Part shown: in pieces, positions 1-64,000 of the stretch | How the letters are laid out: each line of letters begins with the position of its first letter | Position numbering within the stretch: position 1 is the stretch's first letter | Translations under genes and position numbers: made by a program | Assembly (NCBI GenBank): GCA_009773155.1 | Contig: WOVA01000001.1 | Span: forward strand, 104,035 to 168,034 | DNA from: Elusimicrobiota bacterium | GTDB lineage: Bacteria; Elusimicrobiota; Elusimicrobia; Elusimicrobiales; UBA9959 | Direction of reading: 5' to 3' | DNA: 64,000 bases | Notes under the pieces: generated by a model | The model's input: the letters and a program-made list of their open reading frames with translations, nothing else | Told to the model about the DNA's origin: nothing | Databases searched by the model: none

Positions 1-152
1 GAAAGAACTATCCCCTTAGGCGAGCGGGAGAGTATCTCTTCCGCGCCGGCGCCGAAGGGGAGTATTTCGCAGTATATCCGCAGGCTGCGAAGCCTGCGCG
101 CGATGAGCTGCGTGTACTGGCTGCCAAAATCCAATATGAGTATCTGGTCCAT
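1..152 (-). CDS. guaA: GMP synthase (glutamine-hydrolysing), N-terminal fragment truncated by window edge
   Basis: Reverse strand from ATG at 152..150 reads [33 protein letters not shown]..., the characteristic GATase N-terminus of GuaA. Absent from the ORF track because it runs off the window. Confidence 0.7.
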
Positions 153-374
153 AAGTACCTGCAAGCTAACGATTAACCGAAAGCACGTTAAGGGTCAGTT
201 TTATCTTGCCGGAAGGGCGGGGTCAAAGAGCGGGGAACCTTGTCCGGAAATTCTAACAAACTAAGGGGCGGGGGAGGAATCCTTTTGCGCGCTTTCCCGT
301 GCGAGCCGCGCAGCTCCGCCGACAGCGGCCGCATCGGCATGAAAAATATATATGAATTTTTGTAATATTGACGG

Positions 375-2471
375 ATGAGCGAGCGCATTGAAGAGCACAT
401 GATTCTGCCCGCGCGCGAAGGCGCGAGTGTGCAGTTCACTTTCGGCGGACGCGAGCTGGAGGCCCTCGACGGCGAGATGATCTCCACGGCGCTGTTCGCC
501 AACGGCATAAAGATATTCAGCCGCCATCACCGCGACGGCAGCCCGCAGGGTATCTTCTGCGCCAACGGCCAATGCGCCCAGTGCTCGGTGCTGGCCGACG
601 GCGTCTCAGTCAAATCCTGCGTCACCCCGGTGCGCGCGGGGATGAAGGTGGAGGAGCTCCGGGGCGTGCCCGGCCTGCCGCCGGCCGTCTGCGTGCAGGA
701 CGCCGGCCGCATAGAGGAGCTGGAGACCGACGCCCTGATACTCGGCGGGGGACCCTCCGGCCTGGCGGCCGCCATCGAGCTGGGCAAGCTGAACGTCCCG
801 ACGATAATACTGGACGACAAGCACAAGCTGGGCGGCAAACTGGTGCTGCAGACGCATAAGTTCTTCGGCTCTATAGAGGACTGCTACGCCGGAACGCGCG
901 GCATAGACATAGCCGACAAGCTGACCGATCAGCTGAAGGAATACCCGTCGGTGAAGGTCTGGCTCAACTCCTCCTGCGTGGCCGTCTTCTCCGACAAGAA
1001 GGCCGGCATAGTGCGCGACGGGACTTATTGCCTGGTCAGGCCCAAGGCCATCGTCACCGCCGCCGGCGCGCGCGAGAAATCGCTGCCCTTCCCCGGCAAT
1101 ACGCTGCCCGGCGTCTACGGCGCGGGCGCCTTCCAGACGCTGGTCAACCGCGACCTGGTGCGCCCTTCCAAAAAGCTCTTTATAGTCGGCGGCGGCAATG
1201 TGGGCCTGATAGCGGCCTATCACGCCATGCAGGCCGGCATACAGGTCATCGGCCTCATCGAGGCGCAGGAGCGCTGCGGCGGCTACAAAGTGCACGAGGA
1301 CAAGATACGGCGCCTCGGCGTGCCGGTCTACACCCGCCACACCATACTGCGCGCGGAAGGCAAAGAAGAACTGGAGCGGGTCACGATAGCGGAGGTGGAC
1401 AGAAAATTCACCCCCCTGCCAGGGACCGAAAAAACATTCGAAGCCGACACGCTGCTGATAGCCGTGGGACTCAACCCGATAAACGAGTTCCACCAGCAGG
1501 CGCTGGCCTTCGGCATGAACGCCTTCGTCTGCGGCGACGCCGAAGATATAGCCGAGGCCTCGGCCGCCATGTTCAGCGGCAAGATAACGGCCCACAAGGT
1601 GCTCAAGCACCTCGGCATCATGGCCGGTCCGGTGCCCGCCTTCTGGTACGAGAAGCTCGAGACGCTCAAGTCCCGGCCCGGCCCTACCGGCGCCGCGAAG
1701 GAGCGGGACCACGACCGCAAGGTCTACCCCGTCCTGCACTGCCTCCAGGAGATACCCTGCAACCCCTGCGCCACCTCCTGCCCCAAGAAGTCGATAAAAA
1801 TACCGGTCGAGAACATCATGGCCGCGCCGAAATTCGAGGGCGAATGCATCGGCTGCTTTAAATGCCTGGTCGTCTGCCCGGGACTGGCGATAACGATAGT
1901 GGACCGCCGCAAGGACGAGAGCGCGCCGACGGTCTCCGTGCCTTTCGAGATAGGCCGCGGCGCGGTGAAGAAGGGCGACGAGCTGGAGCTGACCGACTGG
2001 GAAGGCCGGCCGCTCGGACGCGCCAAAGTCGTCGATATCCGGGACTTCAAGGCCGACAGCACGCTTATACTGCAGCTGGCCGCGGACGGCGCGATCTCCG
2101 ACCGGGTCGCCGGCGTGCGGCTCTACGCGGAAGAGAAGCCGGGCAAGCCGGCGATCACCAGGGATTCACCCGACGAGACGGTCATCTGCCGCTGCGAACG
2201 CGTGACGCTGGGCGAGATACGCCGGGCGCTGCGCTCGGGCGTGCGCGACCTCAACCAGCTCAAAGCCGTCACGCGGGCCGGCATGGGCGCCTGCGGCTCC
2301 AAGACCTGCAATTCGCTGATACTCTCGATCTGCCGCGGCGAGGGCATAAAGCCGGAGGAACTGACCCCGATGACCCAGCGCCCGCTGCTGATGGAGACCG
2401 AGCTGGGGACTTTCGCCAATATAAAGTGCCGCACCGCGATGGAGGAGAAAGCCGGCTGGAGCGGTTTCTAG
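375..2471 (+). CDS. Multidomain iron-sulfur flavoprotein: N-terminal 2Fe-2S domain, FAD/NAD(P) pyridine-nucleotide-disulfide oxidoreductase, 4Fe-4S ferredoxin-like Cys clusters and BFD-like 2Fe-2S domain (HcnA+HcnB / opine or proline dehydrogenase alpha-like)
   Basis: 698-aa ORF. CANGQCAQCSV 2Fe-2S-type motif near the N-terminus, GGGPSG and GGGNVG dinucleotide-binding motifs, CNPCATSCP and CIGCFKCLVVCP ferredoxin motifs, and C-terminal CRCERV...CGSKTC BFD-like motif. Confidence 0.75.
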   Translation: MSERIEEHMILPAREGASVQFTFGGRELEALDGEMISTALFANGIKIFSRHHRDGSPQGIFCANGQCAQCSVLADGVSVKSCVTPVRAGMKVEELRGVPGLPPAVCVQDAGRIEELETDALILGGGPSGLAAAIELGKLNVPTIILDDKHKLGGKLVLQTHKFFGSIEDCYAGTRGIDIADKLTDQLKEYPSVKVWLNSSCVAVFSDKKAGIVRDGTYCLVRPKAIVTAAGAREKSLPFPGNTLPGVYGAGAFQTLVNRDLVRPSKKLFIVGGGNVGLIAAYHAMQAGIQVIGLIEAQERCGGYKVHEDKIRRLGVPVYTRHTILRAEGKEELERVTIAEVDRKFTPLPGTEKTFEADTLLIAVGLNPINEFHQQALAFGMNAFVCGDAEDIAEASAAMFSGKITAHKVLKHLGIMAGPVPAFWYEKLETLKSRPGPTGAAKERDHDRKVYPVLHCLQEIPCNPCATSCPKKSIKIPVENIMAAPKFEGECIGCFKCLVVCPGLAITIVDRRKDESAPTVSVPFEIGRGAVKKGDELELTDWEGRPLGRAKVVDIRDFKADSTLILQLAADGAISDRVAGVRLYAEEKPGKPAITRDSPDETVICRCERVTLGEIRRALRSGVRDLNQLKAVTRAGMGACGSKTCNSLILSICRGEGIKPEELTPMTQRPLLMETELGTFANIKCRTAMEEKAGWSGF

Positions 2472-2474
2472 AAT

Positions 2475-3632
2475 ATGGCAGACAAAAACTACGATGTCCT
2501 CATACTCGGGGCCGGCAGCGTGGGCACGCCGCTGGCGCTGGAGCTGGCCGAAAAAGGCCGGCGGGTCCTGGTCCTCGACGAGCTGGCTTCGGCCGGCCAG
2601 GGCCAGAACAAGGAGGCCATCGGCGGCGTCCGCGCGACGCATTCCGACGGCGCCAAGATTAAGACCGGTCTGCGCAGCCTGGAAGTCTTCTCCACCTGGC
2701 ATGAGCGCCGCGGCGACGATATAGGCTGGCTGAAGGGAGGCTACTGCTTCCCGGTCTATACCGAGAGCGACGAGCGGCTGCTTAAGGAAATGCTCAAGGT
2801 GCAGCAGGCCTTCGGCCTCAATATCTCCTGGCTGGGGCCGGAGGAGATAAAGAAGCTGGCCCCCGGCATCAGCCCATGCGACCTGCGCGGCGGCACTTAT
2901 GCCCCCGACGACGGCAGCGCCTCGCCGCTCCTTTCCGGCCAGGCCTTCTACCGGGCGGCGGTAAAAGCCGGCGCGGAGTTCCGGTTCAATGAAAAAGTCA
3001 CCGGGCTCGACATATCGGGCGGCGCCGTGAAGGGCGTCATGACCGACAAGGGCTCCTACGCCGCGGCGGCGGTAGTCAACGCCGCCGGCGCCAAAGGCGC
3101 GGAGATCGCCGCGATGGCGGGGATGACGGTCCCGGTCAGGCCGGACTGCCACGAGGCCGGCATCACCGAGCCGCTCAAGCCTTTCCTCAAGCCGATGATA
3201 GTGGACATACGGCCCGGGGATAAGTCCAAGAACTACTATTTCTACCAGAATTCCGAGGGCCAGCTGGTGTTCTGCCTCACCCCCAACCCGCCGGTCTGGG
3301 GCGACGACTGCCGCGCCACCTCCGAATTTCTGCCGGAGGTCTCGCGGCGCATGATAAACCTGATGCCGCAGCTCTCGGGCGTGAAGGTGCGCCGCACCTG
3401 GCGCGGCCTCTACCCCATGACCCCGGACGGCTTCCCTATAGTGGACGCCGGCGCGGGACCGGAGGGCTTCGTACTGGCTGTGGGCATGTGCGGCCAGGGC
3501 TTCATGCTGGGCCCCGGCCTGGCCCCCACCATAGCGCGGGTCATGGACGGCGCCCCCACGGAAGAAGATAAAGAGATCCTGCACGGCTTCCGGCTCGACC
3601 GCGAGTTCGCGGGCATGGAAAAACTGAAATAG
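2475..3632 (+). CDS. FAD-dependent oxidoreductase, DAO family (sarcosine oxidase beta / HcnC-like partner subunit)
   Basis: 385-aa ORF 3 nt after the previous stop. N-terminal YDVLILGAGSVG FAD-binding fingerprint and typical DAO-family length. Confidence 0.8.
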   Translation: MADKNYDVLILGAGSVGTPLALELAEKGRRVLVLDELASAGQGQNKEAIGGVRATHSDGAKIKTGLRSLEVFSTWHERRGDDIGWLKGGYCFPVYTESDERLLKEMLKVQQAFGLNISWLGPEEIKKLAPGISPCDLRGGTYAPDDGSASPLLSGQAFYRAAVKAGAEFRFNEKVTGLDISGGAVKGVMTDKGSYAAAAVVNAAGAKGAEIAAMAGMTVPVRPDCHEAGITEPLKPFLKPMIVDIRPGDKSKNYYFYQNSEGQLVFCLTPNPPVWGDDCRATSEFLPEVSRRMINLMPQLSGVKVRRTWRGLYPMTPDGFPIVDAGAGPEGFVLAVGMCGQGFMLGPGLAPTIARVMDGAPTEEDKEILHGFRLDREFAGMEKLK

Positions 3633-3708
3633 CCGGCCTCCCCGCCCCCGCGACGCAATAAAAACGGCCCCGGCCGCGTTACAATAATGCGGCTATAAGA
3701 CATTGCTT

Positions 3709-4971
3709 ATGAAAAAAACATCCCTTTTCGCGCTGCTATTCGTACTCCTGACGGCCCTGGCGGGCGCGCCGGCATCCGCGGAAGAAATAACCTGGGAGCA
3801 ATGCGTGCGCGAGGCGCTGGCCAACAACCCGTCGCTGAGCGCCAGGAGGCTGGCGATAGAGCAGAACAGGCATACTTACCTGTCCGGCTATAACGCTTTC
3901 ATGCCCAATATCAGCCTGTCCCATTCGGTAAGCCGCAGCGGCGGGGACGGCTCGGACGCCTCCACCAGCTGGCGGGCGGGCATCTCGGCCACGGAGACCC
4001 TGTTCAATCTTAAGACCTTCTCCTCCATAAGGTCCTCCAAGCTGGGCTATGAGAAGGCCGAGGCCGATTACAGGGCGGAATCCGCCTCGCTGCGCCTGAC
4101 GCTCTACTCCGCCCTCGTCAATCTGCTCTTCGCGCAGGAGCGGCTGGCGGCGCAGGAAAAAGTGACGGAACTGCGCGGCCAGAACGCCCGCCTCATAAAA
4201 CTCAAGTACGAGAGCGGCATGGAGTCGCGCGGGAACATGATGCACGCCGACGCCCTCCACGAAGTGGCCCTGGCCGACACGGCCAAGGCCCGGCGCTCGC
4301 TGGAGACGGCGCGCCGCGACCTGCTGGCCGCGATGGGGACCTCCGGGTACCGGCCCCTGACGGTCCGCGGGGAGCTCTCCTCCCCGGAGTACGAGCTGGA
4401 TACGCGGGACCTGCGGCCCCTGATCGAGGCTTCGCCGCGGATAATCTCGCAGCGGAAGAGCCTCAGCGTGCAGGAGGAGCGGCTGCTGTCGGCGAAATAC
4501 GACGCGGCCCCAAGCCTGAGCGCCAGCCAGTCCATGAGCTGGAGCGGACCCTACGAGTTCCCCGACCGGAGAAGCTGGTCGCTGGGCCTCTCCCTCAGCG
4601 TGCCGCTATTCTCCAACGGCCCTACTTACTACCTGCACAATACCGCCTCGGCCAGGGCGGCGCTCAAGGCCGCCGGGGAAAGCCTGCGCGGCACGGTGCT
4701 GGACCTTGAGAACAATATCCTCGGCTATTACGACGAGTTCCTCAACGCCGTCCAGACGGCGGCGGCGCACGTCAGGATCCTGGAAGCCAGCGAGGAGCGC
4801 TACAAGGAATCGCAGATCAAGTACATGGCGGGAAAAATGAGTTTTCTCGACCTGGAGACGATAGAGCAGAACCTGGTAAGCGCGCGGCTCAACCAGCTGG
4901 AATACCTAAAGAACGCCAACACGCGCAAACTGGCCGTCGAGAACCTGCTCGGCGTGGGCCTCGGCGACTGA
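3709..4971 (+). CDS. TolC-family outer membrane efflux protein
   Basis: Signal peptide MKKTSLFALLFVLLTALAGAPASA. Two-repeat OEP-like sequence with coiled regions. First gene of a TolC/adaptor/MacB trio. ATG at 3709 preferred over TTG at 3703. Confidence 0.8.
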   Translation: MKKTSLFALLFVLLTALAGAPASAEEITWEQCVREALANNPSLSARRLAIEQNRHTYLSGYNAFMPNISLSHSVSRSGGDGSDASTSWRAGISATETLFNLKTFSSIRSSKLGYEKAEADYRAESASLRLTLYSALVNLLFAQERLAAQEKVTELRGQNARLIKLKYESGMESRGNMMHADALHEVALADTAKARRSLETARRDLLAAMGTSGYRPLTVRGELSSPEYELDTRDLRPLIEASPRIISQRKSLSVQEERLLSAKYDAAPSLSASQSMSWSGPYEFPDRRSWSLGLSLSVPLFSNGPTYYLHNTASARAALKAAGESLRGTVLDLENNILGYYDEFLNAVQTAAAHVRILEASEERYKESQIKYMAGKMSFLDLETIEQNLVSARLNQLEYLKNANTRKLAVENLLGVGLGD

Positions 4972-4987
4972 CAAGGAACAAAGATCT

Positions 4988-5986
4988 ATGCTGAAAAAGA
5001 ACCTCAAGAAACTCGTCGTTTTGATAGTCGCGGCGGCCGCCGCCGCCGGCGGCTGGTGGTATTTTTCAAAGAAAAAAGCGGGCGGCGAGGAAGTGCGCTA
5101 CGCCTCCACGGCCGCCTTCGTAAAGGAACTGGCCGAGTACGTGGAGACCACCGGCGGCGTGGAGCCGCTCAACCGCATAGAGATACAGCCCTCCTCGAGC
5201 GGCCGCATCGAGAAGATACTGGTGGAAGAGGGGCGCAGGGTCGCCCTGGGCGAGACGCTGGCGCTGATGAGCTCGGCCGACCGCGTGGCGATACTGGACT
5301 CCGCCCGCGCGATGGGCGACGAGCAGTTCAATTACTGGCAGGAGGCCTATAAGCCCATAAAGATCATCTCCCCTATCGAGGGGACCGTCATACTCAAGAA
5401 CGTAGTCGAGGGCCAGACCGTCGGCGCGAACACCGTGCTGTTCGCCATCTCCGACCGCCTCATCGTCGCCGTCGGCGTGGACGAGTCCGACATAGGCCGC
5501 GTAAGAACGGGGCAGCTCGCGGAGATAATACTCGACGCCTACCCCGACAGCCGCGTAAAGGGCTCCGTATTCCAGATACTCGACGAGGGCAAGAACCAGA
5601 GCAATGTCATCACCTATACCGTCAAGATACGCCCCGCCCGCGTGCCGGACTTCTTCAAATCGCAGATGACGGCCAACATAAAGATACGCGTCACCGAACC
5701 AAAGCCGGCGCTCTTCGTCCCCTCTCGCGCGGTCACGCTGGACGCCTCGGGCGCCACCTCCGTCATCACCGCCCTCGAAAAAGGCAAGCCGGTCCACAAG
5801 AAGGTGGTCACGGGCCTCGACGACGGCGAGCTGGTGCAGATAAAGCGCGGTCTGGAAGAGGGCGAAGCGGTTTTCTACCGCGGCAGGCCCTACCGGCCGC
5901 AGACCGCCAGCGGCGGGACCAACCCGCTCATGCCGCAGCGCGGCAAGATGAGCGGCCAGCAGCGCCGCGCCATGCAGGGCCACTGA
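4988..5986 (+). CDS. Efflux periplasmic adaptor (HlyD/MacA-like membrane fusion protein)
   Basis: N-terminal TM anchor, then barrel-sandwich/beta-barrel type sequence (PIEGTVILKNVVEGQTVG...). Sits between the TolC-like and MacB-like genes. Confidence 0.8.
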   Translation: MLKKNLKKLVVLIVAAAAAAGGWWYFSKKKAGGEEVRYASTAAFVKELAEYVETTGGVEPLNRIEIQPSSSGRIEKILVEEGRRVALGETLALMSSADRVAILDSARAMGDEQFNYWQEAYKPIKIISPIEGTVILKNVVEGQTVGANTVLFAISDRLIVAVGVDESDIGRVRTGQLAEIILDAYPDSRVKGSVFQILDEGKNQSNVITYTVKIRPARVPDFFKSQMTANIKIRVTEPKPALFVPSRAVTLDASGATSVITALEKGKPVHKKVVTGLDDGELVQIKRGLEEGEAVFYRGRPYRPQTASGGTNPLMPQRGKMSGQQRRAMQGH

Positions 5987-6015
5987 CAAGCCCGAGGGCG
6001 GGCCTCCGATTCATT

Positions 6016-7956
6016 ATGATCGAGCTTAAAGGCATCAGGAAAATATACCGTATGGGCGGCGAGGACCTGGAGGTCCTCAAGGGCGTCGACCTTACGGTCA
6101 AAGAGGGCGAGTTCGTCGCCATCATGGGCCCGTCCGGCTCCGGCAAATCCACGCTGATGCACATCCTGGGCCTGCTCGACAGGCCCAGCGCCGGCTCGTT
6201 CAAACTCTACGGCCGCGAGATAAGCGATCTCGACGACGCGGAGCTCTCCTACCTGCGGGCCCGCATCATAGGCTTCGTCTTCCAGCAGTTCAACCTGCTG
6301 CCGCGCATGACCGCCGCGGAGAATACCTCGCTGCCCCAGATCTACCTGGGCGACAAGGTCAACCCCGCGGCGGCGCTCCGGCACCTGGCGGCCGTCGGCC
6401 TCTCCGACAGGGCCGGGCACCGGCCCAACCAGCTTTCCGGCGGACAGCAGCAGCGCGTAGCCATCGCGCGCTCGATGGTAAACGAGCCTCGCATCGTCTT
6501 CGCCGACGAGCCCACCGGCAACCTGGCCTCCGTCCAGGCCGACGAGATCATGAACATCTTCAAGGGCCTCAACGAGCGGGGCATAACCGTGATCCTGGTC
6601 ACGCACGAGCCGGATATAGCCGCCTGGGCCGACCGGACCATCAGGCTGAAGGACGGCCTCATAATCGAGGATACCTCTAAAAAGCCCGCGCCGGAGGGCG
6701 AAGGCAAGCCGGTGAGGGTGCCCGCCAGCTTCTTCCTGACCTGGCGCGAGGTGGCCGAGAACATGGCCTCGTCGGTGCGCTCTATACTCAGCAACAAGAC
6801 CCGCTCGCTGCTGACCATGCTGGGAATCATCATAGGCGTCGGCGCGCTGATCGCCATGCTGGCCGTCGGCACCGGCGCGCAGAAGGCCATAGAGAAGCAG
6901 ATGTCGTCGCTGGGCACCAACCTCCTCTCGGTCATGCCGGCCCGCATGAGCGCCCGCGGCCCGTCCCAGGGCTTCGGCGGGACCAGCCGGCTCACGATGG
7001 AGGACGCCTCCGCACTGGCCCGCCTTCCCAATGTCGTCAGGACCGACTCGCTGGTCTCGGGCAACGCCCAGGTGGTCTACGGGGCCAGGAACCACCGCAC
7101 CTCCGTGGTCGGCGCCGGCGCCGTCTACGCCTCCATGCGCGCGGCGCAGCCTTTCTTCGGCCGCTTCTTCTCCGACCAGGAGGCCCGGCAGATGCGCAAG
7201 GTGGCCGTCATCGGCCAGACCGTGGCCAATGAACTTTTCGGCACGGAGGACCCGGTAGGCAAGACCATAAAGTTAAACCGCCGCAACTTCTCCGTCATAG
7301 GCGTGCTGCCCTTTAAGGGAGCGCAGGGCCCGCGCGACCAGGACGACACCGTCATCATCCCCCTTCAGACGGCGATGAAGACGGTACTGGGCAAGCAGTA
7401 CGTGGATTCCATCTGGGTGGAGATGGCGGATTTTCATCTTATGGGAGAGGCCCAGGAGCGGATCACGACGATGATGCGCCAGCGCAAGGGCCTGGCCGAC
7501 CATAAGGACGACACCTTTATGATCATGAACATGGCCGAGTTCCAGTCCATGCTCACCGGCACTATAAAGACCTTCAGCACGCTGCTGGGCTTCATAGCGG
7601 GCATCTCGCTGATAGTCGGCGGCATCGGCATCATGAACATCATGCTGGTCAGCGTCAGCGAGCGCACAAAGGAGATCGGCCTGCGCAAGGCCATCGGCGC
7701 CACAAAGCGGGCCGTGCTGCTGCAGTTCCTCATCGAGGCCGTGATAGTCTCCGTCATCGGCGGGATGCTCGGCATCGTGGCGGGCGCCGGCGGAGCCCTC
7801 ATCCTCTCCAAAGTCTCGGGGTGGGCCGTCTACATCTCTCCCGGTTCCGTCGCCCTGGCCTTCGGCTTCTCCGCCGGCGTCGGCGTGGTCTTCGGCTTCT
7901 GGCCGGCCAAAAAAGCCTCCGACCTGTCCCCTATAGACGCCCTCCGCTACGAATGA
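6016..7956 (+). CDS. macB: MacB-type ABC transporter, fused ATPase and FtsX-like permease
   Basis: Walker A GPSGSGKST, signature LSGGQQQRVAIARS, Walker B IVFADEPTGNL, and a C-terminal 4-TM FtsX-type permease with a large periplasmic loop. Confidence 0.9.
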   Translation: MIELKGIRKIYRMGGEDLEVLKGVDLTVKEGEFVAIMGPSGSGKSTLMHILGLLDRPSAGSFKLYGREISDLDDAELSYLRARIIGFVFQQFNLLPRMTAAENTSLPQIYLGDKVNPAAALRHLAAVGLSDRAGHRPNQLSGGQQQRVAIARSMVNEPRIVFADEPTGNLASVQADEIMNIFKGLNERGITVILVTHEPDIAAWADRTIRLKDGLIIEDTSKKPAPEGEGKPVRVPASFFLTWREVAENMASSVRSILSNKTRSLLTMLGIIIGVGALIAMLAVGTGAQKAIEKQMSSLGTNLLSVMPARMSARGPSQGFGGTSRLTMEDASALARLPNVVRTDSLVSGNAQVVYGARNHRTSVVGAGAVYASMRAAQPFFGRFFSDQEARQMRKVAVIGQTVANELFGTEDPVGKTIKLNRRNFSVIGVLPFKGAQGPRDQDDTVIIPLQTAMKTVLGKQYVDSIWVEMADFHLMGEAQERITTMMRQRKGLADHKDDTFMIMNMAEFQSMLTGTIKTFSTLLGFIAGISLIVGGIGIMNIMLVSVSERTKEIGLRKAIGATKRAVLLQFLIEAVIVSVIGGMLGIVAGAGGALILSKVSGWAVYISPGSVALAFGFSAGVGVVFGFWPAKKASDLSPIDALRYE

Positions 7957-7959
7957 TAT

Positions 7960-8045
7960 CCGGGGACAGCAGACGTAATTCCCCGAAAACCGTTTAAACC
8001 GCGCCGGGCGGCGGGGCAGAATGGAATTACGCATACTGTCCCCGG
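7960..8045. repeat. Imperfect inverted repeat (23-nt arms) just after the macB stop
   Basis: ccggggacagcagacgtaattcc (7960-7982) versus ggaattacgcatactgtccccgg (8023-8045). The outer 9 nt and inner 9 nt of each arm are complementary. Confidence 0.5.
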
Positions 8046-8062
8046 ATTGTTATAATTTGGAT

Positions 8063-9508
8063 ATGGTCAAACTATCCCGTCTCAACGCCAATCTTCTCAA
8101 AGCCCATTACGCCGTGCGCGGCAAGATAGTCATCCGCGCCCAGGAGCTGGAAAAGCAGGGCCGCCACATAACCTACTGCAATATCGGCAATCCCCAGGCC
8201 CTCAAACAGCGGCCGCTCACTTTCGTCCGGCAGGTCCTGGCCCTCGTGGAATATCCGGAACTGCTCGACAGGCCGGAAACGGCCGTCGTCTTCCCCGCCG
8301 ACGCAGTGCGCCGCGCCCGCCTGATACTGGAGAAGAACCCCACCGGCATGGGCGCCTACACGCAGAGCGCCGGCATGCCTTTTATACGGCAGGCCGTGGC
8401 CGATTTTATCTCCAAGCGCGACGGCATACCGGCCGACCCGGACCGGATACTGCTGACCGACGGGGCCAGCAAAGGCGTGCAGTCGGCCATGACCATGCTG
8501 ACCCGCGGCCCGGACGACGGGTATATGATACCCATACCGCAGTACCCCCTCTACAGCGCCACGATAGACCTCTACGGCGCGCGGCAGGTCAACTATTTCC
8601 TCGACGAGGCCAACGGCTGGCAGCTCAGCGAGGCCGAACTGCGGCGCTCCGTGGACGAGGCCCGGGCGCAGGGAGTCAATCCGGTCGCGATAGCCGTCAT
8701 CAACCCGGGCAACCCGACGGGCGCCGTCCTCTCGCGCGAGAACATCATCATGGTCGTACGCTTCGCCCGGGAGAACGGCCTGGCCATACTGGCCGACGAG
8801 GTCTACCAGGAGAACATCTACGGCGAGGGCCTCAGATTCCACTCCTTCGCCAGGGTCATGCACGAACTGGGCGAGAAGGAAGTGACCCTTTTCAGCTTCC
8901 ATTCCGTCTCCAAAGGTTTCCTCGGCGAGTGCGGCCACCGCGGCGGCTACATGGAAGTCCGCAATATGCCCGACGATGTCTGGGCCGAACTGGTCAAACT
9001 CCAGTCGATAGGCCTCTGCTCCAACACCACCGGGCAGGTGGTGACCTATCTCATGATAGACCCGCCTAAGTCCGGCGACGAGAGTTTCGCGCTCTACGAG
9101 AAGGAAAAGAACGCCATACTCGGCGATCTTAAAGAGAAGGCCGGCATACTGGGTGCGGGGCTCGACTCCATCGAGGGGATGAGCGTGGCCGTGCCGCAAG
9201 GCGCCATGTACGCCTTCGTGAAGTTCGACCTGCCGCATCCCGACGGCACCGATCCGGAGAAGATGAGCCCGGCCGAGCGCCACAAGTACGAATCGTCCCG
9301 CGACTCCAAGTACTGCCTGCGCCTGCTGGAAGAGACCGGCATCTGCGTGGTTCCCGGCTCGGGCTTCGGCCAATACCCCGGCACGCTGCATTTCCGCACC
9401 ACCTTCCTGCCGCCCAGGGACGAGATCAGCGCGCTCGTGGAGAAAATACGCAAGTTCCACGCCTCCTACCGGGCCAGGCTGCTGCAGGGCACCGTTAAGT
9501 CCGCCTGA
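8063..9508 (+). CDS. Alanine aminotransferase (class I/II aminotransferase, eukaryote-like ALT subgroup)
   Basis: HYAVRGKIVIRAQELE N-terminal motif and PLP-lysine context SFHSVSKGFLGECGHRGGY. Start at 8063 (MVKLSRLN...) fits family N-termini better than the track start at 8021. Confidence 0.85.
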   Translation: MVKLSRLNANLLKAHYAVRGKIVIRAQELEKQGRHITYCNIGNPQALKQRPLTFVRQVLALVEYPELLDRPETAVVFPADAVRRARLILEKNPTGMGAYTQSAGMPFIRQAVADFISKRDGIPADPDRILLTDGASKGVQSAMTMLTRGPDDGYMIPIPQYPLYSATIDLYGARQVNYFLDEANGWQLSEAELRRSVDEARAQGVNPVAIAVINPGNPTGAVLSRENIIMVVRFARENGLAILADEVYQENIYGEGLRFHSFARVMHELGEKEVTLFSFHSVSKGFLGECGHRGGYMEVRNMPDDVWAELVKLQSIGLCSNTTGQVVTYLMIDPPKSGDESFALYEKEKNAILGDLKEKAGILGAGLDSIEGMSVAVPQGAMYAFVKFDLPHPDGTDPEKMSPAERHKYESSRDSKYCLRLLEETGICVVPGSGFGQYPGTLHFRTTFLPPRDEISALVEKIRKFHASYRARLLQGTVKSA

Positions 9509-9553
9509 TATTTGGTATCATTTCCCCCTATAAAGAGCGGTCGGAGGTATCCC

Positions 9554-9955
9554 ATGATGAGCGTATCGGTAAAATGCCCGCATTGCGGCAAGTCCCTGAT
9601 GGACCTGTCCAAGAAGCTTAACGGCAAGCCGGCCATAGCCGTGCGTCTCACCTACGCGGGCAAGAACGCCCCGCTCTACCTCAGCTCCCTCTACGGGAGC
9701 TACGACGTAGAAACCGCCCTCCCCATGCCGCTCAACAAGATCGCGGGGTTCCGCTGCCCGCAGTGCAAGGCCGACCTCAAGAGCACCCGCAAGTGCGATG
9801 TCTGCTCGGCGCAGATGGTGGCCTTCGACCTCAAGCAGGGCGGACAGGTGCAGATCTGCGCCCGCAGGGGCTGCAAGAAGCATATCCTTGAGTTCCAGGA
9901 CCCCAACAACGAGCTGCAGGCTTTCTACAAGTCCTACGTAAAGTCCTTCAAGTGA
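9554..9955 (+). CDS. Small Cys-rich zinc-ribbon protein, function unknown
   Basis: GGAGG 6 nt upstream of the ATG at 9554. Contains CPHCG...CPQC...CDVC...CARRGC metal-binding-type pairs. Confidence 0.5.
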   Translation: MMSVSVKCPHCGKSLMDLSKKLNGKPAIAVRLTYAGKNAPLYLSSLYGSYDVETALPMPLNKIAGFRCPQCKADLKSTRKCDVCSAQMVAFDLKQGGQVQICARRGCKKHILEFQDPNNELQAFYKSYVKSFK

Positions 9956-9962
9956 GGCAGGG

Positions 9963-10724
9963 TTGGAATCCCGACACGCCCGTTCCAGGCTGCGCTTCGG
10001 CCTCTTCACGCTGAGCTTCTTCTCCGCTCTCGGCGGAGCGGCCTGGTATATGATCTCCGGAGGGCGCCCCGCGGAGCCCGGCGGCATAGTCTCCGAAGAG
10101 GCCGCTCCTCCTCCCGCTGCATCGGCGGGGGACACCATGCCGCATGGTGTCCCAGTACCGTCCCCCTCCGCCATCCCGTCGGAAGGCCCCTCGCCCGGGG
10201 CCGGCCTTGCCATAGAGGGTTCGGTCTATTTTAAGCGCCAGGTCACCCGCTCGCTGAAGCTGATCTGGACCTACGACAGAGAAGCCTTCGATTTCATACG
10301 CAAGTACGTCTACGTGGTGCGCAGCGCCGGCAAGACGGCCTTCGGCATGCACGCCGGCGTGCCGACGGTGTTCATCTCCGAGATCAACACCTACAAGTCC
10401 GACGCCTGGTGCGCCGGCATCATAGCCCATCATGCCTGGCATTCCTATTACCGCTCCGCCTCCAACGCGGCCGCAAAGCGCCGTCCGGCGCCGCCGCCGC
10501 CGGGCGAGAAGGCGGAATGGATAGCGGAAAAAGTCCCCAACCCGCTGGAGTTCGACATCACCACTCTGCGGGACATAACCGCCCAGGAAAAAAAAGCCGA
10601 CGAGTTCCAGCTCAGGGTGCTCGGCGCCGTGGGGGCCTCCCGGGCCGAGATAAGCCTCGTCAGGCGGCGCGACCCGCGCGACCTCTCCGTCAGCCACGAC
10701 GGCAGTTACTCCTCCAAGCCGTGA
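9963..10724 (+). CDS. Hypothetical membrane-anchored protein
   Basis: TTG start. N-terminal hydrophobic anchor LFTLSFFSALGGAAWYMI, a Pro/Ala-rich linker, then a globular domain. No family recognised. Confidence 0.45.
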   Translation: MESRHARSRLRFGLFTLSFFSALGGAAWYMISGGRPAEPGGIVSEEAAPPPAASAGDTMPHGVPVPSPSAIPSEGPSPGAGLAIEGSVYFKRQVTRSLKLIWTYDREAFDFIRKYVYVVRSAGKTAFGMHAGVPTVFISEINTYKSDAWCAGIIAHHAWHSYYRSASNAAAKRRPAPPPPGEKAEWIAEKVPNPLEFDITTLRDITAQEKKADEFQLRVLGAVGASRAEISLVRRRDPRDLSVSHDGSYSSKP

Positions 10725-11704
10725 AACACGACGCTCCCGGACACCTTAGCCTGGGGCGCCTCAGGCTGCGCAGCGGCCTCTGGCTGGCCCCGATGGCCGG
10801 CATCACCAACGGCCCGTTCCGGCTGCTCTGCGCCCGCGGCGGCGCGGGGCTGGTCGTCACCGAGATGGTCTCGGCCGACAGCCTGCGCTACGGCAACCGG
10901 AAGTCGATGAAGATGCTCGACATCACGCCCGGCGAACGCCCGGTCGCCATACAGATCTTCGGCTCCGACCCGCAGGCCATGGCTTTGGCGGCGAAACTCG
11001 CGGAAGAGGCCGGCGCTGATGTCATAGACATAAACGCCGGCTGCCCCGTCAAAAAAGTCCTCAAGGCGGGCGCGGGCTCGGCCCTCATGAAGCGCCCGGA
11101 CCTGCTGGCCGACATCACTGCCGCCGTAGTCGGCGCGGTCAAGGTCCCCGTCACGGTCAAAACGCGCGTCGGACTTAAGGCCGGCGCCGTGCTCGGGCCG
11201 GAACTGGCCAGGCTGGCGGAGGGCGAGGGCGCGGCCGCCGTCATCATTCACGGGCGTTACGCCGAAGCTTTCCACACGGGCCCCGTGGACCTGGACGCCG
11301 TAGCCGCCACCGCCGCGGCCGTGAAGATCCCGGTCATCGGCAACGGCGGTGTTAAGGACGCGGCGACCGCCCGGGCCATGATCGCGGCAGGCTGCGCCGG
11401 AGCGGCCATCGGCCGCGCGGCCGTAGGCAATCCTTTCGTTTTCTCCGACATAGAAGCCGGGCTGGCCGGCCGGCCGGTTAAAGAGCGCAGCCCGGAAGAC
11501 GCGATAGCGCTGTTCCTCGAGTTCCTGGAGCTCAACTGCGGCGTCTACGGCCCGGAGAACGGCGTGGTCCGGGCGCGCAAGCTCATCGGCTACTGCCTCA
11601 AGGGCCTCCAGGGCGCCGCCGCGCTGCGCGGCGCTTTCATGGAGAAGAAGACCCTTAGTGAGGCCAAAGAGCTTTTAGTACAATATATGCATTCCAAGCG
11701 TTGA
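10721..11704 (+). CDS. dusB: tRNA-dihydrouridine synthase
   Basis: LAPMAGITNGPFRLL...VTEMVSA and DINAGCPVKKV motifs. GTG start at 10721 overlaps the upstream stop (GTGA). The 5' 312 nt of the track ORF is a spurious extension. Confidence 0.85.
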   Translation: MKHDAPGHLSLGRLRLRSGLWLAPMAGITNGPFRLLCARGGAGLVVTEMVSADSLRYGNRKSMKMLDITPGERPVAIQIFGSDPQAMALAAKLAEEAGADVIDINAGCPVKKVLKAGAGSALMKRPDLLADITAAVVGAVKVPVTVKTRVGLKAGAVLGPELARLAEGEGAAAVIIHGRYAEAFHTGPVDLDAVAATAAAVKIPVIGNGGVKDAATARAMIAAGCAGAAIGRAAVGNPFVFSDIEAGLAGRPVKERSPEDAIALFLEFLELNCGVYGPENGVVRARKLIGYCLKGLQGAAALRGAFMEKKTLSEAKELLVQYMHSKR

Positions 11705-11717
11705 CCAGGACCTTTTT

Positions 11718-14294
11718 ATGGCACAGACAGAGACCGCCGACACCCCCCTCATGCAGCAGTACCAGGCGCTCAAGCGCGAGCACCCCGGGGCCATCCTTTT
11801 CTTCCGCCTGGGCGACTTCTACGAGATGTTCGACGCCGACGCCAGGGCGGCCAGCCAGCTGCTGGGCGTGGTCCTGACCTCGCGCCACGGCGTGCCCATG
11901 TGCGGCGTGCCCTACCATTCCTCCGCCACCTATATCGCCAGGCTGCTAAAGGCCGGCAGGCGCGTGGCCATCTGCGAGCAGGTGGCGCCGTCCGCGGAGG
12001 AGGCGAAGAAGTCCAAGCTTTTCCGCCGCGAGATAGTCCGCGTCATGACGCCCGGCACCATAGTCGAGGACGAGCTGCTGCAGTCCAAGACCGCCTCGTA
12101 CCTGGCCTCGCTGCATATGGACATAGTCGGCTGGGGCCTGGCCTGGATAGACGCCTCCACCGGCGAATTTTACGCCGCGCAGAACGTCAACGACCCGCGC
12201 CTCTACGCGCTGCAGTCGCTGCTCTCCAAGATCTCGCCGGCCGAGATGATAACCGGCGACGAGGCCGCCGCGCGTCTGGAAGCCGCCGGACTTATCCCGA
12301 CCGGCGCGATGATGACCTCCTATTTCAACCCGGAGGGCGACGCGCTTCCCTGGCAGCGCCATGCCGTCTGGCAGAACAATAAGCTGGCGGCCAAGACCGC
12401 CGTCAGCGCTATCAATTACCTGCGCCAGACGCAGCCGGGCCTGAGGGAGACTTTCTCGCCTTCTTTCTTCGAGCCGGGCGGCCGGCTGCAGCTGGACGAA
12501 TCGGCCATGAAGACGCTCGATATTGTCAGCTCCGAGGGCGGCGACGACGCCCATACGCTCTGGGGAGCGCTGGACCTGGGCCGCACGTCGATGGGCTCGC
12601 GCCTGCTCAAGAAATGGCTGCTCGAGCCGCTCTGCGACCTGCCGGCCATAAAAGCCCGCCATGATTTCACCGGCTTCCTGGCCGGCGACCGCGAGGCGCG
12701 CGAATCGCTGGGCGCCCTGCTCTCGCAGGTGCCCGACATCGAGCGCGTGCTGGGCCGCGTGGCCAATGCCAGCGCCTCGCCGCGCGACGCCGCGGCCGTG
12801 CGCCGCTCGCTGGCCCAGCTGCCGCGGCTCAAGATGCTGCTCTCCTCTCCGGCTTTCTTCGAGAAAGCCCCCGGCCTGGCCGGCGCGCTGGAGGAGGCAT
12901 CCAAGACCCTCAACTCCCTGCGCGAGCTGCTTGAAAAATCGCTGGCCGACGCCCCGCCCGCCCGTCTCTCCGACGGCGGCGTCATAAAGGACGGCTGCAA
13001 CTCCGAGCTCGACGAGCTGCGCGGCGTGCGCAAGAACAGCCAGAAGCTGCTGGTGGACATAGAGCTGCGGGAGAAGGAAAAGACCCAGATCCCGTCGCTC
13101 AAGGTCGGCTTCAACTCGGTATTCGGCTATTATCTGGAAGTCACCCGCACCCACCTGCCCAAGGTCCCCCACTATTTCGTCCGCAAGCAGACGCTGGTCA
13201 ACGCCGAGCGCTTCATCACCGAGGAGCTGAAGGTCCTCGAGGGAAAGATACTCGGCGCCGAGGAGCGCATGAACAGGCTGGAGACGCACCTGTTCGGCGA
13301 GCTGCGCGCGGAACTGCTCTCGCGGCTGTCGGCGCTGCGCGCCTTCGCCATGGCGGCGGCCGAGCTGGACGCCTTCCTGGCGCTGGCCGAAAGCGCGGTC
13401 AAGTACGACCTGGTCCGCCCCGAGATGACGGGCGGCAATGAGCTGCGGATAGAAGAGGGCCGCCACCTGGTGGTCGAGCGCCTGCTGCCCGCCGGCGCCT
13501 TCGTGCCCAACGATATAGAGCTCGGCGGCGAAGGGCCGCAGCTGGTGGTGCTGACCGGCCCCAACATGAGCGGCAAGAGCGTCTACCTGCGCCAGAACGC
13601 GCTGATAGTGCTGATGGCCCAGGCGGGGTCGTTCGTGCCGGCCAGGTCGGCCGTCATCGGCGTGACCGACCGCATCATGACCCGTATAGGGGCGCAGGAC
13701 CGGCTCTCGCGCGGCGAATCCACTTTCATGGTCGAGATGCGCGAGACGGCCTCGATACTCAACCTCGCGGGCCCGCGCAGCCTGCTGCTGCTCGACGAGG
13801 TCGGCCGCGGGACCTCCACCTTCGACGGCATCTCCATAGCCTGGGCCGTGGTGGAATACCTGCACAAAGCCGAAGGCGGGCCGCGCGTGCTCTTCGCCAC
13901 CCATTATTTCGAGCTGACCGAACTGGCCGAGAAATACGCCGCCATAAAGAACTTCAATGTGGCGGTCAAGGAATGGACCAATACCGCCGGCAAGACCGAG
14001 GTGGTGTTCCTGCACAAGATAACCGCCGGCCCGGCCGACAAGTCCTACGGCATACACGTGGCGCAGCTGGCCGGCCTGCCCGAGTCCTGCGTGGCGCGCG
14101 CCAGAGAGATACTGCGCGAGCTGGAATCGCGCAACCGCATCGAGGCGGCCCCGGCCGGCGACAGTCTGCCGCCGCTGCTGCCGATGTTCTCGACGCACCC
14201 GCTGATAGACGAGATAAAGCTCTGCGACCCGGACCGGATGACGCCGCTGGAGGCGCTCAAGGCCGTGGCCGAGTGGAAGAAGCGGGCACAGTAA
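11718..14294 (+). CDS. mutS: DNA mismatch repair protein MutS
   Basis: TPLMQQYQALK...FFRLGDFYEMF N-terminus, Walker A GPNMSGKS, and DEVGRGTSTFDG. Confidence 0.95.
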   Translation: MAQTETADTPLMQQYQALKREHPGAILFFRLGDFYEMFDADARAASQLLGVVLTSRHGVPMCGVPYHSSATYIARLLKAGRRVAICEQVAPSAEEAKKSKLFRREIVRVMTPGTIVEDELLQSKTASYLASLHMDIVGWGLAWIDASTGEFYAAQNVNDPRLYALQSLLSKISPAEMITGDEAAARLEAAGLIPTGAMMTSYFNPEGDALPWQRHAVWQNNKLAAKTAVSAINYLRQTQPGLRETFSPSFFEPGGRLQLDESAMKTLDIVSSEGGDDAHTLWGALDLGRTSMGSRLLKKWLLEPLCDLPAIKARHDFTGFLAGDREARESLGALLSQVPDIERVLGRVANASASPRDAAAVRRSLAQLPRLKMLLSSPAFFEKAPGLAGALEEASKTLNSLRELLEKSLADAPPARLSDGGVIKDGCNSELDELRGVRKNSQKLLVDIELREKEKTQIPSLKVGFNSVFGYYLEVTRTHLPKVPHYFVRKQTLVNAERFITEELKVLEGKILGAEERMNRLETHLFGELRAELLSRLSALRAFAMAAAELDAFLALAESAVKYDLVRPEMTGGNELRIEEGRHLVVERLLPAGAFVPNDIELGGEGPQLVVLTGPNMSGKSVYLRQNALIVLMAQAGSFVPARSAVIGVTDRIMTRIGAQDRLSRGESTFMVEMRETASILNLAGPRSLLLLDEVGRGTSTFDGISIAWAVVEYLHKAEGGPRVLFATHYFELTELAEKYAAIKNFNVAVKEWTNTAGKTEVVFLHKITAGPADKSYGIHVAQLAGLPESCVARAREILRELESRNRIEAAPAGDSLPPLLPMFSTHPLIDEIKLCDPDRMTPLEALKAVAEWKKRAQ

Positions 14295-14312
14295 GGCGCG
14301 TCCCGCGCAAAT

Positions 14313-14350
14313 AAAAAAGCCGGGCTGGCCGCCCGGCTTTTTTATTTTTT
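14313..14350. terminator. Bidirectional rho-independent terminator between convergent mutS and the receiver gene
   Basis: aaaaaa-GCCGGGC-tggcc-GCCCGGC-tttttt. A-run and T-run flank a 7-bp GC stem. Confidence 0.6.
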
Positions 14351-14364
14351 CCCGGTCCCGGGAC

Positions 14365-14718
14365 TCAGGAAAAGGATTTCAGCACCGCTTCCAGCTCGTC
14401 GTACATAAACGGCTTGCTGAGCACGCCGGCGGCCCCCTTGCCCAGCAGCTGCTCCTTCAGCGGCTCCTGCTGCACGGCGGTGACCATCACCACTCTGGCG
14501 GCAGGGTCGATCGCCTTTATCTCCGCCAGAGCCTCCAGACCGTTCTTGCCCGGCATTATCATGTCCATCAGAACCAGCTCGGGCGAAGTTTCGGAAAAAA
14601 GCTTCACTCCCTCGGCGCCGTCGCAGGCCTCGCCGACCACCTGGTGGCCCATCTCGGTCAGCAGGTCCTTGATCATCCCGCGCGTCAGTTCGCTGTCGTC
14701 GACTATCAGAACTTTCAT
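14365..14718 (-). CDS. Single-domain response regulator (CheY-like receiver)
   Basis: MKVLIVDDS..., phospho-acceptor context LVLMDMIMPG, and a conserved K near the C-terminus (SKPF). Confidence 0.85.
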   Translation of the reverse strand: MKVLIVDDSELTRGMIKDLLTEMGHQVVGEACDGAEGVKLFSETSPELVLMDMIMPGKNGLEALAEIKAIDPAARVVMVTAVQQEPLKEQLLGKGAAGVLSKPFMYDELEAVLKSFS

Positions 14719-14735
14719 ACCCCTCCCCCTCGCGC

Positions 14736-16187
14736 TCAGTCGTTGAGCGCGTAATTCGGCGTCTCCTTGGTGACGCGCACGTCGTGCACGTGGCTTTCCT
14801 TCAGGCCCGCGCCCGAGATGCGCACAAAGCGCGCCTTACGGCGCAGCTCGGCCAGGTTCCGGCAGCCGCAGTAGCCCAGTCCGGCCCGCAGGCCGCCCGT
14901 CAATTGATGGACTATGGCCGACACGGGGCCCTTGTAAGGGACCTGGCCCTCTATGCCCTCGGGCACCAGTTTATCCTTCTCCACACCGGACTGGCCGTAG
15001 CGATCTTTGGAACCGGCCTCCATCGCGCCGACGGAGCCCATGCCGCGGTAGGCCTTGTAGCTGCGGCCGTGGTAGAGGATGATGTCGCCCGGCGCCTCTT
15101 CGGTCCCGGCCAGCAGCGTGCCCAGCATTACGCAGTCCGCGCCGGCGGCCAGCGCCTTGGTGACGTCGCCTGAAAATTTTATGCCGCCGTCGGCTATGAC
15201 CGGCACTTTGCCTTTGGCGGCGCGCACGCAGTCGCGCACGGCGGTCAGCTGCGGCACGCCGACGCCCGAGACTATGCGCGTGGTGCAGATGGAGCCCGGC
15301 CCTATGCCTACCTTTATCGCGTCGGCGCCGGCGCGTATCAGGTCGCGCGCGCCCTCGAAGGTCGCCACATTGCCCGCTATGACCTCCACGCCGAAGCGGC
15401 GGACCTCTTTGAGCGTCCGGAGAACATTGGCCGAATGGCCGTGCGCCGAATCCAGCGAGATCAGGTCCGCGCCGGCCTTGACCAGCTCGGCCGCGCGTTC
15501 GACGGCTTCGTCGCCGGCGCCGATGGCCGCGCCCACACGCAGCCGGCCCGCCTTGTCCTTGCAGGCGTCAGGATACTGCCGCCTGTTGAGTATGTCGCGG
15601 ACGGTGATAAGGCCCTTCAGCTCGCCGTTGCGGCCGACCAGAGGCAGCTTCTCTATGCGGTGCTCCTGCAGCAGCCGCTCGGCCTGCTCCAGCGTGGTGC
15701 CGGGGCGGGCGGTGACCAGCTTGGTCGTCATCGCGGTGGAAACTTTTTTGCCTAGGTCTTTAAGGAACCGCAGGTCGCGGTTGGTCAGCAGGCCCACCAG
15801 GCGGCCGCTGGAAACGACCACCGCGCTGGAGACGCCGCGCCTGGCCAGCAGGGCCACGGCGTCGGAGAGCTTCTCGTCCGGGGAAATGGTCAGCGGATCG
15901 GTGATTACGCCGCTCTCATGCTTCTTGACCCTCGCCACTTCCTGCGCCTGCTCGCGCGGGGTCATGGCGCGGTGTATGATGCCCAGGCCGCCCTCGCGGG
16001 CCATCGCTATGGCCAGCGTCGCCTCGGTGACCGTGTCCATCGCGGCCGAGACCAGCGGGATATTGAGCTTTATGCCGGCCGTCAGCCTGGTGGAGAGGTC
16101 GGTGCCTTTCGGCATGACGGAAGATCTTGCGGGGAGCAGAAGGACGTCGTCGAAGGTAAGGCCCAAACGGATATTATCCTGAAGCAC
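14736..16187 (-). CDS. guaB: Inosine-5'-monophosphate dehydrogenase
   Basis: [11 protein letters not shown]-terminus, CBS pair, and catalytic loop [14 protein letters not shown] start preceded by AAGGAGG. Confidence 0.95.
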
Positions 16188-16258
16188 CGGGAACCTCCTT
16201 GGCGGCTTTGGTAAAGTTTACAATAATACGGGGACGTTGTTTAGTTCTTTAGTTTTCG

Positions 16259-16282
16259 CCCTAGAATTATCCCTAGAATTAT
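16259..16282. repeat. Tandem duplication of the 12-nt unit ccctagaattat in the guaB / receiver intergenic region
   Basis: Two exact adjacent copies at 16259-16270 and 16271-16282. A third ctagaat occurs at 16352-16358. Confidence 0.8.
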
Positions 16283-16330
16283 CCCGGCGCGGATCCGCGG
16301 GGGCCCAGGGAGAGTGTATCCAAAATCACC

Positions 16331-16358
16331 TTGTAATCCGGGCAGGGCCTGCTAGAAT
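16331..16358 (+). promoter_or_regulatory. Candidate sigma70-type promoter for the receiver gene at 16441
   Basis: TTGTAA (16331-16336), 16-nt spacer, TAGAAT (16353-16358). Prediction by eye only. Confidence 0.3.
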
Positions 16359-16440
16359 ATTTACAGGGTGAGGAACGGCGATACGACGGGAGCGGCCCGG
16401 TCGTAGCGCCGGAGCTTCTTGTCATACCTAAGGGGGAGCT

Positions 16441-16884
16441 ATGAGCGAGGAGAACGGCGGACTCGAGATACTGCTGGTCGACGACAGCGAAGACGATGTC
16501 CTGATGGCGAGGAAGGTCTTCGCCCGCCTGCCTTTCCCCCACAGGCTGGAAACGGCGTCCTGCGCCGCCGAGGCCCTGGATTACCTGCGCCGCTCGGGCA
16601 GTCACGCAGGGCGGACCGGGCCGCAGCCGCACCTTCTGCTTCTCGATATCAATATGCCTGGCCTGGACGGCTTCGGGCTGCTCCGGCTGCTCAAGGCCGA
16701 CCCCGAATTGAGAAAGATACCGGCGATAATGCTGACGACCTCGGCCTCGCGAGAGGACGTGCGGAAGAGCTATGAATGCGGCGCCGCTTCCTTTATAACC
16801 AAACCCGAGACCTTCGAGGGGTTCAGCGACCTGATGAGAAAATTCGCCGGCTACTGGAGTTCCGTCTCCGCCCTGCCTCAATAA
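16441..16884 (+). CDS. Single-domain response regulator (receiver)
   Basis: ILLVDDSEDDV..., LLLLDINMPGLDG, and TTSASRED...KP motifs. Confidence 0.85.
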   Translation: MSEENGGLEILLVDDSEDDVLMARKVFARLPFPHRLETASCAAEALDYLRRSGSHAGRTGPQPHLLLLDINMPGLDGFGLLRLLKADPELRKIPAIMLTTSASREDVRKSYECGAASFITKPETFEGFSDLMRKFAGYWSSVSALPQ

Positions 16885-16889
16885 GAGCC

Positions 16890-17915
16890 TCAGGCCGCGG
16901 CGGCGCCGCGCTTTGCGGCTTCCGCGCACAGCCCGCGCGCCATATCCAGCGCGACCGAAACTATCTTCCAGGCCTGTTTAAAATCCGTGCTGTAGCCGCC
17001 GTTGCGGTCGGCGCGCTGCCGTATGACCAGCACTTCCACGTCGTCGGCCGGCGCCGGCTCGTACACGGGCCCGTAACCGGCCAGGCCAATCAGTTTGAAG
17101 AGGCCGCTCATGGCGCCCTGGTCCTCGGGGGCTTTGTACGCGGCGTAATTCTCAAAGAAAAGCGAGCCTTTTTTGGCTATGATCACGCAGTACAGGTAGG
17201 GGTGGTCCGTGCCTTTGACGGAATTTATGGAGAGCTGCACCTGCAGCCCCATGAACTCCTCCGGCGCGCCCACCAGCTTCACCATCAGCCTGGCGTCCTC
17301 TGGCACTTTCTTCCCGTCCGCCGTGGAACGCAGGCCCAGCATCGGCGAGACCTGCACGTCGCTGGGCTCCTCCAGCCGGCGCATCATCTCTTCAAGGTGC
17401 TTTATCTTTATCACCAGCTGGTCCCGCTTCAGGTATTCCCGGACCCCGGTGATCCAGAGCGGCATGAGTATGACCGCGGCGTCCAGCACCGGGTAGACCC
17501 AGAAGTTATCCGGCAACGCCATCGAGACGGCGAGGGAAAAATACACGGCCAGGCCTATTATGCCCATAAGGACTATCACGCCCATGCCCCTGGGATTGCT
17601 GAAATCGAAGGCGTCTACGTCCCATTTCTCCAGCGCCTCGGCCTTCTGCCTCACCTTGAAGTACTCGTCCGGCGTGACTCGCGCCCAGTCCACCCCGGGA
17701 GCCAGCTTCGGGCGGGCGTCATAGCCGCTGACTATGCCCAGCAGCGAGGCGATCGCCAACAGAACGAGGCCGGTCCAGAAAGAGAAGAACAACTGAACGG
17801 CCAGGCCGGCCGGCAGCGCGGCCGCTATGACGGCCATCCTCAGGCGATAGGACATGCCCTTGGCGAAAAAGAACTTTATCTCCCCCTGTTTTTCAGGCGG
17901 CGGGAACAGCGGCAT
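16890..17915 (-). CDS. Polytopic membrane protein of unknown family, third gene of the ACHX-tail / radical SAM cassette
   Basis: 341-aa ORF with an AAGGAGG SD 5 nt upstream of ATG 17915, inside the end of the radical SAM gene (23-nt overlap). About four N-terminal hydrophobic helices, then a soluble C-terminal domain. Confidence 0.6.
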   Translation of the reverse strand: MPLFPPPEKQGEIKFFFAKGMSYRLRMAVIAAALPAGLAVQLFFSFWTGLVLLAIASLLGIVSGYDARPKLAPGVDWARVTPDEYFKVRQKAEALEKWDVDAFDFSNPRGMGVIVLMGIIGLAVYFSLAVSMALPDNFWVYPVLDAAVILMPLWITGVREYLKRDQLVIKIKHLEEMMRRLEEPSDVQVSPMLGLRSTADGKKVPEDARLMVKLVGAPEEFMGLQVQLSINSVKGTDHPYLYCVIIAKKGSLFFENYAAYKAPEDQGAMSGLFKLIGLAGYGPVYEPAPADDVEVLVIRQRADRNGGYSTDFKQAWKIVSVALDMARGLCAEAAKRGAAAA

Positions 17916-19251
17916 CTCTGCCTCCTTCTATATAGGCCGGCGCGGCCCTCTCAAGTTCGGCGTGGCCGGCTTTGGCCCAGTACAGCGGGCAGCCGCCATT
18001 GCACAGCGGCAGGTCCGCGCAGCCGCCGCAGAGCCGGTGGGCGAAGCCTTTGCGGCGGAACCAGGCGGGACGTTCCGCCTCCCACAACTCGCGGAACCGG
18101 CCCTCGTATTCCAGAAGATTTCCCAGCGGCTCCGGGTAGCTGGAGCAGGGCAGCAGGTCGCCGTTGGGCGCGGAGCTGAGCAGGCCGTCGCAGGCGGCGC
18201 AGCCCTTGTTGCCCAGCCCCAGCGGCACGGGATTGAAGACGCACATCGGCGTGGGCGAGTACCACATGAATTCCAGTCCCCTCTCCTCCGCCAGCCGGGC
18301 GGCTTCCTTCACCGCCGCTCCTATTTCCGAATAGGAGATGAAAGTCTCGGCCATATTGCCGTCGGCGGAACCCACCGGCATCAGCATGTTCATCGAGAAC
18401 TTGCCGGCGCCCAGTTCCTTCACGCGGTCGAGCAGCGGCGCCAGCGCGCCCCTGTTGAGCGCCGAGACCGTGGTATTGGTGTGCGTGCGCAAGCCGGCGG
18501 CCAGCAGGGCGCGCGCGCCGGCCATGCAGGCCGCAAAAGCCCCGGGGCGGTCGGTAATGCTGTCGTGCAGCTCCGCCGTACCGGCCTCCAGGCTGACCTG
18601 CGCCGAATCGAGGCCGGCTTCCTTAAGCCGCCGGGCCAGCTCCGGAGTGACCAGCGTTCCATTGGTTATCAGGTTGGTCCACATGCCCAGTTTTTTGGCC
18701 TCGGCTACCAGCTCCGGCAGCTCGGGCCTCAGGCAGGGTTCGCCGCCGGTGAAACTGACCGACGGGACCTGCGCCTCGGCGGCGATGACGCGCAGCAGGC
18801 GGACGATGTCCCCGGCGGGGAGCTCCTCCGCCGACGGGTCCTTGCGGCAGCCGCAGGCCGCGTAACAGAAGCGGCAGGCCAGGTTGCAGCGGTAGGTTAT
18901 AGCGATCTCGCTGAGCACCGGCAGCGTATTGTAGGGCAGCGAGAACGAGACCTTCTCTATACCGCCGTGACCGAGCGCCTCGACATAATCGCCTTTCATA
19001 AGCGCCGCGAGGCCGGAGAAGAATTCGTAAATATCGGAAGCGACTTTCTCCTGGTCAGGAAAATTCGGCGGTATCTCCAGCACGCTGCGGCCCGCGAAGG
19101 CGTGTTCGAGCAGCTTCACTCCCTGCGCGTTGAGCTTATACGCCTGGTTGGGGATCTTGATGAGCAGGTTATCGTCGCGGCGCACGCGGAAATAAGGCTT
19201 TATCTCCGCGGCGTAGCCGTCTATCCAGCCCAGTTTCTCTCGCCAGTCCAT
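17893..19251 (-). CDS. Radical SAM / SPASM-domain enzyme with N-terminal PqqD-like (RRE-type) extension; putative peptide/protein-modifying maturase
   Basis: CNLACRFC (CX3CX2C) at about residue 122, GGEP motif, and C-terminal auxiliary-cluster cysteines CAACDG...LLPCS...CGGCADLPLCNGGCP. About 100 aa precede the core (LLIKIPNQAYKLNAQGVKLLEHAFAGRSVLEI...). Confidence 0.85.
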   Translation of the reverse strand: MDWREKLGWIDGYAAEIKPYFRVRRDDNLLIKIPNQAYKLNAQGVKLLEHAFAGRSVLEIPPNFPDQEKVASDIYEFFSGLAALMKGDYVEALGHGGIEKVSFSLPYNTLPVLSEIAITYRCNLACRFCYAACGCRKDPSAEELPAGDIVRLLRVIAAEAQVPSVSFTGGEPCLRPELPELVAEAKKLGMWTNLITNGTLVTPELARRLKEAGLDSAQVSLEAGTAELHDSITDRPGAFAACMAGARALLAAGLRTHTNTTVSALNRGALAPLLDRVKELGAGKFSMNMLMPVGSADGNMAETFISYSEIGAAVKEAARLAEERGLEFMWYSPTPMCVFNPVPLGLGNKGCAACDGLLSSAPNGDLLPCSSYPEPLGNLLEYEGRFRELWEAERPAWFRRKGFAHRLCGGCADLPLCNGGCPLYWAKAGHAELERAAPAYIEGGRDAAVPAA

Positions 19252-19278
19252 ACTATCGGCTCTCCCCCGTTCTTATGG

Positions 19279-20934
19279 TCACCGGGCGCCTCCGCTGACG
19301 CAGGCGGAATGGCAGGCGCCGTGGCAGGCCGAATGGCAGGCGCTGTGGCAGGCAGAGTGGCACGCGTCGTGACAGGCCGAATGGCACGCGTCGTGGCAGG
19401 CGTCGCGCCCGAAGGCCCCCTCGTAGCAGGACTTCGAGGTCCTGAAGGTCGCGAAATCCAGGGCGGCGGCGTCGCCGAGCGAACCTTTCAGCCCCTCGCC
19501 GACGGCGGCGGAATTATCGTAGCGGCTGTCGTCGAGGCGCAGGAAGCGGCGCCTGTAGCCGCCCCAGTACCAGCCTTGATCGGTCCCGGGGCCGGCCGGG
19601 ACGTCGGTCTCGGCCTTTTTCCTGTAATAGGCCTTCGTCTCCTCCAGGTCGGCGTCCCAGATCTTCTGCTCCATACCGGCCGCTATGCTTTTGACCATCT
19701 CTTTAAGCGCGGGCTCGTCCACCGAGCCGTCCGGCTTTATGCCGCCGAGCAGCAGCGTCTCGTAAGGATCGTTGCTGGCGTAGATATGCGGCGGCTTGCT
19801 CACGCGCAGCGGGTCGGTGCCGGTTATCTTAACCAGCCCCTTGCGCTCCATGTTGCCCAGTATCAGCGCGCCCAGTTCGATCAGCGGCAGGCCCAGTATC
19901 ACGCCCGCCTCTATGGGGCTGAGGTCCTTTGCCACCTTGCCCGGCTTGCGGAAAGAGCTGACCTGCGCCTTGGGCGGCTCCCATTCGGTGCCCTCCCAGT
20001 TGACCTCCGAGATGCCGGCCTGCGCCACCAGCATGGAATTGTGCTTGCGCGTCATTATGACGAAAGGCAGCACGCCGAAGAAGACGGCGAAGATCAGCGC
20101 CAGGAAGAGGGTCTCGCCGCGGCTGACCGGGACCGTGGCCAGTACGCCGCCGGGAAAATAGCGGCCAAGGTAATAGCTCTCCGGCGCGGCCCTCCAGGGA
20201 CCTTTCGGCGTGCCGGCCAGCAGACCCGCGGAAGCCATCGTCTGCAGATCGAACACGCCGGCGTCCATATAGGTCTGCGTGCGCATGTGGAACTTAGCGC
20301 CGGCGCCCTTCCTGTGATAGCGCACGGTGAACAGCCGCTCGCCGGCCTCGTTGACCGTCTCGGGATAATCGATGAGGTAGCGCTCGTTCACGAATTTTTC
20401 GGTCATGAACGAGAGACGGGCCGCCGCGGCCTCGCCGGTCTCGCCGGGACCGAGCGGCACGGGATAGACGACCTTCACCGTCATATGCTCCAGCGGCTCG
20501 TCCCACTGCACCGGCGACCAGTTGAAGACCGCCAGGCGCCTGTCGCCGGCCATGGTCTGGGTCAGCGTGCCGGCGGCCTGAAAATCCGCCGTGTAGCGGA
20601 AGAAGAAGGTAATGTCGCCGCCGCCGAACCCGCGGCCGCCGGCCAGGACGATATCGTACTTGCGGCCCGACAGATGGCTTATGTCCAGGCTGTAGCGCTC
20701 GCCGCGGTCGTCCACGGCGTAGGCGCCCGCGCGGTCGAACAGCGGCGGCTCGGCCGCGCCCTCGAAGTAGAAGGCGTGTATCTCGCGCCCGGTCACGCCC
20801 CAGCGCACTGTATAGGCCACCTGGCCGCGCCCGTCGCGGTCCAGGACCACCTCGGTCTCGGTCCATTTAAGGTCGTAGCCGGCCGACGCCAGAGAAGGCA
20901 GGCAGAATAACAGGCAGAAAATCAGTTTTTTCAT
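19279..20934 (-). CDS. Signal-peptide/TM protein (DUF2207-like architecture) ending in a C-terminal (Ala-Cys-His-X)x8 repeat tail
   Basis: Start at MKKLIFCLLFCLPSLASA (ATG 20934, GAGGGG upstream). One clear TM helix (LFLALIFAVFFGVLPFVIM then RKH). LSPIEAGVILG...MERKGLVKI region. C-terminus is GRD-ACHD-ACHS-ACHD-ACHS-ACHS-ACHS-ACHG-ACHS-ACVSGGAR. Confidence 0.75.
   Translation of the reverse strand: MKKLIFCLLFCLPSLASAGYDLKWTETEVVLDRDGRGQVAYTVRWGVTGREIHAFYFEGAAEPPLFDRAGAYAVDDRGERYSLDISHLSGRKYDIVLAGGRGFGGGDITFFFRYTADFQAAGTLTQTMAGDRRLAVFNWSPVQWDEPLEHMTVKVVYPVPLGPGETGEAAAARLSFMTEKFVNERYLIDYPETVNEAGERLFTVRYHRKGAGAKFHMRTQTYMDAGVFDLQTMASAGLLAGTPKGPWRAAPESYYLGRYFPGGVLATVPVSRGETLFLALIFAVFFGVLPFVIMTRKHNSMLVAQAGISEVNWEGTEWEPPKAQVSSFRKPGKVAKDLSPIEAGVILGLPLIELGALILGNMERKGLVKITGTDPLRVSKPPHIYASNDPYETLLLGGIKPDGSVDEPALKEMVKSIAAGMEQKIWDADLEETKAYYRKKAETDVPAGPGTDQGWYWGGYRRRFLRLDDSRYDNSAAVGEGLKGSLGDAAALDFATFRTSKSCYEGAFGRDACHDACHSACHDACHSACHSACHSACHGACHSACVSGGAR
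19300..19401 (-). repeat. Tandem 12-bp coding repeat (about 8.5 units) encoding ACHX tetrapeptides
   Basis: Plus-strand periodicity gcaggcNNaatg/gtg is visible across 19300-19401. Translates on the minus strand to ACHDACHSACHDACHSACHSACHSACHGACHSAC. Confidence 0.9.
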
Positions 20935-20986
20935 CGTACCCCTCGCCGGCTGGAACGGTGCCGCATTTTTCATATAATATAAAAAC

Positions 20987-21081
20987 GGGACGCTGATTAC
21001 TAAATGATTAATTATGCACAGGCACGGATCCCGTCTTGAGCGAAGACCAGAGGGAATTAATCATTTAGTAATCAGCGTCCC
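20987..21081. repeat. AT-rich hairpin element, copy 1: perfect 27-bp inverted repeat with 41-nt loop
   Basis: Left arm gggacgctgattactaaatgattaatt (20987-21013) is the exact reverse complement of 21055-21081. TATAAT lies at 20973-20978 just upstream, and SD GGAGG plus ATG 21099 lie just downstream. Near-identical copy at 60387-60472. Confidence 0.9.
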
Positions 21082-21098
21082 CTAAGCGGAGGACCGAA

Positions 21099-21506
21099 AT
21101 GATCAAGATCGTCAAACAATACAGCGTTTTCCTGCCTAACATCCCGGGCGCCCTGAGCAAGTTCGTGGAACTCTTCTCCAGGGAGGGCGTCAACATCATC
21201 GGCATAGCCTCCGAGATTCGCGACGACTCCGGCATCGTGCGCATCACCGTGGACACCGACCGCAAGATCAGCTACCTGCTGACCAACGCCGGCTTCACCA
21301 CCGTAGAGACGCAGATGATACTCATCGAGCTGCCCGACAAGCCCGGCACCCTCTTCAAACTGACCTCGATGCTGGCGGACAACGGCATCAATATCACCAC
21401 GGTCTACGGCACCACCTACACCGGGTCCATAGGCCACCTGCTGCTCAATGTCTCCGACGCGGGAAAGGCCATGGAGCTGATAAAGGGCATGCTGGAAACC
21501 AAATAG
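21099..21506 (+). CDS. Tandem ACT-domain protein (small-molecule-binding regulatory protein)
   Basis: 135 aa with two ACT-like halves (VFLPNIPGALSKFVELFSREGVNI; IELPDKPGTLFKLTSMLADNGINI). Confidence 0.75.
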   Translation: MIKIVKQYSVFLPNIPGALSKFVELFSREGVNIIGIASEIRDDSGIVRITVDTDRKISYLLTNAGFTTVETQMILIELPDKPGTLFKLTSMLADNGINITTVYGTTYTGSIGHLLLNVSDAGKAMELIKGMLETK

Positions 21507-21524
21507 CCCCTCCCGCCCGCGACA

Positions 21525-21566
21525 AAGAAGAAGGCCGCCGGACAACCGGCGGCCTTCTTCTTTTCC
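21525..21566. terminator. Bidirectional rho-independent terminator
   Basis: 17-bp perfect stem aagaagaaggccgccgg / ccggcggccttcttctt with loop acaa, followed by a T-run. Lies between convergent genes. Confidence 0.65.
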
Positions 21567-21576
21567 GGCACCCGGC

Positions 21577-22188
21577 TCAGACCGGCCTGCGGTATATCCC
21601 GGAGCCGGGCGGGTCCTCCGTGAAACCGACGCGCCGCAGGTAGCCGGCGTGCGGTTCCGAACCGGCCGAGGCGCGGAAGCAGGTGAAATCCCTGAACATG
21701 TCCGGGTGAAGCCCTTTATTGAAAAGGAAACGCGCGCTCTTGAGGTCGCGATAGTCCTCTATCACGAAATCCAGGTGTACCCGTATCTCGGGAGCCTCCT
21801 CGGTATAGACGAAAAGACCGACGGGCATCAGGTTGCGCAGGATGAAGACGCAACGGGGGTCTTTGAGCTTTTTCAGGTCGAACTCCGGGAAGAACTGCCA
21901 GACGCCGCGCGCGTAATAGGCCAGGAAGTTGGCCAGCAGCGGGTCGCCGGGCCCGGCCGGCATCAGCTTGAAGATATCGGCGCGGGACTTGAGCCGGATT
22001 ATATGCCAGGCGTCGATAACGGCGATGAAAGAGTTCACCGCCAGCACGGGCCAGATGCCGGCCAGGGCGGCGTAGACCACGAAGACCAGCGCGCCGGCCA
22101 GGTTGAGCACGCGCAGGCGCAGCACATTACTGGTCAGCAGCGAGAACGCCACCAGCGCCGACGCGGCGTAGCCTATCAGCTCGATCAC
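21577..22188 (-). CDS. Hypothetical membrane protein (three N-terminal TM helices, YgjV-like, plus soluble C-terminal domain)
   Basis: 203-aa ORF. Hydrophobic N-terminal 75 aa. 4-nt overlap with the upstream gene. Confidence 0.55.
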   Translation of the reverse strand: MIELIGYAASALVAFSLLTSNVLRLRVLNLAGALVFVVYAALAGIWPVLAVNSFIAVIDAWHIIRLKSRADIFKLMPAGPGDPLLANFLAYYARGVWQFFPEFDLKKLKDPRCVFILRNLMPVGLFVYTEEAPEIRVHLDFVIEDYRDLKSARFLFNKGLHPDMFRDFTCFRASAGSEPHAGYLRRVGFTEDPPGSGIYRRPV

Positions 22189-22865
22189 GAGTCGGCCAGC
22201 CCCAGCTCGTCCCCGGGCAGGATATTATCCAGGCTCCAGGGCACCATCTTGGCGAAGCTGTCGAGGATAACGATCGCGTTGCAGTTGGCGTCCTTCGAAG
22301 AGGCCTGCCGTATCCTGTCGGCCATGGCCCTGTTGAGGACCTCTATATCCGCGTAGGCGCGCTTGAGGCGCTCCAGGCTCCAGTCGGGCTCTTCGCCTTT
22401 CTTCATCGCCAGGTACTGCCGCGTCAGGTAGGAGGAGACGGACCGGTAGACGGTCTCGTTGAGCGAGGCGAAAGGGAGGTGGTAGCGGGCCATGGGCTTG
22501 AGCACCTCCATCACGGGGCAGCCGCTGGTCACCATGTAGACGCCTATAATGGAACTGAGGGCCGACTGGAGGCTGGTGCGCTTGAAATATTCCCGCTCGT
22601 CGGAAATAACGCGCGCCTCCACCGGCATGACGGAGCTTTTGTCGGCGAACCTGGCCGCGACGCCGGCCATGTTCACGGCCACCGGGCAGTAGTGCTCCGA
22701 AGCGGAGTCGAAAGGGCAGACGGGGCACTTGCAGCGGTCCAGCAGCGTCCAGTCCGGGAGAGGCCCGTCCGGCGCGGAGACCGCGCGCAGTGAGACAGGG
22801 TCGAGCCTTATCTCCACCGCCGTTTCAGACCCGTCCTCAAATTTTAGCTCGTATCTGTATAGCAT
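22185..22865 (-). CDS. Hypothetical cytoplasmic protein with CxCPxCP...CP cysteine motif
   Basis: 226-aa ORF with good codon periodicity. DRCKCPVCPFDSASEHYCPVAV motif. No family recognised. Confidence 0.55.
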   Translation of the reverse strand: MLYRYELKFEDGSETAVEIRLDPVSLRAVSAPDGPLPDWTLLDRCKCPVCPFDSASEHYCPVAVNMAGVAARFADKSSVMPVEARVISDEREYFKRTSLQSALSSIIGVYMVTSGCPVMEVLKPMARYHLPFASLNETVYRSVSSYLTRQYLAMKKGEEPDWSLERLKRAYADIEVLNRAMADRIRQASSKDANCNAIVILDSFAKMVPWSLDNILPGDELGLADS

Positions 22866-22986
22866 ATAAGTTCCGCGCTCCGTTCCGGCAGAAAAAGTAT
22901 ATTTAATTTTTGGACGCGCCGGGAGGGTTTTTCGGAATTACGTCCGCGAGATCTCCGAGGCCAACCAGTTCGACAAGATCATCTGC

Positions 22987-23664
22987 ATGGCCGGCCGCGA
23001 CGACTGGCAGCAGTTCCTGCACTACGGCTACGTGCTGGAGGCCGTGCTGAAGTACTATCACAAGGGCAAGGACGCCTTCGTGGTCAGCAAGTTCCGCTCG
23101 CAGGAGCGGCTGCACTCCGCTTCCATGATGGAGGAGATCCTGCTCATCGAGAGCGTCATGAACGAGCCCGCCGACGCGGAGCGCAAGCCGCTGCCGGGCG
23201 GGATGAAGATCCGCATGGCCAGGAAGGACGATATCGGCCAGCTGATAGAGCTCTACAAGGGCGTCTTCGAGTCCTACCCCTCGCCGCTGATACACCAGAG
23301 TTACATGGAGACCATCTTCCAGACCGACAGCCTCTTCTCGGTCTGCATGGAAGGCGACCGGATAGTGGCCGCGGCCAGCGCGGAGCTAAGCCATCATAAC
23401 CTGGCGGCCGAGCTGACCGACTGCGCCACGCTGCCCGGGAAGCGCGGCCAGGGCCTGATGCGCCACATCCTGCGCTTCCTGGAGAAGGAGCTGGTCTCGC
23501 GCAAGTACCGCTGCTCCTACACCATGGCCCGCGCGCGCAGCTTCGGCATGAACATGGTGTTCCACCAGCTCGGCTACGAGTTCATGGGCCGCATGACCAA
23601 CAACTGCGACATCTTCGGCGCTTTCGAGGACATGAACATCTGGGTGAGGAACCTGGAGAGCTAG
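22987..23664 (+). CDS. GNAT-family N-acetyltransferase resembling beta-lysine N-acetyltransferase (AblB-like), possibly 5'-truncated
   Basis: TLPGKRGQGLM acetyl-CoA-binding motif and a C-terminal ARSFGMNMVFHQLGYEF...NNCDIFG pattern that I associate with AblB-type enzymes. The in-frame sequence upstream of the ATG still looks homologous but has no canonical start. Confidence 0.6.
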   Translation: MAGRDDWQQFLHYGYVLEAVLKYYHKGKDAFVVSKFRSQERLHSASMMEEILLIESVMNEPADAERKPLPGGMKIRMARKDDIGQLIELYKGVFESYPSPLIHQSYMETIFQTDSLFSVCMEGDRIVAAASAELSHHNLAAELTDCATLPGKRGQGLMRHILRFLEKELVSRKYRCSYTMARARSFGMNMVFHQLGYEFMGRMTNNCDIFGAFEDMNIWVRNLES

Positions 23665-23681
23665 AGTCTCCCCTCCGACCG

Positions 23682-25412
23682 CTAAAGCGGCAGACCCGCG
23701 GCGAGCAGGTCTGCCGTTTTTCTTTGCGCCGGCGAAAGCGCGGGATAAACCGACCTGTAGAACTCTTCTCTTACGGACGGGACCTTCATCTGCGACAGCG
23801 CGGCCTGGCGGCAGGCTGAATACGCCCCTTCGGCCTGGGAGGGCTGATGCGGGATATACTCCGGGTGCGACGCGTTCTCAACGGCTATGACCAGCGAGCG
23901 CAGCTGGGCCGCCCCGAGCCTGTTCTTCTTAGTCCCGTCCGGATACGTCAGATCGAGGAACATGCAGCCCTGCACGATCGGAGCGCCGTAGAACTTTTCG
24001 ATCCCGGCCATCGCCCCGGGCAGAAAATCGTCGCGATGATGCAGGGTCTGCGCCGCGCCGTCGAACATGAGCGCGTCGGGATCGTTAACGCCTCCTTTTG
24101 AACGGATGAAATAGCGGTTAAGAAGTTCTATCCCTTTAGGGCTGCCTATTTCGGCCAGGGCGTCCGCGCCTTCCACCGCGACGCCGTGCGCTTCGAATAT
24201 CTCCATATGGCCGCCGTCGGGACCAAGGGCGTTGAGCCGCGCCAGCGCCCTGCTCACGCGGCCGAGCGCGGCCTTGACCGTCGCCTCCGGCGGCTTCTCC
24301 TTCAGCAGCCCCGCCTGGCGGTAATCGTAGAGGCACTGCGTCGCCAGGCTCCCCGTCCTGGTCGCGACCGCCGCGTCGACGTACTTCTCCGCGAGCAGCC
24401 CGGCGACGCCTTTATCCCCGAACATGCAGAGGCGGAAATAGGTCATCCAGACATTGTCGGGCGAGAAATCGGCGGCCTCCACGACGAACGGAACGAGGAC
24501 GTTGAACTCTTCCGGCAGAAAACGATCGCCGCCGGCGGAACCCCCGTAACGGCAGTCCCAGCGGCGGCCGTCCGGGCCTAGGCAGTCCCTGATTTCCGGC
24601 GGGATCTTTCTCACGGCCTCCACAAAAGCGGCGGGATCCTTAGGCCCCAGTTTCCGCTGGAGTACCGCCAGGAAATTAGTGCGCCGCGGAGCCGTGCTCA
24701 GCATGACGGCCGGAAGACCGTTCCCGTCAAGGTCCTCGTAAAGATACCAGGAAGAGAGGACCTCGCCCGCGGCCGAAAGCTCCGAGAGCCCCAGATGCGT
24801 GGCCGACCAGACCCGCCTGGAGAAAGGATCGGCCCTTATGACGCGGACTAGATTGCCGCTGAGGCCCTCTTTATCGGAGATCGTCTTTATCAGCGAGCCG
24901 TCCGCGGCGGACTGCACCACTATGCCGGAAGCGGGCCGCTCCCCGTATTCCCCGTCGCCGCGCGTTCCCAGCCAGAGCCTGCCGTCCGTCATCTCCGCGG
25001 CCGATACGCTGACACAGGGGCGGACATGGTCCTTCAGCGGCTCGCCGCCCAGTTTAAGCCAGTGCTTCTGGTCCACTCCCTCGGAGCAATAGGCGTCGCC
25101 TGCCTCCAGCACCGTCCCGTCCGAAGCCTGGAGCAGAACGGCGCCGTCCGCCCCCGCTTTGCGCGCCGGCCCGGCGGAAACCGGCATAAGCCGGCGGTAT
25201 TCCTTTTCCGGAACGCGGGAAAACGCGCGGGCTTCCCTGTCGAAAACAAAATAAACACCGCCGGGATCGGCGAAGCCGACGCTGGCGGTGGTGAAATTTA
25301 TTTCATTGAAATCCGGAAGCACGTCCCAGTCCGTGGCTTCCCGGCCCGCGTGCGCGGACGGCCCTGCAACCAGCAGAAGTATTAAAACCGCCGCGGAGTT
25401 TTTCATCCCCAT
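23682..25412 (-). CDS. Secreted hypothetical protein (beta-propeller-like N-terminal half, helical-repeat C-terminal half)
   Basis: Start trimmed to MGMKNSAAVLILLLVAGPSAHA (signal peptide), which removes the overlap with the upstream AlaX gene. No enzymatic motif recognised. Confidence 0.6.
   Translation of the reverse strand: MGMKNSAAVLILLLVAGPSAHAGREATDWDVLPDFNEINFTTASVGFADPGGVYFVFDREARAFSRVPEKEYRRLMPVSAGPARKAGADGAVLLQASDGTVLEAGDAYCSEGVDQKHWLKLGGEPLKDHVRPCVSVSAAEMTDGRLWLGTRGDGEYGERPASGIVVQSAADGSLIKTISDKEGLSGNLVRVIRADPFSRRVWSATHLGLSELSAAGEVLSSWYLYEDLDGNGLPAVMLSTAPRRTNFLAVLQRKLGPKDPAAFVEAVRKIPPEIRDCLGPDGRRWDCRYGGSAGGDRFLPEEFNVLVPFVVEAADFSPDNVWMTYFRLCMFGDKGVAGLLAEKYVDAAVATRTGSLATQCLYDYRQAGLLKEKPPEATVKAALGRVSRALARLNALGPDGGHMEIFEAHGVAVEGADALAEIGSPKGIELLNRYFIRSKGGVNDPDALMFDGAAQTLHHRDDFLPGAMAGIEKFYGAPIVQGCMFLDLTYPDGTKKNRLGAAQLRSLVIAVENASHPEYIPHQPSQAEGAYSACRQAALSQMKVPSVREEFYRSVYPALSPAQRKTADLLAAGLPL
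23687..23722 (+). terminator. Candidate rho-independent terminator for the GNAT gene, embedded in the 3' end of the convergent gene
   Basis: gcggcagacc / ggtctgccg stem (9 bp), 11-nt loop, then ttttt. Confidence 0.45.
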
Positions 25413-25429
25413 GCCCCCTCCCTGAACCG

Positions 25430-25870
25430 CTATTCCGCCAGCTTGAACCGTATCCGCAGGACGCCGTCGGCGAAGCCGGTGGAGATTATGCGGAAACCCC
25501 CTATCTCGCCCGTGTTCCTGACATGGACGCCGATGCACGGGCAGGCGTCGCGATCCCCTACTTTCACCACGCGCAGGCTGTCGCCGGCCGCGTCTTCGGG
25601 CAGACGGCCGAGGTTGAACCTGGCCGCCGCCTCCGCCCTGGGCAGGAACTCCTCGGTCACCGGCAGATCTGCCTTTATCGCCTCATTGACCAGCCGCTCC
25701 AGCTCCGCCCGCTCTTCCGCCGTCAGGTCGCGCTCGAAACGGTAATCGCATTTGGACTTCTTCTTCTCGATATGCGAGCTGAAGGCCCTTTTGCCGCCGA
25801 ACATGCGCACCATGCTGCCGTTGAGCAGGTGCTCGGCCGTATGCATCCGCGGATCGGCGTAGTCCTTCAT
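25430..25870 (-). CDS. alaX: Alanyl-tRNA editing protein AlaX-S type (tRNA synthetase second additional domain)
   Basis: HTAEHLL zinc motif near the N-terminus and CPCIGVHV second zinc motif. 146 aa. Confidence 0.8.
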   Translation of the reverse strand: MKDYADPRMHTAEHLLNGSMVRMFGGKRAFSSHIEKKKSKCDYRFERDLTAEERAELERLVNEAIKADLPVTEEFLPRAEAAARFNLGRLPEDAAGDSLRVVKVGDRDACPCIGVHVRNTGEIGGFRIISTGFADGVLRIRFKLAE

Positions 25871-25871
25871 A

Positions 25872-27761
25872 TCAGTAGAGCGTCGTCAGGGTCTCGGAGA
25901 TGCCTTTGCGTATCTCGAACCAGAAGTCGATAGCGGCGCCGCGGCGGTCGGCCTCGAAGGCTTTTATCCAGCGCTCCAGCTCGGGATTTTTGTCGCCCTC
26001 CACGTCGCGCTTGCGCTTCATAAAGCCCAGCAGGTAGTCGATATTGCGGTCCGACTCCCAGAACACGGCGACATTGCGGCTGTTGATGCGGCCGGCCGTG
26101 GCCTTTATTACCTCCAGGAACCGCGCCGAGTCGCCCCAGATGTGCTGGACTATATCGGGAGCCATCTCCTCGGCCCAGCCGCGGTGGAAGCGGCAGAAGC
26201 CCAGGTCGTCCATGATGAGTTCCTGTATCATGCGGCCCGCGTTGAGCCGGCCCAGCTCGCGCGGCGGTACGAAGTCGAAGCCGTAGTACATGTAATACTT
26301 GCCCATGATCGCCATCGGGCTCAGGGCGCCGGCGTTCCAGTACTGGTTGGGCACCATCCAGCCGTTGCGCGCGTTGGCCAGGAAGACGAAGCGGCGGCCT
26401 ATCTCAGCGCCGCGCGAGCGCGACAGCCGGCGGGCCAGCTTGCGCGCGCCGAGGGAGAGGTCCAGCACGCCGCGCGAGGCCAGTATCGAATCTATCAGTT
26501 CCATCCCCAGTTCCGCGTTATGCGCGGAGTCGGCGACGGCGTCGAACCTCTCCGCGTCCCAGCGCGGCAGGCTCTTCACGCCCAGGTCCTCCGGCCTGAG
26601 CAGGCCCTCGTGCAGGCATTCCATCAGCCAGGACAATACGCCGCCGGCGGAGATGGCGTCGAAGCCGGCCGCGTCGGCGCGGCGGTTGAGCTTTTCGGCC
26701 GCGCGCTGGTCGAAGACGCCGCAGAGCGGACCCATGGTCTGGTAGGGCTCGTAGTCCTTCTTGAACTCGCCGTTGAGCTTCTTGCAGACGGCCGGACAGG
26801 GCTCGCCGCAGGTGCGCTGCTGCTTTTTGGCGATGGTCTCCTCGTTGAACTGCTTCAGGTAATGGTCGGTCACCAGCCGCTTGTTGAGCGCGGTCCGGGC
26901 CGGCTCGTCCCAAAGCACGCTGCGGTAATTGAAGGCCATCAGCCGGCCGCCCAGCGTGGAATAGTTCACGCCGAAGGTGCCGCCGGTGCCGAACTTGGGG
27001 TCGAAGCGGTACTTGGTGGTGGCTTCGAAATCCTTGGCCGCCAGTTTCTTCTCGTAGCGCTGGCGGAACCACTCGTCCGCGACGGCGCGGTCGCGGAAAT
27101 CGTCGTCGAGGCAGGTGCCGCCGTAGATGACGGCGCAGATATTGTGCTCGCGGTAGAGCTTGCTGCCGAAGCCGCCGCGGCCGGCCCAGCAGTCGGCGTG
27201 GGTCGTTTTGCCGTCCTGGTACGGGGCCGAGGCGATGGCGCCGAAATCGGTGGCGGCCGCGGCCGGGCCGACTGCCAGCACGCGCGGGGTCTGTTTGAAC
27301 TCGCGCGCCCAGCGGCCGAAAACATGGTCCATCATCGCGTAGACGCCGCCGGGGGCGGACGCCCAGATCTTATTCGGATCGACCGGCGCCAGTTCCACCT
27401 GCACTTCCTCGCCGTGGTCGCGGTTGAGCACCAGCACCGAGGGCGACGGCGCGCGGCCGCGCAGCGAGACCATGTTGACGCCCAGGTCGTCGAAGATAAG
27501 CCCGGCGCCGCCCATCGCGGAGACGTAGAAGCCGCCCCAGCAGGGCGAGTGGCCGGTGAAGATGAGCCGGTTGGAGCCGGGGAAGATGGAGCCGGCCAGC
27601 AGGCCGGTGCCGAAATTGAGGACGCCGTGGCGCCCGGCCTCGCGGCCGGTCAGGTGCAGGCCCAGGTCCACCGGGCCCCAGAAAGGCCCTACCGGGAAAC
27701 GCTCCACGCGGTAGAACGCGGTCCCCGCGTCGACGTGAAGAACCTTGATTATCTTTTCCAT
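25872..27761 (-). CDS. Aldehyde:ferredoxin oxidoreductase family (tungsten/molybdopterin) enzyme
   Basis: 629 aa. AOR N-terminal domain pattern (KVLHVDAGTAFYRVERFPV...GPVDLGLHL), and internal Cys motif CGEPCPAVC for the 4Fe-4S cluster. Confidence 0.85.
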   Translation of the reverse strand: MEKIIKVLHVDAGTAFYRVERFPVGPFWGPVDLGLHLTGREAGRHGVLNFGTGLLAGSIFPGSNRLIFTGHSPCWGGFYVSAMGGAGLIFDDLGVNMVSLRGRAPSPSVLVLNRDHGEEVQVELAPVDPNKIWASAPGGVYAMMDHVFGRWAREFKQTPRVLAVGPAAAATDFGAIASAPYQDGKTTHADCWAGRGGFGSKLYREHNICAVIYGGTCLDDDFRDRAVADEWFRQRYEKKLAAKDFEATTKYRFDPKFGTGGTFGVNYSTLGGRLMAFNYRSVLWDEPARTALNKRLVTDHYLKQFNEETIAKKQQRTCGEPCPAVCKKLNGEFKKDYEPYQTMGPLCGVFDQRAAEKLNRRADAAGFDAISAGGVLSWLMECLHEGLLRPEDLGVKSLPRWDAERFDAVADSAHNAELGMELIDSILASRGVLDLSLGARKLARRLSRSRGAEIGRRFVFLANARNGWMVPNQYWNAGALSPMAIMGKYYMYYGFDFVPPRELGRLNAGRMIQELIMDDLGFCRFHRGWAEEMAPDIVQHIWGDSARFLEVIKATAGRINSRNVAVFWESDRNIDYLLGFMKRKRDVEGDKNPELERWIKAFEADRRGAAIDFWFEIRKGISETLTTLY

Positions 27762-27762
27762 G

Positions 27763-27956
27763 CTATCCCCCTTCCCGCATCTCCCTGGCCTCCAGCCTGG
27801 CGCCGTCGCCGGGTCTGAGCTTGCGGTAATCAGCCGGCGGGACGAAAACCCCGTCCAGCGTCACCACCGTCAGCGCCGGGGCCAGCCCGGCCGCCTTCAG
27901 TATCTCCCGCACCGTGGCGCCCCCGCGGGCGGCCGCGGGACGGCCGTTGAGATAGA

Positions 27957-27960
<4 letters not shown>
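27763..27960 (-). CDS. ThiS/MoaD-family small sulfur-carrier-like protein
   Basis: 65 aa ending in Gly-Gly (..MREGG), with a beta-grasp-like pattern. 1-nt gap to the AOR gene and 4-nt overlap with ettA. Confidence 0.6.
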
Positions 27961-29648
<1,688 letters not shown>

Positions 29649-29741
29649 GCTAACGTCCTTTTTCCGGGAAAATGTCCCTATAGTATACCTAAATCGGCCC
29701 GCGGCTTCAGTCAGGCGCGGCTTGAGCCGGGGCGGCGGAGT

Positions 29742-30782
29742 TCAGAAGCCCATTTCGCGGGCGGCCTGCTGACGACGGTCGGGGTCCAGGAAAGAACCTT
29801 CCACCGCGCAGCGGCGGCAATAGTCGAGGTCGTCTTTAGACAGGCCCAGCGGGCCCAGCGCCAGGGCGTACTCGCGGTTGAGGTCGGTGTCGAGTATCTC
29901 GGGGTCGTCGGCGCTTATCGAGCATTTGAGCCCGGCGTCCAGGAATTTTTTGAGCGGGTGAGCCTGCGGCGTCTCTACCGCGCGCGTCAGGTAATTGCTC
30001 CAGGGATTGGTCTCGACGGTGACCCCGGCCAGCCGTATCATCTCCATCGCGCGGCCGGTGCGGTCCTCGGCGGCTTTTACGCCGTGGCCTATGCGGCGGG
30101 GACCCAGCAGGTCCAGGGTGTCTATGACCTGCGAGTATTCCCCCTCCTCGCCGCTGTGGACGGTGAGCGGGACGCCCGCGTCGCGCAGCTTAGCCGCCAG
30201 CGGGGCGCAGAGCCGGGCGGGAAAAGCCTTCTCCCCCTCGGCCAGGTCGAACCCGATTATTTTTTTACGGTTCTCTATCGCGAATCCGGCGGTGCGCTCC
30301 GCGGAAGCCGCGCCCAGCCCGCGCGAGGCGATGATTATGACGCCGCCGACGAAAGGATGGGCGGCCTCGTATCTTTTTATGACTGAATTTATTATGTCCA
30401 GCGACTTGCGCCAGTCGAGGTCTTTGCCTCCCAGCATGAAGTCGGGGCTGAAGCGCAGTTCGAGCAGGCGGATATTCTCGCCGCGGAAAGCGGTCTCGAG
30501 CGCCTCCCAGGTTATCTCTTCCACCGCTTCGTAGGAGGCGAAGGCCGCCTGCGCGACGGAGAACATCGCCAGGACTTCGTCCAGCGAGCCCATCGGGCTT
30601 TTGAGTCTGGTGAGTTTTTCGAGTTCCGCCGGATCGGAGGAAGGCAGCTTCGTCCCGTGCCGGGCGGCGAGGCGTATTATCGTCGGCACGGAGACGCAGC
30701 CTTCCAGGTGCCGGTGCAGCTCGGCCTTGGGCAGGGCGCGCTCTTTTTCAGAAGGCGACGGGCGCCTGTAGGGGGCCGGCAC
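29742..30782 (-). CDS. add: Adenosine deaminase
   Basis: LPKAELHRHLEG zinc motif, HAGE-like SGEEG, and C-terminal SISADDP motif. Confidence 0.85.
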   Translation of the reverse strand: MPAPYRRPSPSEKERALPKAELHRHLEGCVSVPTIIRLAARHGTKLPSSDPAELEKLTRLKSPMGSLDEVLAMFSVAQAAFASYEAVEEITWEALETAFRGENIRLLELRFSPDFMLGGKDLDWRKSLDIINSVIKRYEAAHPFVGGVIIIASRGLGAASAERTAGFAIENRKKIIGFDLAEGEKAFPARLCAPLAAKLRDAGVPLTVHSGEEGEYSQVIDTLDLLGPRRIGHGVKAAEDRTGRAMEMIRLAGVTVETNPWSNYLTRAVETPQAHPLKKFLDAGLKCSISADDPEILDTDLNREYALALGPLGLSKDDLDYCRRCAVEGSFLDPDRRQQAAREMGF

Positions 30783-30783
30783 T

Positions 30784-32226
30784 TTATTTCCCCAGTATGG
30801 AATCCAGGCGCTTCTGGGCTTTGGCCGCGAGTTTGTCGTCCCGGTATTTCTCCGTGAGCTTCATGTAGTACTGCCTGGCTATGTCGTAATTCTTGGCTTT
30901 TTCCCAGGTCTCGCCGGCCGCGTACATCGCGCGGGCGGCCTGGCCGTCGCCCTCGTACTCGGCGACGATCTTGTCGTAAAGAGCCGCCTCGGCGGCGGCG
31001 TCCTTTATGTCCTTGCGCGTTATCTCGGCGGCGAGGAACAGCGCCTCGTGCCCTTTCGAGCCGCCGTACTTGTCGGCCAGGCGCGTCAGCACGGACACTG
31101 CCTCGGCGGGCTTCTTCATGCGCTCGCGCAGCACCCGGGCGGCCGACCTGTAAGCCTCGTAGGTCTCCGGCTTGTCCGGGTAGAGAGCTATGATCTTTTC
31201 GTGGGTCTCCACCGCCAGCTCGTATTTCTTCTGCTTCTCGGCCAGGGCGGGCAGCCTGGCGTAGGACTCCCGGGCCTCCGGGGTGCCGGGGAAGGAGGAG
31301 GCGACGTCGAGATAGACGTCTATGGACCGGTCGTGATCCTTCAGGCTGTCGGTGAGAAGCCCGGCGAGCGCCAGCTTGGACCCGGCCATGAGCGGCGCGG
31401 AAGGGTGCATGGCTATGAACTTTTCATAGGCCACCCTGGCCGCGACATACTCCTTTTTGACGGCGTGCATGGCGGCCAGCGAGCGCTGCAGCTCGTCCCG
31501 GCCGGGATAGGAAGGGAACCGTTCGAAGAAAAGGCGGAACTCTTCGACGAGGGGCTCGTAATAGTCGGCCCCGGCCTCAGCCGCCAGGCGGGCGAGCAGC
31601 GTGGCCATCCTGTCTTCCTTGGCCGGCTTGCTGAACGGCCTGGCCAGTTCCAGCAGCAGGGGCCGCAGCTTCTTGTCGGCCCTTTCGTTGACCAGCCCCT
31701 CCAGCAGCGAGGCGGCTTTTTGGGAGGCACCGGAGCCCGGATAGAGCTGGAGCTGCCTGAGCAGGTCCACAGTGGCCTCCGGGTAATCCTTGAGGCGCAG
31801 CCTCATCTCCGCCTTCAGCAGCTGGGCCTCGGCGGCCGTCGAATCCAGCGGCCCGGAGTCCAGCCACCCCGAGATCTGCGTCATGACTATGCTGGTTATC
31901 TCCCTGTCCTGATCGGCGGAAGCGGCCTTGAGGAAGGCCCATTCCGCCTCGCGCGCGGAAAGTCGGGCGGCGGGAGAGACGACCTCGTCGGAGGGGGAGG
32001 GGTCTATGACTACGGCCCGCGGCTCGGGTTCGCTCGCCGGCTTTTCGGGCCCGGCCGCGGAGGGAGCGTCAGCGGCAGGCGGCGGGGCCTCTTCCTTTCC
32101 GGCGAAGCCGGGCAGCGCCGAAATATCCGGTTTGCCGGCCTGCGACGGCTCTTCCGGCTCCTGTGCCGCGGCGGGAACGGCTAACGCGGCGGACAGCACG
32201 AGAGCGACAAAAAAGGTTTTCCTCAT
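30784..32226 (-). CDS. Secreted TPR-repeat protein (YbgF/Tol-Pal-associated-like)
   Basis: Trimmed to MRKTFFVALVLSAALAVPAAAQ (signal peptide). Pro/Ala-rich linker, then repeated TPR-like helices. Confidence 0.7.
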   Translation of the reverse strand: MRKTFFVALVLSAALAVPAAAQEPEEPSQAGKPDISALPGFAGKEEAPPPAADAPSAAGPEKPASEPEPRAVVIDPSPSDEVVSPAARLSAREAEWAFLKAASADQDREITSIVMTQISGWLDSGPLDSTAAEAQLLKAEMRLRLKDYPEATVDLLRQLQLYPGSGASQKAASLLEGLVNERADKKLRPLLLELARPFSKPAKEDRMATLLARLAAEAGADYYEPLVEEFRLFFERFPSYPGRDELQRSLAAMHAVKKEYVAARVAYEKFIAMHPSAPLMAGSKLALAGLLTDSLKDHDRSIDVYLDVASSFPGTPEARESYARLPALAEKQKKYELAVETHEKIIALYPDKPETYEAYRSAARVLRERMKKPAEAVSVLTRLADKYGGSKGHEALFLAAEITRKDIKDAAAEAALYDKIVAEYEGDGQAARAMYAAGETWEKAKNYDIARQYYMKLTEKYRDDKLAAKAQKRLDSILGK

Positions 32227-32240
32227 CTTTCCTCCGTTGT

Positions 32241-32846
32241 TCAGGCGGCCAGGAACTTCTTCAGGCCGGTCATTATCATCTGGACCGAAATAGTTATAAG
32301 GATCATGCCCATCAGCTTTTCCATGGCCAGCAGGCCGCGCTCGCCCAGCAGGCGCGAGAGCGGCCCCGCCAGGCCGCCCAGGATAACGGCGTTGATCAGC
32401 CAGGCGGCCCCGACCACGCCGAACCACGTGCCCAGGCGCCCCGGCTCCTGCAGCGAAAAGAGCAGGACCATCGTAAGCACCGACGGCCCGGCCACCAGCG
32501 GTATCGCCAGCGGCACGATGAACGGCTCGCCGCCGGGATTGTCGGCGAAATGGGAATCCCCTCTGGGGAAGATCATCTGCAGGGCGATGAGGAACAGGAC
32601 TATGCCGCCGGCCACCGACATAGCGGTCAGGTCTATCGCCAGGAAAGAGACGATGTACTTGCCGAAGAGGAGGAAGAATACCATCAGGCCCAGGGCGATG
32701 AACAGTTCCCGGATGATGACCGGCCGGCGGCGAGGCTCCGGCACCGATTTCAGCGCGGACATGAACATGGGGATATTGCCCAGCGGGTCCATGACCAGCG
32801 CGAGCGTGAATACCGCCGAAGCGAAGGGGAGGATGTCCATGTTCAA
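32241..32846 (-). CDS. MarC-family (UPF0056) integral membrane protein
   Basis: MDPLGNIPMF N-terminal motif and six hydrophobic segments. 201 aa. Confidence 0.8.
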   Translation of the reverse strand: MNMDILPFASAVFTLALVMDPLGNIPMFMSALKSVPEPRRRPVIIRELFIALGLMVFFLLFGKYIVSFLAIDLTAMSVAGGIVLFLIALQMIFPRGDSHFADNPGGEPFIVPLAIPLVAGPSVLTMVLLFSLQEPGRLGTWFGVVGAAWLINAVILGGLAGPLSRLLGERGLLAMEKLMGMILITISVQMIMTGLKKFLAA

Positions 32847-32875
32847 ATTCTAGCAAAAGCGGGCGCGAAGGTAAT

Positions 32876-32983
32876 TCAGCCGGCGTCCGGGGCGCCGCCG
32901 GGCTTCTTCGGCGTACCGGCCTCCGCTGCCGCGACAACGATAGATATCACGAGCGACAGCGCGATATTATTCCCCGTCAGCAC
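32876..32983 (-). CDS. Possible 35-aa small membrane protein (unannotated in the ORF track)
   Basis: GTG at 32983 is preceded by GGGAGGA with 5-nt spacing. Reads (M)LTGNNIALSLVISIVVAAAEAGTPKKPGGAPDAG*: one TM helix plus a basic tail. Confidence 0.3.
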   Translation of the reverse strand: MLTGNNIALSLVISIVVAAAEAGTPKKPGGAPDAG

Positions 32984-33056
32984 AGCGTCCTCCCGGCAAA
33001 TCCCGCGATATTGTGTTTATGATATTATATTGAGACCGAGGAAGGGGAGGCAGGAT

Positions 33057-33821
33057 ATGAAAAAAACGGCTTTACTCGTGACCATTTCGGCGGTGCTGGC
33101 GGGCTGCGGCCGGGACCCGGAACAGCCCGGACTTCGGACGCGCTACGAACGCGGCAGGACGGACAATTTCAGCGCCGCGGAGCTGCGCCTGGAGAAGGCG
33201 TTAAAGGACGCCGCGCGCCTGCCGGCCGCGGCCGACTTCGCCAGCGGGATGTTCGCCTCGGCCTATATCATCCCCGAGGAGCATCCCGGCATCGGCTTCA
33301 CCGTGCGCCAGAAGGACGGCGCCGTGGAAGTGGAGCGCGGCCTGGACACGGCCGTGGAACCGACGCTGGTCATCCCTCTCAGCGACGAGGGGATAATGAA
33401 CGCCTACTCCTTCTTCAAGGACGGGAAACTCGACGAAACCGAGGAATTCCTGGTGGCCAACGCGCTCTTCAAGCCCGGCTGGGAGGCCTCTTACCGCATC
33501 CCGGAGCTGCGCAGCCGGCTGGTGAGCCGGTACATGAAGCTCGACGGGCTGCTGCACGCGGTACTGCTCAATCCCGGCGGCGTCAGGTTCAAGGGCCGGC
33601 CGGTGAAGAACGAGCTCTCCGTGGCCAGGGTCAGCGGGCAGTGGGTGATCTTCAGCGGCCTCGAGGGAACGCCGGACGCGCGCATGGAGCTCTCCCCGAA
33701 GGACGCCATGGAGATGTACGCGCTCATCATGCGCGACCTGCCGCGGGCGGAGACCTTCGGCCAGAAGCGCGAGGTGATGCGCAAGTTCTCGGAAGTCCGC
33801 GCGCGCTGCCTGAAGAACTGA
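33057..33821 (+). CDS. Lipoprotein of unknown function
   Basis: MKKTALLVTISAVLAGC lipobox, with GGGGAGG upstream of ATG 33057. The upstream 894 nt of the track ORF is spurious. Confidence 0.65.
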   Translation: MKKTALLVTISAVLAGCGRDPEQPGLRTRYERGRTDNFSAAELRLEKALKDAARLPAAADFASGMFASAYIIPEEHPGIGFTVRQKDGAVEVERGLDTAVEPTLVIPLSDEGIMNAYSFFKDGKLDETEEFLVANALFKPGWEASYRIPELRSRLVSRYMKLDGLLHAVLLNPGGVRFKGRPVKNELSVARVSGQWVIFSGLEGTPDARMELSPKDAMEMYALIMRDLPRAETFGQKREVMRKFSEVRARCLKN

Positions 33822-33841
33822 CCGGTCCGCGCCCCCCCGCC

Positions 33842-34675
33842 ATGCCGTTGTACGTCATACTGGGCAAGATTTTCTCCATCCTGTCGGGGATCTTCATCAT
33901 CTCCGCCTACGCCCTCGGCTCGCCGTCCGCCCTGCTGGCCGGCCCGCAGCTGGCCGTCTTTCTCAAGGGCGGCTCCTCGCTGTTCTTCATACTCTGCGGC
34001 GGCTACCTGATGAACGACCACCTCGACCGCGGCTACGACGAGGTCAACAGGCCCGGTGCCGGGTTCGCGGCGCGTCTGCCGCGCGGCCCGGCGGCCGCGG
34101 CCGCCGCGGCCCTGCTGGCGGCGGGCGCGGGAGCCTCCTTCCTGGTCAGCGCCTGGTTCGCGGCCGTGGCGCTGCCTCTCACCGCGGCGCTGGTCCTCTA
34201 CAACCTCTACTCCAAGCGCCTGGGCGTTTTCAAGGAGGCCGCCATCTCGCTGATAGTGGCCTCCATCTACCCGCTGTCGCTGGCGCTTACCTCGGGAGGA
34301 GCCTCTTCGCCGCGGCGCGACAGCCTTTATATCTTCCCTTTCTGGTTCTTCCTCGAGATCATGGCCTACGAGATCATGCGCGACGTGATAGACCTGCCGG
34401 GCGACAGGGCCGGCGGAGGCAGCACGCTGCCCATGAAGACCGGGCCGGCGCGCGCGCGGCGGCTGGCGGCGGGCCTGGCGCTGGCCGGGGTCCCCGTATC
34501 GCTGCTGCCTTACCTGCTGGGCATGTGCGGGCCGGTATACCTGGCCGGGGCCCTGGCCGCCGCGGCCTGCCTGCTCGCCGGCCTGCGGGCCCGCGACGCC
34601 GTCTTCTCGAAACTCATCTTCGCCAATATCCTGCTGGTGGCCTTCGCGTCTCTGGCCGACCTTTACAAGGGCTGA
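33842..34675 (+). CDS. UbiA-superfamily prenyltransferase
   Basis: 277 aa and polytopic. First Asp-rich motif NDHLDRGYDEVN, second motif DVIDLPGDRAGGGSTLP. Confidence 0.8.
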   Translation: MPLYVILGKIFSILSGIFIISAYALGSPSALLAGPQLAVFLKGGSSLFFILCGGYLMNDHLDRGYDEVNRPGAGFAARLPRGPAAAAAAALLAAGAGASFLVSAWFAAVALPLTAALVLYNLYSKRLGVFKEAAISLIVASIYPLSLALTSGGASSPRRDSLYIFPFWFFLEIMAYEIMRDVIDLPGDRAGGGSTLPMKTGPARARRLAAGLALAGVPVSLLPYLLGMCGPVYLAGALAAAACLLAGLRARDAVFSKLIFANILLVAFASLADLYKG

Positions 34676-34679
34676 AACC

Positions 34680-35900
34680 ATGGCGGCCAAGCGCTATACC
34701 GGTCTGATGAAATACCTGAAGCTGGGCGCCGCCGCCCTCGACGGCGGGCTGGCCTCCCTGCCGCCCGGCTTCCTCTGGTTCATGGCGAGGCAGATGCGCT
34801 TCGAGAAGGCGACGGAACTCGGCGGCAGGCTCTTCATCAACACGACCTATACCCCGCTGCGGAGCCGGGCTTTCCGCTCGGCGCTGGGCTACTTCTCGAA
34901 CTCCTCACGGAAGAAGACCAGCCCTTTTTCCGTGTATTTCGCCCTGACCAACAGGTGCCATCTGAAATGCTGGTACTGCAGCAACCCGGGCAGCGGCCGG
35001 GAGGACCTGCCCTTTGATACGCTGGCCCGGGCCATTGGACAGGCTCAGGACCTGGGCGCGGCCTGCATAGGCTTTACGGGCGGAGAGCCGCTGCTGAGGG
35101 CCGACCTGGAGAGCCTGGTCTCCGGTGTGGACGACCGGTCCTATACGCTGCTCTTCACCTCCGGCCACGGGCTCGACGCCGCCCGCGCCGCCTCGCTTAA
35201 GAAGGCGGGGCTGACGGCCGTGGTGGTCAGCCTCGACAGCCATATCCCCGAAGAACACAACGCCAACAGGACCTCCGCCTCGGCCCACGCCGAGGCAGTG
35301 GCGGCGCTGAAGAGCTCGATCGCCGCCGGGCTATATACCGCTATTTCGATGGTTATCACCAAGGACATTCTCTACTCGGGCAGGATATACGACTTTATAA
35401 AGTTCGCCGGCGGGCTCGGCGTGCACGAGATACGCATCCTCAGGCCCAAGCCCTGCGGCAAGGTCATAAAGGGAAACTTCGAGCTGCTCGAGGAGAGGGA
35501 TGTGGCCAGGTTCGTGGATCTGCAGTACGAGATCAACCGCGACCCGGACCTGCCCGTCATCATGTCGCTGCCTCATATCGGCACGATAAACAACTTCGGC
35601 TGCAGCGCCGGCAGAACGCACGTCTACGTGAGCGCCGACGGCGACGTCTGCCCCTGCGATTTCGTCCCCATAGGCTTCGGCAACATCTCCTCCGAGCCTT
35701 TTGCCGGCATCTACGCCAGGATGCTGGAGAGCTTCCCCTCTCCCGCGCACGGCTGCGTAAGCCAGCTGGTCTACCGCGAGATAGACTCCATCTCCGGCGG
35801 CACGCTGCCGCTGAAGGACCCGTCGGCCATAGCGAATGTAATGGCGTCCATGGGGCGGCGCCCGGTGCCGAAACTTTACCGCAAGCTGGGCTGGGACTAG
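34680..35900 (+). CDS. Radical SAM enzyme with C-terminal auxiliary Cys motif (SPASM/twitch-like)
   Basis: CHLKCWYC (CX3CX2C), GGEPLL, and C-terminal CSAG...DGDVCPCDF. Confidence 0.85.
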   Translation: MAAKRYTGLMKYLKLGAAALDGGLASLPPGFLWFMARQMRFEKATELGGRLFINTTYTPLRSRAFRSALGYFSNSSRKKTSPFSVYFALTNRCHLKCWYCSNPGSGREDLPFDTLARAIGQAQDLGAACIGFTGGEPLLRADLESLVSGVDDRSYTLLFTSGHGLDAARAASLKKAGLTAVVVSLDSHIPEEHNANRTSASAHAEAVAALKSSIAAGLYTAISMVITKDILYSGRIYDFIKFAGGLGVHEIRILRPKPCGKVIKGNFELLEERDVARFVDLQYEINRDPDLPVIMSLPHIGTINNFGCSAGRTHVYVSADGDVCPCDFVPIGFGNISSEPFAGIYARMLESFPSPAHGCVSQLVYREIDSISGGTLPLKDPSAIANVMASMGRRPVPKLYRKLGWD

Positions 35901-35903
35901 ACC

Positions 35904-37106
35904 ATGGAAAGGCGGCTCATCAGGAAGACGCGCGGGCTCTGCCCCTCCTGCCTCGCGGAAACGGACGCTGAGCTCTACTCCGAAGGCGGCCGCGCCTTAA
36001 TAGAGAAGACCTGTCCCGTCCACGGCCGCTCCCAGGACGTGGCCGACCCCGACGCGGAACTTTACCTGCGCTGCGCCTCCGGCCGCGCCAACCGCCCGTC
36101 GCGCTACGGCCTGGTGATACCGGTCAGCTACGCCTGCGACCTCTCCTGCCGCTGGTGCTACCTGCCCGAGCGGGGCCGCGAATTCGCCGTGGACAGCATA
36201 AAAGCGATGATAGCCTCCTCGCCGGCGCGGCACATCGTCTTCTCCGGCGGAGAACCCTGCCTGCGCCGCGAGCTGCCGGAGCTGATAACCCATGTCCGGC
36301 GCGCCCACCCGGAGAAGCGTTCGGTGCTGCTCACCAACGGCCTGCGCCTGGCCGACCCCTCCTTCGCCGCGCTGCTCAAGGAAAGCGGCCTGGACTACTG
36401 CATCCTGTCGCTCAACGGTTTCAGGCCCGCCACCCACGAGTTCTTCAACGGGCGGGACCTCTCCGCCGAGAAAGCGGCGGCCCTGCGCAACCTCAAACGA
36501 CTTGAAATAAAGACCATACTCTCCATGACGCTGGCCCGCGGCGTCAACGAGGACGAACTGGCCGCGGTGGTCCGCTTCGGGCTCGGGAACATGGACTTCG
36601 TGCGGCAGCTGCGGCTGCGCAACGTTTCCGATATCGGCGTCCACAGCCCGCGGGAGCGCATCTACATGAGCGACATGCTGCGGCTGGCGTCGTCGGCCAC
36701 CGGCTTCACGCTGGAAGAGATGTTCGGCGAGAACGCCGTCTCCAACCGCCGCGGCGCCACCGTGAACTATTTCGTGATGAACGTGTTCAACCTCCTGCGC
36801 CGGCGCGCCAGGACGGCGGCCGCGCCGGGGCCGGCCTTCTGGCTGGCGGCGGCCTCCCGCGCCGGCCTGGCCGGCGCGCTGCGCATGGCGCTGGAGCCGG
36901 AGCTGCCGCCGGAGGAGCGCACCACTTTCAACCTTGAGATCTTCTCCTGGCCCACCGCCGGCGGCGCGGACCTTGAGGAGATACGCAAGTTCCCGATAGG
37001 CCATGTCAGCAATAAAGGCGAGGCGCTGCCGTTCTGGGAGGCTCTGTTCAGCAACGACAGGGAACGCCTGAGAGCCGCGAAAGACGGGAGACCCTCTATC
37101 CCATGA
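35904..37106 (+). CDS. Radical SAM enzyme with N-terminal zinc-ribbon (COG1964-type, MJ0619/Tes-like architecture)
   Basis: N-terminal CPSC...(20 aa)...CPVHG ribbon, then CDLSCRWC (CX3CX2C) and GGEPCL. Confidence 0.8.
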   Translation: MERRLIRKTRGLCPSCLAETDAELYSEGGRALIEKTCPVHGRSQDVADPDAELYLRCASGRANRPSRYGLVIPVSYACDLSCRWCYLPERGREFAVDSIKAMIASSPARHIVFSGGEPCLRRELPELITHVRRAHPEKRSVLLTNGLRLADPSFAALLKESGLDYCILSLNGFRPATHEFFNGRDLSAEKAAALRNLKRLEIKTILSMTLARGVNEDELAAVVRFGLGNMDFVRQLRLRNVSDIGVHSPRERIYMSDMLRLASSATGFTLEEMFGENAVSNRRGATVNYFVMNVFNLLRRRARTAAAPGPAFWLAAASRAGLAGALRMALEPELPPEERTTFNLEIFSWPTAGGADLEEIRKFPIGHVSNKGEALPFWEALFSNDRERLRAAKDGRPSIP

Positions 37107-37954
37107 ACGCGCTGGCGCGCGCCCTCTTCGGCCTGGCCGGCCGCCTCTCCGGAGGAGGCGACCTTTACCGCCATGACTACGACCTCCGCGCCGAAACCTA
37201 CGAGCTGGCCGAGACGCGGCCGCTGACGCGGCGGGCGTCGGAAGAATTCATGGAGGGGCTGAAGGTGTCCCCGGGCTCGCGCTGCCTGGACCTGGGCTGC
37301 GGCACCGCCCACTCCGCGCTGCTGCTCGCCCGGGCGGCGGGACCCTCCGGCAGCGTGGACGCCTGCGACATCTCGGCCGGCATGCTGGCCGTCGCGAAGA
37401 GTCGGGCGGCAAGCGCCGACTGCCACGTAACTTTCACCCGGGCCGGTATGACGGGCTTCCTGGAATCGAGGCCGCCGGCTTCGGCTGACCTGGCCTCCGC
37501 GCTCTGGTCTGCCGAGTACTGCCGGCCGGGGCCGCTGCTGCGCCTGTGCGCCCGCGCGCTGACCCCCGGCGGCAGGGCGGCCATGCTGGTCAGCACGGCG
37601 GAGTCTCTCTCCGAACTGCAGCGGGCCGTCACCCCGGTACTGCTGCGCCGCCCCGGGTTCATACGGCGCTTCCCGCCGATAAACTTCCCTCCCGGCCCGG
37701 CGGCCTTCCGCGCCGCGGCCGAAAGAGGCGGGCTGGCCGTGGAGAGGCTCAAGGAGCGCGAGCTGGCTCACACCTTCAAGGACGCCGCCTCGGTGGTCGA
37801 GTGGCTCAGAAGCTCCGGACCGGCGGCCGGCCTGACCGCGGCCCTTAAGCCGGAGCGCCTTGACGAGTTTTTCGACGCGGTCGCGCGGGAGATAGAGAGG
37901 CGCAGCGGCCTGACGGTAACCTTCCGCTACCTGGAATTCGTCGGAAGAAAATAA
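37103..37954 (+). CDS. Class I SAM-dependent methyltransferase
   Basis: Motif I CLDLGCGTA. ATGA overlap with the preceding radical SAM gene. Confidence 0.8.
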   Translation: MNALARALFGLAGRLSGGGDLYRHDYDLRAETYELAETRPLTRRASEEFMEGLKVSPGSRCLDLGCGTAHSALLLARAAGPSGSVDACDISAGMLAVAKSRAASADCHVTFTRAGMTGFLESRPPASADLASALWSAEYCRPGPLLRLCARALTPGGRAAMLVSTAESLSELQRAVTPVLLRRPGFIRRFPPINFPPGPAAFRAAAERGGLAVERLKERELAHTFKDAASVVEWLRSSGPAAGLTAALKPERLDEFFDAVAREIERRSGLTVTFRYLEFVGRK

Positions 37955-37964
37955 TAAAAAAGAG

Positions 37965-38006
37965 AGCGGCCGGGGAGGTTTCCCTCGCCCGGCCGCTTCC
38001 TTTTTT
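37965..38006. terminator. Bidirectional rho-independent terminator between the methyltransferase gene and gyrA
   Basis: agcggccggg / cccggccgct 10-bp stem, an A-run before and ttccttttttt after. Confidence 0.6.
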
Positions 38007-38025
38007 TCGGCAGGCCCGCGCCCGG

Positions 38026-40524
38026 CTATTTCTTTTCTTCGACCGCGACCTCTCCTTCGTCCACCACCGGCTCCACCGAGGCGATGCGGTCCCCCTCTTC
38101 GAGGCGGACCAGGCGCACGCCCTGGGTGTTGCGGCTGATGACGCGCAGGTCCTTGCAGGGCATGCGGATGATCTTGCCCTTCTCCGTCATCACCATCAGG
38201 TCGTCCCCGTTCTCCACCAGGTGCAGGCCCACGACGTGGCCGTTGCGGTCGGTGGCTTTTATCGTGATGACGCCCGAGCCGCCGCGGTGCTGGTGGCGGT
38301 ATTCGTCGAGGTCGGTGCGCTTGCCGTAGCCGTTGACGCAGACCGTCAGCAGGGTCTTCTTCGACTTGGGCTCGGCGACCTCCATGCCTATGACCTGGTC
38401 GTCCTTGTCCAGGCGGATGCCGCGCACTCCCATGGCCCCGCGGCCCATCGCGCGCACGTCGCTCTCGGCGAACCGGATCGACATGCCCTGCCTGGTGCCG
38501 ATTATTATCTCGTGCCTGCCTTCGGTGTGCTCGACGCTGGTCAGCACGTCGCCGTCCTCCAGGCCGATGGCGCGGATGCCGCTGCGCCGGATATTGGCGA
38601 AGTCGGCGATGGGGGTCTTCTTGATGTTGCCCTTGCGGGTGCACATCACGATGAAGCTCTCCTTGCCCTTGGCCTCTTCGAACGACTCGACCGCGAGCAC
38701 CGAGGTGACCTTCTCGTCCTTTATCTGCAGCAGGTTCACTATCGCCTTGCCGCGGGACGTGCGGTTGCCTTCGGGGACTTCGTAGCCCTTGAGCGCGTAC
38801 ACCGTGCCGCGCGTGGTGAACATCAGTATGGTGGCGTGGCTGGAGGTGACGAAGAGCTTCTCTATGAAATCCTCCTCCTTCACGTCGGAGCCGATGATGC
38901 CCTTGCCGCCGCGGCCCTGCACCTTATAGGTATCGGCCGGGATGCGCTTGATGTAGCCGCCGTGGCTCATCGTGATAACGACGCGTTCCTCTGGGATCAG
39001 GTCCTCGATGTCGAGTTCCTGCGCCTCGCCGGTGATGTCGGTCTTGCGCTTGTCGCCGTACTTCCCCTTCATGTACTCGAGTTCTTCGACGATGATCTTG
39101 AGCACTTTTTTGGGGTCGGCCAGGATGGCGCGGAGCTCGGCGACGAGCTTCATCAGGGCCTTGTGCTCCTCCTCGATGGCGCCGGTCTCCAGGCGGGTGA
39201 GCTGGTGCAGGCGCATGTCCAGGATGGCCTGGGCCTGTATGTCGCTCAGCGCGAACCTGGCCATCAGCTTTCCCTTGGCCTCGAGCGCGTCCTTGGACTT
39301 TTTGATTATCTCCACTACGGCGTCGATGTTCTGGAGGGCTATCAGGTAGCCTTCCAGTATATGGGCGCGGGCCAGGGCCTTCTTAAGGTCGTACCTGGTG
39401 CGGTTGACCACCATCAGTCTGCGGTGGCGCACGTACTGCGACATGACCTCTTTGACGGGCAGCACGCGCGGGCGGCCGTCCACGATGGCCAGCATGATGA
39501 CGCCGAAGCTGGTCTCCAGCTGCGTGTGCTTGTAAAGCTGGTTGAGCACGACCTGGGCATTGCCGTCGCGCTTGATCTCTATGACGACGCGCATGCCGCG
39601 GCGGTCCGACTCGTCGCGGATATCGGAGATGTCGGGGATCTTCTTGTCCTTGACGAGCTCGGCTATGTTCTCTATCAGCGTCGACTTGTTGACCTGGTAG
39701 GGGATCTCGGTGATAATGATGGCCTCGCGGTTGCCCTTGATCTCCTCTATCTCGGTGCGGGCCTGTATCTTGACGGAGCCGCGGCCGGTCTCGAAGTAAT
39801 CCTTGATGCCCTTGCGCCCGCGGATGATGCCGCCGGTCGGGAAGTCGGGGCCCTTGAGGATCTTCATCAGTTCTTTGACTTCGAGGTCCGGGTTAGCTAT
39901 GACGGCCATGGTAGCGTCGCAGACCTCGGTCAGGTTATGGGTGGGGATATTGGTGGCCATGCCTACCGCGATGCCCGAGGAGCCGTTGACCAGCAGGTTG
40001 GGCAGCTTGGCGGGCAGTACGCTGGGCTCCGTCATGGAGCCGTCGTAGTTGGGGACCCACTTCACGGTCTCCTTCTCTATGTCGGCCAGCAGCTCGCCGG
40101 CGATGCCCGAAAGGCGGGCCTCGGTGTAGCGCATCGCGGCCGCGGGGTCGCCGTCCACCGAGCCGAAGTTGCCCTGGCCGTCCACCAGCGGGTAGCGCAG
40201 GGAGAAACTCTGCGCCATGCGCACCAGCGTGTCGTAGATGGCGGAGTCGCCGTGCGGGTGGTATTTACCCATGACGTCGCCGACTATGCGGGCGGACTTC
40301 TTAAAGGGCTTGTTGTGCTGCAGGCCCATGTCGTCCATGGTGTAGAGCACGCGGCGGTGCACGGGCTTGAGGCCGTCGCGCACGTCGGGCAGCGCGCGGC
40401 CCACGATGACGCTCATCGAATAGTCTATGTAGGACGCCTTCATCTCCTCGCTGATATCGCGGTCGACGATATTGGCGAAGAGGTTGTCCACCGGCTGGTT
40501 CTTGTCGTTCTTGTTGGCTGTCAT
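38026..40524 (-). CDS. gyrA: DNA gyrase subunit A
   Basis: [24 protein letters not shown], the active-site region AAMRYTE, and a C-terminal beta-pinwheel. Confidence 0.95.
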
Positions 40525-40554
40525 TTTAAAACCGTCTCCTTAAAAAAATGGTCC

Positions 40555-44662
<4,108 letters not shown>

Positions 44663-44672
44663 GCCGGGGCCC

Positions 44673-45797
44673 TCACTGCGCGCGCAACGGCATCACTATG
44701 TAGAGGAATTCCTCTCCCTTGACCGGCTTGATAAGGGCCGGGGTGGAGGGAGCGTTGAATTCCATGAGGGCCTTGGCTTCCCCTATATTCCTGAGCACGT
44801 CCATCACGAACTTGGGATTGAAGCTGACCTGCAGGTCCTTGCCCTTGTAGTCGACGTCCGTCTCGTCCTCGAAATCCATGGTCTGGGACGAGGAGTTGAC
44901 TACCAGCACGCCTTTCTTGAAAGTATATTTGACCGCGCCGCTGCGTTCGTTGGAGCAGAGGGAGGCGCGCTTGGTGAGAGCCAGCAGCCGCGCCGTGTCT
45001 ATCTCGACCGAGGTCTCGCGGGTCCTGGGGATGATCTGCTCGTAGGCGGGAAAGTTCCCCTCGATGAGCCTGGAGACGAAGACCGTCTTTGCGATACGGA
45101 ACCCTATCTGGTTGGAGGAGAGGCCCACCGTCAACTCCTCTTTTTCGCCCAGGTCGGCCGCTGTTATGAACTTGACCAGCTCGCCGAGTATCTTGGACGG
45201 CACGATGACCTTGAAATCATTCTTCGCCTTGACTGCCTGGCTGGTGGCGACGGCCAGGCGGCGGCCGTCGGTGGCCACCACCGAAAAAACTCCCTTTTCG
45301 TATTTCCACAGGAGGCCGTTGAGAAAATGCCTCTCGTCCTCGGCGGCGATCGAGAAGAGGGTCCGCGACACCATATCGGCTATGAGGGAGGCGGGAGCTT
45401 TGAAGGAATTGCTTTCGTCCAGGTCGGGGATCACCGGGTAGTCGGCCTTGGGCGCGCCGCTGATCTTGAACCGGGTCTTGCCGGAGAGGATGGAGACCTT
45501 GTTGCCGTCGTCCACGTTCACGTTCACGTCCGCGTCGGGACCGAGGTTCTGTATTATCTCAAGGAACTTCTTTATAGGGACCGTTATGCTGCCGTCCCCC
45601 TTCACCTCCACGTTTATGTGGTGCTTTATGGCCATCTCGAGGTCGGTGAAGACGACCCTGAGACCCTGGTCCTCGGTCTCCATCAGGAAGTTCTGGAGTA
45701 TGGGCAGGGTCCCCGTCTTGGCCGAGACGCCGGCCTGGATGGTCTGTATTCCCCTGATGAGGTTCTCCCGGTTACTATTTATTTTCATCATCATCAT
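44673..45797 (-). CDS. dnaN: DNA polymerase III beta sliding clamp
   Basis: 374 aa with the three-domain clamp pattern (ILQNFLMETEDQGLRVVFTDLE...). Immediately downstream of dnaA. Confidence 0.95.
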   Translation of the reverse strand: MMMMKINSNRENLIRGIQTIQAGVSAKTGTLPILQNFLMETEDQGLRVVFTDLEMAIKHHINVEVKGDGSITVPIKKFLEIIQNLGPDADVNVNVDDGNKVSILSGKTRFKISGAPKADYPVIPDLDESNSFKAPASLIADMVSRTLFSIAAEDERHFLNGLLWKYEKGVFSVVATDGRRLAVATSQAVKAKNDFKVIVPSKILGELVKFITAADLGEKEELTVGLSSNQIGFRIAKTVFVSRLIEGNFPAYEQIIPRTRETSVEIDTARLLALTKRASLCSNERSGAVKYTFKKGVLVVNSSSQTMDFEDETDVDYKGKDLQVSFNPKFVMDVLRNIGEAKALMEFNAPSTPALIKPVKGEEFLYIVMPLRAQ

Positions 45798-45900
45798 CCT
45801 CTATATATAGCCTGTTAATTCTGTTGAAACTGTTGAAACCATCGGGGGAAGTTCTCCTCCTCCCGCCAAACCGGACTGACAATCTTAACAATGGCCGCCT

Positions 45901-45909
45901 TTATCCACA
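45901..45909 (+). promoter_or_regulatory. Perfect DnaA box TTATCCACA in the dnaA-dnaN intergenic region
   Basis: Exact 9-mer 5 nt from the dnaA stop codon. The adjacent direct repeat ctgttgaaa occurs twice at 45823-45840. Confidence 0.7.
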
Positions 45910-45913
45910 GCTT

Positions 45914-47284
45914 TTACTTGTTGCTGACAGACTTTATCTTGGTTATCAAGGTGTTCACCAGTTCGTTGATGAAGAGGTCGGTGTGCACCATATTCTGTAT
46001 CTTATTGCGCGCGTAGATGACCGTGGTGTGGTCCTTGCCGAAGGCGTCCCCCACGTTGGTGGTGGACAGTTCCGTCAGTTCGCAGGCCAGGTACATCGCG
46101 ATCTGGCGCGGCACCACCACCGAGTCCCGGCGCCCCTTGGAGCGCAGGTCCTTGGTGTCGAGCTGGTACTTCTCGGCCACTACGCTTATTATGGTCTCTA
46201 TGCTGATCTTGTCCCCGTCGTCCTGGTTTATACCCATGTGGTCCTTGATTATCCCGCGGACCACGTCTATGGTGGGCTGCAGCCGCATGTTCATGCAATA
46301 GTTGCCGACCGTCAGCAGGCAGCCGTCGAGTTCCCTGATGCTGGTCTTGACGTTCTCGCCTATGAAGTTGACGACGTCGTCGGGTATCTCGAACTTGTAC
46401 TGGTCGCGCTTCTCGCGCAGGATGGCGATGCGGGTTTCCAGGTCGGGCTGCTTCATGTCGGCTATGGTGCCCGAGAGGAAGCGGGAGACCAGGCGCTGGG
46501 CCAGCGAGAGTTCGCGGGGCGGCCGGTCGGAGGTGACCACTATCTGTTTCTTGGATTCGAACAGCGCGTTGAAGGTGTAGAAGAACTCCTCCTCGCTGCG
46601 CTCCTTGCCCATCAGGAACTGTATATCGTCGAGCAGCAGGCAGTCGAGCTTGCGGTACTTGCCGCGGAAGAGTTCGGCCGAGTTGCTCTTGTTCTGTATG
46701 GTGTCGATGTACTCGTTGACGAAATTCTCGCTGGGGGTGTAGATCACCTTGGCCGCCGGGTTGAGGCGCAGTATCTCGTTGGCTATGGCGTGCATCAGGT
46801 GGGTCTTGCCCAGGCCCGGCGGGCTGTAGATGAAGAAGGGGTTGGAGAGGTGCCCGGGTTTCTCGGCCACGGCCTTGGCCGAGTTGTAGGCCCAGCGGTT
46901 GGACGGCCCCACTATGAAGGTCTGGAAGGTGTAGTTGGGATTGAAGGACGAGTGCGCGGCGGCCTGGGGCCTGGATGCCGGCGCGGCCTGGATCTCGGGC
47001 TGCGGGGCGGGCCGGGGCTCCCTGGGGGCCAGCGAGAGGGAATAATCTATCTTATAGTCTTTACCGGAAAGTTCCGAAAGGGCGCGGATTATCACTTCCT
47101 CGTAGCGCTTTTTAATGGTTTCAAATATAAGAGGGTCGGGCACTTCCAGTTTGACCGTATCGCCCTCGATAACAAGCACCGAGACCGGCCTCATCCAGAG
47201 GTCGAAAGGGTCCTTGCCTATTTCCTGCTCGATTTTGACGCAGGCGTTCTGCCAGAGTTCTTTGCTGTTTATTGAGTTATCCAC
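45914..47284 (-). CDS. dnaA: Chromosomal replication initiator protein DnaA
   Basis: Walker A GPPGLGKTHL, box VII/sensor motifs, and a C-terminal DNA-binding domain (PRQIAMYLACELT...FGKDHTTV). GTG start at 47284. Confidence 0.95.
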   Translation of the reverse strand: MDNSINSKELWQNACVKIEQEIGKDPFDLWMRPVSVLVIEGDTVKLEVPDPLIFETIKKRYEEVIIRALSELSGKDYKIDYSLSLAPREPRPAPQPEIQAAPASRPQAAAHSSFNPNYTFQTFIVGPSNRWAYNSAKAVAEKPGHLSNPFFIYSPPGLGKTHLMHAIANEILRLNPAAKVIYTPSENFVNEYIDTIQNKSNSAELFRGKYRKLDCLLLDDIQFLMGKERSEEEFFYTFNALFESKKQIVVTSDRPPRELSLAQRLVSRFLSGTIADMKQPDLETRIAILREKRDQYKFEIPDDVVNFIGENVKTSIRELDGCLLTVGNYCMNMRLQPTIDVVRGIIKDHMGINQDDGDKISIETIISVVAEKYQLDTKDLRSKGRRDSVVVPRQIAMYLACELTELSTTNVGDAFGKDHTTVIYARNKIQNMVHTDLFINELVNTLITKIKSVSNK

Positions 47285-47296
47285 AACTTATCCACA
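47277..47296 (+). promoter_or_regulatory. Two perfect tandem DnaA boxes (TTATCCACA x2) at the dnaA start
   Basis: ttatccaca at 47277-47285 and 47288-47296, in the same orientation, 2 nt apart. Confidence 0.8.
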
Positions 47297-47553
47297 AGTG
47301 TTAATATCGCGGTGTTTTGACTGAAAAACGTATATAAAATAAGCGTTTTATTTGTTAATTATGCTTTCAGGGCTTGACTTAGCAAGACTTGATCAAAAAA
47401 CGCAAAAAGACCCGGTTTTTCCCTGTGCAAAGACGATTTACGGTAAGGAAAATATTACCTTAAATACATAGAGTGTGTCAACAGGGGCCGGAAAATCAGG
47501 CAGGCGCTTTTTAAAGGCAGGCTGAAAGCCCCTTAAAAGGGGCCCGGATGGCT
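47285..47553. other. Putative chromosomal replication origin (oriC) with AT-rich unwinding region
   Basis: Largest non-coding, strongly AT-rich island in the window (for example aaaaacgtatataaaataagcgttttatttgttaattatgc), immediately upstream of dnaA and abutting the DnaA boxes. Confidence 0.7.
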
Positions 47554-49005
47554 TTATCCGGCCTTTACCCCCACTTTAACCCTTTTGAAGCGGGCCGGGC
47601 TGGAGCCGTGGCACATCGCGGCCGTCTGCGGGGGCTGTCCCTTGCCGCAGTTGGCGACGCCCCAGAGCCGCCATTCGTCCGGGCCGCAGATGGCGTCGCA
47701 GGATCCCCAGAAAGCCGGCGTGATGCCCTGGTAGGTGGGGTTTCGCACCATTTTCTTTATCTTTCCGTTCTCCACCAGCCAGCCGATCTCGCAGCCGAAC
47801 TGGAAGTTCAGCCGCCGCTGGTCTATGCTCCAGGACTTATTGTTCTCCATTATTATTCCGCGCTTCGTTGAGCGGACCAGGTCCTCCATGGAGCCGGCGG
47901 AACCGGGCATGAGGCTGAGGTTGCAGATGCGCGTTATCGGTATATTGGCCGGTCCGTCGGCGCGGCAGGAGCCCTGCGAGCGCCGCAGGCCTACGCGCGG
48001 CGCGAACTCGCGGTTGGTCATGTAGCCGGAGAGTACGCCGTCCTTCACGATATGCCAGCGCTGGGCCTTCACGGCGTCGTCGTCATAGCCGGCCGTGGCC
48101 AGGCCGCCGGGCAGCGTCGCGTCGGCGACCAGGTTCACCATCGGGGAGCCGTAGCGGAAGCTGCCCAGTTTTTCGGTGGTGGCGAAGCTCGAGCCCGCGT
48201 ATGATTCCTCGTAGCCCAGCACGCGGTCGAGCTCGCTGGCGTGGCCGACCGACTCGTGTATCTGCAGCGCCATCTGGTTGCCGTAGGTGATCAGGTCCAG
48301 CTCGCCGGAGGGGCAGTCCGGCGCCTTGAGCAGGGCGACCGCCTCGGAGGCGGCCTTCTCCGCGTGGCCGGGAAGATCGAGCAGGTCGATGAGCTCGTAG
48401 CCCATGGCCAGCGTCTGGCCGCCGTGCGAGCAGGGGTAGCCGCGCTCCTGCACCTGCGCTCCGTCGACGGCCGTGGCGCGGCAGTCGGCGCCGCTCGAAA
48501 GCAGCACCTGCTCTATCCGCGAGCCTTCCGTGGTGGCGTGCCACTGATGCTCGCGGACGAAGCGCATGGAGGAGAGGGCCGACTTTATCCTGCGGTCGCG
48601 CCTCATGAGGCGGTCGGCCTCGAAAAGGGTCCGGAATTTCTCCTCTACCGGCACCGCGAAAGGGTCCTTTATGAACGGCGTCTGCCAGAAATCACGGTAG
48701 GCGGGCTCCGGGGCCAGCCGCACCTTCCGGTCCATCAGCATGGCGCTGGCCCGGGCTATTTCCAGCGCCAGCAGCGAGACGCGCCTGACCTCGGCCCGCG
48801 TCACCAGGCCGCTGGAGGCGAAGCCCCAGGCCCCGCCCAGCAGCACCCGGACGCCGAAGCCCAGGGTCTCCGAGTCGTCGACGGAGCCGGTCTCGCCGTT
48901 GCGCACGCCCAGCGACTGGGCGCGGGTGCGGACTATCCTTATGTCGCCGAAATCCGCCCGGCGGGAGGAGAGTACGTCGATAGCTTCTTCGCAGAGTCCG
49001 AACAT
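47554..49005 (-). CDS. tldD: TldD-family metalloprotease
   Basis: HESVGHASELD (HExxxH) motif. 483 aa. Paired with a PmbA-like gene. Confidence 0.9.
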   Translation of the reverse strand: MFGLCEEAIDVLSSRRADFGDIRIVRTRAQSLGVRNGETGSVDDSETLGFGVRVLLGGAWGFASSGLVTRAEVRRVSLLALEIARASAMLMDRKVRLAPEPAYRDFWQTPFIKDPFAVPVEEKFRTLFEADRLMRRDRRIKSALSSMRFVREHQWHATTEGSRIEQVLLSSGADCRATAVDGAQVQERGYPCSHGGQTLAMGYELIDLLDLPGHAEKAASEAVALLKAPDCPSGELDLITYGNQMALQIHESVGHASELDRVLGYEESYAGSSFATTEKLGSFRYGSPMVNLVADATLPGGLATAGYDDDAVKAQRWHIVKDGVLSGYMTNREFAPRVGLRRSQGSCRADGPANIPITRICNLSLMPGSAGSMEDLVRSTKRGIIMENNKSWSIDQRRLNFQFGCEIGWLVENGKIKKMVRNPTYQGITPAFWGSCDAICGPDEWRLWGVANCGKGQPPQTAAMCHGSSPARFKRVKVGVKAG

Positions 49006-49014
49006 GGCTTCCTC

Positions 49015-50346
49015 CTAGAATCCGGTCGCCGACGAGAAGTTGAATTTGCCGATCTTCATCGCCGGTACGCACATCCTGCCCCACCCATTTATTACCTTCC
49101 GCTCGCGCGAGAGGGCCTCCACGCCGTTCAAAGCCTCTACGACGCTCTGGGTGAAGCGCATGTTCTTCAGGGCCCTGGTGACCCGGCCGTTCTCCACCAG
49201 GAAAGTACCGTTGCGCGTCATGCCCGTCATCTCGACCGTCTTCGGGCGGAGCAGATTGGTGTAGTGGAAAGTGGTGACGAGTATTCCCTTCTTAGTGGAG
49301 CGGATCATCTCGTCGAGAGAGGAGTCTCCCGCTGTCATCTCCAGGTTCTGCGGCATGGGCCCGTAGGTATTGGGCTGGGGCAGGGCGTGGCCGGTGGACC
49401 GCTCTCCGGCTTCGGCCGCGGTCCGGCGGTCGTGAACCACGGCGCGCGCCACTCCCCTTTCGATGAGGACCACCTTTTTGCGCGGCAGGCCCTCGAAATC
49501 GAAGGTAGCCCCGGCCGCGGGCCCTTCCAGCGCGTCGTCGGTTATGGTTATGGAGGGGTGCAGGAGCCGCCTGCCCAGAGCCCCGGAGGCGAAGCTGCGC
49601 CCGTCCAGCCAGGCCCTGCCGCCCAGGCCGCTATAGCCCAGGAAGAACAGCATGTCCCCGACGGCGGCCGGCTCCAGGATCACGGTGTATTTACCGGGGG
49701 GTACGGCGGCGGGCCGTGCCGAGGCCGCGGCTTTATCCATGGCGCGGGCGCCGACGGCGGCGTAGTCTATTTTAGAGGCGTCCGGGGAGTATTGTTCCGC
49801 CCAGCCGTAGCCCTCGCCCTTGCGCGCGGTGACGCCGTAGACGGCGGAAGTCTCGCGGTGGGAGGCGAAGACGCCGGAATTGTTGGCCACTGTGAGGGAG
49901 GAGGCCCCGTTCTCGATGGTGCCGTAGCATTTCATTCCGCGGGCGCGGCAGAGCCGGGCCAGGGCCGCGACTTTCTCGGCGCGGAAAGAAGGTTTGAGCG
50001 CGGCGGTCGCGGGGACGTAAAGACCGGGGGCCGCGGGCCTGAGCGGGCTGGGCGGCGGCGGAAGGAGGAGGCTTTTTTCTTTTTTCTGCAGCTTCAGCGC
50101 GGCCAGCGCTTTTTTTACGGCGGCCGACAGCGCGGCGCCGCCCGGCTGGTTGAGAGAGGTCCGGAATACCCGGCCTTTATCCGTGAGCCGGATAGAGACC
50201 GAGGTCGAGGCCTCCGCCACGTTCTGGGAGATGATATTGTCGGCGAAGCGGGTCAGCGCCGACTCCGACGAGTGCACCAGGACCTCCGCGCGTACGCGGC
50301 CGGCCAGGCGGAATATTTCCGCGCAGGTCTTCTTGTGTTCTTTCAT
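49015..50346 (-). CDS. pmbA: PmbA/TldE-family protein (TldD partner)
   Basis: 443 aa of the TldD/PmbA fold family, lacking the HExxxH motif. Adjacent to tldD. Confidence 0.8.
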   Translation of the reverse strand: MKEHKKTCAEIFRLAGRVRAEVLVHSSESALTRFADNIISQNVAEASTSVSIRLTDKGRVFRTSLNQPGGAALSAAVKKALAALKLQKKEKSLLLPPPPSPLRPAAPGLYVPATAALKPSFRAEKVAALARLCRARGMKCYGTIENGASSLTVANNSGVFASHRETSAVYGVTARKGEGYGWAEQYSPDASKIDYAAVGARAMDKAAASARPAAVPPGKYTVILEPAAVGDMLFFLGYSGLGGRAWLDGRSFASGALGRRLLHPSITITDDALEGPAAGATFDFEGLPRKKVVLIERGVARAVVHDRRTAAEAGERSTGHALPQPNTYGPMPQNLEMTAGDSSLDEMIRSTKKGILVTTFHYTNLLRPKTVEMTGMTRNGTFLVENGRVTRALKNMRFTQSVVEALNGVEALSRERKVINGWGRMCVPAMKIGKFNFSSATGF

Positions 50347-50404
50347 TTTTCCTCCGGTGGGACCGGTTCGGGGTTCGCCGTCCGCCGTGGCGCGACGGCG
50401 GGGA

Positions 50405-51157
50405 TCAGAGGGTGTTGTCTTCCCGGCTTTCTTCGGCGGGAGCGCCGTTGTGATGGCGCTTTCCCCTGCCGTGTTTCTTCTCGCCGTTATGAGGCGTTTC
50501 CTGGGCCCTCTCCGGCGGTTCCCTGAAGAGCGACGGGGAACTCTCCTTGGAGTCTATCCATTTGCGGAGGGTCTCCTCGTCGCGTACGACGTAGGTGTCG
50601 GGAATGGCGTGCACCGTCAGCTTGAGCCGGCGCGCCCTTTCGGAAATGTCCTCGGCCGTCCTGCCGGAGGAGAAAGACAGGTCCTCCAGTACGCGGAGGT
50701 TGTCCTGAGTGAGGCCCAGCGTGTGGAAAGAGCCGTCCTGGGCGGCGCCCAGGGCGACGGTCCTGTCGTCCGTGCGGGCGAGGGCCTGGTCTATCCACTC
50801 CTGTTTTATGGCGGGGCAGAGATGGTTCATCATCACGGCTTTTTTGGCGCCGGTGAAGAAGGCCAGGGTGAAGGCGGTGAGAACTCGTTTGTCGTAGCTC
50901 CGGCCTTTGGCTTCCAGGAAGCCCGGATCCTCCGGATCCAGCCAGGTCAGGTCGGGATGCTTGGGGCTCTTTTCATAGGAAAGTATAAGTATCGCCCCGC
51001 CGTAGGACTTGGCCGACCGGTAGGATTCGTGCATCAGGTCGAGGTTGATGTGGACGGCCCGTTCGGGGCCGAAGACCTTCTTCAGCTCGTGACCGGTCTT
51101 CTCCGGCACGGGAGCGTCCACGAGGAGTATCAGCGCGTTGTCTCTTTTGTCGGCCAT
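50405..51157 (-). CDS. Hypothetical protein, possibly DUF2064 (glycosyltransferase-like) family
   Basis: N-terminal ALILLVDAPVPEKTGHELKK resembles the DUF2064 P-loop-like start. Basic/His-rich C-terminal tail. Weak assignment. Confidence 0.4.
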   Translation of the reverse strand: MADKRDNALILLVDAPVPEKTGHELKKVFGPERAVHINLDLMHESYRSAKSYGGAILILSYEKSPKHPDLTWLDPEDPGFLEAKGRSYDKRVLTAFTLAFFTGAKKAVMMNHLCPAIKQEWIDQALARTDDRTVALGAAQDGSFHTLGLTQDNLRVLEDLSFSSGRTAEDISERARRLKLTVHAIPDTYVVRDEETLRKWIDSKESSPSLFREPPERAQETPHNGEKKHGRGKRHHNGAPAEESREDNTL

Positions 51158-51196
51158 ATTTTCACCGGAGGCTAGGTAAATTATATTATAGCACTT

Positions 51197-52336
51197 GTGA
51201 AGCGCCTACGGAAAAAGACCATCGTCGTCTACGGCGGGACTTTCGACCCTCCCCACCGGGGACATATGCTGCTGCTGGCCGCCGCGGCGCGCCGGCTGCG
51301 GCCGGACAGGACGCTGCTGCTACCGGCCCTGCGCTCCCCGCTGAAGGAGGAGCCGACGGAGCCTTTCTCCGACAGGGCCGACATGCTGCGCGCCGCGGCC
51401 GCGGCCGCGCGCGTGCCGGCGGAGATAAGCCTGTTCGAGAAGCGCCGCGGCGCGACCACCTATACCTGGCAGGCGCTGGAATACTTCCGGGGGCGGTATC
51501 CGGGCGCGGAGATATATTTCCTGATGGGTTCCGACTGCCTGCCCGGGTTCTCACGCTGGCGCCGTCCCGAAAGGATACTCGCCGCCGCGCGTCTGCTCGT
51601 CGGACGGAGGTCCGGGTTCCCGGCGGGAGCCGGTAAGGAACATTCCCCCCTCTTCCTGAAAGGGACCTTTCCCGCGATATCCTCCACCGCGCTGCGCGCC
51701 GGGCTCTATTGCGGCGCCGCGCCCGCCTGCGTTCCGCCGGCCGCCGCGCGGATAATAAAGGAGAGAGGCCTCTACCTGGGCCGCCTCAGGGAAAAAGTCC
51801 TGTCCCGGCTGGGGCCTAAGCGCGCGGCCCATACGCTGGCCTGCGCCCGGCTGGCCTGCGATATAGCCGCCGCCCGCGGCGCCGACGTCCGCGCGGCCGC
51901 CGTCGCCGCTCTGATACACGATTACGCCAAGGAGCTGGCGCCGCGCCGTCTGGAGCGGCTCTGCCGCTCTACGGGGCTGGCCGTACCGTGCCTGGAAGAG
52001 ACCGTCCGGCACGCGCCGCAGCTGCTGCATTCCTGGGTCTCCGCCCACCTGGCCCGGCGCGAACTGGGCGTCGGCGATCCGGTCATCCTGCGGGCGGCCG
52101 CCCGGCACAGTCTCGGTCACCCGTCCATGGGCGAACTGGACAAGATTATCTTCGTCGCCGACCTGGCCGCGCCGGACAGGACTTACCCCGGCGCCGCCGC
52201 GCTGCGCCGGCTGGCCCTGCGCGACCTGGACGCCGCGGCCGCGCTCGGTGCCAGGATGAAGACCGAATGGCTGCGCCTCGCGGGCAGGTGGATACATCCT
52301 CTCGGATTTAAGACATGCCTGAAACTGAACTCCTGA
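51197..52336 (+). CDS. nadD: Fusion of nicotinate-nucleotide adenylyltransferase (NadD) and YqeK-type HD phosphohydrolase
   Basis: GGTFDPPHRGH plus the ISSTALR motif in the N-terminal half. HD-domain signature HTLACARLA...ALIHDYAKE in the C-terminal half. GTG start. Confidence 0.8.
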   Translation: MKRLRKKTIVVYGGTFDPPHRGHMLLLAAAARRLRPDRTLLLPALRSPLKEEPTEPFSDRADMLRAAAAAARVPAEISLFEKRRGATTYTWQALEYFRGRYPGAEIYFLMGSDCLPGFSRWRRPERILAAARLLVGRRSGFPAGAGKEHSPLFLKGTFPAISSTALRAGLYCGAAPACVPPAAARIIKERGLYLGRLREKVLSRLGPKRAAHTLACARLACDIAAARGADVRAAAVAALIHDYAKELAPRRLERLCRSTGLAVPCLEETVRHAPQLLHSWVSAHLARRELGVGDPVILRAAARHSLGHPSMGELDKIIFVADLAAPDRTYPGAAALRRLALRDLDAAAALGARMKTEWLRLAGRWIHPLGFKTCLKLNS

Positions 52337-53169
52337 AGGGCCGCCGCGAATGGCCGGCCAGGCTGACGCTGGCGGTCTTTCTCGCCGCCGCCGGCTGGAC
52401 CGCGCTGCTGCACAGCCGCTCTCCCTTCGCCTCCGCCGTATCCTCCGGCCGGCCTTTCGCTTTCGCGCTGGCCGACGCGGAGGCCCCCGGCGTGGCCGTT
52501 TACAGGCCCTCCTCACGCACGCTGGAGCTCTTCCACCTGCCGCGCCGCGCCGCCGGCAACCGGCGGTCAGACGCTTCCGCCGCCGCGGCTTCCATAGAAG
52601 TTTTTTACGGGGAGGCCGGCGGAGAGCCGGCGCTCAGCGGCTTTTACGCGGACCTCTCCCCCGCGCGCCTGGAGGCCCTGCTGCGCGGTCTCGCGTCCTG
52701 GCGGACTTCTCCCCGCGCGCTGGCGTCCGCGGCCCGGGACGCGAAGCCCCGGACCAACTTCGGGCCGTACTGCGCCGCCGCGCTGGCCTTCGAGGCCCTC
52801 TCGCTGGCGCCTTCCCGGCTCGTGATCTCACAGGCCGGCGCCCTGCTCAAAGACCAGCCCTCCTGGACGGGAGAGGCGGGCGGCGTGACCGCGCAGGTCC
52901 TCAACGCCTCCGGCCGGCGCGGTGCCGCGGACGCGGTCACCCGGCGCCTGCGTTCCAGGGGGATAGACGTCATCGATTACGGGAATTATGTTTCTGTCCA
53001 GCCGCGGACAAAAATTGTAAACTGTTCGGGCGGTGTAGAGGGGGCGCGCCGGGTGCGCGAGCTGCTGGGACTGGGAGGCCTGGAAATATACTCAAAACCC
53101 GAGAAGAACCCGGTGGCCGGGGTCAGGGTCATAATAGGCCTTGATTTCGACCCGGCGACCCTGAAATAG
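52315..53169 (+). CDS. Membrane-anchored LytR_C-domain protein
   Basis: N-terminal TM (LTLAVFLAAAGWTALL). C-terminal VTAQVLNASGRRGAADAVTRRLRSRGIDV...G pattern of the LytR C-terminal domain. Confidence 0.55.
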   Translation: MPETELLKGRREWPARLTLAVFLAAAGWTALLHSRSPFASAVSSGRPFAFALADAEAPGVAVYRPSSRTLELFHLPRRAAGNRRSDASAAAASIEVFYGEAGGEPALSGFYADLSPARLEALLRGLASWRTSPRALASAARDAKPRTNFGPYCAAALAFEALSLAPSRLVISQAGALLKDQPSWTGEAGGVTAQVLNASGRRGAADAVTRRLRSRGIDVIDYGNYVSVQPRTKIVNCSGGVEGARRVRELLGLGGLEIYSKPEKNPVAGVRVIIGLDFDPATLK

Positions 53170-53200
53170 AGCCCCCACCGGGAGAACGGGAGGTTAAGAT

Positions 53201-54295
53201 ATGTCCGACATGGTCACCATACTCAAGACGGCGGTCTCGGCCGGCGCCAGCGATATCCATATCTGCGTGGGCAAGCCGCCGATGATGCGCCTTAATGGCC
53301 AGGTTATACCGGTCTCCGACGCCATGCCGGCGCTGACGGCCGAGCAGACCAAGACGCTGGTCTATTCCGCCCTCTACGACGAGCAGCGCGGAAAGTTCGA
53401 GGAGAACTGGGAGCTCGACTGCTCCTTCGCCATCACCGGCGTCTCCCGCTTCCGCCTCAACGTCCTGATGGCCCGCAACGGCGTAGAGTCCGTCATGCGC
53501 GTCATCCCGTCCCTGATCCCCACGCCCGAGCAGCTGGGCCTGAGCCCGGCGATAATAGGGCTGGCCAATATCCCGCGCGGGCTGGTGCTGGTCACCGGCC
53601 CTACGGGCTCCGGCAAGTCCACCACGCTGGCCGCGATGCTGGAGCTCATCAACCAGAAGCGCAAGGGGCATATGCTCACCATCGAGGACCCGATAGAGTT
53701 CACCTACGAGGCCAAGAGCTGCATCATCCGCCAGCGCGAGATAGGCCAGCACACCAAGAGCTTCAACAACGCGCTGCGCGGCGCGCTGCGCCAGGACCCC
53801 AATGTCATTCTCGTCGGTGAAATGCGCGATCTCGAGACGATACAACTCACGATCACCGCCGCCGAGACCGGCCACCTGACCTTCGCCACGCTGCACACCC
53901 AGGACGCGCCGTCCACCGTGGACCGCATCATCGACGTGTTCCCGCCGCATCAGCAGACGCAGGTGCGCGTGCAGCTGGCCGCCGGCCTTCAGGGCGTGGT
54001 AGCGCAGATCCTGCTGCCGCGCAAGGACGGAAAGGGCCGCGCCGCCGCGCGCGAGGTCATGATCATGACGCCGGCCATCTCCAACCTCATCCGCGAAGGC
54101 AAGACGCATATGATCTATAGCGCCATCGAGACGGGCGCCAAGTTCGGCATGATACCCATGGACCGCTCGCTGTCCATGCTGGTGCAGCAGGGCATAGTCA
54201 CCTACGAAGTGGCCGAGGCCAAGTCCCGCGACAGGGAAATGTTCAAAAAGATGTGCTCGCAGGTCTCCGGCGCGGCCGCGGGAGGCGGCTTATGA
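53201..54295 (+). CDS. pilT: Type IV pilus retraction ATPase PilT
   Basis: ASDIHI, Walker A GPTGSGKST, the Asp/His boxes, and the AIRNLIRE-like ISNLIREGK motif. Confidence 0.9.
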   Translation: MSDMVTILKTAVSAGASDIHICVGKPPMMRLNGQVIPVSDAMPALTAEQTKTLVYSALYDEQRGKFEENWELDCSFAITGVSRFRLNVLMARNGVESVMRVIPSLIPTPEQLGLSPAIIGLANIPRGLVLVTGPTGSGKSTTLAAMLELINQKRKGHMLTIEDPIEFTYEAKSCIIRQREIGQHTKSFNNALRGALRQDPNVILVGEMRDLETIQLTITAAETGHLTFATLHTQDAPSTVDRIIDVFPPHQQTQVRVQLAAGLQGVVAQILLPRKDGKGRAAAREVMIMTPAISNLIREGKTHMIYSAIETGAKFGMIPMDRSLSMLVQQGIVTYEVAEAKSRDREMFKKMCSQVSGAAAGGGL

Positions 54296-55179
54296 GCAAT
54301 AAGGGAGACCTGCGGAACGTCCCTATCTTCCGGAACTTCACCGACGAGATGCTCGCCCAGTTCTCGGAGACTTTCAAGCAGTCCTTCTACAAGAAGGACG
54401 AGGTAATCTTCCGGGAGCGCAGCGAGGGAGACACGCTGTTCATCATCGTCTCGGGCTCGGTGACCATAGAGAAGAAGCTCGACGACGAAGGGAAGGCCTT
54501 TAAGACGCTGGCGATACTGAGCGCCGGGGAATTCTTCGGAGAGATGGCCGTGCTCGAGGGGCAGACCCGCTTCGCGCAGTCCCGCGCCGAGACCGACACC
54601 GTGCTCTACGAGGTGAGGAGGACGGAGTTCTTCGGCTTCATAAAGGACCACCCGGACAACGGCATCTCCATCTTCACCGAGATCATGAAGTCCGTGCTGC
54701 GCCGCCTGCAGCACACCTCCAGCGAACTGACCATGCTCTACGACATGAGCAAACTGGTGCTGCGCGAATACCGCTCCTCGCGGGAGTTCCTGGCCGAGGT
54801 GCTCGACGAGGTCTACACCCATTTCGAAGGCAGCTGGAACATCAGCGTGTTCGCCTACAACCAGTTCAACGAGGAGTTCGACGAGGCCGGCACCCGCTCG
54901 ACCTTCGACGAAGCCCCGGAAAAACTGGCGGCCGCGCCGCCGGAGGAGAGCGCCTGGACCGCCCCTAACGCCTATGTGGTCGTTTTCAGGGGGCACAAGG
55001 GCCCGCTGGGCTACATGCGCTTCGCCAGGCCGGCCGATTTTACCGACACCGAGAAGAACTCGCTGTCCACTATATTCGGCACGCTGTCCTCGATAATCTC
55101 CTCGGCGGTGGAGAATATCGAACACCAGGCAGAGGCGGCGCTAATGCGGAAGCTCAAGGAGCAGAAGGACACCATATGA
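54292..55179 (+). CDS. Cyclic-nucleotide-binding domain protein with uncharacterised C-terminal domain
   Basis: ATGA overlap with pilT. CAP_ED pattern VPIFRNF...GEFFGEMAVLEG...R.A... Confidence 0.75.
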   Translation: MSNKGDLRNVPIFRNFTDEMLAQFSETFKQSFYKKDEVIFRERSEGDTLFIIVSGSVTIEKKLDDEGKAFKTLAILSAGEFFGEMAVLEGQTRFAQSRAETDTVLYEVRRTEFFGFIKDHPDNGISIFTEIMKSVLRRLQHTSSELTMLYDMSKLVLREYRSSREFLAEVLDEVYTHFEGSWNISVFAYNQFNEEFDEAGTRSTFDEAPEKLAAAPPEESAWTAPNAYVVVFRGHKGPLGYMRFARPADFTDTEKNSLSTIFGTLSSIISSAVENIEHQAEAALMRKLKEQKDTI

Positions 55180-55715
55180 ACGACAACAAACTCAGATTCA
55201 GGAAACTGGCGGCGGCCGCCGCCCGGCTGGCCGACTCAAAGAAAGCCGCCGACGTAAAAATATACGACATAGCCAATAAGTCCGACGCGGCCTATTTCGC
55301 GCTGCTCTCCACGGTGGAGTCGCAGCCGCAGATGAGGGCGGTCGAGGACGAGATCTCGGTGGAGCTCAAGCGCGTCGAGGGAGTTCACGCCCTGCACCGC
55401 GACGGTCTGCTGAGCCGCACCTGGAAGGTCATCGACTACGGCGGCCTCGTCGTGCACGTCTTCGAGCCCTCCGCCCGCGGTTTCTACGCGCTGGACAGGC
55501 TCTACGAGGACTGCGCCCTGGTGGACTGGCAGGATAAACCCGCCAGCAAGCCCGCGGCGAAGGAAGTCCCGGCGAAGAAAGCCACGGCGAAGAAAACCCC
55601 GGTTAAAAAAGTTTCGGTCAAAAAGGCCGCGGTCAAAAAAGCCGCCCCCCGGCCCGTCGCAGAGCTCCGGGCACCGACCGCGGCGAAAGCCGCCCTGATC
55701 CGGAAAAAGAAATAG
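55176..55715 (+). CDS. rsfS: Ribosome silencing factor RsfS with Lys/Ala/Pro-rich C-terminal extension
   Basis: Core YFALLSTVESQPQMRAVEDEI...WKVIDYGGLVVHVF...FYALDRLY. From residue 121 onward, KPASKPAAKEVPAKKATAKKTPVKKVSVKKAAVKKAA... Confidence 0.8.
   Translation: MNDNKLRFRKLAAAAARLADSKKAADVKIYDIANKSDAAYFALLSTVESQPQMRAVEDEISVELKRVEGVHALHRDGLLSRTWKVIDYGGLVVHVFEPSARGFYALDRLYEDCALVDWQDKPASKPAAKEVPAKKATAKKTPVKKVSVKKAAVKKAAPRPVAELRAPTAAKAALIRKKK
55649..55703 (+). repeat. 55-nt GC-rich structured repeat, copy A (inside the 3' end of rsfS)
   Basis: ccggcccgtcgcagagctccgggcaccgaccgcggcgaaagccgccctgatccgg. 51/55 identical to copy B by my manual alignment. Confidence 0.85.
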
Positions 55716-55716
55716 C

Positions 55717-57378
55717 ATGAGGCTGCGCGCTCTTGAAGACTCTCTCCGGGAGAGCGCCGGCCGCGCCTTCGGACTGACCCGGGAAGAACTCTCCTCGCTG
55801 GCCGTGGCGCCGCCGCCCGGCCATATCGACGCCGACGCCTCCGTGTCCTGGCCGATCTCGGCCGCCAAAACACTGCGCAAGCCGCCGCTGAAAATAGCCG
55901 AGGAACTGAGGGACGCGCTGCCGCCGGAACTCGCGGCCGGCGCCGTGCCCCCCGGCTTCGTCAACCTTAAGCTGGCCGACGGCTTCCTGCTGGATTCCCT
56001 GCGCGACATAACGGAGAATCCCTCCTATTTCCACCGGCCTGAATACGCGGCCGAGCATATCAATCTGGAATTCGTCTCAGCCAACCCCACCGGGCCGCTG
56101 CACCTGGCCTCGGGCCGCGGCGCCACGCTGGGCGACAGCCTGGCCCGCATCTTCCGCGCGCTGGGCGCGAAGGTCTCGGAGGAATTCTACGTCAACGACA
56201 AGGGCCGGCAGGTGGAGATGCTGGGTCTTTCGCTCAAGGCGCGCTTCGAGGGCAAGGATCCCCCGGAGGACGGCTATCACGGCGACTATCTTAAAGACCT
56301 AGCCGCCGGCGCGCCGGCGGACGCCGCGTCCTGGGACGCCCCGAAGTTCTCGGAGTACGCGATTACGGAGATGCTCAAACTCCATAGGGCCGACATGGCG
56401 GCCTTCCGCGTGGAGTTCGACCGCTGGTTCCTGGAATCGGAACTGCACGCGGCCGACGCCCCGGCGAAGGCCCTCTCCGGGTTGCGCGCCCGCGGCATGG
56501 CCTATGACAAGGAGGGCGCCGTCTGGTTCGGCGCCGCCTCGGAACTGGAATCAGACGACAAGGACCGCGTGCTGGTCAAATCCGGCGGCGCCAACACCTA
56601 TTTCCTCAACGACATCGCCTACCACCTCGACAAACTCTCGCGCGGTTTCACGCGGCTGATAGACGTCTGGGGGGCGGACCATCACGGTTACGTGCCGCGC
56701 ATGGAGGCCGCCGTCGGCGCGCTGGCCGGCCCGTCGCAGAGCTCCGGGCACCGACCGCGGGCAATGCCGCCCTGTTCCGGCGCGACAGAGAAGTTCAAGG
56801 TGGTGATCCACCAGCAGGTGGCGCTCAAGCGCGGAGCAGAGCTGGTCAAGATGTCCAAGCGCGCCGGAGAGTTCATCCCGCTAAAGGAACTCGTGGACGA
56901 GGTGGGGACCGACGCCTGCCGCTTCTTCTTCGCCTCGCGCGGCCCCAACACCCATCTCACCTTCGACGTGGACCTGGCCAAGAAGCGGTCCAACGAGAAC
57001 CCGGTCTTCTACGTTCAGTACGTGCACGCGCGCATCAGTTCCATCTTCGCCAACGCGGCGGAGAAGGGCGTGGACCCGGCCGCCGCTTTCGATCCCGCGG
57101 CCGTGAAGTTCAACCCCGAGGAGCGGGCGCTTGCGATGAAGCTGCTGTGGCTGGAAAAAACGCTCTCTGACTGCGCGCGGGACTATTCCCCGCATCACCT
57201 GACCACCTACCTGACGGAACTGGCCTCGCTGTTCCATTCTTTCTATGACAAACACAAGGTGCTCGATCCGCAGACCCCGCAGGTTACGGCCTTCCGCCTT
57301 TTCCTGCTGGAGGCCGTGCGCAAAGTCATAGCCGACACGCTGGGCCTGCTCGGCGTCTCGGCTCCCGAGCGGATGTAG
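55717..57378 (+). CDS. argS: Arginine--tRNA ligase (carries an in-frame repeat insertion)
   Basis: SANPTGPLHLASGRG (HIGH-type) and the VKMSKRAG (KMSK) motif. 553 aa. Confidence 0.95.
   Translation: MRLRALEDSLRESAGRAFGLTREELSSLAVAPPPGHIDADASVSWPISAAKTLRKPPLKIAEELRDALPPELAAGAVPPGFVNLKLADGFLLDSLRDITENPSYFHRPEYAAEHINLEFVSANPTGPLHLASGRGATLGDSLARIFRALGAKVSEEFYVNDKGRQVEMLGLSLKARFEGKDPPEDGYHGDYLKDLAAGAPADAASWDAPKFSEYAITEMLKLHRADMAAFRVEFDRWFLESELHAADAPAKALSGLRARGMAYDKEGAVWFGAASELESDDKDRVLVKSGGANTYFLNDIAYHLDKLSRGFTRLIDVWGADHHGYVPRMEAAVGALAGPSQSSGHRPRAMPPCSGATEKFKVVIHQQVALKRGAELVKMSKRAGEFIPLKELVDEVGTDACRFFFASRGPNTHLTFDVDLAKKRSNENPVFYVQYVHARISSIFANAAEKGVDPAAAFDPAAVKFNPEERALAMKLLWLEKTLSDCARDYSPHHLTTYLTELASLFHSFYDKHKVLDPQTPQVTAFRLFLLEAVRKVIADTLGLLGVSAPERM
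56726..56788 (+). repeat. 55-nt GC-rich structured repeat, copy B (in frame inside argS)
   Basis: ccggcccgtcgcagagctccgggcaccgaccgcgggcaatgccgccctgttccgg plus cgcgacag. Translated as ..GPSQSSGHRPRAMPPCSGAT.. between conserved ArgRS blocks. Confidence 0.85.
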
Positions 57379-57400
57379 AAAAGGGTTCCGGTACAAAAAG

Positions 57401-57430
57401 AAGGGCCGCCCCGGGGGCGGCCCTTTCATT
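57401..57430. terminator. Bidirectional rho-independent terminator after argS
   Basis: aagggccgcc / ggcggccctt 10-bp stem with loop ccggg. An A-run precedes it and tttcattt follows. Confidence 0.55.
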
Positions 57431-57450
57431 TCGCTGGGAGCAGCGGCGAG

Positions 57451-57702
57451 CTATCCGACGCCGGCGCCGGTCTTATCATCCTTTTTTTTGCCGCCCCGGT
57501 CTTCGTCGGCCAGTTCTTTCAGCAGCGGGTCTTCCGGCCGCCAGCCGCAGGCGAGCCGCGAGACTACGAGCAGAAGGCCCCCGGCCAAGGTCAGCAACAA
57601 GAAGAATTTATAGAGCCCGCCGCCGCGGACCGGGGCGAGCTCCATTCCTATCACGCCGGCTCCCAGCAGCGGAACACCGGCCCATAACATTATCTTTTTC
57701 AT
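57451..57702 (-). CDS. Small two-TM membrane protein with acidic/basic tail
   Basis: 83-aa ORF with two hydrophobic helices. No family recognised. Confidence 0.45.
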   Translation of the reverse strand: MKKIMLWAGVPLLGAGVIGMELAPVRGGGLYKFFLLLTLAGGLLLVVSRLACGWRPEDPLLKELADEDRGGKKKDDKTGAGVG

Positions 57703-57724
57703 CGCGCGGATATGGCGGCGCAGT

Positions 57725-59704
57725 TCACCTGAAGTCCGTCACCCCGTACTCGCCGGGTCGCAGCCCCCCGGTCCGGCCGTCCGGCAGGGTGAACTGGGTG
57801 TATTGCCGGGTAATGTTCCCGATAACGGCTTTGGCGCGCCCGGGATAAGTGGAGGAGCGCATCACATAGCCCGTCCAGGTCTGTCCGCCCGGAGCCCAGA
57901 GCGGCTCTATAGTATAGTCGCCCAGTTCCTTCCTGACCGAGGCCGAAAGGGACAGTATCTCCTGGTAGGTCTTCCTTACCTCCGGCTTGCCGCCCTGCCA
58001 GTCTATGGCGCAGGGTACGCTGAAAGGCAGAGGTTTATGCTCGGCGGGCACGGCGGCGTCGTAGCCGATCTCGGCGCCGTTGTACATCAGCGTCGAGCCG
58101 GGATAGAGGAAGGTGAGCGCCAGGGCGGCCGGCAGGCGCTCGCCGTAGACGCGCTCGGGAGCGGGCTCGTCGTGATTGCCCGTGAAGGCCACGGCGCCGG
58201 CGCCGCCCGACTGCCAGGCCAGGAAGGCGAGCCTGTTCATCGCGCTGGCCAGCTCATGAGGGCTGCCGTGCTCCATCGCCTGGTACCAGCCGGTCTGGCC
58301 TTCTTCGCGCCCGGTCTCGAACTTGCTGTATATCACGTCGAAGCCGCAGGCGGAGAGGTCTTCCTGGAAAGAGTAGGCCTCGGCCATGAAGGCGGTCGAA
58401 GGCTTGGCGGCCTTGACCGTCCCTATGAGGCCGCGGTAGAATTCGTCGCGCGGCATGGTCCGGCCCCAGGTGCGGCCGAAGACATTGTTGAGGTCCAGGT
58501 GCGCCATATCCACGCGGAAGCCGTCCACGTTGAACTTCGTCACCCAGCCCTTGACTATCTCCGTCATCCTGGCGCGCAGTCTGACGTTGGAATAATCAAT
58601 CTGCGCGGTGTCTATCCAGTCGGAGACGCCGCCGCCGTACCAGAAGCCGCCGTGGTGGATGCACCAGCGCTCGCCGCCGTGCCGCTGCTCGAAATGCTGG
58701 TTAGGGCAGGCGCCGGACGGCCGCCGGTGACCGATGAAGTAGGCCGGATCCTCGAAGAGCAGCTTCGCGTCCATCGAGGTGTGGTTGACCACGAAGTCCA
58801 CTATGACCCGCAGTCCCGCGGCATGGGCGTTCTTCACGAAGCGCCGGAAATCCTCCTCGGTGCCGAGGTCGGGGTTAACGGTGGAATGATCGCTGATGGA
58901 GTACACCGATCCGCCGCCGGTGCCGGTCTGGCCGCGCACGCCTATCGGGAATATACCCATAGGCCAGACCGTGTCGAACCCCATCCTCTTTATCGCATCA
59001 AAGTCGGAGGGGCGGAAATCCCTGAAGAAAACGGTCCCGCCCGCTCCGGACTGGGACTTTACTCCCGCCTCGCGCCGCCCGGCCAGGTTATAGGCACGGG
59101 GGAAGATCTGGTAGACGCGGGCCTTCTTCGCCCAGAGGGAGGCGTCGTAACGGCGCACATTGTCCTGCAGCCCGGCGACGTAATAATCGAGCATCTCGTT
59201 GAGGCGGGCGTTCTTTTCCGCCGCGGGCAGCGTGGAGCCGCCCAGCTCTTTGAGCGCCGAACGCAGCTCGGCGGTCCAGGCCACGGGGGCCAGCAGGGCG
59301 TCGAGGTAACTGAAATAGTCGGGCAGGTGATGGAGGAAGGTGTCCGCGCCGAAGCGGCCCTCGAGCTCCTTTTTGGTCCAGAGGAAGCCCTCCAGCCCCA
59401 CGCCCTGGGCCTGGGTAGTCCAGCCTCCGGGATGGCGGAAGAGAAAGTGGCGCATTTCCGGGGTAGAGCCGTTCCAGGCTCCCGCGGAGAGGACCTGCCT
59501 GGTCTCCAGGAGGAATTCCATCGCCGCCGAATTTTTTTCCGGAGGCCGCGGTATCTCTATGGCCGGCGCCGCGCCGTTGCCGTCGAACAGCGCCGCCGCC
59601 CGCGCGCGCAGCGCTTCCGGCTGCGCCGCCGGCAGGACGGCCGGGAACAGCGCCGTCAGCAGCAGGGCGGGCAGCAGTGGGATTAAAAGGTTCTTTTTGA
59701 TCAT
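57725..59704 (-). CDS. Secreted alpha-amylase-family glycoside hydrolase (GH13)
   Basis: Signal peptide. Conserved regions VIVDFVVNHTS, GFRVDMAHL, AEAY and FTGNHD. Confidence 0.85.
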   Translation of the reverse strand: MIKKNLLIPLLPALLLTALFPAVLPAAQPEALRARAAALFDGNGAAPAIEIPRPPEKNSAAMEFLLETRQVLSAGAWNGSTPEMRHFLFRHPGGWTTQAQGVGLEGFLWTKKELEGRFGADTFLHHLPDYFSYLDALLAPVAWTAELRSALKELGGSTLPAAEKNARLNEMLDYYVAGLQDNVRRYDASLWAKKARVYQIFPRAYNLAGRREAGVKSQSGAGGTVFFRDFRPSDFDAIKRMGFDTVWPMGIFPIGVRGQTGTGGGSVYSISDHSTVNPDLGTEEDFRRFVKNAHAAGLRVIVDFVVNHTSMDAKLLFEDPAYFIGHRRPSGACPNQHFEQRHGGERWCIHHGGFWYGGGVSDWIDTAQIDYSNVRLRARMTEIVKGWVTKFNVDGFRVDMAHLDLNNVFGRTWGRTMPRDEFYRGLIGTVKAAKPSTAFMAEAYSFQEDLSACGFDVIYSKFETGREEGQTGWYQAMEHGSPHELASAMNRLAFLAWQSGGAGAVAFTGNHDEPAPERVYGERLPAALALTFLYPGSTLMYNGAEIGYDAAVPAEHKPLPFSVPCAIDWQGGKPEVRKTYQEILSLSASVRKELGDYTIEPLWAPGGQTWTGYVMRSSTYPGRAKAVIGNITRQYTQFTLPDGRTGGLRPGEYGVTDFR

Positions 59705-60273
59705 TTCCTTCTCCTATTCTTGTTTTCGCCGGCCGCTCGCAGAGCTCGCGGCACCGACTGCGGGCAATGCCGCCCTGTTCCGGCGGACAGCGCCAGCAGG
59801 AACAGCCAGTCCGACAGCCTGTTGAGCAGGACGGCCGGCCCTTTCGCTTTCAGCTCCCAGCATAAGATCTCGCAGACGCGCGCCTTGGCCCGGGCCAGGT
59901 GCAGCGTGGCCTCCACCGGGTTCCCGCCGGGCAGCACGAACCTGGCCGGCGGTTTTACCGTGAGAGAGAGTTCAGCCCCGGCCTTTTCAAGGCCGGAGGT
60001 CAGTTCCCGCAGTTCGCCGCCGTTCTTCATCCCGGCGATGTTCGCCGCCGCCTCCGACAGGGCGGTCTGCGCCCGGGCGAGGGCCGCCCTTTCAAAACCG
60101 CCGGCCTTCACCAGCCCCAGGAGGCAGGAGAGCTCGTCTATAAGCGCGTTGGCCTTTATGCGCGGATCTGTCTTGGGTACCCGGCGGCCGGCCAGGAGGT
60201 CCGTGAGGCCGCCGTCACCGGAGCCCCTCGCCGGCTTGAAAGATCTTTGCATTTTTACGCCGCCTTTAACCAC
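59701..60273 (-). CDS. PduO-type ATP:cob(I)alamin adenosyltransferase with repeat-derived C-terminus
   Basis: GDGGLTDLLAGRRVPKTDPRI, FVLPGG and LNRLSDWLFLLA motifs. The last ~25 residues (GTGRHCPQSVPRALRAAG...) are encoded by the reverse complement of repeat copy C. Confidence 0.8.
   Translation of the reverse strand: MVKGGVKMQRSFKPARGSGDGGLTDLLAGRRVPKTDPRIKANALIDELSCLLGLVKAGGFERAALARAQTALSEAAANIAGMKNGGELRELTSGLEKAGAELSLTVKPPARFVLPGGNPVEATLHLARAKARVCEILCWELKAKGPAVLLNRLSDWLFLLALSAGTGRHCPQSVPRALRAAGENKNRRRK
59729..59790 (+). repeat. 55-nt GC-rich structured repeat, copy C (antisense within the 3' end of the adenosyltransferase gene)
   Basis: ccggccgctcgcagagctcgcggcaccgactgcgggcaatgccgccctgttccgg plus cggacag. 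50/55 identical to copy B, with paired dinucleotide swaps that keep a 5-bp stem. Confidence 0.85.
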
Positions 60274-60386
60274 AGTATAAGAGTGTAGCGCGGGCCGGGC
60301 CGGAAAGTCAGTGTCCGGGGACCCAGGAGGGACCCGGAAAAAGCACCAGCCCGGTCTGGGTCCAACGGCCCAATTGGTATAATTAG

Positions 60387-60472
60387 GGGACGCTGATTAC
60401 TAAATGACTAATTATCCACAGGGGCAGTCTTCACCGCAGGACCGTAATTAGTCATTTAGTAATCAGCGTCCC
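60387..60472. repeat. AT-rich hairpin element, copy 2: perfect 28-bp inverted repeat with 30-nt loop
   Basis: gggacgctgattactaaatgactaatta (60387-60414) is the exact reverse complement of 60445-60472. Extended -10 TGGTATAAT ends at 60383. SD AAGGAG at 60474-60479. Confidence 0.9.
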
Positions 60473-60479
60473 TAAGGAG

Positions 60480-60710
60480 ATGACCATGAAAGACAAGGTT
60501 GCGAAGGTTATAGAGAAGATAAAGCCGATACTGGCGGCCGACGGCGGTTCCGTGGAGCTGGTAGCGGTCGACGAGAAGAGCGGCGTGGTCACCGTGCGCC
60601 TGACCGGCGCCTGCGGCTGCTGCCCCCACGCGGCCATGACGCTCAAGGGCGTGGTGGAGCGCATGGTGCGCGAAGCGGTCCCCGAGGTCAAGGAAGTCAC
60701 CGTCGGCTGA
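60480..60710 (+). CDS. NifU C-terminal-domain-like Fe-S cluster scaffold/carrier protein
   Basis: LAADGGSVELV...LTGACGCCPHAAMTLKG (CxxC) pattern. The true start may be the second ATG at 60486 given the SD spacing. Confidence 0.8.
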   Translation: MTMKDKVAKVIEKIKPILAADGGSVELVAVDEKSGVVTVRLTGACGCCPHAAMTLKGVVERMVREAVPEVKEVTVG

Positions 60711-60778
60711 CCCTCCCGCCGGCATCAGCGGGGGGACAACATGCGGCATGGTGTCCCAGCACCTTTTTCCGGCCATAC

Positions 60779-61618
60779 ATGTCCCTGATAAATCTGCACA
60801 CCCACTCCAGCTTCTCCGACGGCACCCTGCCGCCGGAGAGGCTGGCGGCCGTCGCCGCCGCCGCGGGGGTCGGATATTTCTCGCTCACCGATCACGACAA
60901 TACGGCCGGCTGGAGCGGCCTGGGCCCGCTGCTTTCGGCGCGCGGCCTGCGCTGGTGCCGCGGGGTGGAGTTGAGCACCCGGCTGCACGACAGCCTGCAC
61001 GTGCTGGGCTACGGGGTGGACCCGGAGAGCCCCGCGCTGCTCTCCGCGCTGGAGGAGTTCAGGCGCAGGCGGCTCGCCCGCATGGAGGAGATACTCGCCC
61101 TACTGCGCCCGCTGGGTTTTTCGGCGACGCTGGCCGACCTGGAAGCCGCCGGGGACCTCCGTGCGCCCGGCGTGGCGCCAGCGGCCAGGACCTACGGCCG
61201 CCCGCACCTCGCGGACCTTATGGAATCGCGCGGCTTCGTGAAGAACCGCAAGCACGCTTTCGAGAAATACATCGGCTACGATTGCCCCGCCTACGTTCCG
61301 CCTCGCGGCCCCGACATGGAGGAATCCATAAAAGCGGTGAAGGCCGCCGGCGGGGCCGCCGTGATCGCCCATCCCGGCGTGGTGGAGAAGGTCCTGGACC
61401 TCGGGGCCTGGAAGGAGATGGGCCTGGACGGAATAGAGGCCTTCTATCCCTGCCACACCGTGCGCAAGATGGGGGAGTTCATGGCGCTCGCCCGCCGCTT
61501 CGGCCTGGGCGTCACCGCAGGGACCGATTTTCACGGGCCGGGCACCGGCCGCGAGGAGATGAGCGGCTTCGAATACGACGCGGAGAATTTCGGCTGGCTG
61601 GAGAAATACTGGTCATGA
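60779..61618 (+). CDS. PHP-domain metal-dependent phosphoesterase (TrpH/YciV-like)
   Basis: INLHTHSSFSDG N-terminal motif, TDHD, and the AHPG motif. Confidence 0.8.
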   Translation: MSLINLHTHSSFSDGTLPPERLAAVAAAAGVGYFSLTDHDNTAGWSGLGPLLSARGLRWCRGVELSTRLHDSLHVLGYGVDPESPALLSALEEFRRRRLARMEEILALLRPLGFSATLADLEAAGDLRAPGVAPAARTYGRPHLADLMESRGFVKNRKHAFEKYIGYDCPAYVPPRGPDMEESIKAVKAAGGAAVIAHPGVVEKVLDLGAWKEMGLDGIEAFYPCHTVRKMGEFMALARRFGLGVTAGTDFHGPGTGREEMSGFEYDAENFGWLEKYWS

Positions 61619-62339
61619 AGGTCATATCGCATCGCGGCGCTTCCGGCTACGCGCCGGAGAACACGCTCAAGGCCTTCGAACTGGCCGCGCGCATGGGCTC
61701 GCGCGACTTCGAGTTCGACGTGCACCGGACGCGCGACGGAAAACTGGTCGTCCATCACGACTATGACCTCTCTCATACGGCCGGCGCACCGGCCAGGATA
61801 GCGGACCTGGATTACGCGGAACTGTCCCGCCTCAACGCCGCGGCCCATTTCGCCGCCGACCCCTCTTTTCAGCGCGTCCCGCTGCTGGAGGAGGTGCTGG
61901 AGATAGCGGCGCCGGCCGCAGACTGGATAAATTTCGAGGTGAAGAACGACGGCGACGCCTATCCCGGCATAGAGGCGGAACTCCTCGCGGCGCTCAAGGG
62001 GCGCCCGGGGCTTTTCGAAAAGGCCCTGGTGTCGAGCTTCGACCATGGCACACTGCGCCGCTTCCGGGCGCTGTCGCCGGACCTGGGGCTGGGCTGGCTG
62101 GGGCACAGGCTCAGCGAGATCCTGCTGGCGCCGGCGGTGCTTAAGGCCCGCGCGATCGGCGCCGCCAGCTTCCACCTGGCGCTGCGCATCGCCTTCCGGC
62201 CCAACGTGGCGCTGCTGAGGAAGGCCGGGTTCGCCGTCCGAGTCTACACGGTCAACCTGAAAAAGGACGCCCTGCGCATGAAGGAGATCGGCGTCGACGG
62301 CATCTTCAGCAATTACCCCGACATAATGGATAAGACAGA

Positions 62340-62343
<4 letters not shown>
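61615..62343 (+). CDS. Glycerophosphodiester phosphodiesterase
   Basis: VISHRGASGYAPENTL and FEFDVHRTRDGKLVVHHD motifs. ATGA overlap with the PHP gene. The long upstream track ORF extension is discarded. Confidence 0.85.
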
Positions 62344-63347
<1,004 letters not shown>

Positions 63348-63352
63348 TCGTT

Positions 63353-63793
63353 TTACTCCTCTTCTTCTTCCAGTCCCCAAACCACGCTCTTGTGCAGCCA
63401 GCCGGTGGCTTCGCCGTCGGTCACCTGCAGCCAGCTGCCCTCGGTACTGATCAGCTTCATCGGGTAGCCCTGTTCCAGTATCCAGGAGATCTCTCCTCCT
63501 GGCGTCTCGCGGAGGTTGGCCTTCGGGGTCCGTACCGCCACGGTGACCACTTTCGACAGTATGGACCCGTGCACCCAGCCTTCGTCCCCCTCGTAGTCGC
63601 GGACGCGCACCCACGAACCGCTGCGGCCCAGGACTTCGAAGGGAGTAAAACGCAGTACCTGCCAGAGGGACTCGTTGTTCCCGCCGGGCCCGCCGCGCAC
63701 ATTGGCCAGCTTAGAGGTCACGGAAAGGACCTCCGCCGCGCCGGGCGAGGCGAAAGCCGTCAGCATGGCTACCATCATTACAATCGTACGCAT
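63353..63793 (-). CDS. Secreted protein with two bacterial SH3 domains
   Basis: Signal peptide MRTIVMMVAMLTAFASPGAA, then two ANVR/ANLR...GW(V/L)H SH3b-like repeats. Confidence 0.65.
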   Translation of the reverse strand: MRTIVMMVAMLTAFASPGAAEVLSVTSKLANVRGGPGGNNESLWQVLRFTPFEVLGRSGSWVRVRDYEGDEGWVHGSILSKVVTVAVRTPKANLRETPGGEISWILEQGYPMKLISTEGSWLQVTDGEATGWLHKSVVWGLEEEEE

Positions 63794-63911
63794 AAGACTT
63801 CTCCTTAAGCATAGTTTAGCGGCCCGGGGAGCGCGGGGCAATGTCCTGCGTGTTAAATCTTTGTTAAATCTCCCGGGCTCCGGCGGGGACTATTTTGTAA
63901 CATAGGAAGCC

Positions 63912-64000
63912 ATGAACTCCGACATAAGGGACCTTACGCGCGCGGAGCTGGAGGCGCGCCTCTCCGCCCTCGGGGAAAAGCCGCTGCACGCCGCGGCGGT
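63912..64000 (+). CDS. rlmN: Probable 23S rRNA/tRNA adenine-C2 methyltransferase RlmN, N-terminal fragment
   Basis: AGGAAG SD then MNSDIRDLTRAELEARLSALGEKPLHAA.., which resembles the RlmN N-terminal helix (L..EL...L..LGEKPFRA). Only 29 codons are visible. Confidence 0.4.
   Translation, partial: MNSDIRDLTRAELEARLSALGEKPLHAAA

Follow-up and report, generated by a model that had tools for sequence, protein, structure and literature searches.

Perfect AT-rich hairpins in two gene leaders of an Elusimicrobia genome are probably non-autonomous terminal inverted repeat dimers of a TIRtron-type family

Two perfect hairpins are found in the 64,000-nucleotide stretch of an Elusimicrobiota contig analysed here (the window), each of them between a TATAAT box and the Shine-Dalgarno (SD) sequence of a gene. 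This placement raises the question of whether they are regulatory leaders of these genes or copies of a repeat that came to lie there by insertion. The first hairpin (copy 1, plus strand) consists of a left arm, GGGACGCTGATTACTAAATGATTAATT (20987-21013), and a right arm, AATTAATCATTTAGTAATCAGCGTCCC (21055-21081), which are 27 nt each, form a perfect inverted repeat with 100% complementarity and enclose an internal spacer of 41 nt (21014-21054). The right arm is followed by the conserved flank CT(A) at 21082-21084. TATAAT, a putative -10 box (20973-20978), lies 8 nt 5' of the left arm, and GGAGG, the SD (21088-21092), lies 6 nt 5' of the start codon at 21099 of a gene for a 135-aa ACT-domain protein (21099-21506, plus strand; Pfam ACT and ACT_8 matches). 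This protein has 383 homologues, the majority of them from Elusimicrobia, and an exact-protein look-up returned no identical protein on record. On the other side, a minus-strand gene (19279-20934/20973), whose product carries ACHx repeats at its C-terminus, is transcribed divergently. A consensus promoter scan around copy 1 called no full -35/-10 sigma-70-type promoter, so the assignment of a promoter to copy 1 depends on its TATAAT box. All of this geometry, including the 41-nt loop and the divergent upstream region, had been described in the original prediction and is borne out by the coordinates.

The second hairpin (copy 2, plus strand), which had been placed within 60378-60488, was likewise recovered there. 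Its arms of 28 nt (60387-60414 and 60445-60472) form a perfect inverted repeat with 100% complementarity around a spacer of 30 nt (60415-60444), and the conserved flank TAG precedes the left arm at 60384-60386. A putative -10 box, TATAAT (60378-60383), stands upstream, and the SD, AAGGAG (60474-60479), is 6 nt 5' of the start codon at 60486 of a NifU-domain gene (60486-60710, plus strand; 74 aa; Pfam NifU, 87 bits). The 74-aa product is an exact protein on record and a 76-aa start variant is not. Look-up of the 74-aa protein gave only one identical contig with the element present (L103) and contigs that end at the element; in two of these (L104 and L105) the contig ends exactly at its first base, as is expected for a repeat.

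The two copies are clearly related. The 19-mer GACGCTGATTACTAAATGA occurs four times in the window against 0.00 expected from 100 shuffles, which excludes chance for the hairpins. The single arm difference between the copies is mirrored on the opposite arm (T..A in copy 1, C..G in copy 2). The first ~12 nt of the copy 1 spacer (AT-CACAGG) are common to copy 2 and to a copy in another locus (L019), and the remainder of the spacer is unrelated between copies. The predicted RNA folds of copies 1 and 2 have energies of -53.8 and -51.1 kcal/mol (z = -8.4 and -9.2), the DNA folds have -33 and -31.5 kcal/mol (z = -10.2 and -12.7), and the SD is unpaired in both predicted RNA folds. Rfam gave no match in the whole window at gathering thresholds; in E-value mode, both elements hit only sub-threshold miRNA-precursor models (16-36 bits against cutoffs of 83-200). 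A literature search with the arm sequence gave no match. Three other kinds of hairpin or repeat were considered and rejected: a CRISPR repeat, as the arms are inverted and not direct; an integron attC site, as the R/L box pattern of the attC type is missing; and an intrinsic terminator, as no T-run follows the stem.

Orthologous sites that lack the element gave the clearest view of what belongs to it. At the site of copy 1, the syntenic locus L098, whose ACT protein is 96% identical, reads TATAATATCAAAATAGCGGAGACGGAGTTAGCGGAGGACCAAAATG without the element and keeps TATAAT and, at the SD, TAGCGGAGGACCAAAATG. At the site of copy 2, L108 and L109, in which the neighbouring PHP-domain protein is 91% and 88% identical, read TATAATT-TAAGCGAGAGTTG-AAGGAG without the element, and both the -10 region GCTATAATT and AAGGAGA are conserved. 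Since TATAAT and SD are kept at the empty sites, promoter and ribosome-binding site are those of the host gene and not of the element, and both window copies were inserted into pre-existing 5' leaders. The proposal that hairpin and flanking signals form one cassette is therefore not upheld. From this presence and absence at orthologous sites we infer that the element is mobile. The filled sites are not simple insertions, however; they lack 13-16 nt that are found at the empty sites. Among the fetched loci, no empty sites beyond L098 and L108 were found, as was to be expected of loci chosen for carrying the repeat.

The repeat is widespread in Elusimicrobia. The exact 19-mer was found at 21 loci in about nine Elusimicrobia metagenome-assembled genomes (MAGs; 53-65% GC) and one 42%-GC MAG labelled Verrucomicrobia, and additionally on 76 metagenome contigs. 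The family as collected comprises 220 arms on 98 sequences, with 55 hairpin-type dimers (50 unique) and 110 unpaired arms, and the distance between the 21-nt terminal cores of a dimer ranges from 1 to 172 nt. The consensus of 194 unique arms is ATAG followed by GGGACGCTGATTACTAAATGACTAATT, which the left arm of copy 1 matches; the AG/CT just outside the arms is kept in 160-173 of the 194. The terminal 22 nt of the arm are nearly invariant among assemblies of 42-65% GC. Across the 50 unique dimers, variant positions are mostly asymmetric, that is, changed on one side without compensation on the other (asymmetric versus symmetric: 18/0 at position 20, 17/3 at position 22 and 21/4 at position 25). 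This indicates that the sequence of the arms, and not their pairing, is conserved. Some orthologous insertions have been kept although their flanks have diverged by 9-17%, and their terminal 22 nt are still the same, a persistence that needs selection or homogenisation.

The family copies are strictly intergenic and show no preference for 5' leaders. Among 32 classifiable copies, none of which is inside a gene call, 19 lie between tandem, 8 between convergent and 5 between divergent genes, against a background of 255, 59 and 56 adjacent gene pairs at the same loci. Tandem-context copies often start 0-13 nt 3' of a stop codon, and the spacers between convergent genes contain no 5' leader at all. 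The original prediction had named such scatter, without bias toward 5' leaders, as a sign of a plain miniature inverted-repeat transposable element (MITE).

These data bear directly on the idea of a dedicated cis-regulatory hairpin in the leader RNA (acting as an RNase III site, as a stabiliser of the 5' end or as a gate on translation) that was duplicated together with promoter and ribosome-binding site. Several observations favour it: both window copies lie between TATAAT and SD, and a further copy upstream of alr (L016/L019) has TATAAT on one side and the start codon on the other; perfect pairing makes the stems very stable; the one difference between the window copies is mirrored on both arms; and the alr copy, with 3 differences in 92 nt against ~90% flank identity, has diverged no more than its flanks. 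On the other hand, the flanks that would make it a leader cassette are outside the repeat, as seen at the empty sites, and the distance between TATAAT and the arm is not constant (8, 3 and 11 nt). Convergent gene pairs enclose eight of the copies, many copies directly follow a stop codon, the arm variants in the family are mostly non-compensatory, both predicted folds leave the SD accessible, and only sub-threshold miRNA-precursor hairpins came from Rfam. Moreover, the same arms flank transposase genes, as described below. We thus regard a purpose-built leader as improbable.

The transposase genes are what places the family. Arms that are identical or closely related to those of the window bracket, at five independent loci, a gene whose product is a Y1/HUH tyrosine transposase of ~320 aa, with the stop codon of the gene inside one arm. 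In L001 (3829-4927) and L021 (1375-2542), the arms flank genes for proteins of 320 and 326 aa, which match the Pfam family Y1_Tnp (PF01797) with 35.3 and 31.7 bits (cutoff 23) and carry the motifs PNHFHLL and QNRYK. Over 21 nt, the window arms have the same sequence as the arms flanking Y1 genes in L001, L021, L047 and L086; adjacency of gene and arms in the latter two was found by tblastn, and in L086 an array of three dimers lies beside the gene. In two more distant homologues (L110 and L112, 49-50% identity), the flanking terminal inverted repeats (TIRs) are variant and share the terminus TAGGGACG. The succession of the L001/L021 type, the L110 variant and the L112 variant gives a hint that proteins and TIRs may have diverged together. 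The TIRs around the transposase gene are 21-28 nt long in L001, L021, L110 and L112, are not REP-type stem-loops, and the stop codon of the gene sits within the 3' arm in all four. The homologues carry PF01797 with or without Bac_DnaA_C (PF08299), which is precomputed for many of them. In the L001 protein PF08299 scored 27.5 bits, below the cutoff of 31.5 (E = 3e-6), and in the L021 protein Pfam did not detect it. The NCBIfam RAYT model gave a score of 62, below its cutoff of 80. A tblastn search with the L001 protein found no transposase gene of this type within the 64-kb window, so for the window's own genome the link is drawn from relatives.

Proteins and repeats of this kind have been reported as TIRYT and TIRtron, a known but little-studied kind of element, whose TIR families comprise single repeats, dimers and groups (Di Nocera, De Gregorio & Rocco 2013, PMC3733652). 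The related subclass 2.1 of TnpA_REP-like proteins has Bac_DnaA_C or another helix-turn-helix domain (HTH_23, HTH_28) at the C-terminus (Quentin et al. 2018, PMC6006769). We conclude, with a probability of about 85%, that the two hairpins are non-autonomous miniature TIR dimers of a TIRtron-type family, each inserted between a promoter and a ribosome-binding site that were already there. The description that suits the element best is a REPIN-like non-autonomous TIR dimer. The element would consist of two TIRs of ~27-35 nt (TAG followed by GGGACGCTGATTACTAAATGACTAATT...) joined by a short variable spacer, and its full-length relatives would be TIRtrons of ~1.1 kb, in which the same arms surround a RAYT-like Y1/HUH gene (the TIRYT gene), whose product often ends in a DnaA-domain-IV-like helix-turn-helix. 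If the IS200/IS605 and REP/RAYT systems are a guide, the dimer would be mobilised in trans by TIRYT: in single-stranded DNA the two arms would fold into a long hairpin, the transposase may recognise the conserved foot TAGGGGACGC/GCGTCCCCTA and cut there, and the DNA would be re-joined without target duplication. The loss of 13-16 nt at the filled sites is not predicted by this peel-and-paste model.

The absence of target duplication separates the family from a classical MITE, that is, an internally deleted insertion sequence of a DDE transposase that moves by cut-and-paste and duplicates its target site. The terminal inverted repeats, small size, multiple copies and intergenic location would all suit such an element. 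No direct repeat of at least 4 nt was found around the 50 unique dimers at boundary offsets of 0-5, however, and 3-nt repeats were at chance level, so that no boundary definition reveals a target-site duplication; the only kind of gene that such arms were found to enclose codes for a Y1/HUH and not for a DDE enzyme. Of the plain MITE named in the original prediction, the mobile repeat thus stands, in a transposase-associated version, and the classical DDE form is exceedingly improbable.

A further motif was noticed at the border of arm and spacer in both window copies. In copy 1, the last two arm bases and the adjoining spacer, TTATGCACA (21012-21020), agree at every position with the consensus of the DnaA box, TTATNCACA, and in copy 2 a perfect DnaA box, TTATCCACA (60412-60420), spans the same border. 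The window has five DnaA-box matches against 0.28 expected, and the other three lie beside dnaA, at about 47.3 kb, where the replication origin appears to be. Both boxes are ~30 nt 3' of TATAAT, where a bound protein could block transcription. One may thus suppose that the palindrome or the internal box is an operator, at which DnaA or another regulator would bind and control the genes that follow. The evidence for mobility and the scattered positions of the family speak equally against this role, the exact box is present in only 5 of 189 arms, in L001 and L021 the arms around the TIRYT genes have none, and arms of 27 nt far exceed typical operator half-sites. An operator is therefore very improbable. 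The commonest version in the family is TTATTAACA, with one mismatch at a usually conserved C, and in a subfamily that includes both window copies the position of a DnaA-box-like 9-mer is fixed at 26-34 nt from the terminus.

Within the reading as TIRtron-type dimers, the DnaA-domain-IV-like C-terminus of TIRYT could have its long-sought DNA target in this candidate 9-mer, or the 9-mer could be bound by host DnaA instead, in which case transposition or expression of the ACT and NifU genes would be coupled to the replication initiator. In a milder version, the element could have been co-opted in the high-GC lineage of the window, where it would set mRNA stability as a hairpin in the 5' leader. 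That any of these holds is unlikely in our estimation. The TIRYT C-terminus and domain IV of the DnaA encoded in the window gave a weak BLASTP alignment (E = 0.12), and for this reason, together with the arms in L001 and L021 that have no box, the DnaA-box idea is kept as a lead and not as a conclusion. As to co-option, all three known insertion loci of the high-GC lineage (ACT, NifU and alr in L016/L019) are just 3' of a TATAAT box, and the stems of the window copies are unusually perfect, since at least 27 perfect bp were found in only 6 of 49 dimers; these two features make local co-option possible.

If the TATAAT boxes are active -10 elements, the hairpins would lie at the very 5' end of both mRNAs, and a physical effect on both transcripts is plausible. 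The ACT- and NifU-domain mRNAs would then start with a stem of 27-28 bp and about -50 kcal/mol, with the SD free. Such a modelled stem could change mRNA stability or processing, and it is probably a by-product of insertion rather than what maintains the family. The two insertions may be regarded as natural experiments in which a perfect 27-bp 5'-terminal duplex was placed on a bacterial mRNA. For annotation, AT-rich perfect hairpins in intergenic regions of Elusimicrobia should be treated as transposon-derived repeats, which break assemblies, and should not be labelled riboswitch-like leaders. For studies of TIRYT/TIRtron elements, the clear pairs of filled and empty orthologous sites are a usable resource, the fifty distinct non-autonomous copies help to define the conserved ends, and a candidate subterminal motif is offered for the puzzling DnaA-like domain.

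Several known systems are close to the present one. A stable stem at the 5' terminus could slow 5'-end-dependent decay. The mRNA-stabilising 5' stem-loops, such as that of the ompA leader, and the mRNA stabilisers of the REP type resemble the predicted situation here in that a stable stem stands at the extreme 5' end with the SD free. They differ in being short, locus-specific and under selection for that role, whereas the present stem would be a transposon-derived perfect duplex of 27-28 bp, long enough to be an RNase III substrate. The IS200/IS605 family (IS608 and ISDra2), which transposes single strands by peel-and-paste, is like the present elements in having a Y1/HUH transposase, with its HUH motif and catalytic Tyr, and in lacking target-site duplication. 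The ends of IS200/IS605, however, have different subterminal hairpins and lack terminal inverted repeats, and these elements insert beside a fixed tetra- or pentanucleotide, a kind of target that is not evident here.

The likeness to REPINs and RAYTs is closer. In both, a non-autonomous inverted doublet can fold into a long hairpin, is extragenic and far more numerous than the transposase gene, which is itself bracketed by repeats, and some copies are kept at orthologous sites between species (Bertels & Rainey 2011, PMC3116915). The cluster in L086 adjoins a RAYT-like gene, and JGI labels some homologues 'REP element-mobilizing transposase RayT'. A canonical REPIN, namely a doublet of GTAG-type REPs served by a group 2 or group 3 RAYT, is almost certainly not what we have, though. 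The single arm (GGGACGCTGATTACTAAATGA) has no internal palindrome and neither a GTAG nor a CGTC tag, and its pairing is not kept by compensatory change; the protein, at ~320 aa, is longer, carries an extra DNA-binding-like C-terminal domain and falls under the RAYT cutoff; and both PMC3733652 and PMC6006769 set TIR-flanked genes apart from REP-flanked RAYTs.

The TIRtron/TIRYT elements of PMC3733652 and PMC6006769 are alike in these features: a RAYT-like Y1 gene lies between long TIRs, one of which overlaps its 3' end, and TIRs are dispersed in the genome as singles, dimers and groups. The TIR here also starts with a GGGG-type motif, and the C-terminal region of the protein may resemble Bac_DnaA_C. 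The published terminus GGGGWSAS, which is that of the majority of TIRYT TIRs and not of all, is matched by the present GGGGACGC at 7 of 8 positions, with G in place of A. As a separate observation, GGGGWSAS is fitted exactly by GGGGACAG of a second inverted repeat (7958-8047), of which neither the window nor 109 collected loci gave a further copy. The present family also differs from the published ones in that about a quarter of its arms carry the positioned DnaA-box-like 9-mer, which is absent from the terminal consensus of PMC6006769, and in that its terminal 22 nt are so nearly invariant over assemblies of such different GC content. Finally, it adds a new TIR sequence to this kind of element, and Elusimicrobia as a new host phylum.

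The two AT-rich hairpin elements of the window agree with the original prediction in their anatomy, that is, in the arms, the loop, the TATAAT box and the Shine-Dalgarno (SD) sequence of both copies. Copy 1 consists of perfect inverted repeats of 27 nt (20987-21013 and 21055-21081) around a 41-nt spacer and begins 8 nt after TATAAT, and copy 2 of perfect inverted repeats of 28 nt (60387-60414 and 60445-60472) around a 30-nt spacer, 3 nt after TATAAT. The SD lies 3' of the right arm, 6 nt ahead of the start of an ACT-domain gene (21099-21506) for copy 1 and of a NifU-domain gene (60486-60710) for copy 2. Apart from one arm position, whose change is mirrored on the opposite arm, the arms are the same in both copies, and so are about 12 nt of the spacer. 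The 19-mer core of the arms occurs four times in the window and never in 100 shuffles. The predicted RNA folds (-53.8 kcal/mol for copy 1 and -51.1 for copy 2; z-scores -8.4 and -9.2) leave the SD unpaired in both copies, and the corresponding energies for single-stranded DNA are -33 and -31.5 kcal/mol.

The original prediction regarded the element as a cassette with the same flanking logic in both copies. This is not supported by related loci, where TATAAT and SD are present and the element is absent. The closest relative found for copy 1 (L098, GCA_032251015.1) matches the window in gene order, its ACT protein is 96% identical, and its orthologous site reads ...ATTTTTATTATAATATCAAAATAGCGGAGACGGAGTTAGCGGAGGACCAAAATG with TATAAT and SD. 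For copy 2, two syntenic relatives (L108 and L109; neighbouring PHP-domain protein 91% and 88% identical) read GCTATAATT-TAAGCGAGAGTTG-AAGGAGA and GCTATAATT-TACACGAGGGTTG-AAGGAGA, respectively. Therefore, both window copies are insertions into existing short 5' leaders, and the flanking promoter and ribosome-binding site are those of the host genes. One further locus (L103) has a filled site identical to that of the window. The filled sites are not simple insertions, as they lack 13-16 nt of the leader found at the empty sites: CGGAGACGGAGT and neighbouring bases at copy 1 (window 20979-20986/21082-21087 versus L098 3966-3990) and TAAGCGAGAGTTG at copy 2 (window 60384-60386/60473 versus L108 and L109). 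Since TAGCGGAG occurs twice in L098, 7 nt apart, the length difference at copy 1 could instead be a duplication in the L098 lineage; at copy 2, L108 and L109 are in agreement. About 50 nt upstream of its empty site, L098 also has an extra segment of ~31 nt (3911-3945) that is absent from the window and forms, with the preceding GGGGACGC, the sequence GGGGACGCcatgcggcctGGGGTCCCC, the 8-nt terminus of the terminal inverted repeat (TIR) with a short inverted partner, which could be chance or a relic. Divergent from copy 1, the minus strand (19279-20934) encodes a protein of 551 aa whose N-terminus resembles a signal peptide and whose C-terminus has a run of ACH(D/S/G) repeats; it has no Pfam match, and its synteny, adjoining a radical SAM gene, is kept in L098.

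The arms belong to a repeat family of wide distribution. A 19-mer search of species-representative genomes gave 21 loci; their sources are about nine metagenome-assembled genomes of Elusimicrobia with 53-65% GC, plus a single bin of 42% GC that is labelled Verrucomicrobia. Metagenome contigs gave 76 further loci. With up to four mismatches allowed over 98 sequences, 220 arms were counted, half of them (110) unpaired, and 55 pairs (50 unique) lie in hairpin orientation with 1-172 nt between their 21-nt terminal cores. Alignment of 194 unique arms gives the consensus ATAG|GGGACGCTGATTACTAAATGACTAATTATTAACA. Beyond the search 19-mer, where positions carry no ascertainment bias, conservation stays strong up to the AG on the outer flank (160-173 of 194 arms) and, on the inner side, to about position 27. 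All three reading frames of the arm are closed by a stop codon (TGA 8-10, TAA 15-17 and TGA 19-21), and a conserved TAG stands directly outside it. This TAG is the stop codon of the upstream gene in L066 and L080, and an ORF terminates within the arm in L006, L025, L065 and L082.

Genes in all loci were called by a simple three-periodic Markov caller, which reproduced the database calls for L098 and the window. None of the 32 unique dimers (of 50) that could be classified lies inside a gene; 19 are in tandem, 8 in convergent and 5 in divergent gene spacers, compared with 255, 59 and 56 adjacent gene pairs in the same loci. The divergent cases come down to three loci beyond duplicates, namely the two window copies, a copy upstream of alr (L016 and L019) and L083. 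Many copies lie 0-13 nt 3' of an upstream stop codon, and several reading frames end within an arm. The family thus has no general bias to 5' leaders, and such a scatter is what the original prediction itself had named as counting against its reading. Three loci are known from the window's high-GC lineage, and in each the element directly follows TATAAT; this number is too small to tell a preference for AT-rich targets from selection.

Some of the arms flank a transposase gene. In L001 and L021, the same arms stand 1.1 kb apart around one gene (320 or 326 aa), whose products exceed the Pfam Y1_Tnp (IS200-like) threshold and have an HUH motif (PNHFHLL) and a tyrosine motif (QNRYK). Both are under the cutoff of the NCBIfam REP-associated tyrosine transposase model (62 and 60 bits versus 80), and the C-terminus of the L001 protein gives a sub-threshold match to Bac_DnaA_C. 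By tblastn, a transposase gene adjoins the arms also in L047 and L086, the latter with an array of three dimers after the gene. Of 8000 candidates scored in a protein search, 5732 were homologues at E <= 1e-40; Elusimicrobia account for most of the best hits, and PF01797 and PF08299 occur together in many. Two more distant homologues (L110 and L112; 49-50% identity) end with the stop codon inside the 3' arm. The flanking arms of L110 are a variant with one to two mismatches; the TIR of L112 (GTAGGGACGTTGTTGAGTTGTTGA) is different and has only the TAGGGACG terminus in common with the arm. The element of the window is a non-autonomous TIR dimer of a family associated with TIRYT, a RAYT-like Y1/HUH transposase flanked by TIRs. 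Every TIRYT gene examined and several upstream genes end at or in an arm. Just upstream of several TIRYT start codons, there is a small conserved hairpin, ACCCGACA-N6-10-TGTCGGGT followed by CTGCTATGCTAT (L021 2385-2425, L110 ~1440-1490 and L112 ~1445-1490), also found in L011 (~4950-5000) within sequence beside a lone arm. In the full-length unit, this hairpin may serve in regulation or recognition. Many homologues are on contigs of ~1.1 kb, as expected where assemblies break at repeated ends, and many TIRYT-bearing contigs are merely the gene between its TIRs. In two Logan contigs (L104 and L105), position 1 is precisely the element's first base. The family thus contributes, in practice, to the fragmentation of Elusimicrobia metagenome-assembled genomes. 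A second, unrelated inverted repeat of the window (7958-8047; 25-nt arms, 88% complementary, 40-nt spacer) is preceded by a stop codon and followed by TATAAT (8051-8056) and ATG (8063). The GGGGACAG in its arms agrees exactly with GGGGWSAS, the motif published for TIRYT TIRs, and on this ground the repeat may belong to another TIR family. No further copies were found in the window or the fetched loci.

No target-site duplication was found at any plausible element boundary, in line with a Y1/HUH enzyme and against a MITE of the DDE type. The arm variants do not fit an RNA helix held by compensatory change. Among the 50 dimers, variable positions are mostly changed in one arm (asymmetric versus symmetric, 18 versus 0 at position 20, 17 versus 3 at position 22 and 21 versus 4 at position 25), the mirrored difference between the window copies being among the few symmetric variants, and at least 27 perfect base pairs are found in only 6 of 49 dimers, both window copies included. 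This fits conservation of sequence, not of pairing, with each arm recognised as a sequence like transposon ends. Some insertions are old and long persistent: the copy upstream of alr is common to L016 and L019 with flanks ~90% identical, and L003, L066 and L080 have another insertion in common with flanks 83-88% identical. Over the assemblies with the same insertion (L016/L019/L067/L090 and L003/L066/L080), flanks differ by 9-17%. In these shared insertions, variation is in the inner arms and spacers, and the terminal 22 nt are almost constant, with a single substitution in the left arm of L016; this implies selection on the ends or their homogenisation.

The window probably spans a replication origin (44673-47500 region), as indicated by perfect TTATCCACA boxes (45901, 47277 and 47288) beside dnaA (45914-47284, minus strand) and dnaN (44673-45797, minus strand), an AT-rich stretch upstream of dnaA, a local G+C dip to 0.58, and a minimum of cumulative GC skew at 44-46 kb. 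TTATNCACA occurs five times in the window (0.28 expected), and the remaining two occurrences fall one in each element at arm positions 26-34 (21012-21020 and 60412-60420), as exact DnaA-box consensus (TTATGCACA and TTATCCACA). The subterminal box in part of the family is a candidate target of the DnaA-domain-IV-like C-terminus of TIRYT, which we mention as a lead only. In its favour, a 9-mer that departs from the DnaA box at one position at most stands in this fixed register in 48 of 189 unique arms (commonest form TTATTAACA), and only one arm has an equally close match at any other scanned offset (background 3e-4 per position). On the other hand, the arms beside the L001 and L021 TIRYT genes have no box, the usually conserved C is altered in most family members, and the TIRYT C-terminus aligns weakly with domain IV of the window's DnaA. 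Quentin et al. found the terminal TIR motif to be unlike a DnaA box and drew no conclusion on what the DnaA-like domain does (PMC6006769).

With host-owned promoters and ribosome-binding sites, scattered copies and arms around transposase genes, a regulatory cassette does not account for the element. The TIR dimer entered two 5' leaders without target duplication, and the family avoids coding sequence. By analogy with IS200/IS605 and REP/RAYT, it would be mobilised in trans by a Y1 enzyme on single-stranded DNA, where the arms would pair as a long hairpin, to be cut and re-joined at its conserved foot. A long perfect duplex would now form the start of the ACT and NifU transcripts. As it leaves the SD free, it is unlikely to occlude translation directly. 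A 5'-terminal stem can shield mRNA from 5'-end-dependent decay, and RNase III could cleave the perfect 27-bp duplex in these leaders.

The element's insertion is cleanly polymorphic at two sites, and a connection with DnaA boxes is possible. The arrangement of arms and gene in the family is the same as that named TIRtron/TIRYT by Di Nocera et al., who noted that such TIRs may occur in dispersed families, as single copies, dimers or groups (PMC3733652). Quentin et al. placed TIRYT-type proteins in subclass 2.1, with DnaA_C-like or HTH C-termini (PMC6006769). What is new here is the phylum and the TIR sequence, for a known and barely studied kind of element.

Follow-up and report, generated by a model that had tools for sequence, protein, structure and literature searches.

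A 51-nt repeat lies in frame within the gene for arginyl-tRNA synthetase (ArgRS) in the 64-kb window, which is the whole stretch of DNA analysed here, and probably belongs to a very small non-autonomous mobile ('selfish') DNA family that is limited to a clade within the Elusimicrobia. The length of the unit is divisible by three, none of its six reading frames contains a stop codon, and it is found in a range of unrelated genes, where filled sites can be compared with empty sites in close relatives. The original prediction, in which the ArgRS insertion was likened to the Rickettsia palindromic elements (RPEs), is supported by the analysis.

The insert in arginyl-tRNA synthetase

The original prediction placed a repeat of ~55 nt, encoding ~19 residues, within ArgRS. 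Its presence there is confirmed by an exact match to the 56-nt core of copy B (one occurrence, with 0 expected in shuffles), by a repeat search of the window, which gave a single family of three direct copies that are 88–91% identical (55648-55705, 56725-56782 and 59728-59785), and by nhmmer, which returned the three copies with E = 1e-17 to 1e-19 and no others in the 64 kb. The insert itself is smaller than was thought, at 51 nt and 17 residues (Table 1). Exactly 51 nt separates the filled from the empty orthologous sites for copies A, B and C and for a further copy in two syntenic relatives (L004 and L015), and the similarity between repeats extends a few bases past this length because the target already had CCGG(C), which is also the end of the unit. 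The boundaries of copy B are thus ambiguous in phase by ~5 nt, within the shared CCGGC.

Table 1. Positions in the window of the repeat copies, their component hairpins and associated sites
Feature	Position	Strand	Evidence or remarks
Copy A, 51-nt unit in the Lys-rich C-terminal tail of RsfS	55653..55703	+	Empty orthologous site; Pfam RsfS
Host gene, arginyl-tRNA synthetase (ArgRS)	55717..57378	+	553 aa, intact ORF; KMSKR = residues 378-382
CCGG target, left of copy B	56726..56729	+	Empty site inferred from orthologues: GALAGAK = ...GCC GG^C GCG...
Copy B, 51-nt unit CCCGTCGCAGAGCTCCGGGCACCGACCGCGGGCAATGCCGCCCTGTTCCGG within ArgRS	56730..56780	+	17-column gap in all orthologues
Hairpin 1 of copy B, stem GCCCG/CGGGC (56729-56733 with 56745-56749)	56729..56749	+	Covariation
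Hairpin 2 of copy B, GCGG-GCAATG-CCGC	56757..56770	+	4-bp stem nearly invariant, loop variable
Copy C, 51-nt unit, stem variant GC/GC	59733..59783	+	Empty sites in syntenic L004 and L015; Pfam Cob_adeno_trans
Empty site in the window, ...AACGG^CCCAATTGGTATAATTAGG	60380..60395 (approximate)	+	Filled in syntenic relatives

Copy B is read in the sense direction in frame 1 and encodes residues 339-355, such that the translated ORF runs ...GALAG-PSQSSGHRPRAMPPCSG-ATEKFKVV... A clean gap of 17 columns lies opposite these residues in 24/24 aligned orthologues (from alignments with 14, and then with 11 more), including two empty enzymes that are 91–92% identical to the insert-bearing ArgRS, and no unrelated orthologue has a homologous segment at this position. 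The same gap is present in the Campylobacter jejuni enzyme (PDB 3fnr), which has only a short loop at this position. The expectation that the segment would be specific to its lineage, and would replace a short loop in front of the strand preceding KMSK, has therefore held up. In the AlphaFold model of ArgRS, which has a pLDDT of 86.9 overall, residues 340-357 fall below 50 and are coil, between a helix (326-337) and a strand (360-365) that lies upstream of KMSKR. On this model the insert is predicted to be a disordered loop that leads from the last Rossmann-fold helix to the strand preceding KMSK, in line with the loop location that had been proposed.

The insert is bordered by identical codons (GCC GGC / ... 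TCC GGC / GCG), with the two GGC codons 51 nt apart, hairpin 1 starting inside the first of them and CCG as the next codon. These matching codons are a by-product of the flanking CCGG. The left-hand CCGG recurs as the end of the unit (56777-56780), which gives the appearance of a 4-5-nt direct repeat, and its last G (56729) also forms the first pair of stem 1.

Empty and filled sites of the other copies

Copy A, in the RsfS gene (55176..55715), is read in the sense direction in frame 0 as RPVAELRAPTAAKAALI and has its left target CCGG at 55649-55652. In the closest relative (L021) the site is empty, reading ...GCCCGG^AAGAAGAAGTAG, and the protein ends ...KKAAPARKKK before the stop. Copy C occupies the C-terminal tail of a PduO-type cobalamin adenosyltransferase (59701..60273, minus strand), with its left CCGG at 59729-59732, and is read antisense, as TGRHCPQSVPRALRAAG, because the host gene is on the minus strand. 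Both L004 and L015 are empty here (TCGCCGG^CGGACAG), their proteins ending ...LALSAGDDTGRKR and ...LALLAGGKRGGKK, respectively. All three copies in the window therefore lie within coding sequence, as had been claimed, and each has been checked against an empty orthologous site. The accompanying claim that they differ in frame or orientation is right for the frames, with copy C being antisense to its gene, but the orientation of the DNA is the same (+) for all three. The reverse situation is also seen, in that the empty site near 60,380 is filled in L004 (5547-5603) and L015 (5471-5548), upstream of a NifU-like gene. The three window copies fall within 4.14 kb of the 64-kb window (P ~0.012 under uniform placement).

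Architecture of the 51-nt unit

The unit can be written as (GG)CCNN-TCGCAGAGCTC-NNGGC-ACCGACN-GCGG-N6-CCGC-CCTGNTCC(GG) and is composed of two short hairpins with highly conserved single-stranded segments between them. The loop of hairpin 1 is the invariant 11-nt TCGCAGAGCTC (56734-56744 in copy B), and its 5-bp stem is paired in 99.3% of cells, with compensatory double changes at four of the five pairs and, among the aligned copies, no single-sided changes and no G-U pairs. The stem variants include CG/CG, GG/CC, GC/GC, GT/AC, AC/GT, GCGGC/GCCGC and GTCGC/GCGAC. None of 500 shuffles reached the covariation score of stem 1, and pairing drops to ~40% in slid controls. Compensatory changes without single-sided ones indicate that selection acts on a nucleic-acid hairpin, and the substitution pattern thus argues that hairpin 1 is maintained by selection. 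Hairpin 2 has a stem of 4-5 bp and a loop of 4-6 nt across the copies, the loop being enlarged by 21-22 nt in L007:4271-4346 and L015:5471-5548. The unpaired segments TCGCAGAGCTC, ACCGAC and CCTGNTCCGG are near-invariant across genomes that range from 43% to 67% GC.

Folding of single copies as RNA, on both strands, gave results no better than shuffles (z -0.4 to +0.4). Such single-sequence folding is uninformative because the DNA is GC-rich, and the support for the hairpin comes wholly from covariation. No Rfam covariance model matched over the repeat, either at the gathering threshold or at E <= 10. A long-range helix between NNGGC and the 3' GCCNN was considered and rejected, since its pairing reaches only 77% and it falls short of stem 1; a better interpretation of the 3' GCCNN is that it marks the beginning of the next unit or homology to the target. 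A search for left-only or right-only halves of the unit, such as would mark a longer parent element, gave nothing convincing.

Reading frames and the encoded peptides

All six reading frames are used in real coding sequences, giving six unrelated peptides that are rich in Gly, Pro, Ser, Ala and Arg. One of these (RPVAELRAPTA...) recurs in RsfS, PurQ-like and endonuclease III-like proteins and another (GRH(C/S)PQSVP...) in seven proteins, yet the use of all six frames implies that the peptide is not what is selected. Indels are confined to copies that are apparently intergenic, namely those in L006 (-1 nt), L007:4271 and L015:5471 (both +21/22 nt), and inside genes the unit appears to be under frame constraint. 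Given this apparent constraint, a length of 3n and the absence of stop codons, the insert is most likely translated rather than skipped. In ArgRS it would be translated as a loop, with the enzyme presumably remaining functional.

Distribution and host genes

A pattern scan of 596 Gb of GTDB genomes, which registers exact matches only, found 19 loci in 7 Elusimicrobia assemblies, all of them metagenome-assembled genomes (MAGs; JAVVFK01, CAZVWK01, JAGVVD01, JACQWV01, JAVHLJ01, DNQL01 and CAYPYG01), and in no other taxon. Beyond these assemblies, the element was found on 3 metagenome contigs and 1 sequencing-run contig, and viral contigs gave 0 matches to the repeat pattern. Overall, 33 copies were located in the sequence examined, a figure that is not a copy number per genome, and ~23 of these lie inside Pfam-confirmed genes. 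The expected dispersal of the repeat is hence borne out, mostly within bona fide genes. The MAGs were assembled independently in several studies, and the element is also present in raw-read assemblies.

The hosts comprise radical SAM (three tandem copies), UvrA (two copies, L011), FabA-like, amidohydrolase, M42 peptidase, GATase_5, aminotransferase V, HhH-GPD, UPF0164, Aldedh, Na+/H+ antiporter, Mo-hydroxylase, MltA and SpoU methylase proteins, together with an RsfS that has two tandem copies (L025). In a second ArgRS (P0111/L020), which is 57% identical and comes from a genome of 43% GC, the element is located at a different position and is read in the opposite sense. A number of copies are found immediately upstream of genes or at their ends. 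Tandem arrays have a perfect 51-nt period, with three units in L003 and two in L025, and L019, L011, L007 and L015 hold several copies each, the orientation being mixed within 2.5 kb in L019 and L007. Near-identical subfamilies are found in different genomes, with copy A being 98% identical to the copy in L001.

A search of a set of 5.8 billion proteins with six concatenated peptides, which is insensitive for 17-residue matches, gave one match, the RsfS P0121. Other GC-rich islands of L003 and L020 (43-45% GC) have no further repeat family in common.

Comparison with known elements

Families RPE-1 to RPE-10 (Ogata et al. 2000, 2002) are summarised in PMC10969869 and PMC3733652. Like the RPEs, the Elusimicrobia element is a dispersed hairpin repeat of a single lineage that is found in frame in many unrelated and often essential genes, where the added peptide occupies loops or termini and can be accommodated by the fold. 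Unlike the RPEs, which are ~100-150 bp, occur in Alphaproteobacteria and encode one conserved peptide per family (PMC10969869), the unit is 51 nt, is read in six frames and forms direct tandem arrays.

Short GC-rich stem-loop repeats within known genes are also described among the intragenic REPs of the GTAG and CGTC super-families, which are spread over several phyla (Di Nocera et al. 2013, PMC3733652). The uvrA gene has received two REP insertions (PMC3733652), just as the UvrA of L011 has two copies of the 51-nt unit, and the CGTC REPs likewise have no identified transposase. The REPs differ in that they are single palindromes of 20-40 bp with a fixed GTAG or CGTC tag and are commonly found as inverted dimers, whereas the unit described here has two short hairpins and forms only direct repeats, never inverted ones. 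GTAG/CTAC is absent from the unit, and CGTC is confined to the CG stem variant, the others reading GGTC, GCTC, GTTC or ACTC, since these bases belong to the covarying stem. Moreover, MITEs have terminal inverted repeats of ~15-30 bp (PMC3733652), and the unit is without such repeats. The element thus behaves like the RPEs and intragenic REPs but lacks the size, the GTAG/CGTC tag, the single palindrome and the terminal inverted repeats that define the known families. The original prediction had described its behaviour as the hallmark of RPEs, which is true of the behaviour but not of membership, as the unit is neither an RPE nor a REP by their defining features. It had also considered such insertions to be rarely reported outside a few lineages; the case is less exceptional than this, as in-frame intragenic REPs have been described from bacteria other than Rickettsia, among them Opitutus terrae and Thioalkalivibrio (PMC3733652).

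The small size and six-frame coding of the unit, together with the absence of spacers and of any RNA-family match, led to the rejection of CRISPR, tRNA-like, intein and group I/II intron assignments. Miniature elements derived from IS200/IS605 (PATEs) and the REP/RAYT systems have hairpins but lack terminal inverted repeats and a separable target duplication. The 51-nt unit appears to resemble them in these respects, in the placing of its hairpins beside conserved single-stranded motifs, and in its insertion beside a short sequence that resembles its own end, the left flank ...CGG matching the right end ...CCGG. It is far smaller than the PATEs, at some loci copies in both orientations lie within a few kb of each other, and neither the 48 window genes nor the ~250 kb searched yielded a Y1/HUH transposase.

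Insertion targets and a possible mechanism

The targets read GCCCGG^AAG for copy A, GGCCGG^CGC for copy B, CGCCGG^CGG for copy C and AACGG^CCCAAT for the L004/L015 site, so that ...GG^ is present at all four verified sites for which the 5' flank is confirmed, and CCGG^ at three of them. For a further site, in L025 (...^CCCGCGG), the empty orthologue confirms the 3' flank only. The target shares 4-8 nt with the end-to-start junction of the unit (TCCGG/CCNN), and ~20 nt in L017. Among 28 aligned copies, ~13 have a 3' flank in which the CCNN of the unit recurs, stem variant included, and the copies are flanked by direct repeats of 4-8 nt that match the junction of the unit exactly and change together with its stem variant. 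Terminal inverted repeats are absent, the ends of the unit having only the palindromic CCGG in common, and no clear target-site duplication that is separable from these ends. The hallmarks of classical cut-and-paste transposition are therefore missing.

No transposase, integrase, recombinase or HUH protein was detected by Pfam among the 48 likely genes of the window, and tblastn with IS200 TnpA and the E. coli RAYT over ~250 kb, a weak test that covers a small fraction of the genomes, gave only hits with E > 0.3; the mobilising mechanism is therefore inferred. The GC skew across the window carries no usable replication-strand signal, and the mixed orientation in L019 and L007 speaks against a strict preference for one replication strand of the IS200/IS605 kind. 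It is envisaged that one unit, or occasionally two or three in tandem, would be added at short ...(C)CGG^(C)... sites, with the hairpin and the conserved single-stranded motifs serving as recognition features for a trans-acting enzyme that may work on folded single-stranded DNA. Candidates for this enzyme are a HUH/IS200-IS605/RAYT-like transposase or a recombinase that acts on a junction form. As the unit is 3n, stop-free and rich in codons for Gly, Pro, Ser, Ala and Arg, insertions into loops and termini would be tolerated; in-frame additions of 17 residues would persist in surface loops and termini whilst disruptive insertions would be purged.

A more ambitious form of this scheme, which is doubtful, sees the unit as the smallest known autonomous-looking integration module, in which a single-stranded circle or junction form recombines site-specifically through a putative Elusimicrobia enzyme. 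The hairpin would then span the end-to-start joint and the targets would be CCGG/GGCC-like sequences that match the stem variant of the unit itself. In its most radical version, the inserts in essential genes would be bypassed by the ribosome between matching codons, as in T4 gene 60.

Alternative explanations

An explanation that needs no dedicated enzyme, and which is unlikely, is that the unit spreads by template switching during replication or by microhomology-mediated copying. A nascent strand ending in ...CCGG would re-anneal at the CCGG/GGCC junction of another copy, with fork stalling at the hairpin helping the process, and would copy one 51-nt period before switching back; slippage would then generate the tandem arrays. 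Much of the insertion geometry is compatible with such copying, as the verified inserts are all of exactly one period and bounded by 4-8 nt common to target and junction, the stretch of junction homology is not of constant length (4 to 8 nt, and ~20 nt in L017), and the tandems of L003 and L025 keep a perfect period. The local clustering in the window and the multiple copies in L019, L011, L007 and L015 point the same way, as does the failure to find a transposase in the window or by tblastn. However, the unpaired segments are near-invariant between genomes whose ArgRS proteins are 57% identical and whose GC contents run from 43% to 67%, and stem 1 is kept by compensatory changes, both of which argue that a protein recognises the sequence specifically, rather than that the unit is copied passively. 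Near-identical subfamilies in different genomes, such as copy A and its L001 counterpart, also count against template switching. It is much less probable that the repeat is a functional motif selected by the host, either a binding site or a structured RNA with a role in regulation, mRNA stability or nucleoid organisation, and that its location in genes is incidental. The covarying hairpin, the strongly conserved loop and linker and the copies just upstream of genes or at gene ends would suit such a role, but the element occurs in all six frames and runs either with or against the transcription of its host gene, the genes that carry it have no functional relationship, and its presence differs at the same site between close relatives. 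Furthermore, stem 1 has no G-U pairs, which an RNA helix would tolerate, and there is no match to an Rfam family.

The matching codons around the ArgRS insert raise the idea that the 51 nt are skipped, either by a ribosome that takes off and lands on the GGC codons, with hairpin 1 at the take-off site, or by removal from the mRNA. The length is close to the 50-nt gap of T4 gene 60, for which a mobile-element origin is described (bioRxiv 10.1101/2022.08.31.505936). There is a broader likeness to the bypass elements of T4 gene 60 and of Magnusiomyces mitochondria (byps), which are mobile, GC-rich hairpin inserts of ~50 nt in essential genes with matching flanking codons. Bypass elements need a stop or hungry codon after the take-off codon and need not preserve the frame. 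In contrast, the unit has a length of exactly 3n with no stop in any of the six frames, and no stop, rare or hungry codon follows the take-off codon. Copies with indels occur only outside genes, as would be expected if the unit is translated but would be unnecessary if it is skipped, and copies in C-terminal tails run directly into the natural stop codon, making skipping very improbable indeed. Finally, that the insert is a selected peptide module common to several proteins, or an artefact of assembly or chimerism, is scarcely credible. Although the same peptide is present in some hosts, the six frames give six unrelated peptides and conservation is at the level of the DNA, whilst the recovery of the element from independently assembled MAGs and from raw reads speaks against an artefact, such that both ideas are already essentially refuted.

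Significance

In-frame 'selfish DNA in proteins' has so far been tied almost entirely to the RPEs of Rickettsia and to scattered intragenic REPs. As a probable mobile DNA family, the Elusimicrobia element provides a clean, independently evolved case from a poorly known and largely uncultured phylum. It is also unusually tidy, with a 3n unit that is stop-free in six frames, verified empty and filled sites, tandems inside genes and one compensated hairpin. The element thereby offers a compact system in which to see how random loop insertions are accommodated, and perhaps put to use, by proteins such as ArgRS, UvrA and RsfS, how a micro-element that has neither terminal inverted repeats nor a transposase close by can move, and how genomes that are known from metagenomes only are shaped by mobile DNA. 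In practical terms, the 17-residue inserts should be masked in annotation pipelines and in phylogenomic alignments of Elusimicrobia marker genes.

A 51-nt insertion in arginyl-tRNA synthetase

The arginyl-tRNA synthetase (ArgRS) of the window, whose best solved relative is the C. jejuni enzyme (PDB 3fnr, E = 1e-83), contains an in-frame insertion of a dispersed repeat. This agrees with the original prediction, except that the insert is not ~55 nt and ~19 residues but exactly 51 nt and 17 residues, PSQSSGHRPRAMPPCSG (residues 339-355). A clean 17-column gap stands opposite this segment in every orthologue aligned, 14 and then 11 more, among them P0001 and P0002, which are 91-92% identical. The 3fnr sequence has a gap at the same position, and the close relative represented by locus L025 reads GALAGAKDKFRV across the site. 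The 120 ArgRS relatives listed are mostly of 533-536 aa, and all save three (554-562 aa) are shorter than the window protein. In an AlphaFold2 model made from a 15-sequence alignment (mean pLDDT 86.9, pTM 0.88), residues 340-357 are the sole long run whose pLDDT stays under 50, and no secondary structure is predicted for them. The run falls between helix 326-337 and strand 360-365, on the N-terminal side of KMSKR (378-382). Gaps and model confirm the original statement that other enzymes have only a short loop before the strand preceding KMSK. At the DNA level the site reads CTGGCCGG, then 51 nt, then CGCGACA; the unit's 3' end is TTCCGG and, since this end and the target both present CCGG(C), the phase of insertion is ambiguous there. 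In P0049 and P0068, two other ArgRS relatives, the N-terminal domain carries an unrelated insertion of ~10 residues, WAESANFGGPF, which some Elusimicrobia ArgRS have.

The segment proposed at 56726-56788 is recovered as repeat copy B by exact matching, repeat search and nhmmer alike. Its 56-nt core has a single exact occurrence, with none expected in shuffles, and the repeat search of the window (64% GC, its proteins matching Elusimicrobiales metagenome-assembled genomes, MAGs) returns one family of three direct copies, A, B and C, with 88-91% mutual identity. An nhmmer profile built from the three recovers them all (E = 1e-17 to 1e-19) and finds no further copy in the 64 kb. The copies are locally clustered, as they fall inside 4.14 kb of the 64-kb window (P ~0.012 under uniform placement).

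Features of the window and of related loci (L numbers denote fetched DNA of relatives and repeat carriers)
Feature	Position	Strand or orientation	Details
ArgRS	55717..57378	+	553 aa
Repeat copy A	55648-55705	direct	in RsfS
Repeat copy B	56725-56782	direct	in ArgRS
Repeat copy C	59728-59785	direct	in PduO-type adenosyltransferase
Second, unrelated repeat	20987-21081 and 60387-60472		AT-rich perfect hairpin, 27-28-bp arms GGGACGCTGATTACTAAATGA(C/T)TAATTA, 30-41-nt loop
Tandem 12-nt repeat (...GGCAGGCNNNNT...)	19293-19412		inside ORF 19279-20973 (-), 564 aa; at least six overlapping register copies
gyrA-gyrB-dciA-dnaN-dnaA cluster	38026-47553	-	
gyrB product with intein	40555-44334	-	1259 aa; Intein_splicing (PF14890) residues 457-881, between GyrB and Toprim domains
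Radical SAM/SPASM gene	L003:3428-3584		three perfect direct tandem units, period 51; 17-residue protein repeats
UvrA	L011:6345-6399 and 6775-6827		two copies in two different frames
RsfS of another relative	L025:875-984		two perfect tandem units, other tail position than copy A; 17-residue protein repeats
GC-rich, hairpin-rich in-frame insert, ~125 nt (...GRRHSLPACRSLGAGRRHLWVGWHSARH...)	L020:6626-6750		cobalamin adenosyltransferase gene, 43%-GC groundwater MAG

Filled and empty sites

Copy A lies in the Lys-rich C-terminal tail of RsfS, ...KKAAP[RPVAELRAPTAAKAALI]RKKK-stop, for which locus L021 provides the empty site, ...KKAAPARKKK-stop (DNA GCCCGG^AAGAAG, ^ marking the insertion point). Copy C occupies the C-terminal tail of the PduO-type cobalamin adenosyltransferase, on the minus strand (...LALSAG[TGRHCPQSVPRALRAAG]ENKNRRRK-stop); loci L004 and L015 are empty here (TCGCCGG^CGGACAG), their proteins ending ...SAGDDTGRKR-stop and ...LAGGKRGGKK-stop. 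The reverse case is also found, as L004 and L015 have a copy upstream of a NifU-like gene where the window site is empty, AACGG^CCCAATTGG. There are four independent presence/absence polymorphisms, each of exactly one 51-nt unit with ...GG at the insertion point.

Distribution and host genes

When one genome for each GTDB species (596 Gb) was scanned for exact pattern matches, 19 loci emerged, all in seven Elusimicrobia MAGs. A metagenome collection gave three more contigs, one of them duplicating a MAG locus, and viral contigs held no copy. With profile searches of the fetched DNA the total is 33 copies (window, L020 and L025 counted in); the repeat is dispersed, as had been proposed. It occurs across Elusimicrobia MAGs and metagenome contigs and is present elsewhere in the same genome, with three copies in the window alone.

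By ORF inspection and Pfam, ~23 copies lie within real genes, although several N-terminal cases hinge on the choice of start codon, and ~10 lie between genes, ahead of them or at places without a clear assignment. The three copies with indels, L006 (-1 nt), L007:4271 and L015:5471 (+21/22 nt in loop 2), all belong to the latter group; gene-placed copies have none. Further hosts encode a FabA-like protein, a dihydroorotase-like amidohydrolase, an M42 peptidase, a PurQ-like amidotransferase, a class-V aminotransferase, an HhH-GPD glycosylase, a UPF0164 protein, an aldehyde dehydrogenase, an NhaC-type antiporter, a molybdo-hydroxylase, MltA and a SpoU methylase. A second ArgRS (P0111/L020, from the 43%-GC groundwater MAG), 57% identical to that of the window, carries the unit at another site, where it is read in the opposite sense (...AGRHCPQSVPRALGAA...), and L017 has one unit together with ~20 nt of another. 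One of the UvrA copies (L011:6320-6420) is flanked by an inverted repeat, GGGGACACCA...TGGTGTCCC.

What selection acts on

None of the unit's six frames contains a stop codon and real proteins use all six, which means that the peptide is not the selected object. In an alignment of 28 copies, an invariant 11-nt segment, TCGCAGAGCTC, is flanked by GCCNN/NNGGC, the arms of a 5-bp stem (stem 1). The NN pairs vary as CG/CG, GG/CC, GC/GC, GT/AC and AC/GT, and whole arms change to GCGGC/GCCGC and GTCGC/GCGAC. Pair counting finds 99.3% of stem 1 cells paired, with two-sided changes at four of the five pairs (19 cells) and neither one-sided changes nor G-U pairs. None of 500 shuffles reached this score, and displacing the partner column by 1-2 positions lowers the paired cells to ~40%, by three positions to 52-60%. 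Selection acts on this hairpin. A second hairpin, GCGG-N6-CCGC, has a variable and expandable loop and an almost invariant stem; this hairpin is plausible, but covariation does not support it. The unpaired ACCGAC and CCTGNTCCGG hardly vary between genomes of 43% to 67% GC. Such a pattern fits a protein that would recognise a nucleic acid by both sequence and structure, with DNA favoured over RNA because wobble pairs are absent and both orientations relative to transcription are used. Rfam holds no family matching the unit.

Mobilisation and rival explanations

The unit is mobile DNA, or DNA that has at least been copied repeatedly, and its insertions are in frame and tolerated. Six-frame use, polymorphism among relatives and independent assemblies contradict its being a host-function motif, a peptide module or an artefact. 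Ribosomal bypass of the unit is formally possible, since two GGC codons match at a distance of 51 nt and the hairpin starts at the first of them, but is unlikely for a unit that is 3n in length, stop-free and apparently frame-constrained, and whose take-off codon is not followed by a stop.

Beyond CCGG the unit has no terminal inverted repeats. The left flank is invariably ...GG, mostly CCGG or CGG, and ~13 of 28 copies are followed on the right, after ...TCCGG, by CCNN, the unit's first bases in the copy's own stem variant. The empty orthologue of the L025 site already has the matching CCCG, so the target homology pre-existed, at least there. Since stem 1 pairs the G preceding the delimited unit, the hairpin is complete only across a unit-unit junction (tandem or circular) or with the unit phased as GGCC...TCC. 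This and the perfect tandems and exact one-period inserts suggest integration at sites like the element's own joint. The main rival, enzyme-free template switching at CCGG/GGCC microhomologies, is consistent with inserts of one period, junction homology of varying length, tandem arrays and local clustering, but does not readily account for unpaired segments that are so extremely conserved. We prefer, by inference, a trans-acting enzyme that would act on a folded single-stranded form of the unit, much as IS200/IS605/RAYT elements are handled or as in recombination on folded single strands. Such an enzyme would account for the conserved loops, the covarying stem and the end-like target without terminal inverted repeats. 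Against this reading, L019 and L007 have copies of mixed orientation within a few kilobases, and no gene for such an enzyme was found among 48 likely window genes or by tblastn with IS200 TnpA and RAYT queries over ~250 kb, a weak test.

Other features of the window and relatives

The right-hand AT-rich hairpin lies within the leader of the NifU-like gene and is largely missing from the syntenic L004 and L015 (L004 retains only ATCAGCGTCCC), thereby resembling another small insertion element; its only Rfam matches, to microRNA precursors, were rejected as spurious. On its upstream side dnaA has a gap of 270 nt (47285-47553). Together with a local GC dip to 0.58 at 44-48 kb, this suggests a chromosomal replication origin, and copies A, B and C lie 8-12.5 kb to the right of it in one common orientation. 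The 564-aa ORF with the 12-nt repeat has no Pfam match. The L020 insert bears no relation to the 51-nt unit, and its MAG may carry several insert families in its genes.

Relation to known elements

The unit does what Rickettsia palindromic elements (RPEs) and intragenic REPs (Di Nocera et al., PMC3733652) do, and the RPE-like interpretation is supported by in-frame insertion, dispersal and tolerance in many genes. The two UvrA copies of L011 echo the uvrA genes of other phyla, which are repeatedly struck by intragenic REPs, double insertions included (PMC3733652). By the features that define these families, however, the unit is not one of their members. It is 51 nt long against the 100-150 nt of RPEs, folds as a pair of short hairpins in place of a single palindrome, multimerises in direct and not inverted order, and lacks terminal inverted repeats. 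Unlike GTAG/CGTC REPs, of which the CGTC type can lack a transposase (PMC3733652), it has neither GTAG nor a constant CGTC tag. No account of such elements in Elusimicrobia came up in full-text literature searches. The unit is a compact new form of 'selfish repeat inside proteins', in a new phylum although not a new category of system.

Follow-up and report, generated by a model that had tools for sequence, protein, structure and literature searches.

Genes and repeat copies at the locus

A gene for a PduO-type ATP:cob(I)alamin adenosyltransferase lies on the minus strand at positions 59701..60252 (183 aa from ATG; P0001; open reading frame 59701-60273), and its stop codon overlaps the ATG of a GH13 alpha-amylase-family gene (57725..59704, minus strand). 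As the original prediction stated, this overlap comprises 4 nt (ATGA, minus strand, 59704-59701); the same overlap was found in L004, L028 and L029. The adenosyltransferase gene harbors a copy of a short repeat, copy C, which lies on the opposite strand, also as predicted. The reading frame ends ...LFLLALSAGTGRHCPQSVPRALRAAGENKNRRRK, and the antisense translation of copy C is GTGRHCPQSVPRALRAA.

The window, namely the whole 64-kb stretch of DNA that we analyzed, contains three copies of this repeat (family D2), all on the plus strand. The prediction of three same-strand copies was thus borne out: the copies share 88-91% identity with the reference copy B, and none of 100 shuffled windows contained three matches to the core pattern. 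Copy A is located in the Lys-rich C-terminal tail of the ribosomal silencing factor RsfS (55176..55715, plus strand; supported by Pfam) and copy B in arginyl-tRNA synthetase (ArgRS; 55717..57378, plus strand). The repeat had been assigned a length of 55-62 nt. The repeat is real; however, the best unit is 51 nt, and the excess consists of short junction repeats. In copy C, the unit spans 59731..59781 (59728-59785 with flanks) and scores 80.7 bits with covariance model R1 (E=3e-17). The corresponding positions are 56728..56778 (with flanks, 56725-56782; 80.0 bits) for copy B and 55651..55701 (with flanks, 55648-55705; 78.1 bits) for copy A. When the 64-kb window was searched using the covariance model with filters off, no further copy was detected, and the next-best score was 15.5 bits.

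Units of the family begin with a 5' hairpin (5-bp stem and 11-nt loop TCGCAGAGCTC), followed by the conserved spacer GGCACCGAC, a second hairpin GCGG-N5/6-CCGC and the tail CCCTG(T/A)TCC. The unit of copy C reads GGCCGC TCGCAGAGCTC GCGGC ACCGACT GCGG GCAATG CCGC CCTGTTCC. Its hairpin 1 (59732..59752, plus strand) consists of the 5' arm GCCGC (59732-59736), the conserved loop (59737-59747) and the 3' arm GCGGC (59748-59752), and hairpin 2 (59760..59773, plus strand) has the form GCGG-N6-CCGC. The stem of hairpin 2 is invariant across copies, and its loop accepts a hairpin module of +21 nt elsewhere (L008 4272 and L016 5544). The element has a G+C content of 75%, and its 51 nt correspond to exactly 17 codons and are free of stop codons in 6/6 frames. 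A resemblance of copy A to hammerhead ribozymes (CUGAUCC and GAAA motifs) was rejected by eye, as the core mismatches CUGANGA and most copies read CUGUUCC.

Single-strand elements of the IS200/IS605 type are inserted in a single orientation with respect to replication, namely on the lagging-strand template. The comparison here covers the three window copies, all of which are on the plus strand and 8-12 kb to the right of the dnaA-dnaN-gyrB-gyrA cluster; the other copies are on contigs of metagenome-assembled genomes (MAGs). The GC skew of the window is flat, so the skew gives no assignment of strands to replication.

Insertion sites, host genes and distribution of the repeat

All three window copies have empty sites in syntenic relatives, and the insertion is exactly 51 bp in each. 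The empty site of copy C, with the target CGCCGGCGGACAG, is found in L004, compared with which the window carries an exact 51-nt insertion of 17 codons, in frame. The original prediction held that residues derived from the repeat replace the usual C-terminus of the adenosyltransferase. This was refuted by the empty site, which shows that 17 residues were added eight codons before the native stop. The last eight codons (ENKNRRRK) represent the native tail, which corresponds to SAGDDTGRKR and SAGGNTGRKK in the alignment of orthologues. Because L004 has both the adenosyltransferase stop and the ATGA overlap, these are native. Copy C merely extends a C-terminal tail of the disordered type; neither the native stop nor the overlap in translation with the GH13 gene is disturbed.

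The empty site of copy B is present in ArgRS of the syntenic loci L028 and L029, with the overlap CCGG; its sense peptide, GPSQSSGHRPRAMPPCS, corresponds to an exact 17-residue gap in the comparison with PDB 3fnr. The empty site of copy A is present in L030 and L031, where GCCGCCCCCCGG precedes and AAAAAG follows the insertion point, and copy A is translated in sense as RPVAELRAPTAAKAALIR, in a different frame from copy B. Conversely, the window has an unoccupied target, GGCCC (60367..60371, plus strand), at a site that is filled with a copy of the element in the syntenic L004 (TamC13-45). Each verified insertion represents the gain of exactly one unit.

The landing sites are short (CCGG or GGCC, 4-8 nt) and match the end-to-start junction of the unit itself, TTCC/GGCCNNTC. 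The left junction overlap of copy C, for example, is CCGGC (59729..59733, plus strand), which is repeated at 59780-59784. The mean junction overlap was 6.3 nt, compared with 0.94 nt at random positions, and the largest of 2000 null means was 1.93. The length of the overlap ranges between 2 and 14 nt, and the register is not fixed, being CCGG(C) in the window, GGCCC in L004 and GGCCGGTC in L010 and L014. Insertion at sites that match the junction indicates that the copies are circular permutations of one 51-nt circle. Further, 11 of 18 right flanks starting with GGCC also agree with the variable NN of the copy itself and are therefore complementary to the 3' arm of that copy.

Approximately two-thirds of the copies lie inside Pfam-supported genes, and several others are intergenic. 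The Pfam families of the hosts include GATase, aldehyde dehydrogenase, radical SAM, aminotransferase V, Na/H antiporter, MoCo dehydrogenase, UvrA (two copies), FabA-like, MltA, the HflX G domain, amidohydrolase, SpoU and RsfS. Inside genes, the copies use all six frames and both orientations (approximately 8 sense and 13 antisense), and the sites are mostly tails, linkers and length-variable loops. Sites in essential enzymes comprise the ArgRS catalytic core, the HflX G domain and UvrA.

The family has approximately 30 copies in approximately 11 Elusimicrobiales genomes, and the copies come from MAGs. Pattern scans identified 19 true loci in seven Elusimicrobia species-representative MAGs and three true metagenome loci, and five more diverged copies were recovered using nhmmer and the covariance model. 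Five matches outside Elusimicrobia (L006, L018, L022, L023 and L026) shared only the 22-nt search core and were dismissed as chance. No copies were detected in the viral contigs and plasmids searched. A six-frame peptide search of a collection of 5.8 billion proteins gave 8000 word candidates and none at E<=10, because the query is too short and too low in complexity. The 51-bp repeat is a new, previously undescribed family in Elusimicrobia.

Some loci contain more than one unit. Both tandem arrays (3.15 units) and partial second units were observed. L003 carries a tandem array with units of 67-69% G+C within a genome of 45% G+C, and L019 carries 1.27 units. These arrays are head-to-tail, and no inverted dimers were seen. 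A long variant adjoining a coding region is 72 nt (51+21), and intergenic copies include lengths of 50 and 71 nt, which are not multiples of three.

Covariation of the hairpin stem and its explanation

Copies B and C differ, as predicted, at five positions: CG to GC in the 5' arm, CG to GC in the 3' arm and C to T in the spacer. The stem is thereby converted from GCCCG/CGGGC to GCCGC/GCGGC with full complementarity kept. The four stem changes, described originally as two dinucleotide swaps, are real but are more plausibly two single compensated steps, taken one after the other via the abundant GG/CC variant.

We examined a larger set of copies, the test named as decisive in the original prediction (26 distinct copies from approximately 11 genomes), in which the excess of covariation in stem 1 was confirmed. 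Note that the search pattern left the 5' arm of stem 1 unconstrained. Of the cells of stem 1, 99.2% were paired; two-sided changes occurred in four of the five pairs (19 cells), and there were no one-sided changes. None of 500 shuffles reached the observed pairing or covariation score, and when the partner was shifted by 1-3 columns, pairing fell to 38-56%. There were at least six independent compensated states, namely CG/CG, GG/CC, GC/GC, GT/AC, AC/GT and compensated changes at two further stem positions. In L025 and L021 2683, both arms were altered together and the right-hand junction repeat still read the older GGCCGC, indicating that compensation occurred after insertion. The covariation in the 26 copies, together with the use of six frames and both orientations, supports the earlier proposal that selection acts on a nucleic-acid structure and not on the encoded peptides.

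The folding of single copies was not informative. RNA and DNA folds of single copies were no better than those of dinucleotide shuffles (z = -1.6 to +1.7), and the minimum-energy fold of copy C was a different structure from the covarying stem. In a sequence with 75% G+C, folding energy by itself is uninformative.

We consider it probable (roughly 0.7) that copy C represents the fixed insertion of a mobile DNA repeat that is small, non-coding and non-autonomous, is restricted to Elusimicrobiales and requires its hairpin at the DNA level. Judging from the permuted junctions and the arrays, the element would spread via a circular or tandem single-stranded DNA intermediate, and the circle junction would read ...CCCTGTTCC/GGCCNNTCGCAG.... 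A predicted trans-acting enzyme, most likely a HUH/Y1-type nuclease or another site-specific recombinase, would recognize hairpin 1 in the single-stranded intermediate, which would then be joined to junction-like targets. The compensatory stem changes would arise because the hairpin is required. Insertions inside genes would be able to persist solely because the unit is stop-free and its length is a multiple of three (51 = 3 x 17), and the 17 added residues would be passengers. Among approximately 57 open reading frames of the window, Pfam matches were to housekeeping families only, with none to a transposase, RAYT, integrase or reverse transcriptase, and no longer autonomous element with the same ends was seen among the matches.

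It is unlikely that the paired changes are instead an unselected by-product of mutation, generated by quasipalindrome correction at replication or by gene conversion that spreads pre-matched arms. Templated mutation from arm to arm could yield an identical stem pattern without selection, and it would account for the all-or-none character of the changes (no one-sided changes against 19 double-changed cells). Further, most of the cells come from a few subfamilies (CG, GG and GC), so the number of events is far smaller than that of cells. The orthologues of copy C in L028 and L029 have the +21 loop module, in contrast to window copy C, and all three have the same GC stem, which hints at conversion between copies. 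The high conservation of old copies could likewise stem from gene conversion instead of function. However, the compensated states are distributed over four stem positions against one uncompensated change, and templating leaves the high conservation of the loop and spacer unexplained. Moreover, hairpin formation in single-stranded DNA is required even under templating.

Selection on the fold of an RNA, with the repeat acting in transcripts as a structured regulatory, stabilizing or processing signal, is unlikely as well. The covariation itself is real, and the element is better conserved than flanking coding DNA, as in the copy C orthologue of L029, which matches at 51/51 unit positions within coding DNA that is 80-90% identical. 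Two imperfect stem cells (stem 1 of L007 and GCGAGG in the +21 module), which are C.A on the plus strand, would be G.U on the complementary strand. In contrast, there were no G.U intermediates among the 19 changed stem cells, and the near-equal numbers of sense and antisense copies, in all frames, argue against a motif acting within mRNA. The exact 51-nt gains, permuted junctions, nesting and arrays represent the behavior of mobile DNA. The element had no Rfam match at any threshold: the entire window gave none at gathering thresholds, and nothing overlapped the element at 55.5-60.6 kb with permissive E-values. The sole Rfam matches were chance, miRNA-like ones to an unrelated hairpin at 60386-60473.

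An ordinary MITE, that is, a deletion derivative of an insertion sequence with a DDE transposase, terminal inverted repeats and a fixed target-site duplication, would also be short, non-coding and dispersed with short direct repeats at its flanks, and the CCGG overlap was found at 3/3 window copies. This origin is nevertheless very improbable. The ends GGCCNNTCGC... and ...CCCTGTTCC do not form inverted repeats, as GGCCNNTCGC does not match the 3' end in its reverse-complemented form, GGAACAGGGC. In addition, the overlap shifts in length and register (four empty/filled pairs were verified), so that under any fixed duplication the "ends" would differ among copies; whole-unit head-to-tail arrays also exist. 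Finally, selection of the 17-residue peptide as a modular protein insert, for which the in-frame insertions kept in essential proteins might speak, is effectively refuted, because a single DNA unit, read in six frames and in either orientation, gives six different peptides, several copies are intergenic and the variation tracks base pairing, not codon position.

Relation to known repeats and significance

Mycobacterial MIRU units reportedly measure approximately 50-77 bp, occur singly or in variable tandem arrays and maintain reading-frame continuity with neighboring genes; Supply et al. in 1997 are said to have placed them between the genes of operons and not inside genes. We know of no hairpin covariation or permuted junctions in MIRUs. 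The Elusimicrobia element resembles them in its unit of approximately 50 bp, single or in arrays, and in the preserved reading frame, but differs in being inside genes.

Rickettsia palindromic elements (RPEs) are small non-coding palindromic repeats that are inserted in-frame in unrelated housekeeping genes and translated as passenger peptides, at positions where the fold of the protein can accommodate them (PMC10969869). RPEs as first described (Ogata et al. 2000) are approximately 150 bp, have one conserved peptide frame per family and occur in AT-rich alphaproteobacteria (PMC10969869). The 51-bp element is likewise in-frame in unrelated genes with the open reading frame preserved. In contrast to RPEs, it is 75% G+C, uses six frames and both orientations, and exhibits junction-homologous, circularly permuted insertion. 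It is implausible that it belongs to a Rickettsia RPE sequence family, from which phylum, length and base composition set it apart; by analogy, it may be regarded as a smaller relative of the Rickettsia "selfish DNA inside genes".

REPs are GC-rich hairpin repeats of 30-40 nt, the stems of which are kept complementary by paired changes; they are non-coding, form tandem clusters and are thought to be mobilized in trans on single-stranded DNA (PMC3333891, PMC3479197, PMC8266576). In REPs, a GTAG tetranucleotide is conserved 5' to the foot of the stem (PMC3333891). They also have a required stem mismatch, are mostly extragenic, often form inverted dimers (BIME/REPIN) and are linked to a RAYT (TnpA-REP) gene in the same genome, which is itself flanked by REPs (PMC3333891, PMC3479197, PMC8266576). 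Paired substitutions maintain stem complementarity in the 51-nt element as well. Unlike REPs, it has a perfect stem, two unlike hairpins per unit, a mostly intragenic distribution and no inverted dimers among the arrays seen, and GTAG is absent from the consensus and the base before stem 1. Di Nocera et al. 2013 described REP-type repeats located within coding sequences, uvrA and uvrB among them, and a CGTC class without a dedicated transposase; copies inside genes are found at termini or within modular proteins, and CGTC REPs consist of a CGTC head, an 8-9-bp stem, a 4-5-nt loop and a 3-nt tail (PMC3733652). The element described here differs from these in its 5-bp stem and 11-nt loop, and CGTC is read in the CG variant but not conserved across variants, the others having GGTC, GCTC, GTTC or ACTC.

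IS200/IS605 elements and their miniature derivatives lack terminal inverted repeats as well as a classical duplication, carry subterminal hairpins that are recognized in single-stranded DNA, and move via a circular single-strand intermediate whose target is picked via base pairing with a short guide adjacent to a hairpin (PMC3201880, PMC3597680, PMC5934647). These elements are at least 100 nt, with two different ends and insertion 3' of a fixed tetra- or pentanucleotide through partly non-canonical pairs (PMC3201880, PMC3597680, PMC5934647). As an analogy, the three-way match of 5' arm, 3' arm and right flank in the 51-nt element would fit such a guide logic; in contrast to IS200/IS605, TnpA was not found among approximately 57 window open reading frames. 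A bolder possibility, which we regard as doubtful, is a self-contained mobile element in the form of a 51-nt single-stranded circle, in which the 3' arm of hairpin 1 acts as both stem partner and guide for GCCNN targets. The stem variants would then represent re-targeted lineages of a naturally programmable mini-transposon mobilized by an enzyme of the host or of a mobile element, and, if this is true, the element would be among the smallest known of its kind.

Until now, "selfish DNA inside genes" has been known chiefly from the RPEs of Rickettsia and from a small number of intragenic REPs; the repeat extends the phenomenon to a phylum that has received little study and to an element of very compact size. 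For annotation, the 17-residue inserts are to be read as passengers and not as lineage-specific functional loops or novel C-termini. The presence/absence polymorphism among close Elusimicrobiales genomes can be used as a strain-level marker. Further, the permuted junctions, arrays, nesting and three-way covariation suggest an unusual, perhaps guide-like, integration mechanism, a tractable question that can be addressed by complete genomes and simple single-stranded DNA biochemistry.

Copies of the repeat in the window and in other genomes

Copy B of the repeat (56725-56782, + strand) was used as the reference, to which the window copies were 88-91% identical; copy A (55648-55705) and copy C (59728-59785) lie on the same strand. 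The 22-nt core pattern TCGCAGAGCTCNNGGCACCGAC occurred at these three places only, even at three mismatches (0.01 matches expected by chance). A covariance model built on 26 distinct copies picked out three copies of the 64-kb window and no more, at 78-81 bits; the next best match scored 15.5 bits. An Rfam search gave no match to the repeat, no copy was present in the viral contigs and plasmids searched, and full-text literature searches found this repeat in Elusimicrobia nowhere described.

When species-representative genomes were scanned with the core pattern, 21 loci were obtained, 19 of them from seven Elusimicrobia MAG species; of six loci from metagenomes, three were true copies. Matches outside Elusimicrobia had only the 22-nt core in common with the repeat and were rejected. 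Five further, diverged copies came from searching the fetched loci (L numbers) with a profile. All true copies aligned without gaps over a 51-nt unit with the consensus GGCC-NN-TCGCAGAGCTC-N'N'GGC-ACCGAC(T/C)-GCGG-N5/6-CCGC-CCTG(T/A)TCC, in which NN and N'N' are the variable dinucleotides in the 5' and 3' arms of stem 1 (hairpin 1).

In some copies (L008 4272-4343, L016 5474-5544 and those of L028/L029), the loop of hairpin 2 takes a 21-nt hairpin module, CCCCGC-AAG-GCGRGG plus flanks. The module length is a multiple of three. Copies that differ in their stem-1 variant share the module, which points to recombination or gene conversion between copies. Three copies are clustered within 4.1 kb of the window (55651-59781) and three within 2.5 kb of L021 (216-2683), and pairs lie close together in L008, L012 and L016. 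Such clustering is apparently far above expectation for a dispersed low-copy repeat and suggests local hopping or a regional target preference.

The window also contains a second, unrelated repeat, a hairpin whose 27-28-nt AT-rich arms (GGGACGCTGATTACTAAATGACTAATTA) pair perfectly around a loop of 30-41 nt; it lies directly upstream of a nifU-like gene (60387-60472) and of an ACT-domain gene (20987-21081). Only a one-arm-like remnant is found in the syntenic locus L004. This hairpin resembles a MITE or a regulatory palindrome, and the miRNA-precursor Rfam matches that it produced were dismissed as spurious. Further, a 593-codon ORF (19282-21060, - strand, stop to stop), for which a Pfam search gave no match, has at its C-terminus a series of Cys-His tetrapeptides that is encoded by a tandem repeat with a 12-nt period (19293-19412).

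Compensated changes in stem 1

Copies B and C differ at five positions, namely CG>GC in the 5' arm, CG>GC in the 3' arm and one C>T in the spacer. These changes convert the stem GCCCG/CGGGC (B) into GCCGC/GCGGC (C), as the original prediction stated. It described the conversion as two dinucleotide swaps; the base changes are correct, but they are really two single compensated steps through a common GG/CC form, because the stem states are connected by single compensated steps (CG<->GG<->GC->GT or AC). The claim of covariation itself held when it was tested, as had been proposed, on a larger set (26 distinct copies).

We tested stem 1 as columns 2-6/18-22 and stem 2 as columns 30-33/40-43. Stem 1 was paired in 99.2% of cells, and four of its five pairs showed changes on both sides (19 cells), with no one-sided changes in the covariation test. 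None of 500 shuffles matched the observed pairing or covariation score, and pairing was 38-56% when the partner was slid by 1-3 columns. Besides CG/CG, GG/CC and GC/GC, we found GT/AC in L003, AC/GT in L025 and L027, GCGGC/GCCGC in L008 6872 and GTCGC/GCGAC in L021 2683. The single uncompensated cell, A.C in L007, belongs to an intergenic copy from which 1 nt is also deleted. The 5' arm was outside the search pattern, so ascertainment does not account for its complementarity. Stem 2 was invariant and thus provides no evidence for or against its pairing. Folding energies of single copies were not exceptional compared with shuffles, and the minimum-energy fold of copy C is a different pairing from the covarying stem. 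The support for the predicted stem 1 is comparative, not thermodynamic.

Matched changes could also be made without selection, by templated mutation from arm to arm or by gene conversion; however, such a process still needs hairpin formation and leaves the conserved loop and spacer unexplained. Three observations speak against an RNA motif, which would likewise keep its stem paired: sense and antisense copies are almost equally numerous, G.U intermediates are absent among the stem changes, and the repeat behaves like a transposon.

Unit-length insertion and host genes

The loci L004 (TamC13-45), L028 and L030 (GCA_040752315.1), and L029 and L031 (a Logan assembly) are syntenic with 50-64 kb of the window. 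The copy C site is empty in L004 (...GTCGCCGGCGGACAG...), and the window has exactly 51 nt more, with an overlap of CCGGC. The copy B site is empty in the ArgRS genes of L028/L029 (536 aa; CTGGCCGGGGCC) and filled by 51 nt in the window (553 aa; overlap CCGG), where copy B corresponds to a gap of exactly 17 residues in the alignment to Campylobacter ArgRS (PDB 3fnr). RsfS of L030/L031 has an empty copy A site (GCCGCCCCCCGG/AAAAAG), filled by 51 nt in the window (overlap CCGG). Upstream of the adenosyltransferase gene it is the window that is empty (CAACGGCCCAATTGG at 60367-60371) and L004 that is filled (overlap GGCCC). Over 27 independent insertions, the stretch shared by flank and unit end averaged 6.3 nt, compared with 0.94 nt at random positions and 1.93 nt for the largest of 2000 null means. 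The overlap had a mode of 8 nt, in registers that differ within TTCC/GGCCNNTC. With such long overlaps in shifting registers, the copies thus represent one and the same 51-nt circle in permuted form, with slightly different opening points.

L019 contains 1.27 units, and L003 contains an array of 3.15 head-to-tail units. The G+C content of the L003 units is 67-69% in an Elusimicrobia MAG of 45%, and thus they look recently acquired or expanded, not ancestral. Three of them lie in-frame in a radical-SAM gene (3431-3583), with the GT/AC stem seen nowhere else. The L028/L029 orthologue of copy C carries the 21-nt module and a nested element in opposite orientation (L028 3543-3593; L029 3519-3569), and a further nested complex occupies the L028 site upstream of the adenosyltransferase gene (about 2760-2900). 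The nested element (GCCGGGCGACATAGCGCCCGGCACCTGCGGAGCCGGAGGCTCGTTGTTCC) is a related but distinct 51 nt with an 8-bp stem and the GGCACC...GTTCC architecture of the repeat. Nesting implies a superfamily of 17-codon elements inserting into one another. Copy C and its L029 orthologue are identical at 51/51 unit positions, compared with 80-90% in the flanking coding DNA, which implies that the unit is under constraint, undergoes gene conversion or was recently re-inserted.

The host ORF of copy C (59701-60273, - strand) encodes a PduO-type adenosyltransferase ending in ...LSAGTGRHCPQSVPRALRAAGENKNRRRK, and its TGA overlaps the ATG of the GH13 (alpha-amylase-family) gene as ATGA (59704-59701), both as originally read. 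The protein is 100% identical to a 'MAG: Elusimicrobia bacterium' protein (locus tag FD189_1265), and the insertion is also present in the orthologues P0002 and P0007. Element-free orthologues have 164-165 aa and end in ...LSAGGNTGRKK or ...LSAGDDTGRKR. DNA alignment placed the 17 inserted codons eight codons before the native stop. Since L004, L028 and L029 share the Lys/Arg-rich tail, the GH13 ribosome-binding site and the ATGA overlap, these are native; with tail and stop kept, copy C does not replace the usual C-terminus, contrary to what had been proposed. The empty-site alignment shows instead a 17-residue insertion near it, which lengthens the tail beyond the last conserved helix (...LNRLSDWLFLLAL) in alignments to solved PduO-type structures.

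The unit is stop-free in six frames, except that a CTGATCC variant closes one sense frame, and copies occupy all six frames in both orientations. Pfam-confirmed hosts are a PurQ-like amidotransferase, aldehyde dehydrogenase, a radical-SAM enzyme (three tandem units), class-V aminotransferase, Na+/H+ antiporter, molybdopterin dehydrogenase, UvrA (two copies), a FabA-like protein, MltA, HflX (inside the G domain), amidohydrolase, SpoU methylase and RsfS; copies lie mostly in tails, linkers and length-variable loops. A long variant adjoining a coding region has 72 nt (51+21), and among the intergenic copies are some of 50 and 71 nt. Directly upstream of copy A (55600-55645), the window has about 30 extra nt, near-repeated and KKxxVKK-coding, compared with L030/L031; this Lys-rich sequence is an independent expansion of the RsfS tail. 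Without terminal inverted repeats, and with registers that shift between copies, the repeat cannot be a classical MITE; nor can a peptide be what is selected, since all six frames are used.

A mobile repeat and its possible mechanism

Gains of exactly one unit, targets homologous to the unit junction, permuted ends, arrays and nesting identify the repeat as mobile DNA; stem covariation and the use of all frames and both orientations are equally established. The intermediate may be circular or tandem single-stranded DNA, and a trans-acting enzyme would recognise hairpin 1 with its conserved loop and join the unit to CCGG/GGCC sites resembling the unit junction. The window has no gene for a transposase, RAYT, integrase or reverse transcriptase. 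The 3' arm might further serve as a guide. Among 18 right flanks starting with GGCC, 11 also bear the copy's own NN and hence are complementary to its 3' arm, and the right flank in L007 agrees with the 3' arm, not with the mutated 5' arm. Joint alteration of the two arms is seen in L025 and L021 2683, where the right flank is still the older GGCCGC; therefore, compensation also occurs in units already inserted, or in a master copy.

The window carries dnaA, dnaN, dciA, gyrB and gyrA (38029-47287, - strand), with a G+C dip to 0.59 at 40-48 kb. An intein separates the GyrB and Toprim domains in the gyrB ORF (40558-44373, - strand; 1272 codons stop to stop), with the Pfam Intein_splicing match covering residues 470-894. 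The intergenic region directly upstream of dnaA (about 47288-47556) probably holds the chromosomal replication origin, 8-12 kb from the three copies. If so, the + form of all three would be on the lagging-strand template (n=3, with flat GC skew), where IS200/IS605 elements are likewise found (PMC3333891).

As an in-frame passenger in housekeeping genes, the repeat behaves like the Rickettsia palindromic elements, which are such passengers (PMC10969869). A second parallel in behaviour is with the intragenic REPs listed by Di Nocera et al.; these authors recorded REPs inside uvrA and uvrB, and also a REP class that has no dedicated transposase (PMC3733652). Unlike GTAG-type REPs (PMC3333891), it has no GTAG, is not extragenic and forms no inverted dimers; it differs from CGTC-type REPs in stem and loop geometry, and from MITEs also in lacking a fixed duplication. 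The closest mechanistic analogy, though only an analogy, is the single-strand transposition of IS200/IS605 with guide pairing (PMC3201880, PMC5934647). The repeat is thus a new family, an unusual variant, of the known small palindromic mobile repeats, and would be of greater interest if the circular, guide-like integration mechanism is true.

Follow-up and report, generated by a model that had tools for sequence, protein, structure and literature searches.

What is the long hairpin that stands directly in front of a NifU-like gene in an Elusimicrobiota genome, and does it belong to the gene that it precedes? The hairpin (copy 2) lies near the end of a 64,000-nucleotide stretch of DNA, hereafter the window, and a second one with almost the same arms (copy 1) precedes an ACT-domain gene in the same window. 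Both are placed between a -10 element and an SD, a layout that an earlier note had read as either a functional structured leader or a promoter-carrying mobile cassette. We consider it highly probable that the hairpins are instead nonautonomous, REPIN-like doublets, each consisting of two inverted TIRtron TIRs and a short spacer. The features concerned are as follows.

60375..60383, plus strand: native extended -10 TGGTATAAT of the NifU-like gene, outside the element and kept in hairpin-less orthologous loci
60387..60414, plus strand: left arm of copy 2, a TIR made up of the head GGGACGCTG, box 1 ATTACTAA, box 2 ATGACTAA and TTA
60415..60444, plus strand: spacer (hairpin loop) of copy 2, 30 nt
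60445..60472, minus strand: right arm of copy 2, the same TIR inverted
60474..60479, plus strand: native SD AAGGAG of the NifU-like gene, outside the element and found in all orthologous loci
60486..60710, plus strand: NifU-domain gene, 74 aa, downstream of the insertion (Pfam NifU, E = 8.9e-25)
20973..20978, plus strand: native -10 TATAAT of the ACT-domain gene, kept in the hairpin-less orthologue L023
20987..21013, plus strand: left arm of copy 1, a TIR variant with ATGATTAA as box 2
21014..21054, plus strand: spacer of copy 1, 41 nt
21055..21081, minus strand: right arm of copy 1, the inverted TIR
21088-21093, plus strand: SD GGAGGA of the ACT-domain gene (start codon at 21099), kept in the hairpin-less L023

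The sequence statements made earlier about copy 2 all hold: the inverted repeat is perfect over 28 bp (100% complementary), and the extended -10, the AAGGAG and the candidate start codons, ATG at both 60480 and 60486, are as described. Orthologues mark 60486 as the real nifU start. Copy 1 does have the same layout, but its arms are perfect over 27 bp, not 28, as pairing ends where A21014 stands opposite G21054. The claim that the arms of the copies differ at one compensated position was verified, the single paired difference being T21008/A21060 in copy 1 and C60408/G60451 in copy 2. The loops, described as different, are so in length (41 versus 30 nt), but both start with TTAT[C/G]CACAGG and are thus not wholly unrelated. 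In each arm, the conserved head (T)AGGGGACGCTG precedes two direct tandem 8-nt boxes, ATTACTAA and ATGA(C/T)TAA, and there is no GTAG and no internal palindrome. The hairpins begin 3 to 8 nt after the -10 and end 2 to 7 nt before the SD. Both are AT-rich inside a GC-rich genome.

That these are not chance palindromes was borne out by two measures. The 21-nt core of the arm occurs four times in the 64-kb window versus none in 100 shuffles, and the RNA folds predicted for the two leaders have energies of -49.7 kcal/mol (z-score, -8.8) and -54.9 kcal/mol (z-score, -8.2), with the SD unpaired. A terminator scan called none at either hairpin, the U-tract being absent. An Rfam scan across the window returned nothing at the gathering threshold; in E-value mode, it gave only eukaryotic miRNA-precursor models far below threshold, a result that is generic for a long hairpin.

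The gene downstream of copy 1 encodes a 135-aa ACT-pair protein, the ACT domains of which were confirmed by Pfam, and the divergent upstream neighbors of the two genes encode a cobalamin adenosyltransferase and a 564-aa protein without a Pfam match. Close relatives of both the NifU and the ACT proteins come from Elusimicrobia metagenome-assembled genomes (MAGs). The 74-aa NifU protein has an exact record in Elusimicrobia MAG contigs, and the exact-protein look-up gave no record for the 76-aa version of the NifU start or for the ACT protein. A sigma-70 scan called no promoter at either site, as the -10 is not accompanied by a -35 match.

The arm sequence is not confined to these two leaders. 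An exact scan of species-representative genomes for the 21-mer GCTGATTACTAAATGAYTAAT yielded 11 stretches, 9 of them in six Elusimicrobia MAGs (four contigs came from one MAG) and 1 in a "Verrucomicrobia" bin. A match in Muribaculaceae (L006) lacks the head, looks like a chance 21-mer match and was set aside. Elsewhere, the arm forms short inverted doublets of 81 bp (L005) and 91 bp (L011), doublets of ∼175 bp with a conserved interior (twice in L013), and singlets that start at or a few nucleotides from a stop codon (twice in L009 and in L010 and L012). These stop-codon singlets are followed by a small hairpin and a terminator-like module of a GC hairpin and T-run. The repeat unit starts at GGGGAC, and the flanks upstream of it are unrelated among copies. 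In the 64-kb window itself, only two doublets of the family of copies 1 and 2 were seen, which counts against the doublet explanation. Two independent short-read assemblies of the window's nifU locus stop precisely where the left arm starts, at its first base; multicopy repeats typically cause assemblies to break in this way.

The arm also brackets a gene. In L004, it is found at 3829 (plus strand) and 4927 (minus strand), inverted and 1.1 kb apart, around a 320-aa open reading frame (ORF). In the genome of the window, a gene for a Y1_Tnp protein with a DnaA_C-like domain would be expected to be flanked by GGGGACGCTGATTACTAAATGAYTAAT. Both TIRs around the corresponding gene in L107/L108 are identical to the copy 2 arm at 27 of 27 positions and match the copy 1 arm at 26 of 27. 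The arms are thus shown, at the level of sequence, to be the same sequence that brackets a transposase gene in related Elusimicrobia. L107 can be aligned colinearly with L004 for 6.97 kb (91.5% identity), and the transposase gene is therefore a vertically inherited, fixed single-copy chromosomal locus.

The L004 ORF matches Pfam Y1_Tnp with 35.3 bits (cutoff, 23), and Bac_DnaA_C scores 27.5 bits on the L004/L107 protein, below its cutoff. The NCBIfam model REP_Tyr_transpos gives an E value of 5.5e-17 and 62 bits, under the curated cutoff of 80, and this subcutoff score counts against the doublet explanation. Relatives carry the JGI name "REP element-mobilizing transposase RayT." In a 40-sequence alignment, H60, H62 and R101-Y102 are invariant and F61 is at least 90% conserved; among 25 homologues, H60-F61-H62 is invariant throughout. 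For the AlphaFold model of P0241, the L107/L108 protein that is 87% identical to the L004 ORF (pLDDT of 85), the best Foldseek match in the PDB was 4er8 (E = 6e-7; TM of 0.73), which is E. coli TnpA-REP, the REP-associated tyrosine transposase, bound to a REP hairpin. Further matches were the IS608 and ISDra2 TnpA proteins (2xma, 2vjv and others), and the C-terminal domain matched DnaA domain IV on DnaA box DNA (3pvp and 1j1v; TM of 0.73 to 0.75). It was the fold search alone that tied the transposase to TnpA-REP: phmmer of the single protein against the PDB found nothing, and a profile search found DnaA domain IV only. The arm-flanked gene is that of an HUH-Y1 transposase with a C terminus like DnaA domain IV (TIRYT, RAYT group 1 or TnpA-Y1 subclass 2.1 in the published classifications). 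A tblastn search with the transposase against the 64-kb window gave no real match, and the lack of a TIRYT there is a further point against the doublet explanation.

We compared the repeats of a wider set of relatives. A metagenome protein scan yielded 537 relatives of the transposase, and inverted repeats of 19 to 39 nt flank 22 of 24 near-full-length ones. The spacing of the TIRs around the transposase genes is ∼1.0 to 1.1 kb (13 pairs measured), and the mismatch within a pair is 0 to 2 of 27 positions. These TIRs have a common design: a head, (T)AGGGGACG(C/T)TG, that is, GGGGACG(C/T)TG, and then two tandem direct boxes of 7 to 9 nt, the sequence of which depends on the lineage (for example, ATGACTAA, ATTCCTA, GTTGACTA or GTAGGTTTT, each twice). 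In distant relatives, the TIR reads GGTGCCGTTG plus two TTCACAG boxes. The two variants of box 2 that distinguish the window's copies, ATGACTAA and ATGATTAA, are both found in other genomes, and the L005 doublet holds one of each. These repeats show that a head with two tandem boxes is general to the transposase clade and changes along with the protein. Distances between TIR boxes correlate with distances between proteins (Mantel r = 0.53 to 0.59; P ≤ 0.001), a correlation that is confounded by shared vertical descent, which alone would suffice to produce it; it is therefore consistent with the doublet explanation but not decisive. The many natural modular TIR variants offer a starting point for work on the roles of the HUH and DnaA-like domains in DNA recognition.

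An architecture of this kind has been described in other bacteria. Di Nocera et al. 2013 (PMC3733652), as far as the available text of that paper goes, named RAYT-like genes with long TIRs instead of REPs TIRtrons or TIRYTs, reported a shared TIR motif, GGGGWSAS, and described moderately abundant TIR families that occur as singles, dimers or clusters. According to the available sections of Quentin et al. 2018 (PMC6006769), most TIRYTs fall into TnpA-Y1 subclass 2.1, with a C-terminal Bac_DnaA_C/HTH domain, which corresponds to RAYT group 1 of Bertels et al. 2017 (PMC5581495); in the accessible part of the latter, the 16-mers flanking group 1 genes number ∼12 copies per replicon. The accessible portions of PMC3733652 and PMC6006769 contain no experimental demonstration that TIRYT-associated TIRs transpose, and this, too, counts against the doublet explanation. 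Elusimicrobia are absent from the available text of PMC6006769 and were not met in that of PMC3733652 and PMC5581495, and a literature search for "Elusimicrobia" together with "repetitive extragenic palindromic" found nothing; the name TIRYT itself turned up in just three papers.

The Elusimicrobia system resembles the TIRtrons in its Y1 HUH transposase, a gene of related genomes, with a C-terminal Bac_DnaA_C-like HTH; in the bracketing of this gene by long TIRs at a roughly constant distance; in a TIR that starts with a GGGG head; and in dispersed singles and inverted dimers at a probably moderate abundance. It differs in that the head of the arm, GGGGACGC, fits only seven of the eight positions of GGGGWSAS, with a G where the motif has an A, and this mismatch counts against the doublet explanation. 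It also differs in its tandem 7- to 9-nt boxes and in TTATNCACA at the inner edge of the arm, of which there is no mention in the available descriptions of the class, and in that the cognate gene was not found within the 64-kb window. The doublet explanation adds an Elusimicrobia member to the already described TIRYT/TIRtron class and thereby extends this little-studied class to the phylum.

The doublets resemble REPINs (Bertels & Rainey 2011, PMC3116915) in that two inverted units and a short, more variable spacer make up a long hairpin, in that a Y1 transposase, present in single copy and inherited vertically, is flanked by such units, and in that the copies are extragenic, dispersed and polymorphic between relatives. 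Unlike in REPINs, however, the units are neither palindromic nor GTAG tagged, the transposase, which has an additional HTH domain, is of group 1 rather than of the REPIN-associated groups 2 and 3, and it scores below the curated RAYT model cutoff (62 versus 80 bits). Abundance is probably also much lower than the tens to hundreds of REPINs per genome.

We also compared orthologous loci. Syntenic nifU loci on six other contigs, at 83 to 87% nucleotide identity to the window, have the gene order amylase, adenosyltransferase, nifU, PHP, GDPD and NadA, with one or two additional genes before nifU in some of them. The hairpin is absent at nifU in L015/L017, L016, L020 and L021/L022, where the -10 is followed by ∼17 to 20 nt, AAGGAG and the ATG. 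The extended form TG(C/G)TATAAT is kept in L015, L016, L020 and the remnant-bearing L018/L019, and L021/L022 have only TATAAT. At the other site, the ACT orthologue in L023 (from the same MAG as L019, with a protein 96% identical to the window's) reads "tataatatcaaaatagcggagacggagttagcggaggaccaaaATG," again without a hairpin. This comparison shows both window copies to be insertions relative to the sister species, placed between a preexisting -10 and a preexisting SD. Since the hairpin-less sister loci keep both signals, the -10 and SD belong to the genes and not to the cassette; what the earlier note called promoter/SD logic is the landing place of the element, not its cargo.

A Correia-type MITE that supplies its own -10 and SD would explain why each copy directly follows a -10 and directly precedes an SD. 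However, both signals exist in the hairpin-less orthologues, the flanks of 72 distinct TIR ends show no conservation apart from a preference for (T)A (∼2 nt) in front of GGGG, and there is neither a TA duplication nor any sequence similarity to Correia elements, so that this reading is almost certainly wrong. The mobile cassette of the earlier proposal was therefore retained in part: the copies are dispersed in the manner of a mobile element, and the comparison with Correia elements is fair as a functional analogy, but promoter carriage had to be dropped. The likeness to Correia/NEMIS elements lies in the miniature size of ∼100 bp, in inverted repeats of ∼26 bp and in a location in gene leaders with which Correia elements are, and the doublets would be, cotranscribed. 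In both, the long duplex is a plausible RNase III target. The differences are the lack of a sequence relationship and of a TA target duplication and the position of the promoter elements outside the element. No cognate transposase is known for Correia elements; for the Elusimicrobia doublets, there is a candidate one.

A -10-like hexamer lies within 18 nt of 12 of 73 TIR ends versus 2.6% of random positions, in a control that includes coding DNA. Many of these TIR ends are on the transposase's own promoter side, and no inference on targeting of open complexes can be drawn from the figure.

Filled and empty orthologous sites revealed no target site duplication at either copy. Some 12 to 14 nt that are present in the empty orthologues are absent from the filled sites, in both cases, and no clean target site could be reconstructed, which also speaks against the doublet explanation. 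The closest relatives at nifU, L018 and L019 (87.4%), read "tataattaggtATCAGCGTCCCCaaggag," in which the right arm is reduced to its final 12 nt (ATCAGCGTCCCC). This remnant suggests either that copy 2 is an old insertion with undecayed arms or that the site is a hot spot of repeated insertion. If copy 2 is old, its perfect arms would imply maintenance via recognition by the transposase, intrastrand correction or selection, and a maintenance force of this sort would be a difficulty for the doublet explanation.

The remnant is also among the observations that would fit a selected cis-regulatory leader, whether original or exapted, in which the hairpin acts as an RNA stability or translation element or as an RNase III switch that coregulates the NifU-like and ACT genes. 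Such a leader would account for the same relative place of both copies between -10 and SD, for stems that are perfect, very stable and, at 27 to 28 bp, of RNase III size, and for a copy 2 that, as the remnant hints, is old yet undecayed. Against this, the hairpin is missing at nifU in four sister lineages and in the sole ACT orthologue although promoter and SD are conserved there, it is the transposase TIR that sets the arm sequence, and the arm occurs in many unrelated contexts, including the 3′ ends of genes. No Rfam family matches beyond the spurious, far-below-threshold miRNA-precursor hits.

The compensatory base pair change had been taken as a sign of selected pairing, and a covariation check was run on 8 short doublets (85 to 221 bp) and 14 transposase-flanking pairs (∼0.7 to 1.1 kb apart). 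The arms of a pair differ on average at 0.86 of 27 positions versus 7.9 between pairs, and the match within the long-range pairs (0 to 2 mismatches) is no worse than that within the short doublets (0 to 4). Because arms ∼1 kb apart covary equally, what the compensatory change records is that one protein site is present twice, not that RNA pairing is under selection. With covariation as strong at 1-kb spacing, and with the arm absent from sister leaders while present after stop codons, at other intergenic sites and around the transposase, the functional structured leader of the earlier note is not supported, and a selected leader in the wider sense seems unlikely to us. The doublet explanation accounts for the hairpins without a new regulatory RNA and guards against their misannotation as riboswitch-like leaders.

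For the doublets, a mechanism can be proposed by analogy with RAYT and IS200/IS605 enzymes. The TIRYT of this genome, the presence of which is assumed, would mobilize, or would once have mobilized, the doublets in trans. On the model of IS608, ISDra2 and E. coli TnpA-REP, a doublet that becomes single stranded, as at a replication fork, would form a hairpin; the HUH-Y1 domain would act or cut at the conserved head, and the C-terminal domain resembling DnaA domain IV may recognize the tandem boxes, which are lineage specific, within the duplex of the stem. The modeled protein has the same HUH-Y1 catalytic fold as the IS200/IS605 transposases (IS608 and ISDra2), and a single-strand hairpin substrate is plausible because this fold is shared with their TnpA. 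The ends of IS200/IS605 elements, on the other hand, are asymmetric subterminal hairpins and not long TIRs, and their TnpA is without a DnaA-like domain.

Once inserted, a doublet may affect its host gene. Transcription from the native -10 should begin ∼7 nt after it, which would place the start at the edge of the left arm or slightly within it, and the mRNA leader would gain a perfect 27- to 28-bp stem of about -50 kcal/mol that leaves the SD free and, having no U-tract, would not be a terminator. A duplex of 27 to 28 bp is of a size that RNase III can act on, and the predicted stem could alter mRNA stability or serve as an RNase III substrate. Any such effect on expression would be a by-product and not the reason for the existence of the sequence. 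Because the doublets were inserted between -10 and SD, they amount to natural experiments on the effect of a 28-bp leader stem on expression.

Each doublet also carries a match to the DnaA box consensus at the junction of left arm and spacer.

60412..60420, plus strand: TTATCCACA, matching the DnaA box consensus, at the inner edge of the copy 2 left arm
21012-21020, plus strand: TTATGCACA, the corresponding match to TTATNCACA in copy 1

The consensus TTATNCACA occurs 5 times in the window versus 0.28 expected: three boxes, all exact copies of TTATCCACA, flank dnaA (45914-47284, minus strand; dnaN adjoins), and there is one in each doublet. The AT-rich stretch upstream of dnaA is a probable oriC, and dnaA is 13 and 26 kb away from the doublets. 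One reading is that TTATCCACA and TTATGCACA, ∼30 nt downstream of the -10, are binding sites for host DnaA or for the TIRYT's DnaA-like domain; the doublet would then be an operator or a DnaA titration site near the origin. The excess of boxes with one per doublet would agree with this, as would the fact that the two doublet boxes differ at the degenerate position only and the DnaA domain IV-like fold of the transposase. The box recurs, moreover, in the L039 TIRtron, in the L039 doublet and in the L005 doublet, each time equally far from the head, and the two repeats that flank the distant relative L062 both have it at their inner edge. Yet the exact box is present in only a minority of TIR ends (2.6% versus 0.13% in the control), and the TIRs beside the closest transposase genes (L004 and L107) are without it. 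Canonical box specificity is not expected of the TIRYT because the helix that aligns with the DHTTV motif of DnaA reads (Q)SAVSKL. We therefore consider it very unlikely that the DnaA box is the relevant feature of the hairpins. The coincidence remains unexplained and outside the doublet explanation; there is some small chance that the doublets plug into the host DnaA system, be it by recruitment of DnaA or the fork for transposition, by titration of DnaA near oriC, or by control of the NifU-like and ACT genes by DnaA or the TIRYT.

Two further sequences of a related kind were seen in the window.

16229..16260, plus strand: solitary TIR-like sequence of a second family, GGGGACGTTG followed by GTTTAGTT and CTTTAGTT, in a divergent intergenic region
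7958..8047, plus strand: third hairpin doublet, with 25-nt arms (88% complementary) and a 40-nt loop

The head of this third doublet, GGGGACAG at 7962, is an exact fit to the published TIR motif GGGGWSAS.

In the hairpin doublets of both leaders, that of the ACT-domain gene (copy 1) and that of the nifU-like gene (copy 2), one arm carries the DnaA-box consensus TTATNCACA at its inner edge, and the box occurred at the same offset in some of the terminal inverted repeats (TIRs) of other lineages. The transposase associated with these TIRs has a C terminus that resembles DnaA domain IV. The TTATNCACA sites were located as follows:

window 21012-21020, copy 1
window 60412-60420, copy 2
L039 (TIR-flanked transposase gene and a doublet), 3919-3927 and 1806-1814
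L062 (TIR-flanked transposase gene), 400-408 and 1443-1451
L005 (short doublet), 1257-1265

The window also holds dnaA itself, flanked by three perfect TTATCCACA boxes and with an AT-rich stretch upstream. The cumulative GC-skew minimum of the window falls near 40-44 kb, and the dnaA/dnaN region is probably the chromosomal origin region.

window 44673-45797, minus strand, dnaN
window 45914-47284, minus strand, dnaA
window 45901-45909, 47277-47296, 44673-47284, and 47300-47480, dnaA/dnaN/box region taken together

Two further TIR-like elements were found in the window:

window 7958-8047, third hairpin doublet, with 25-nt arms (88% complementary) and a 40-nt loop
window 16229-16285, solitary sequence resembling a TIR, of a different variant (GGGGACGTTG, GTTTAGTT, CTTTAGTT), in a divergent intergenic region

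The head of the third doublet, GGGGACAG, matches the published TIR motif GGGGWSAS (PMC3733652) exactly, and as with copies 1 and 2, there is a stop codon on one side of this doublet and a TATAAT/ATG on the other. The solitary sequence is followed by two tandem copies of the 12-mer CTAGAATTATCC.

Some elements on other contigs are longer. Two elements of ∼176 bp at L013 (3419-3594 and 6593-6768), 86% identical to each other, have the same arms as boundaries and a conserved interior, one side of which carries a terminator-like hairpin and the other TTCCATTTGCTGGAATAACCACATTGCG. They form a larger nonautonomous subfamily, of which L010 and L012 have partial copies. The contig of L010, which also has the arm family, is binned as Verrucomicrobia (Verrucomicrobia bacterium GWC2_42_7 bin); this could reflect either misbinning or horizontal transfer. 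In the orthologous ACT-gene locus of the sister species (L023, ∼2395-2440), a short GGGGACGCCATGCGGCCTGGGGTCCCC hairpin precedes the promoter, and none is found at window 20944-20965. This is another GGGGAC-headed indel, suggestive of a rapid turnover of such hairpins within the group.

At further loci from Elusimicrobia, a small hairpin (AAATGACT/AGTCATTT) and a GC hairpin with a T-run are attached to single arms:

L007, 2380 (+) and 6118 (+)
L009, 3578 (-) and 2508 (-)
L010, 2481 (+)
L012, 1669 (-)
L014, 754 (-)

The modules of L009, L010, and L012 start at, or at most ∼30 nt from, the stop codon of the upstream gene. These single-arm modules look like intrinsic terminators carried by the repeat. 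Directly behind the L014 module is a group II intron (298-597, minus strand; Rfam D1-D4 models, 140 and 71 bits). Its position agrees with the tendency of certain bacterial group II introns to insert downstream of terminator hairpins.

Two neighbors of copies 1 and 2 were also noted:

window 60300-60372, GC-rich element directly upstream of the nifU −10, kept in all orthologous loci
window 19279-20973, minus strand, open reading frame of a 564-amino-acid protein upstream of copy 1

The GC-rich element reads CAGTG(C/T)CC..GG(A/G)CCCAGG, a variable hairpin, and then TGGG(A/T)CCA(A/T)(C/T/G)GG(C/T)CC. The consensus stem returned by RNAalifold is weak, and 4 of its 14 pairs are compensated. The element could be an operator or the −35 region; alternatively, it could act as a structured RNA within the divergent transcript. 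The 564-amino-acid protein had no match in Pfam; its C terminus consists of ACH(D/S/G) repeats in a run rich in Cys and His (window 19279-19400).
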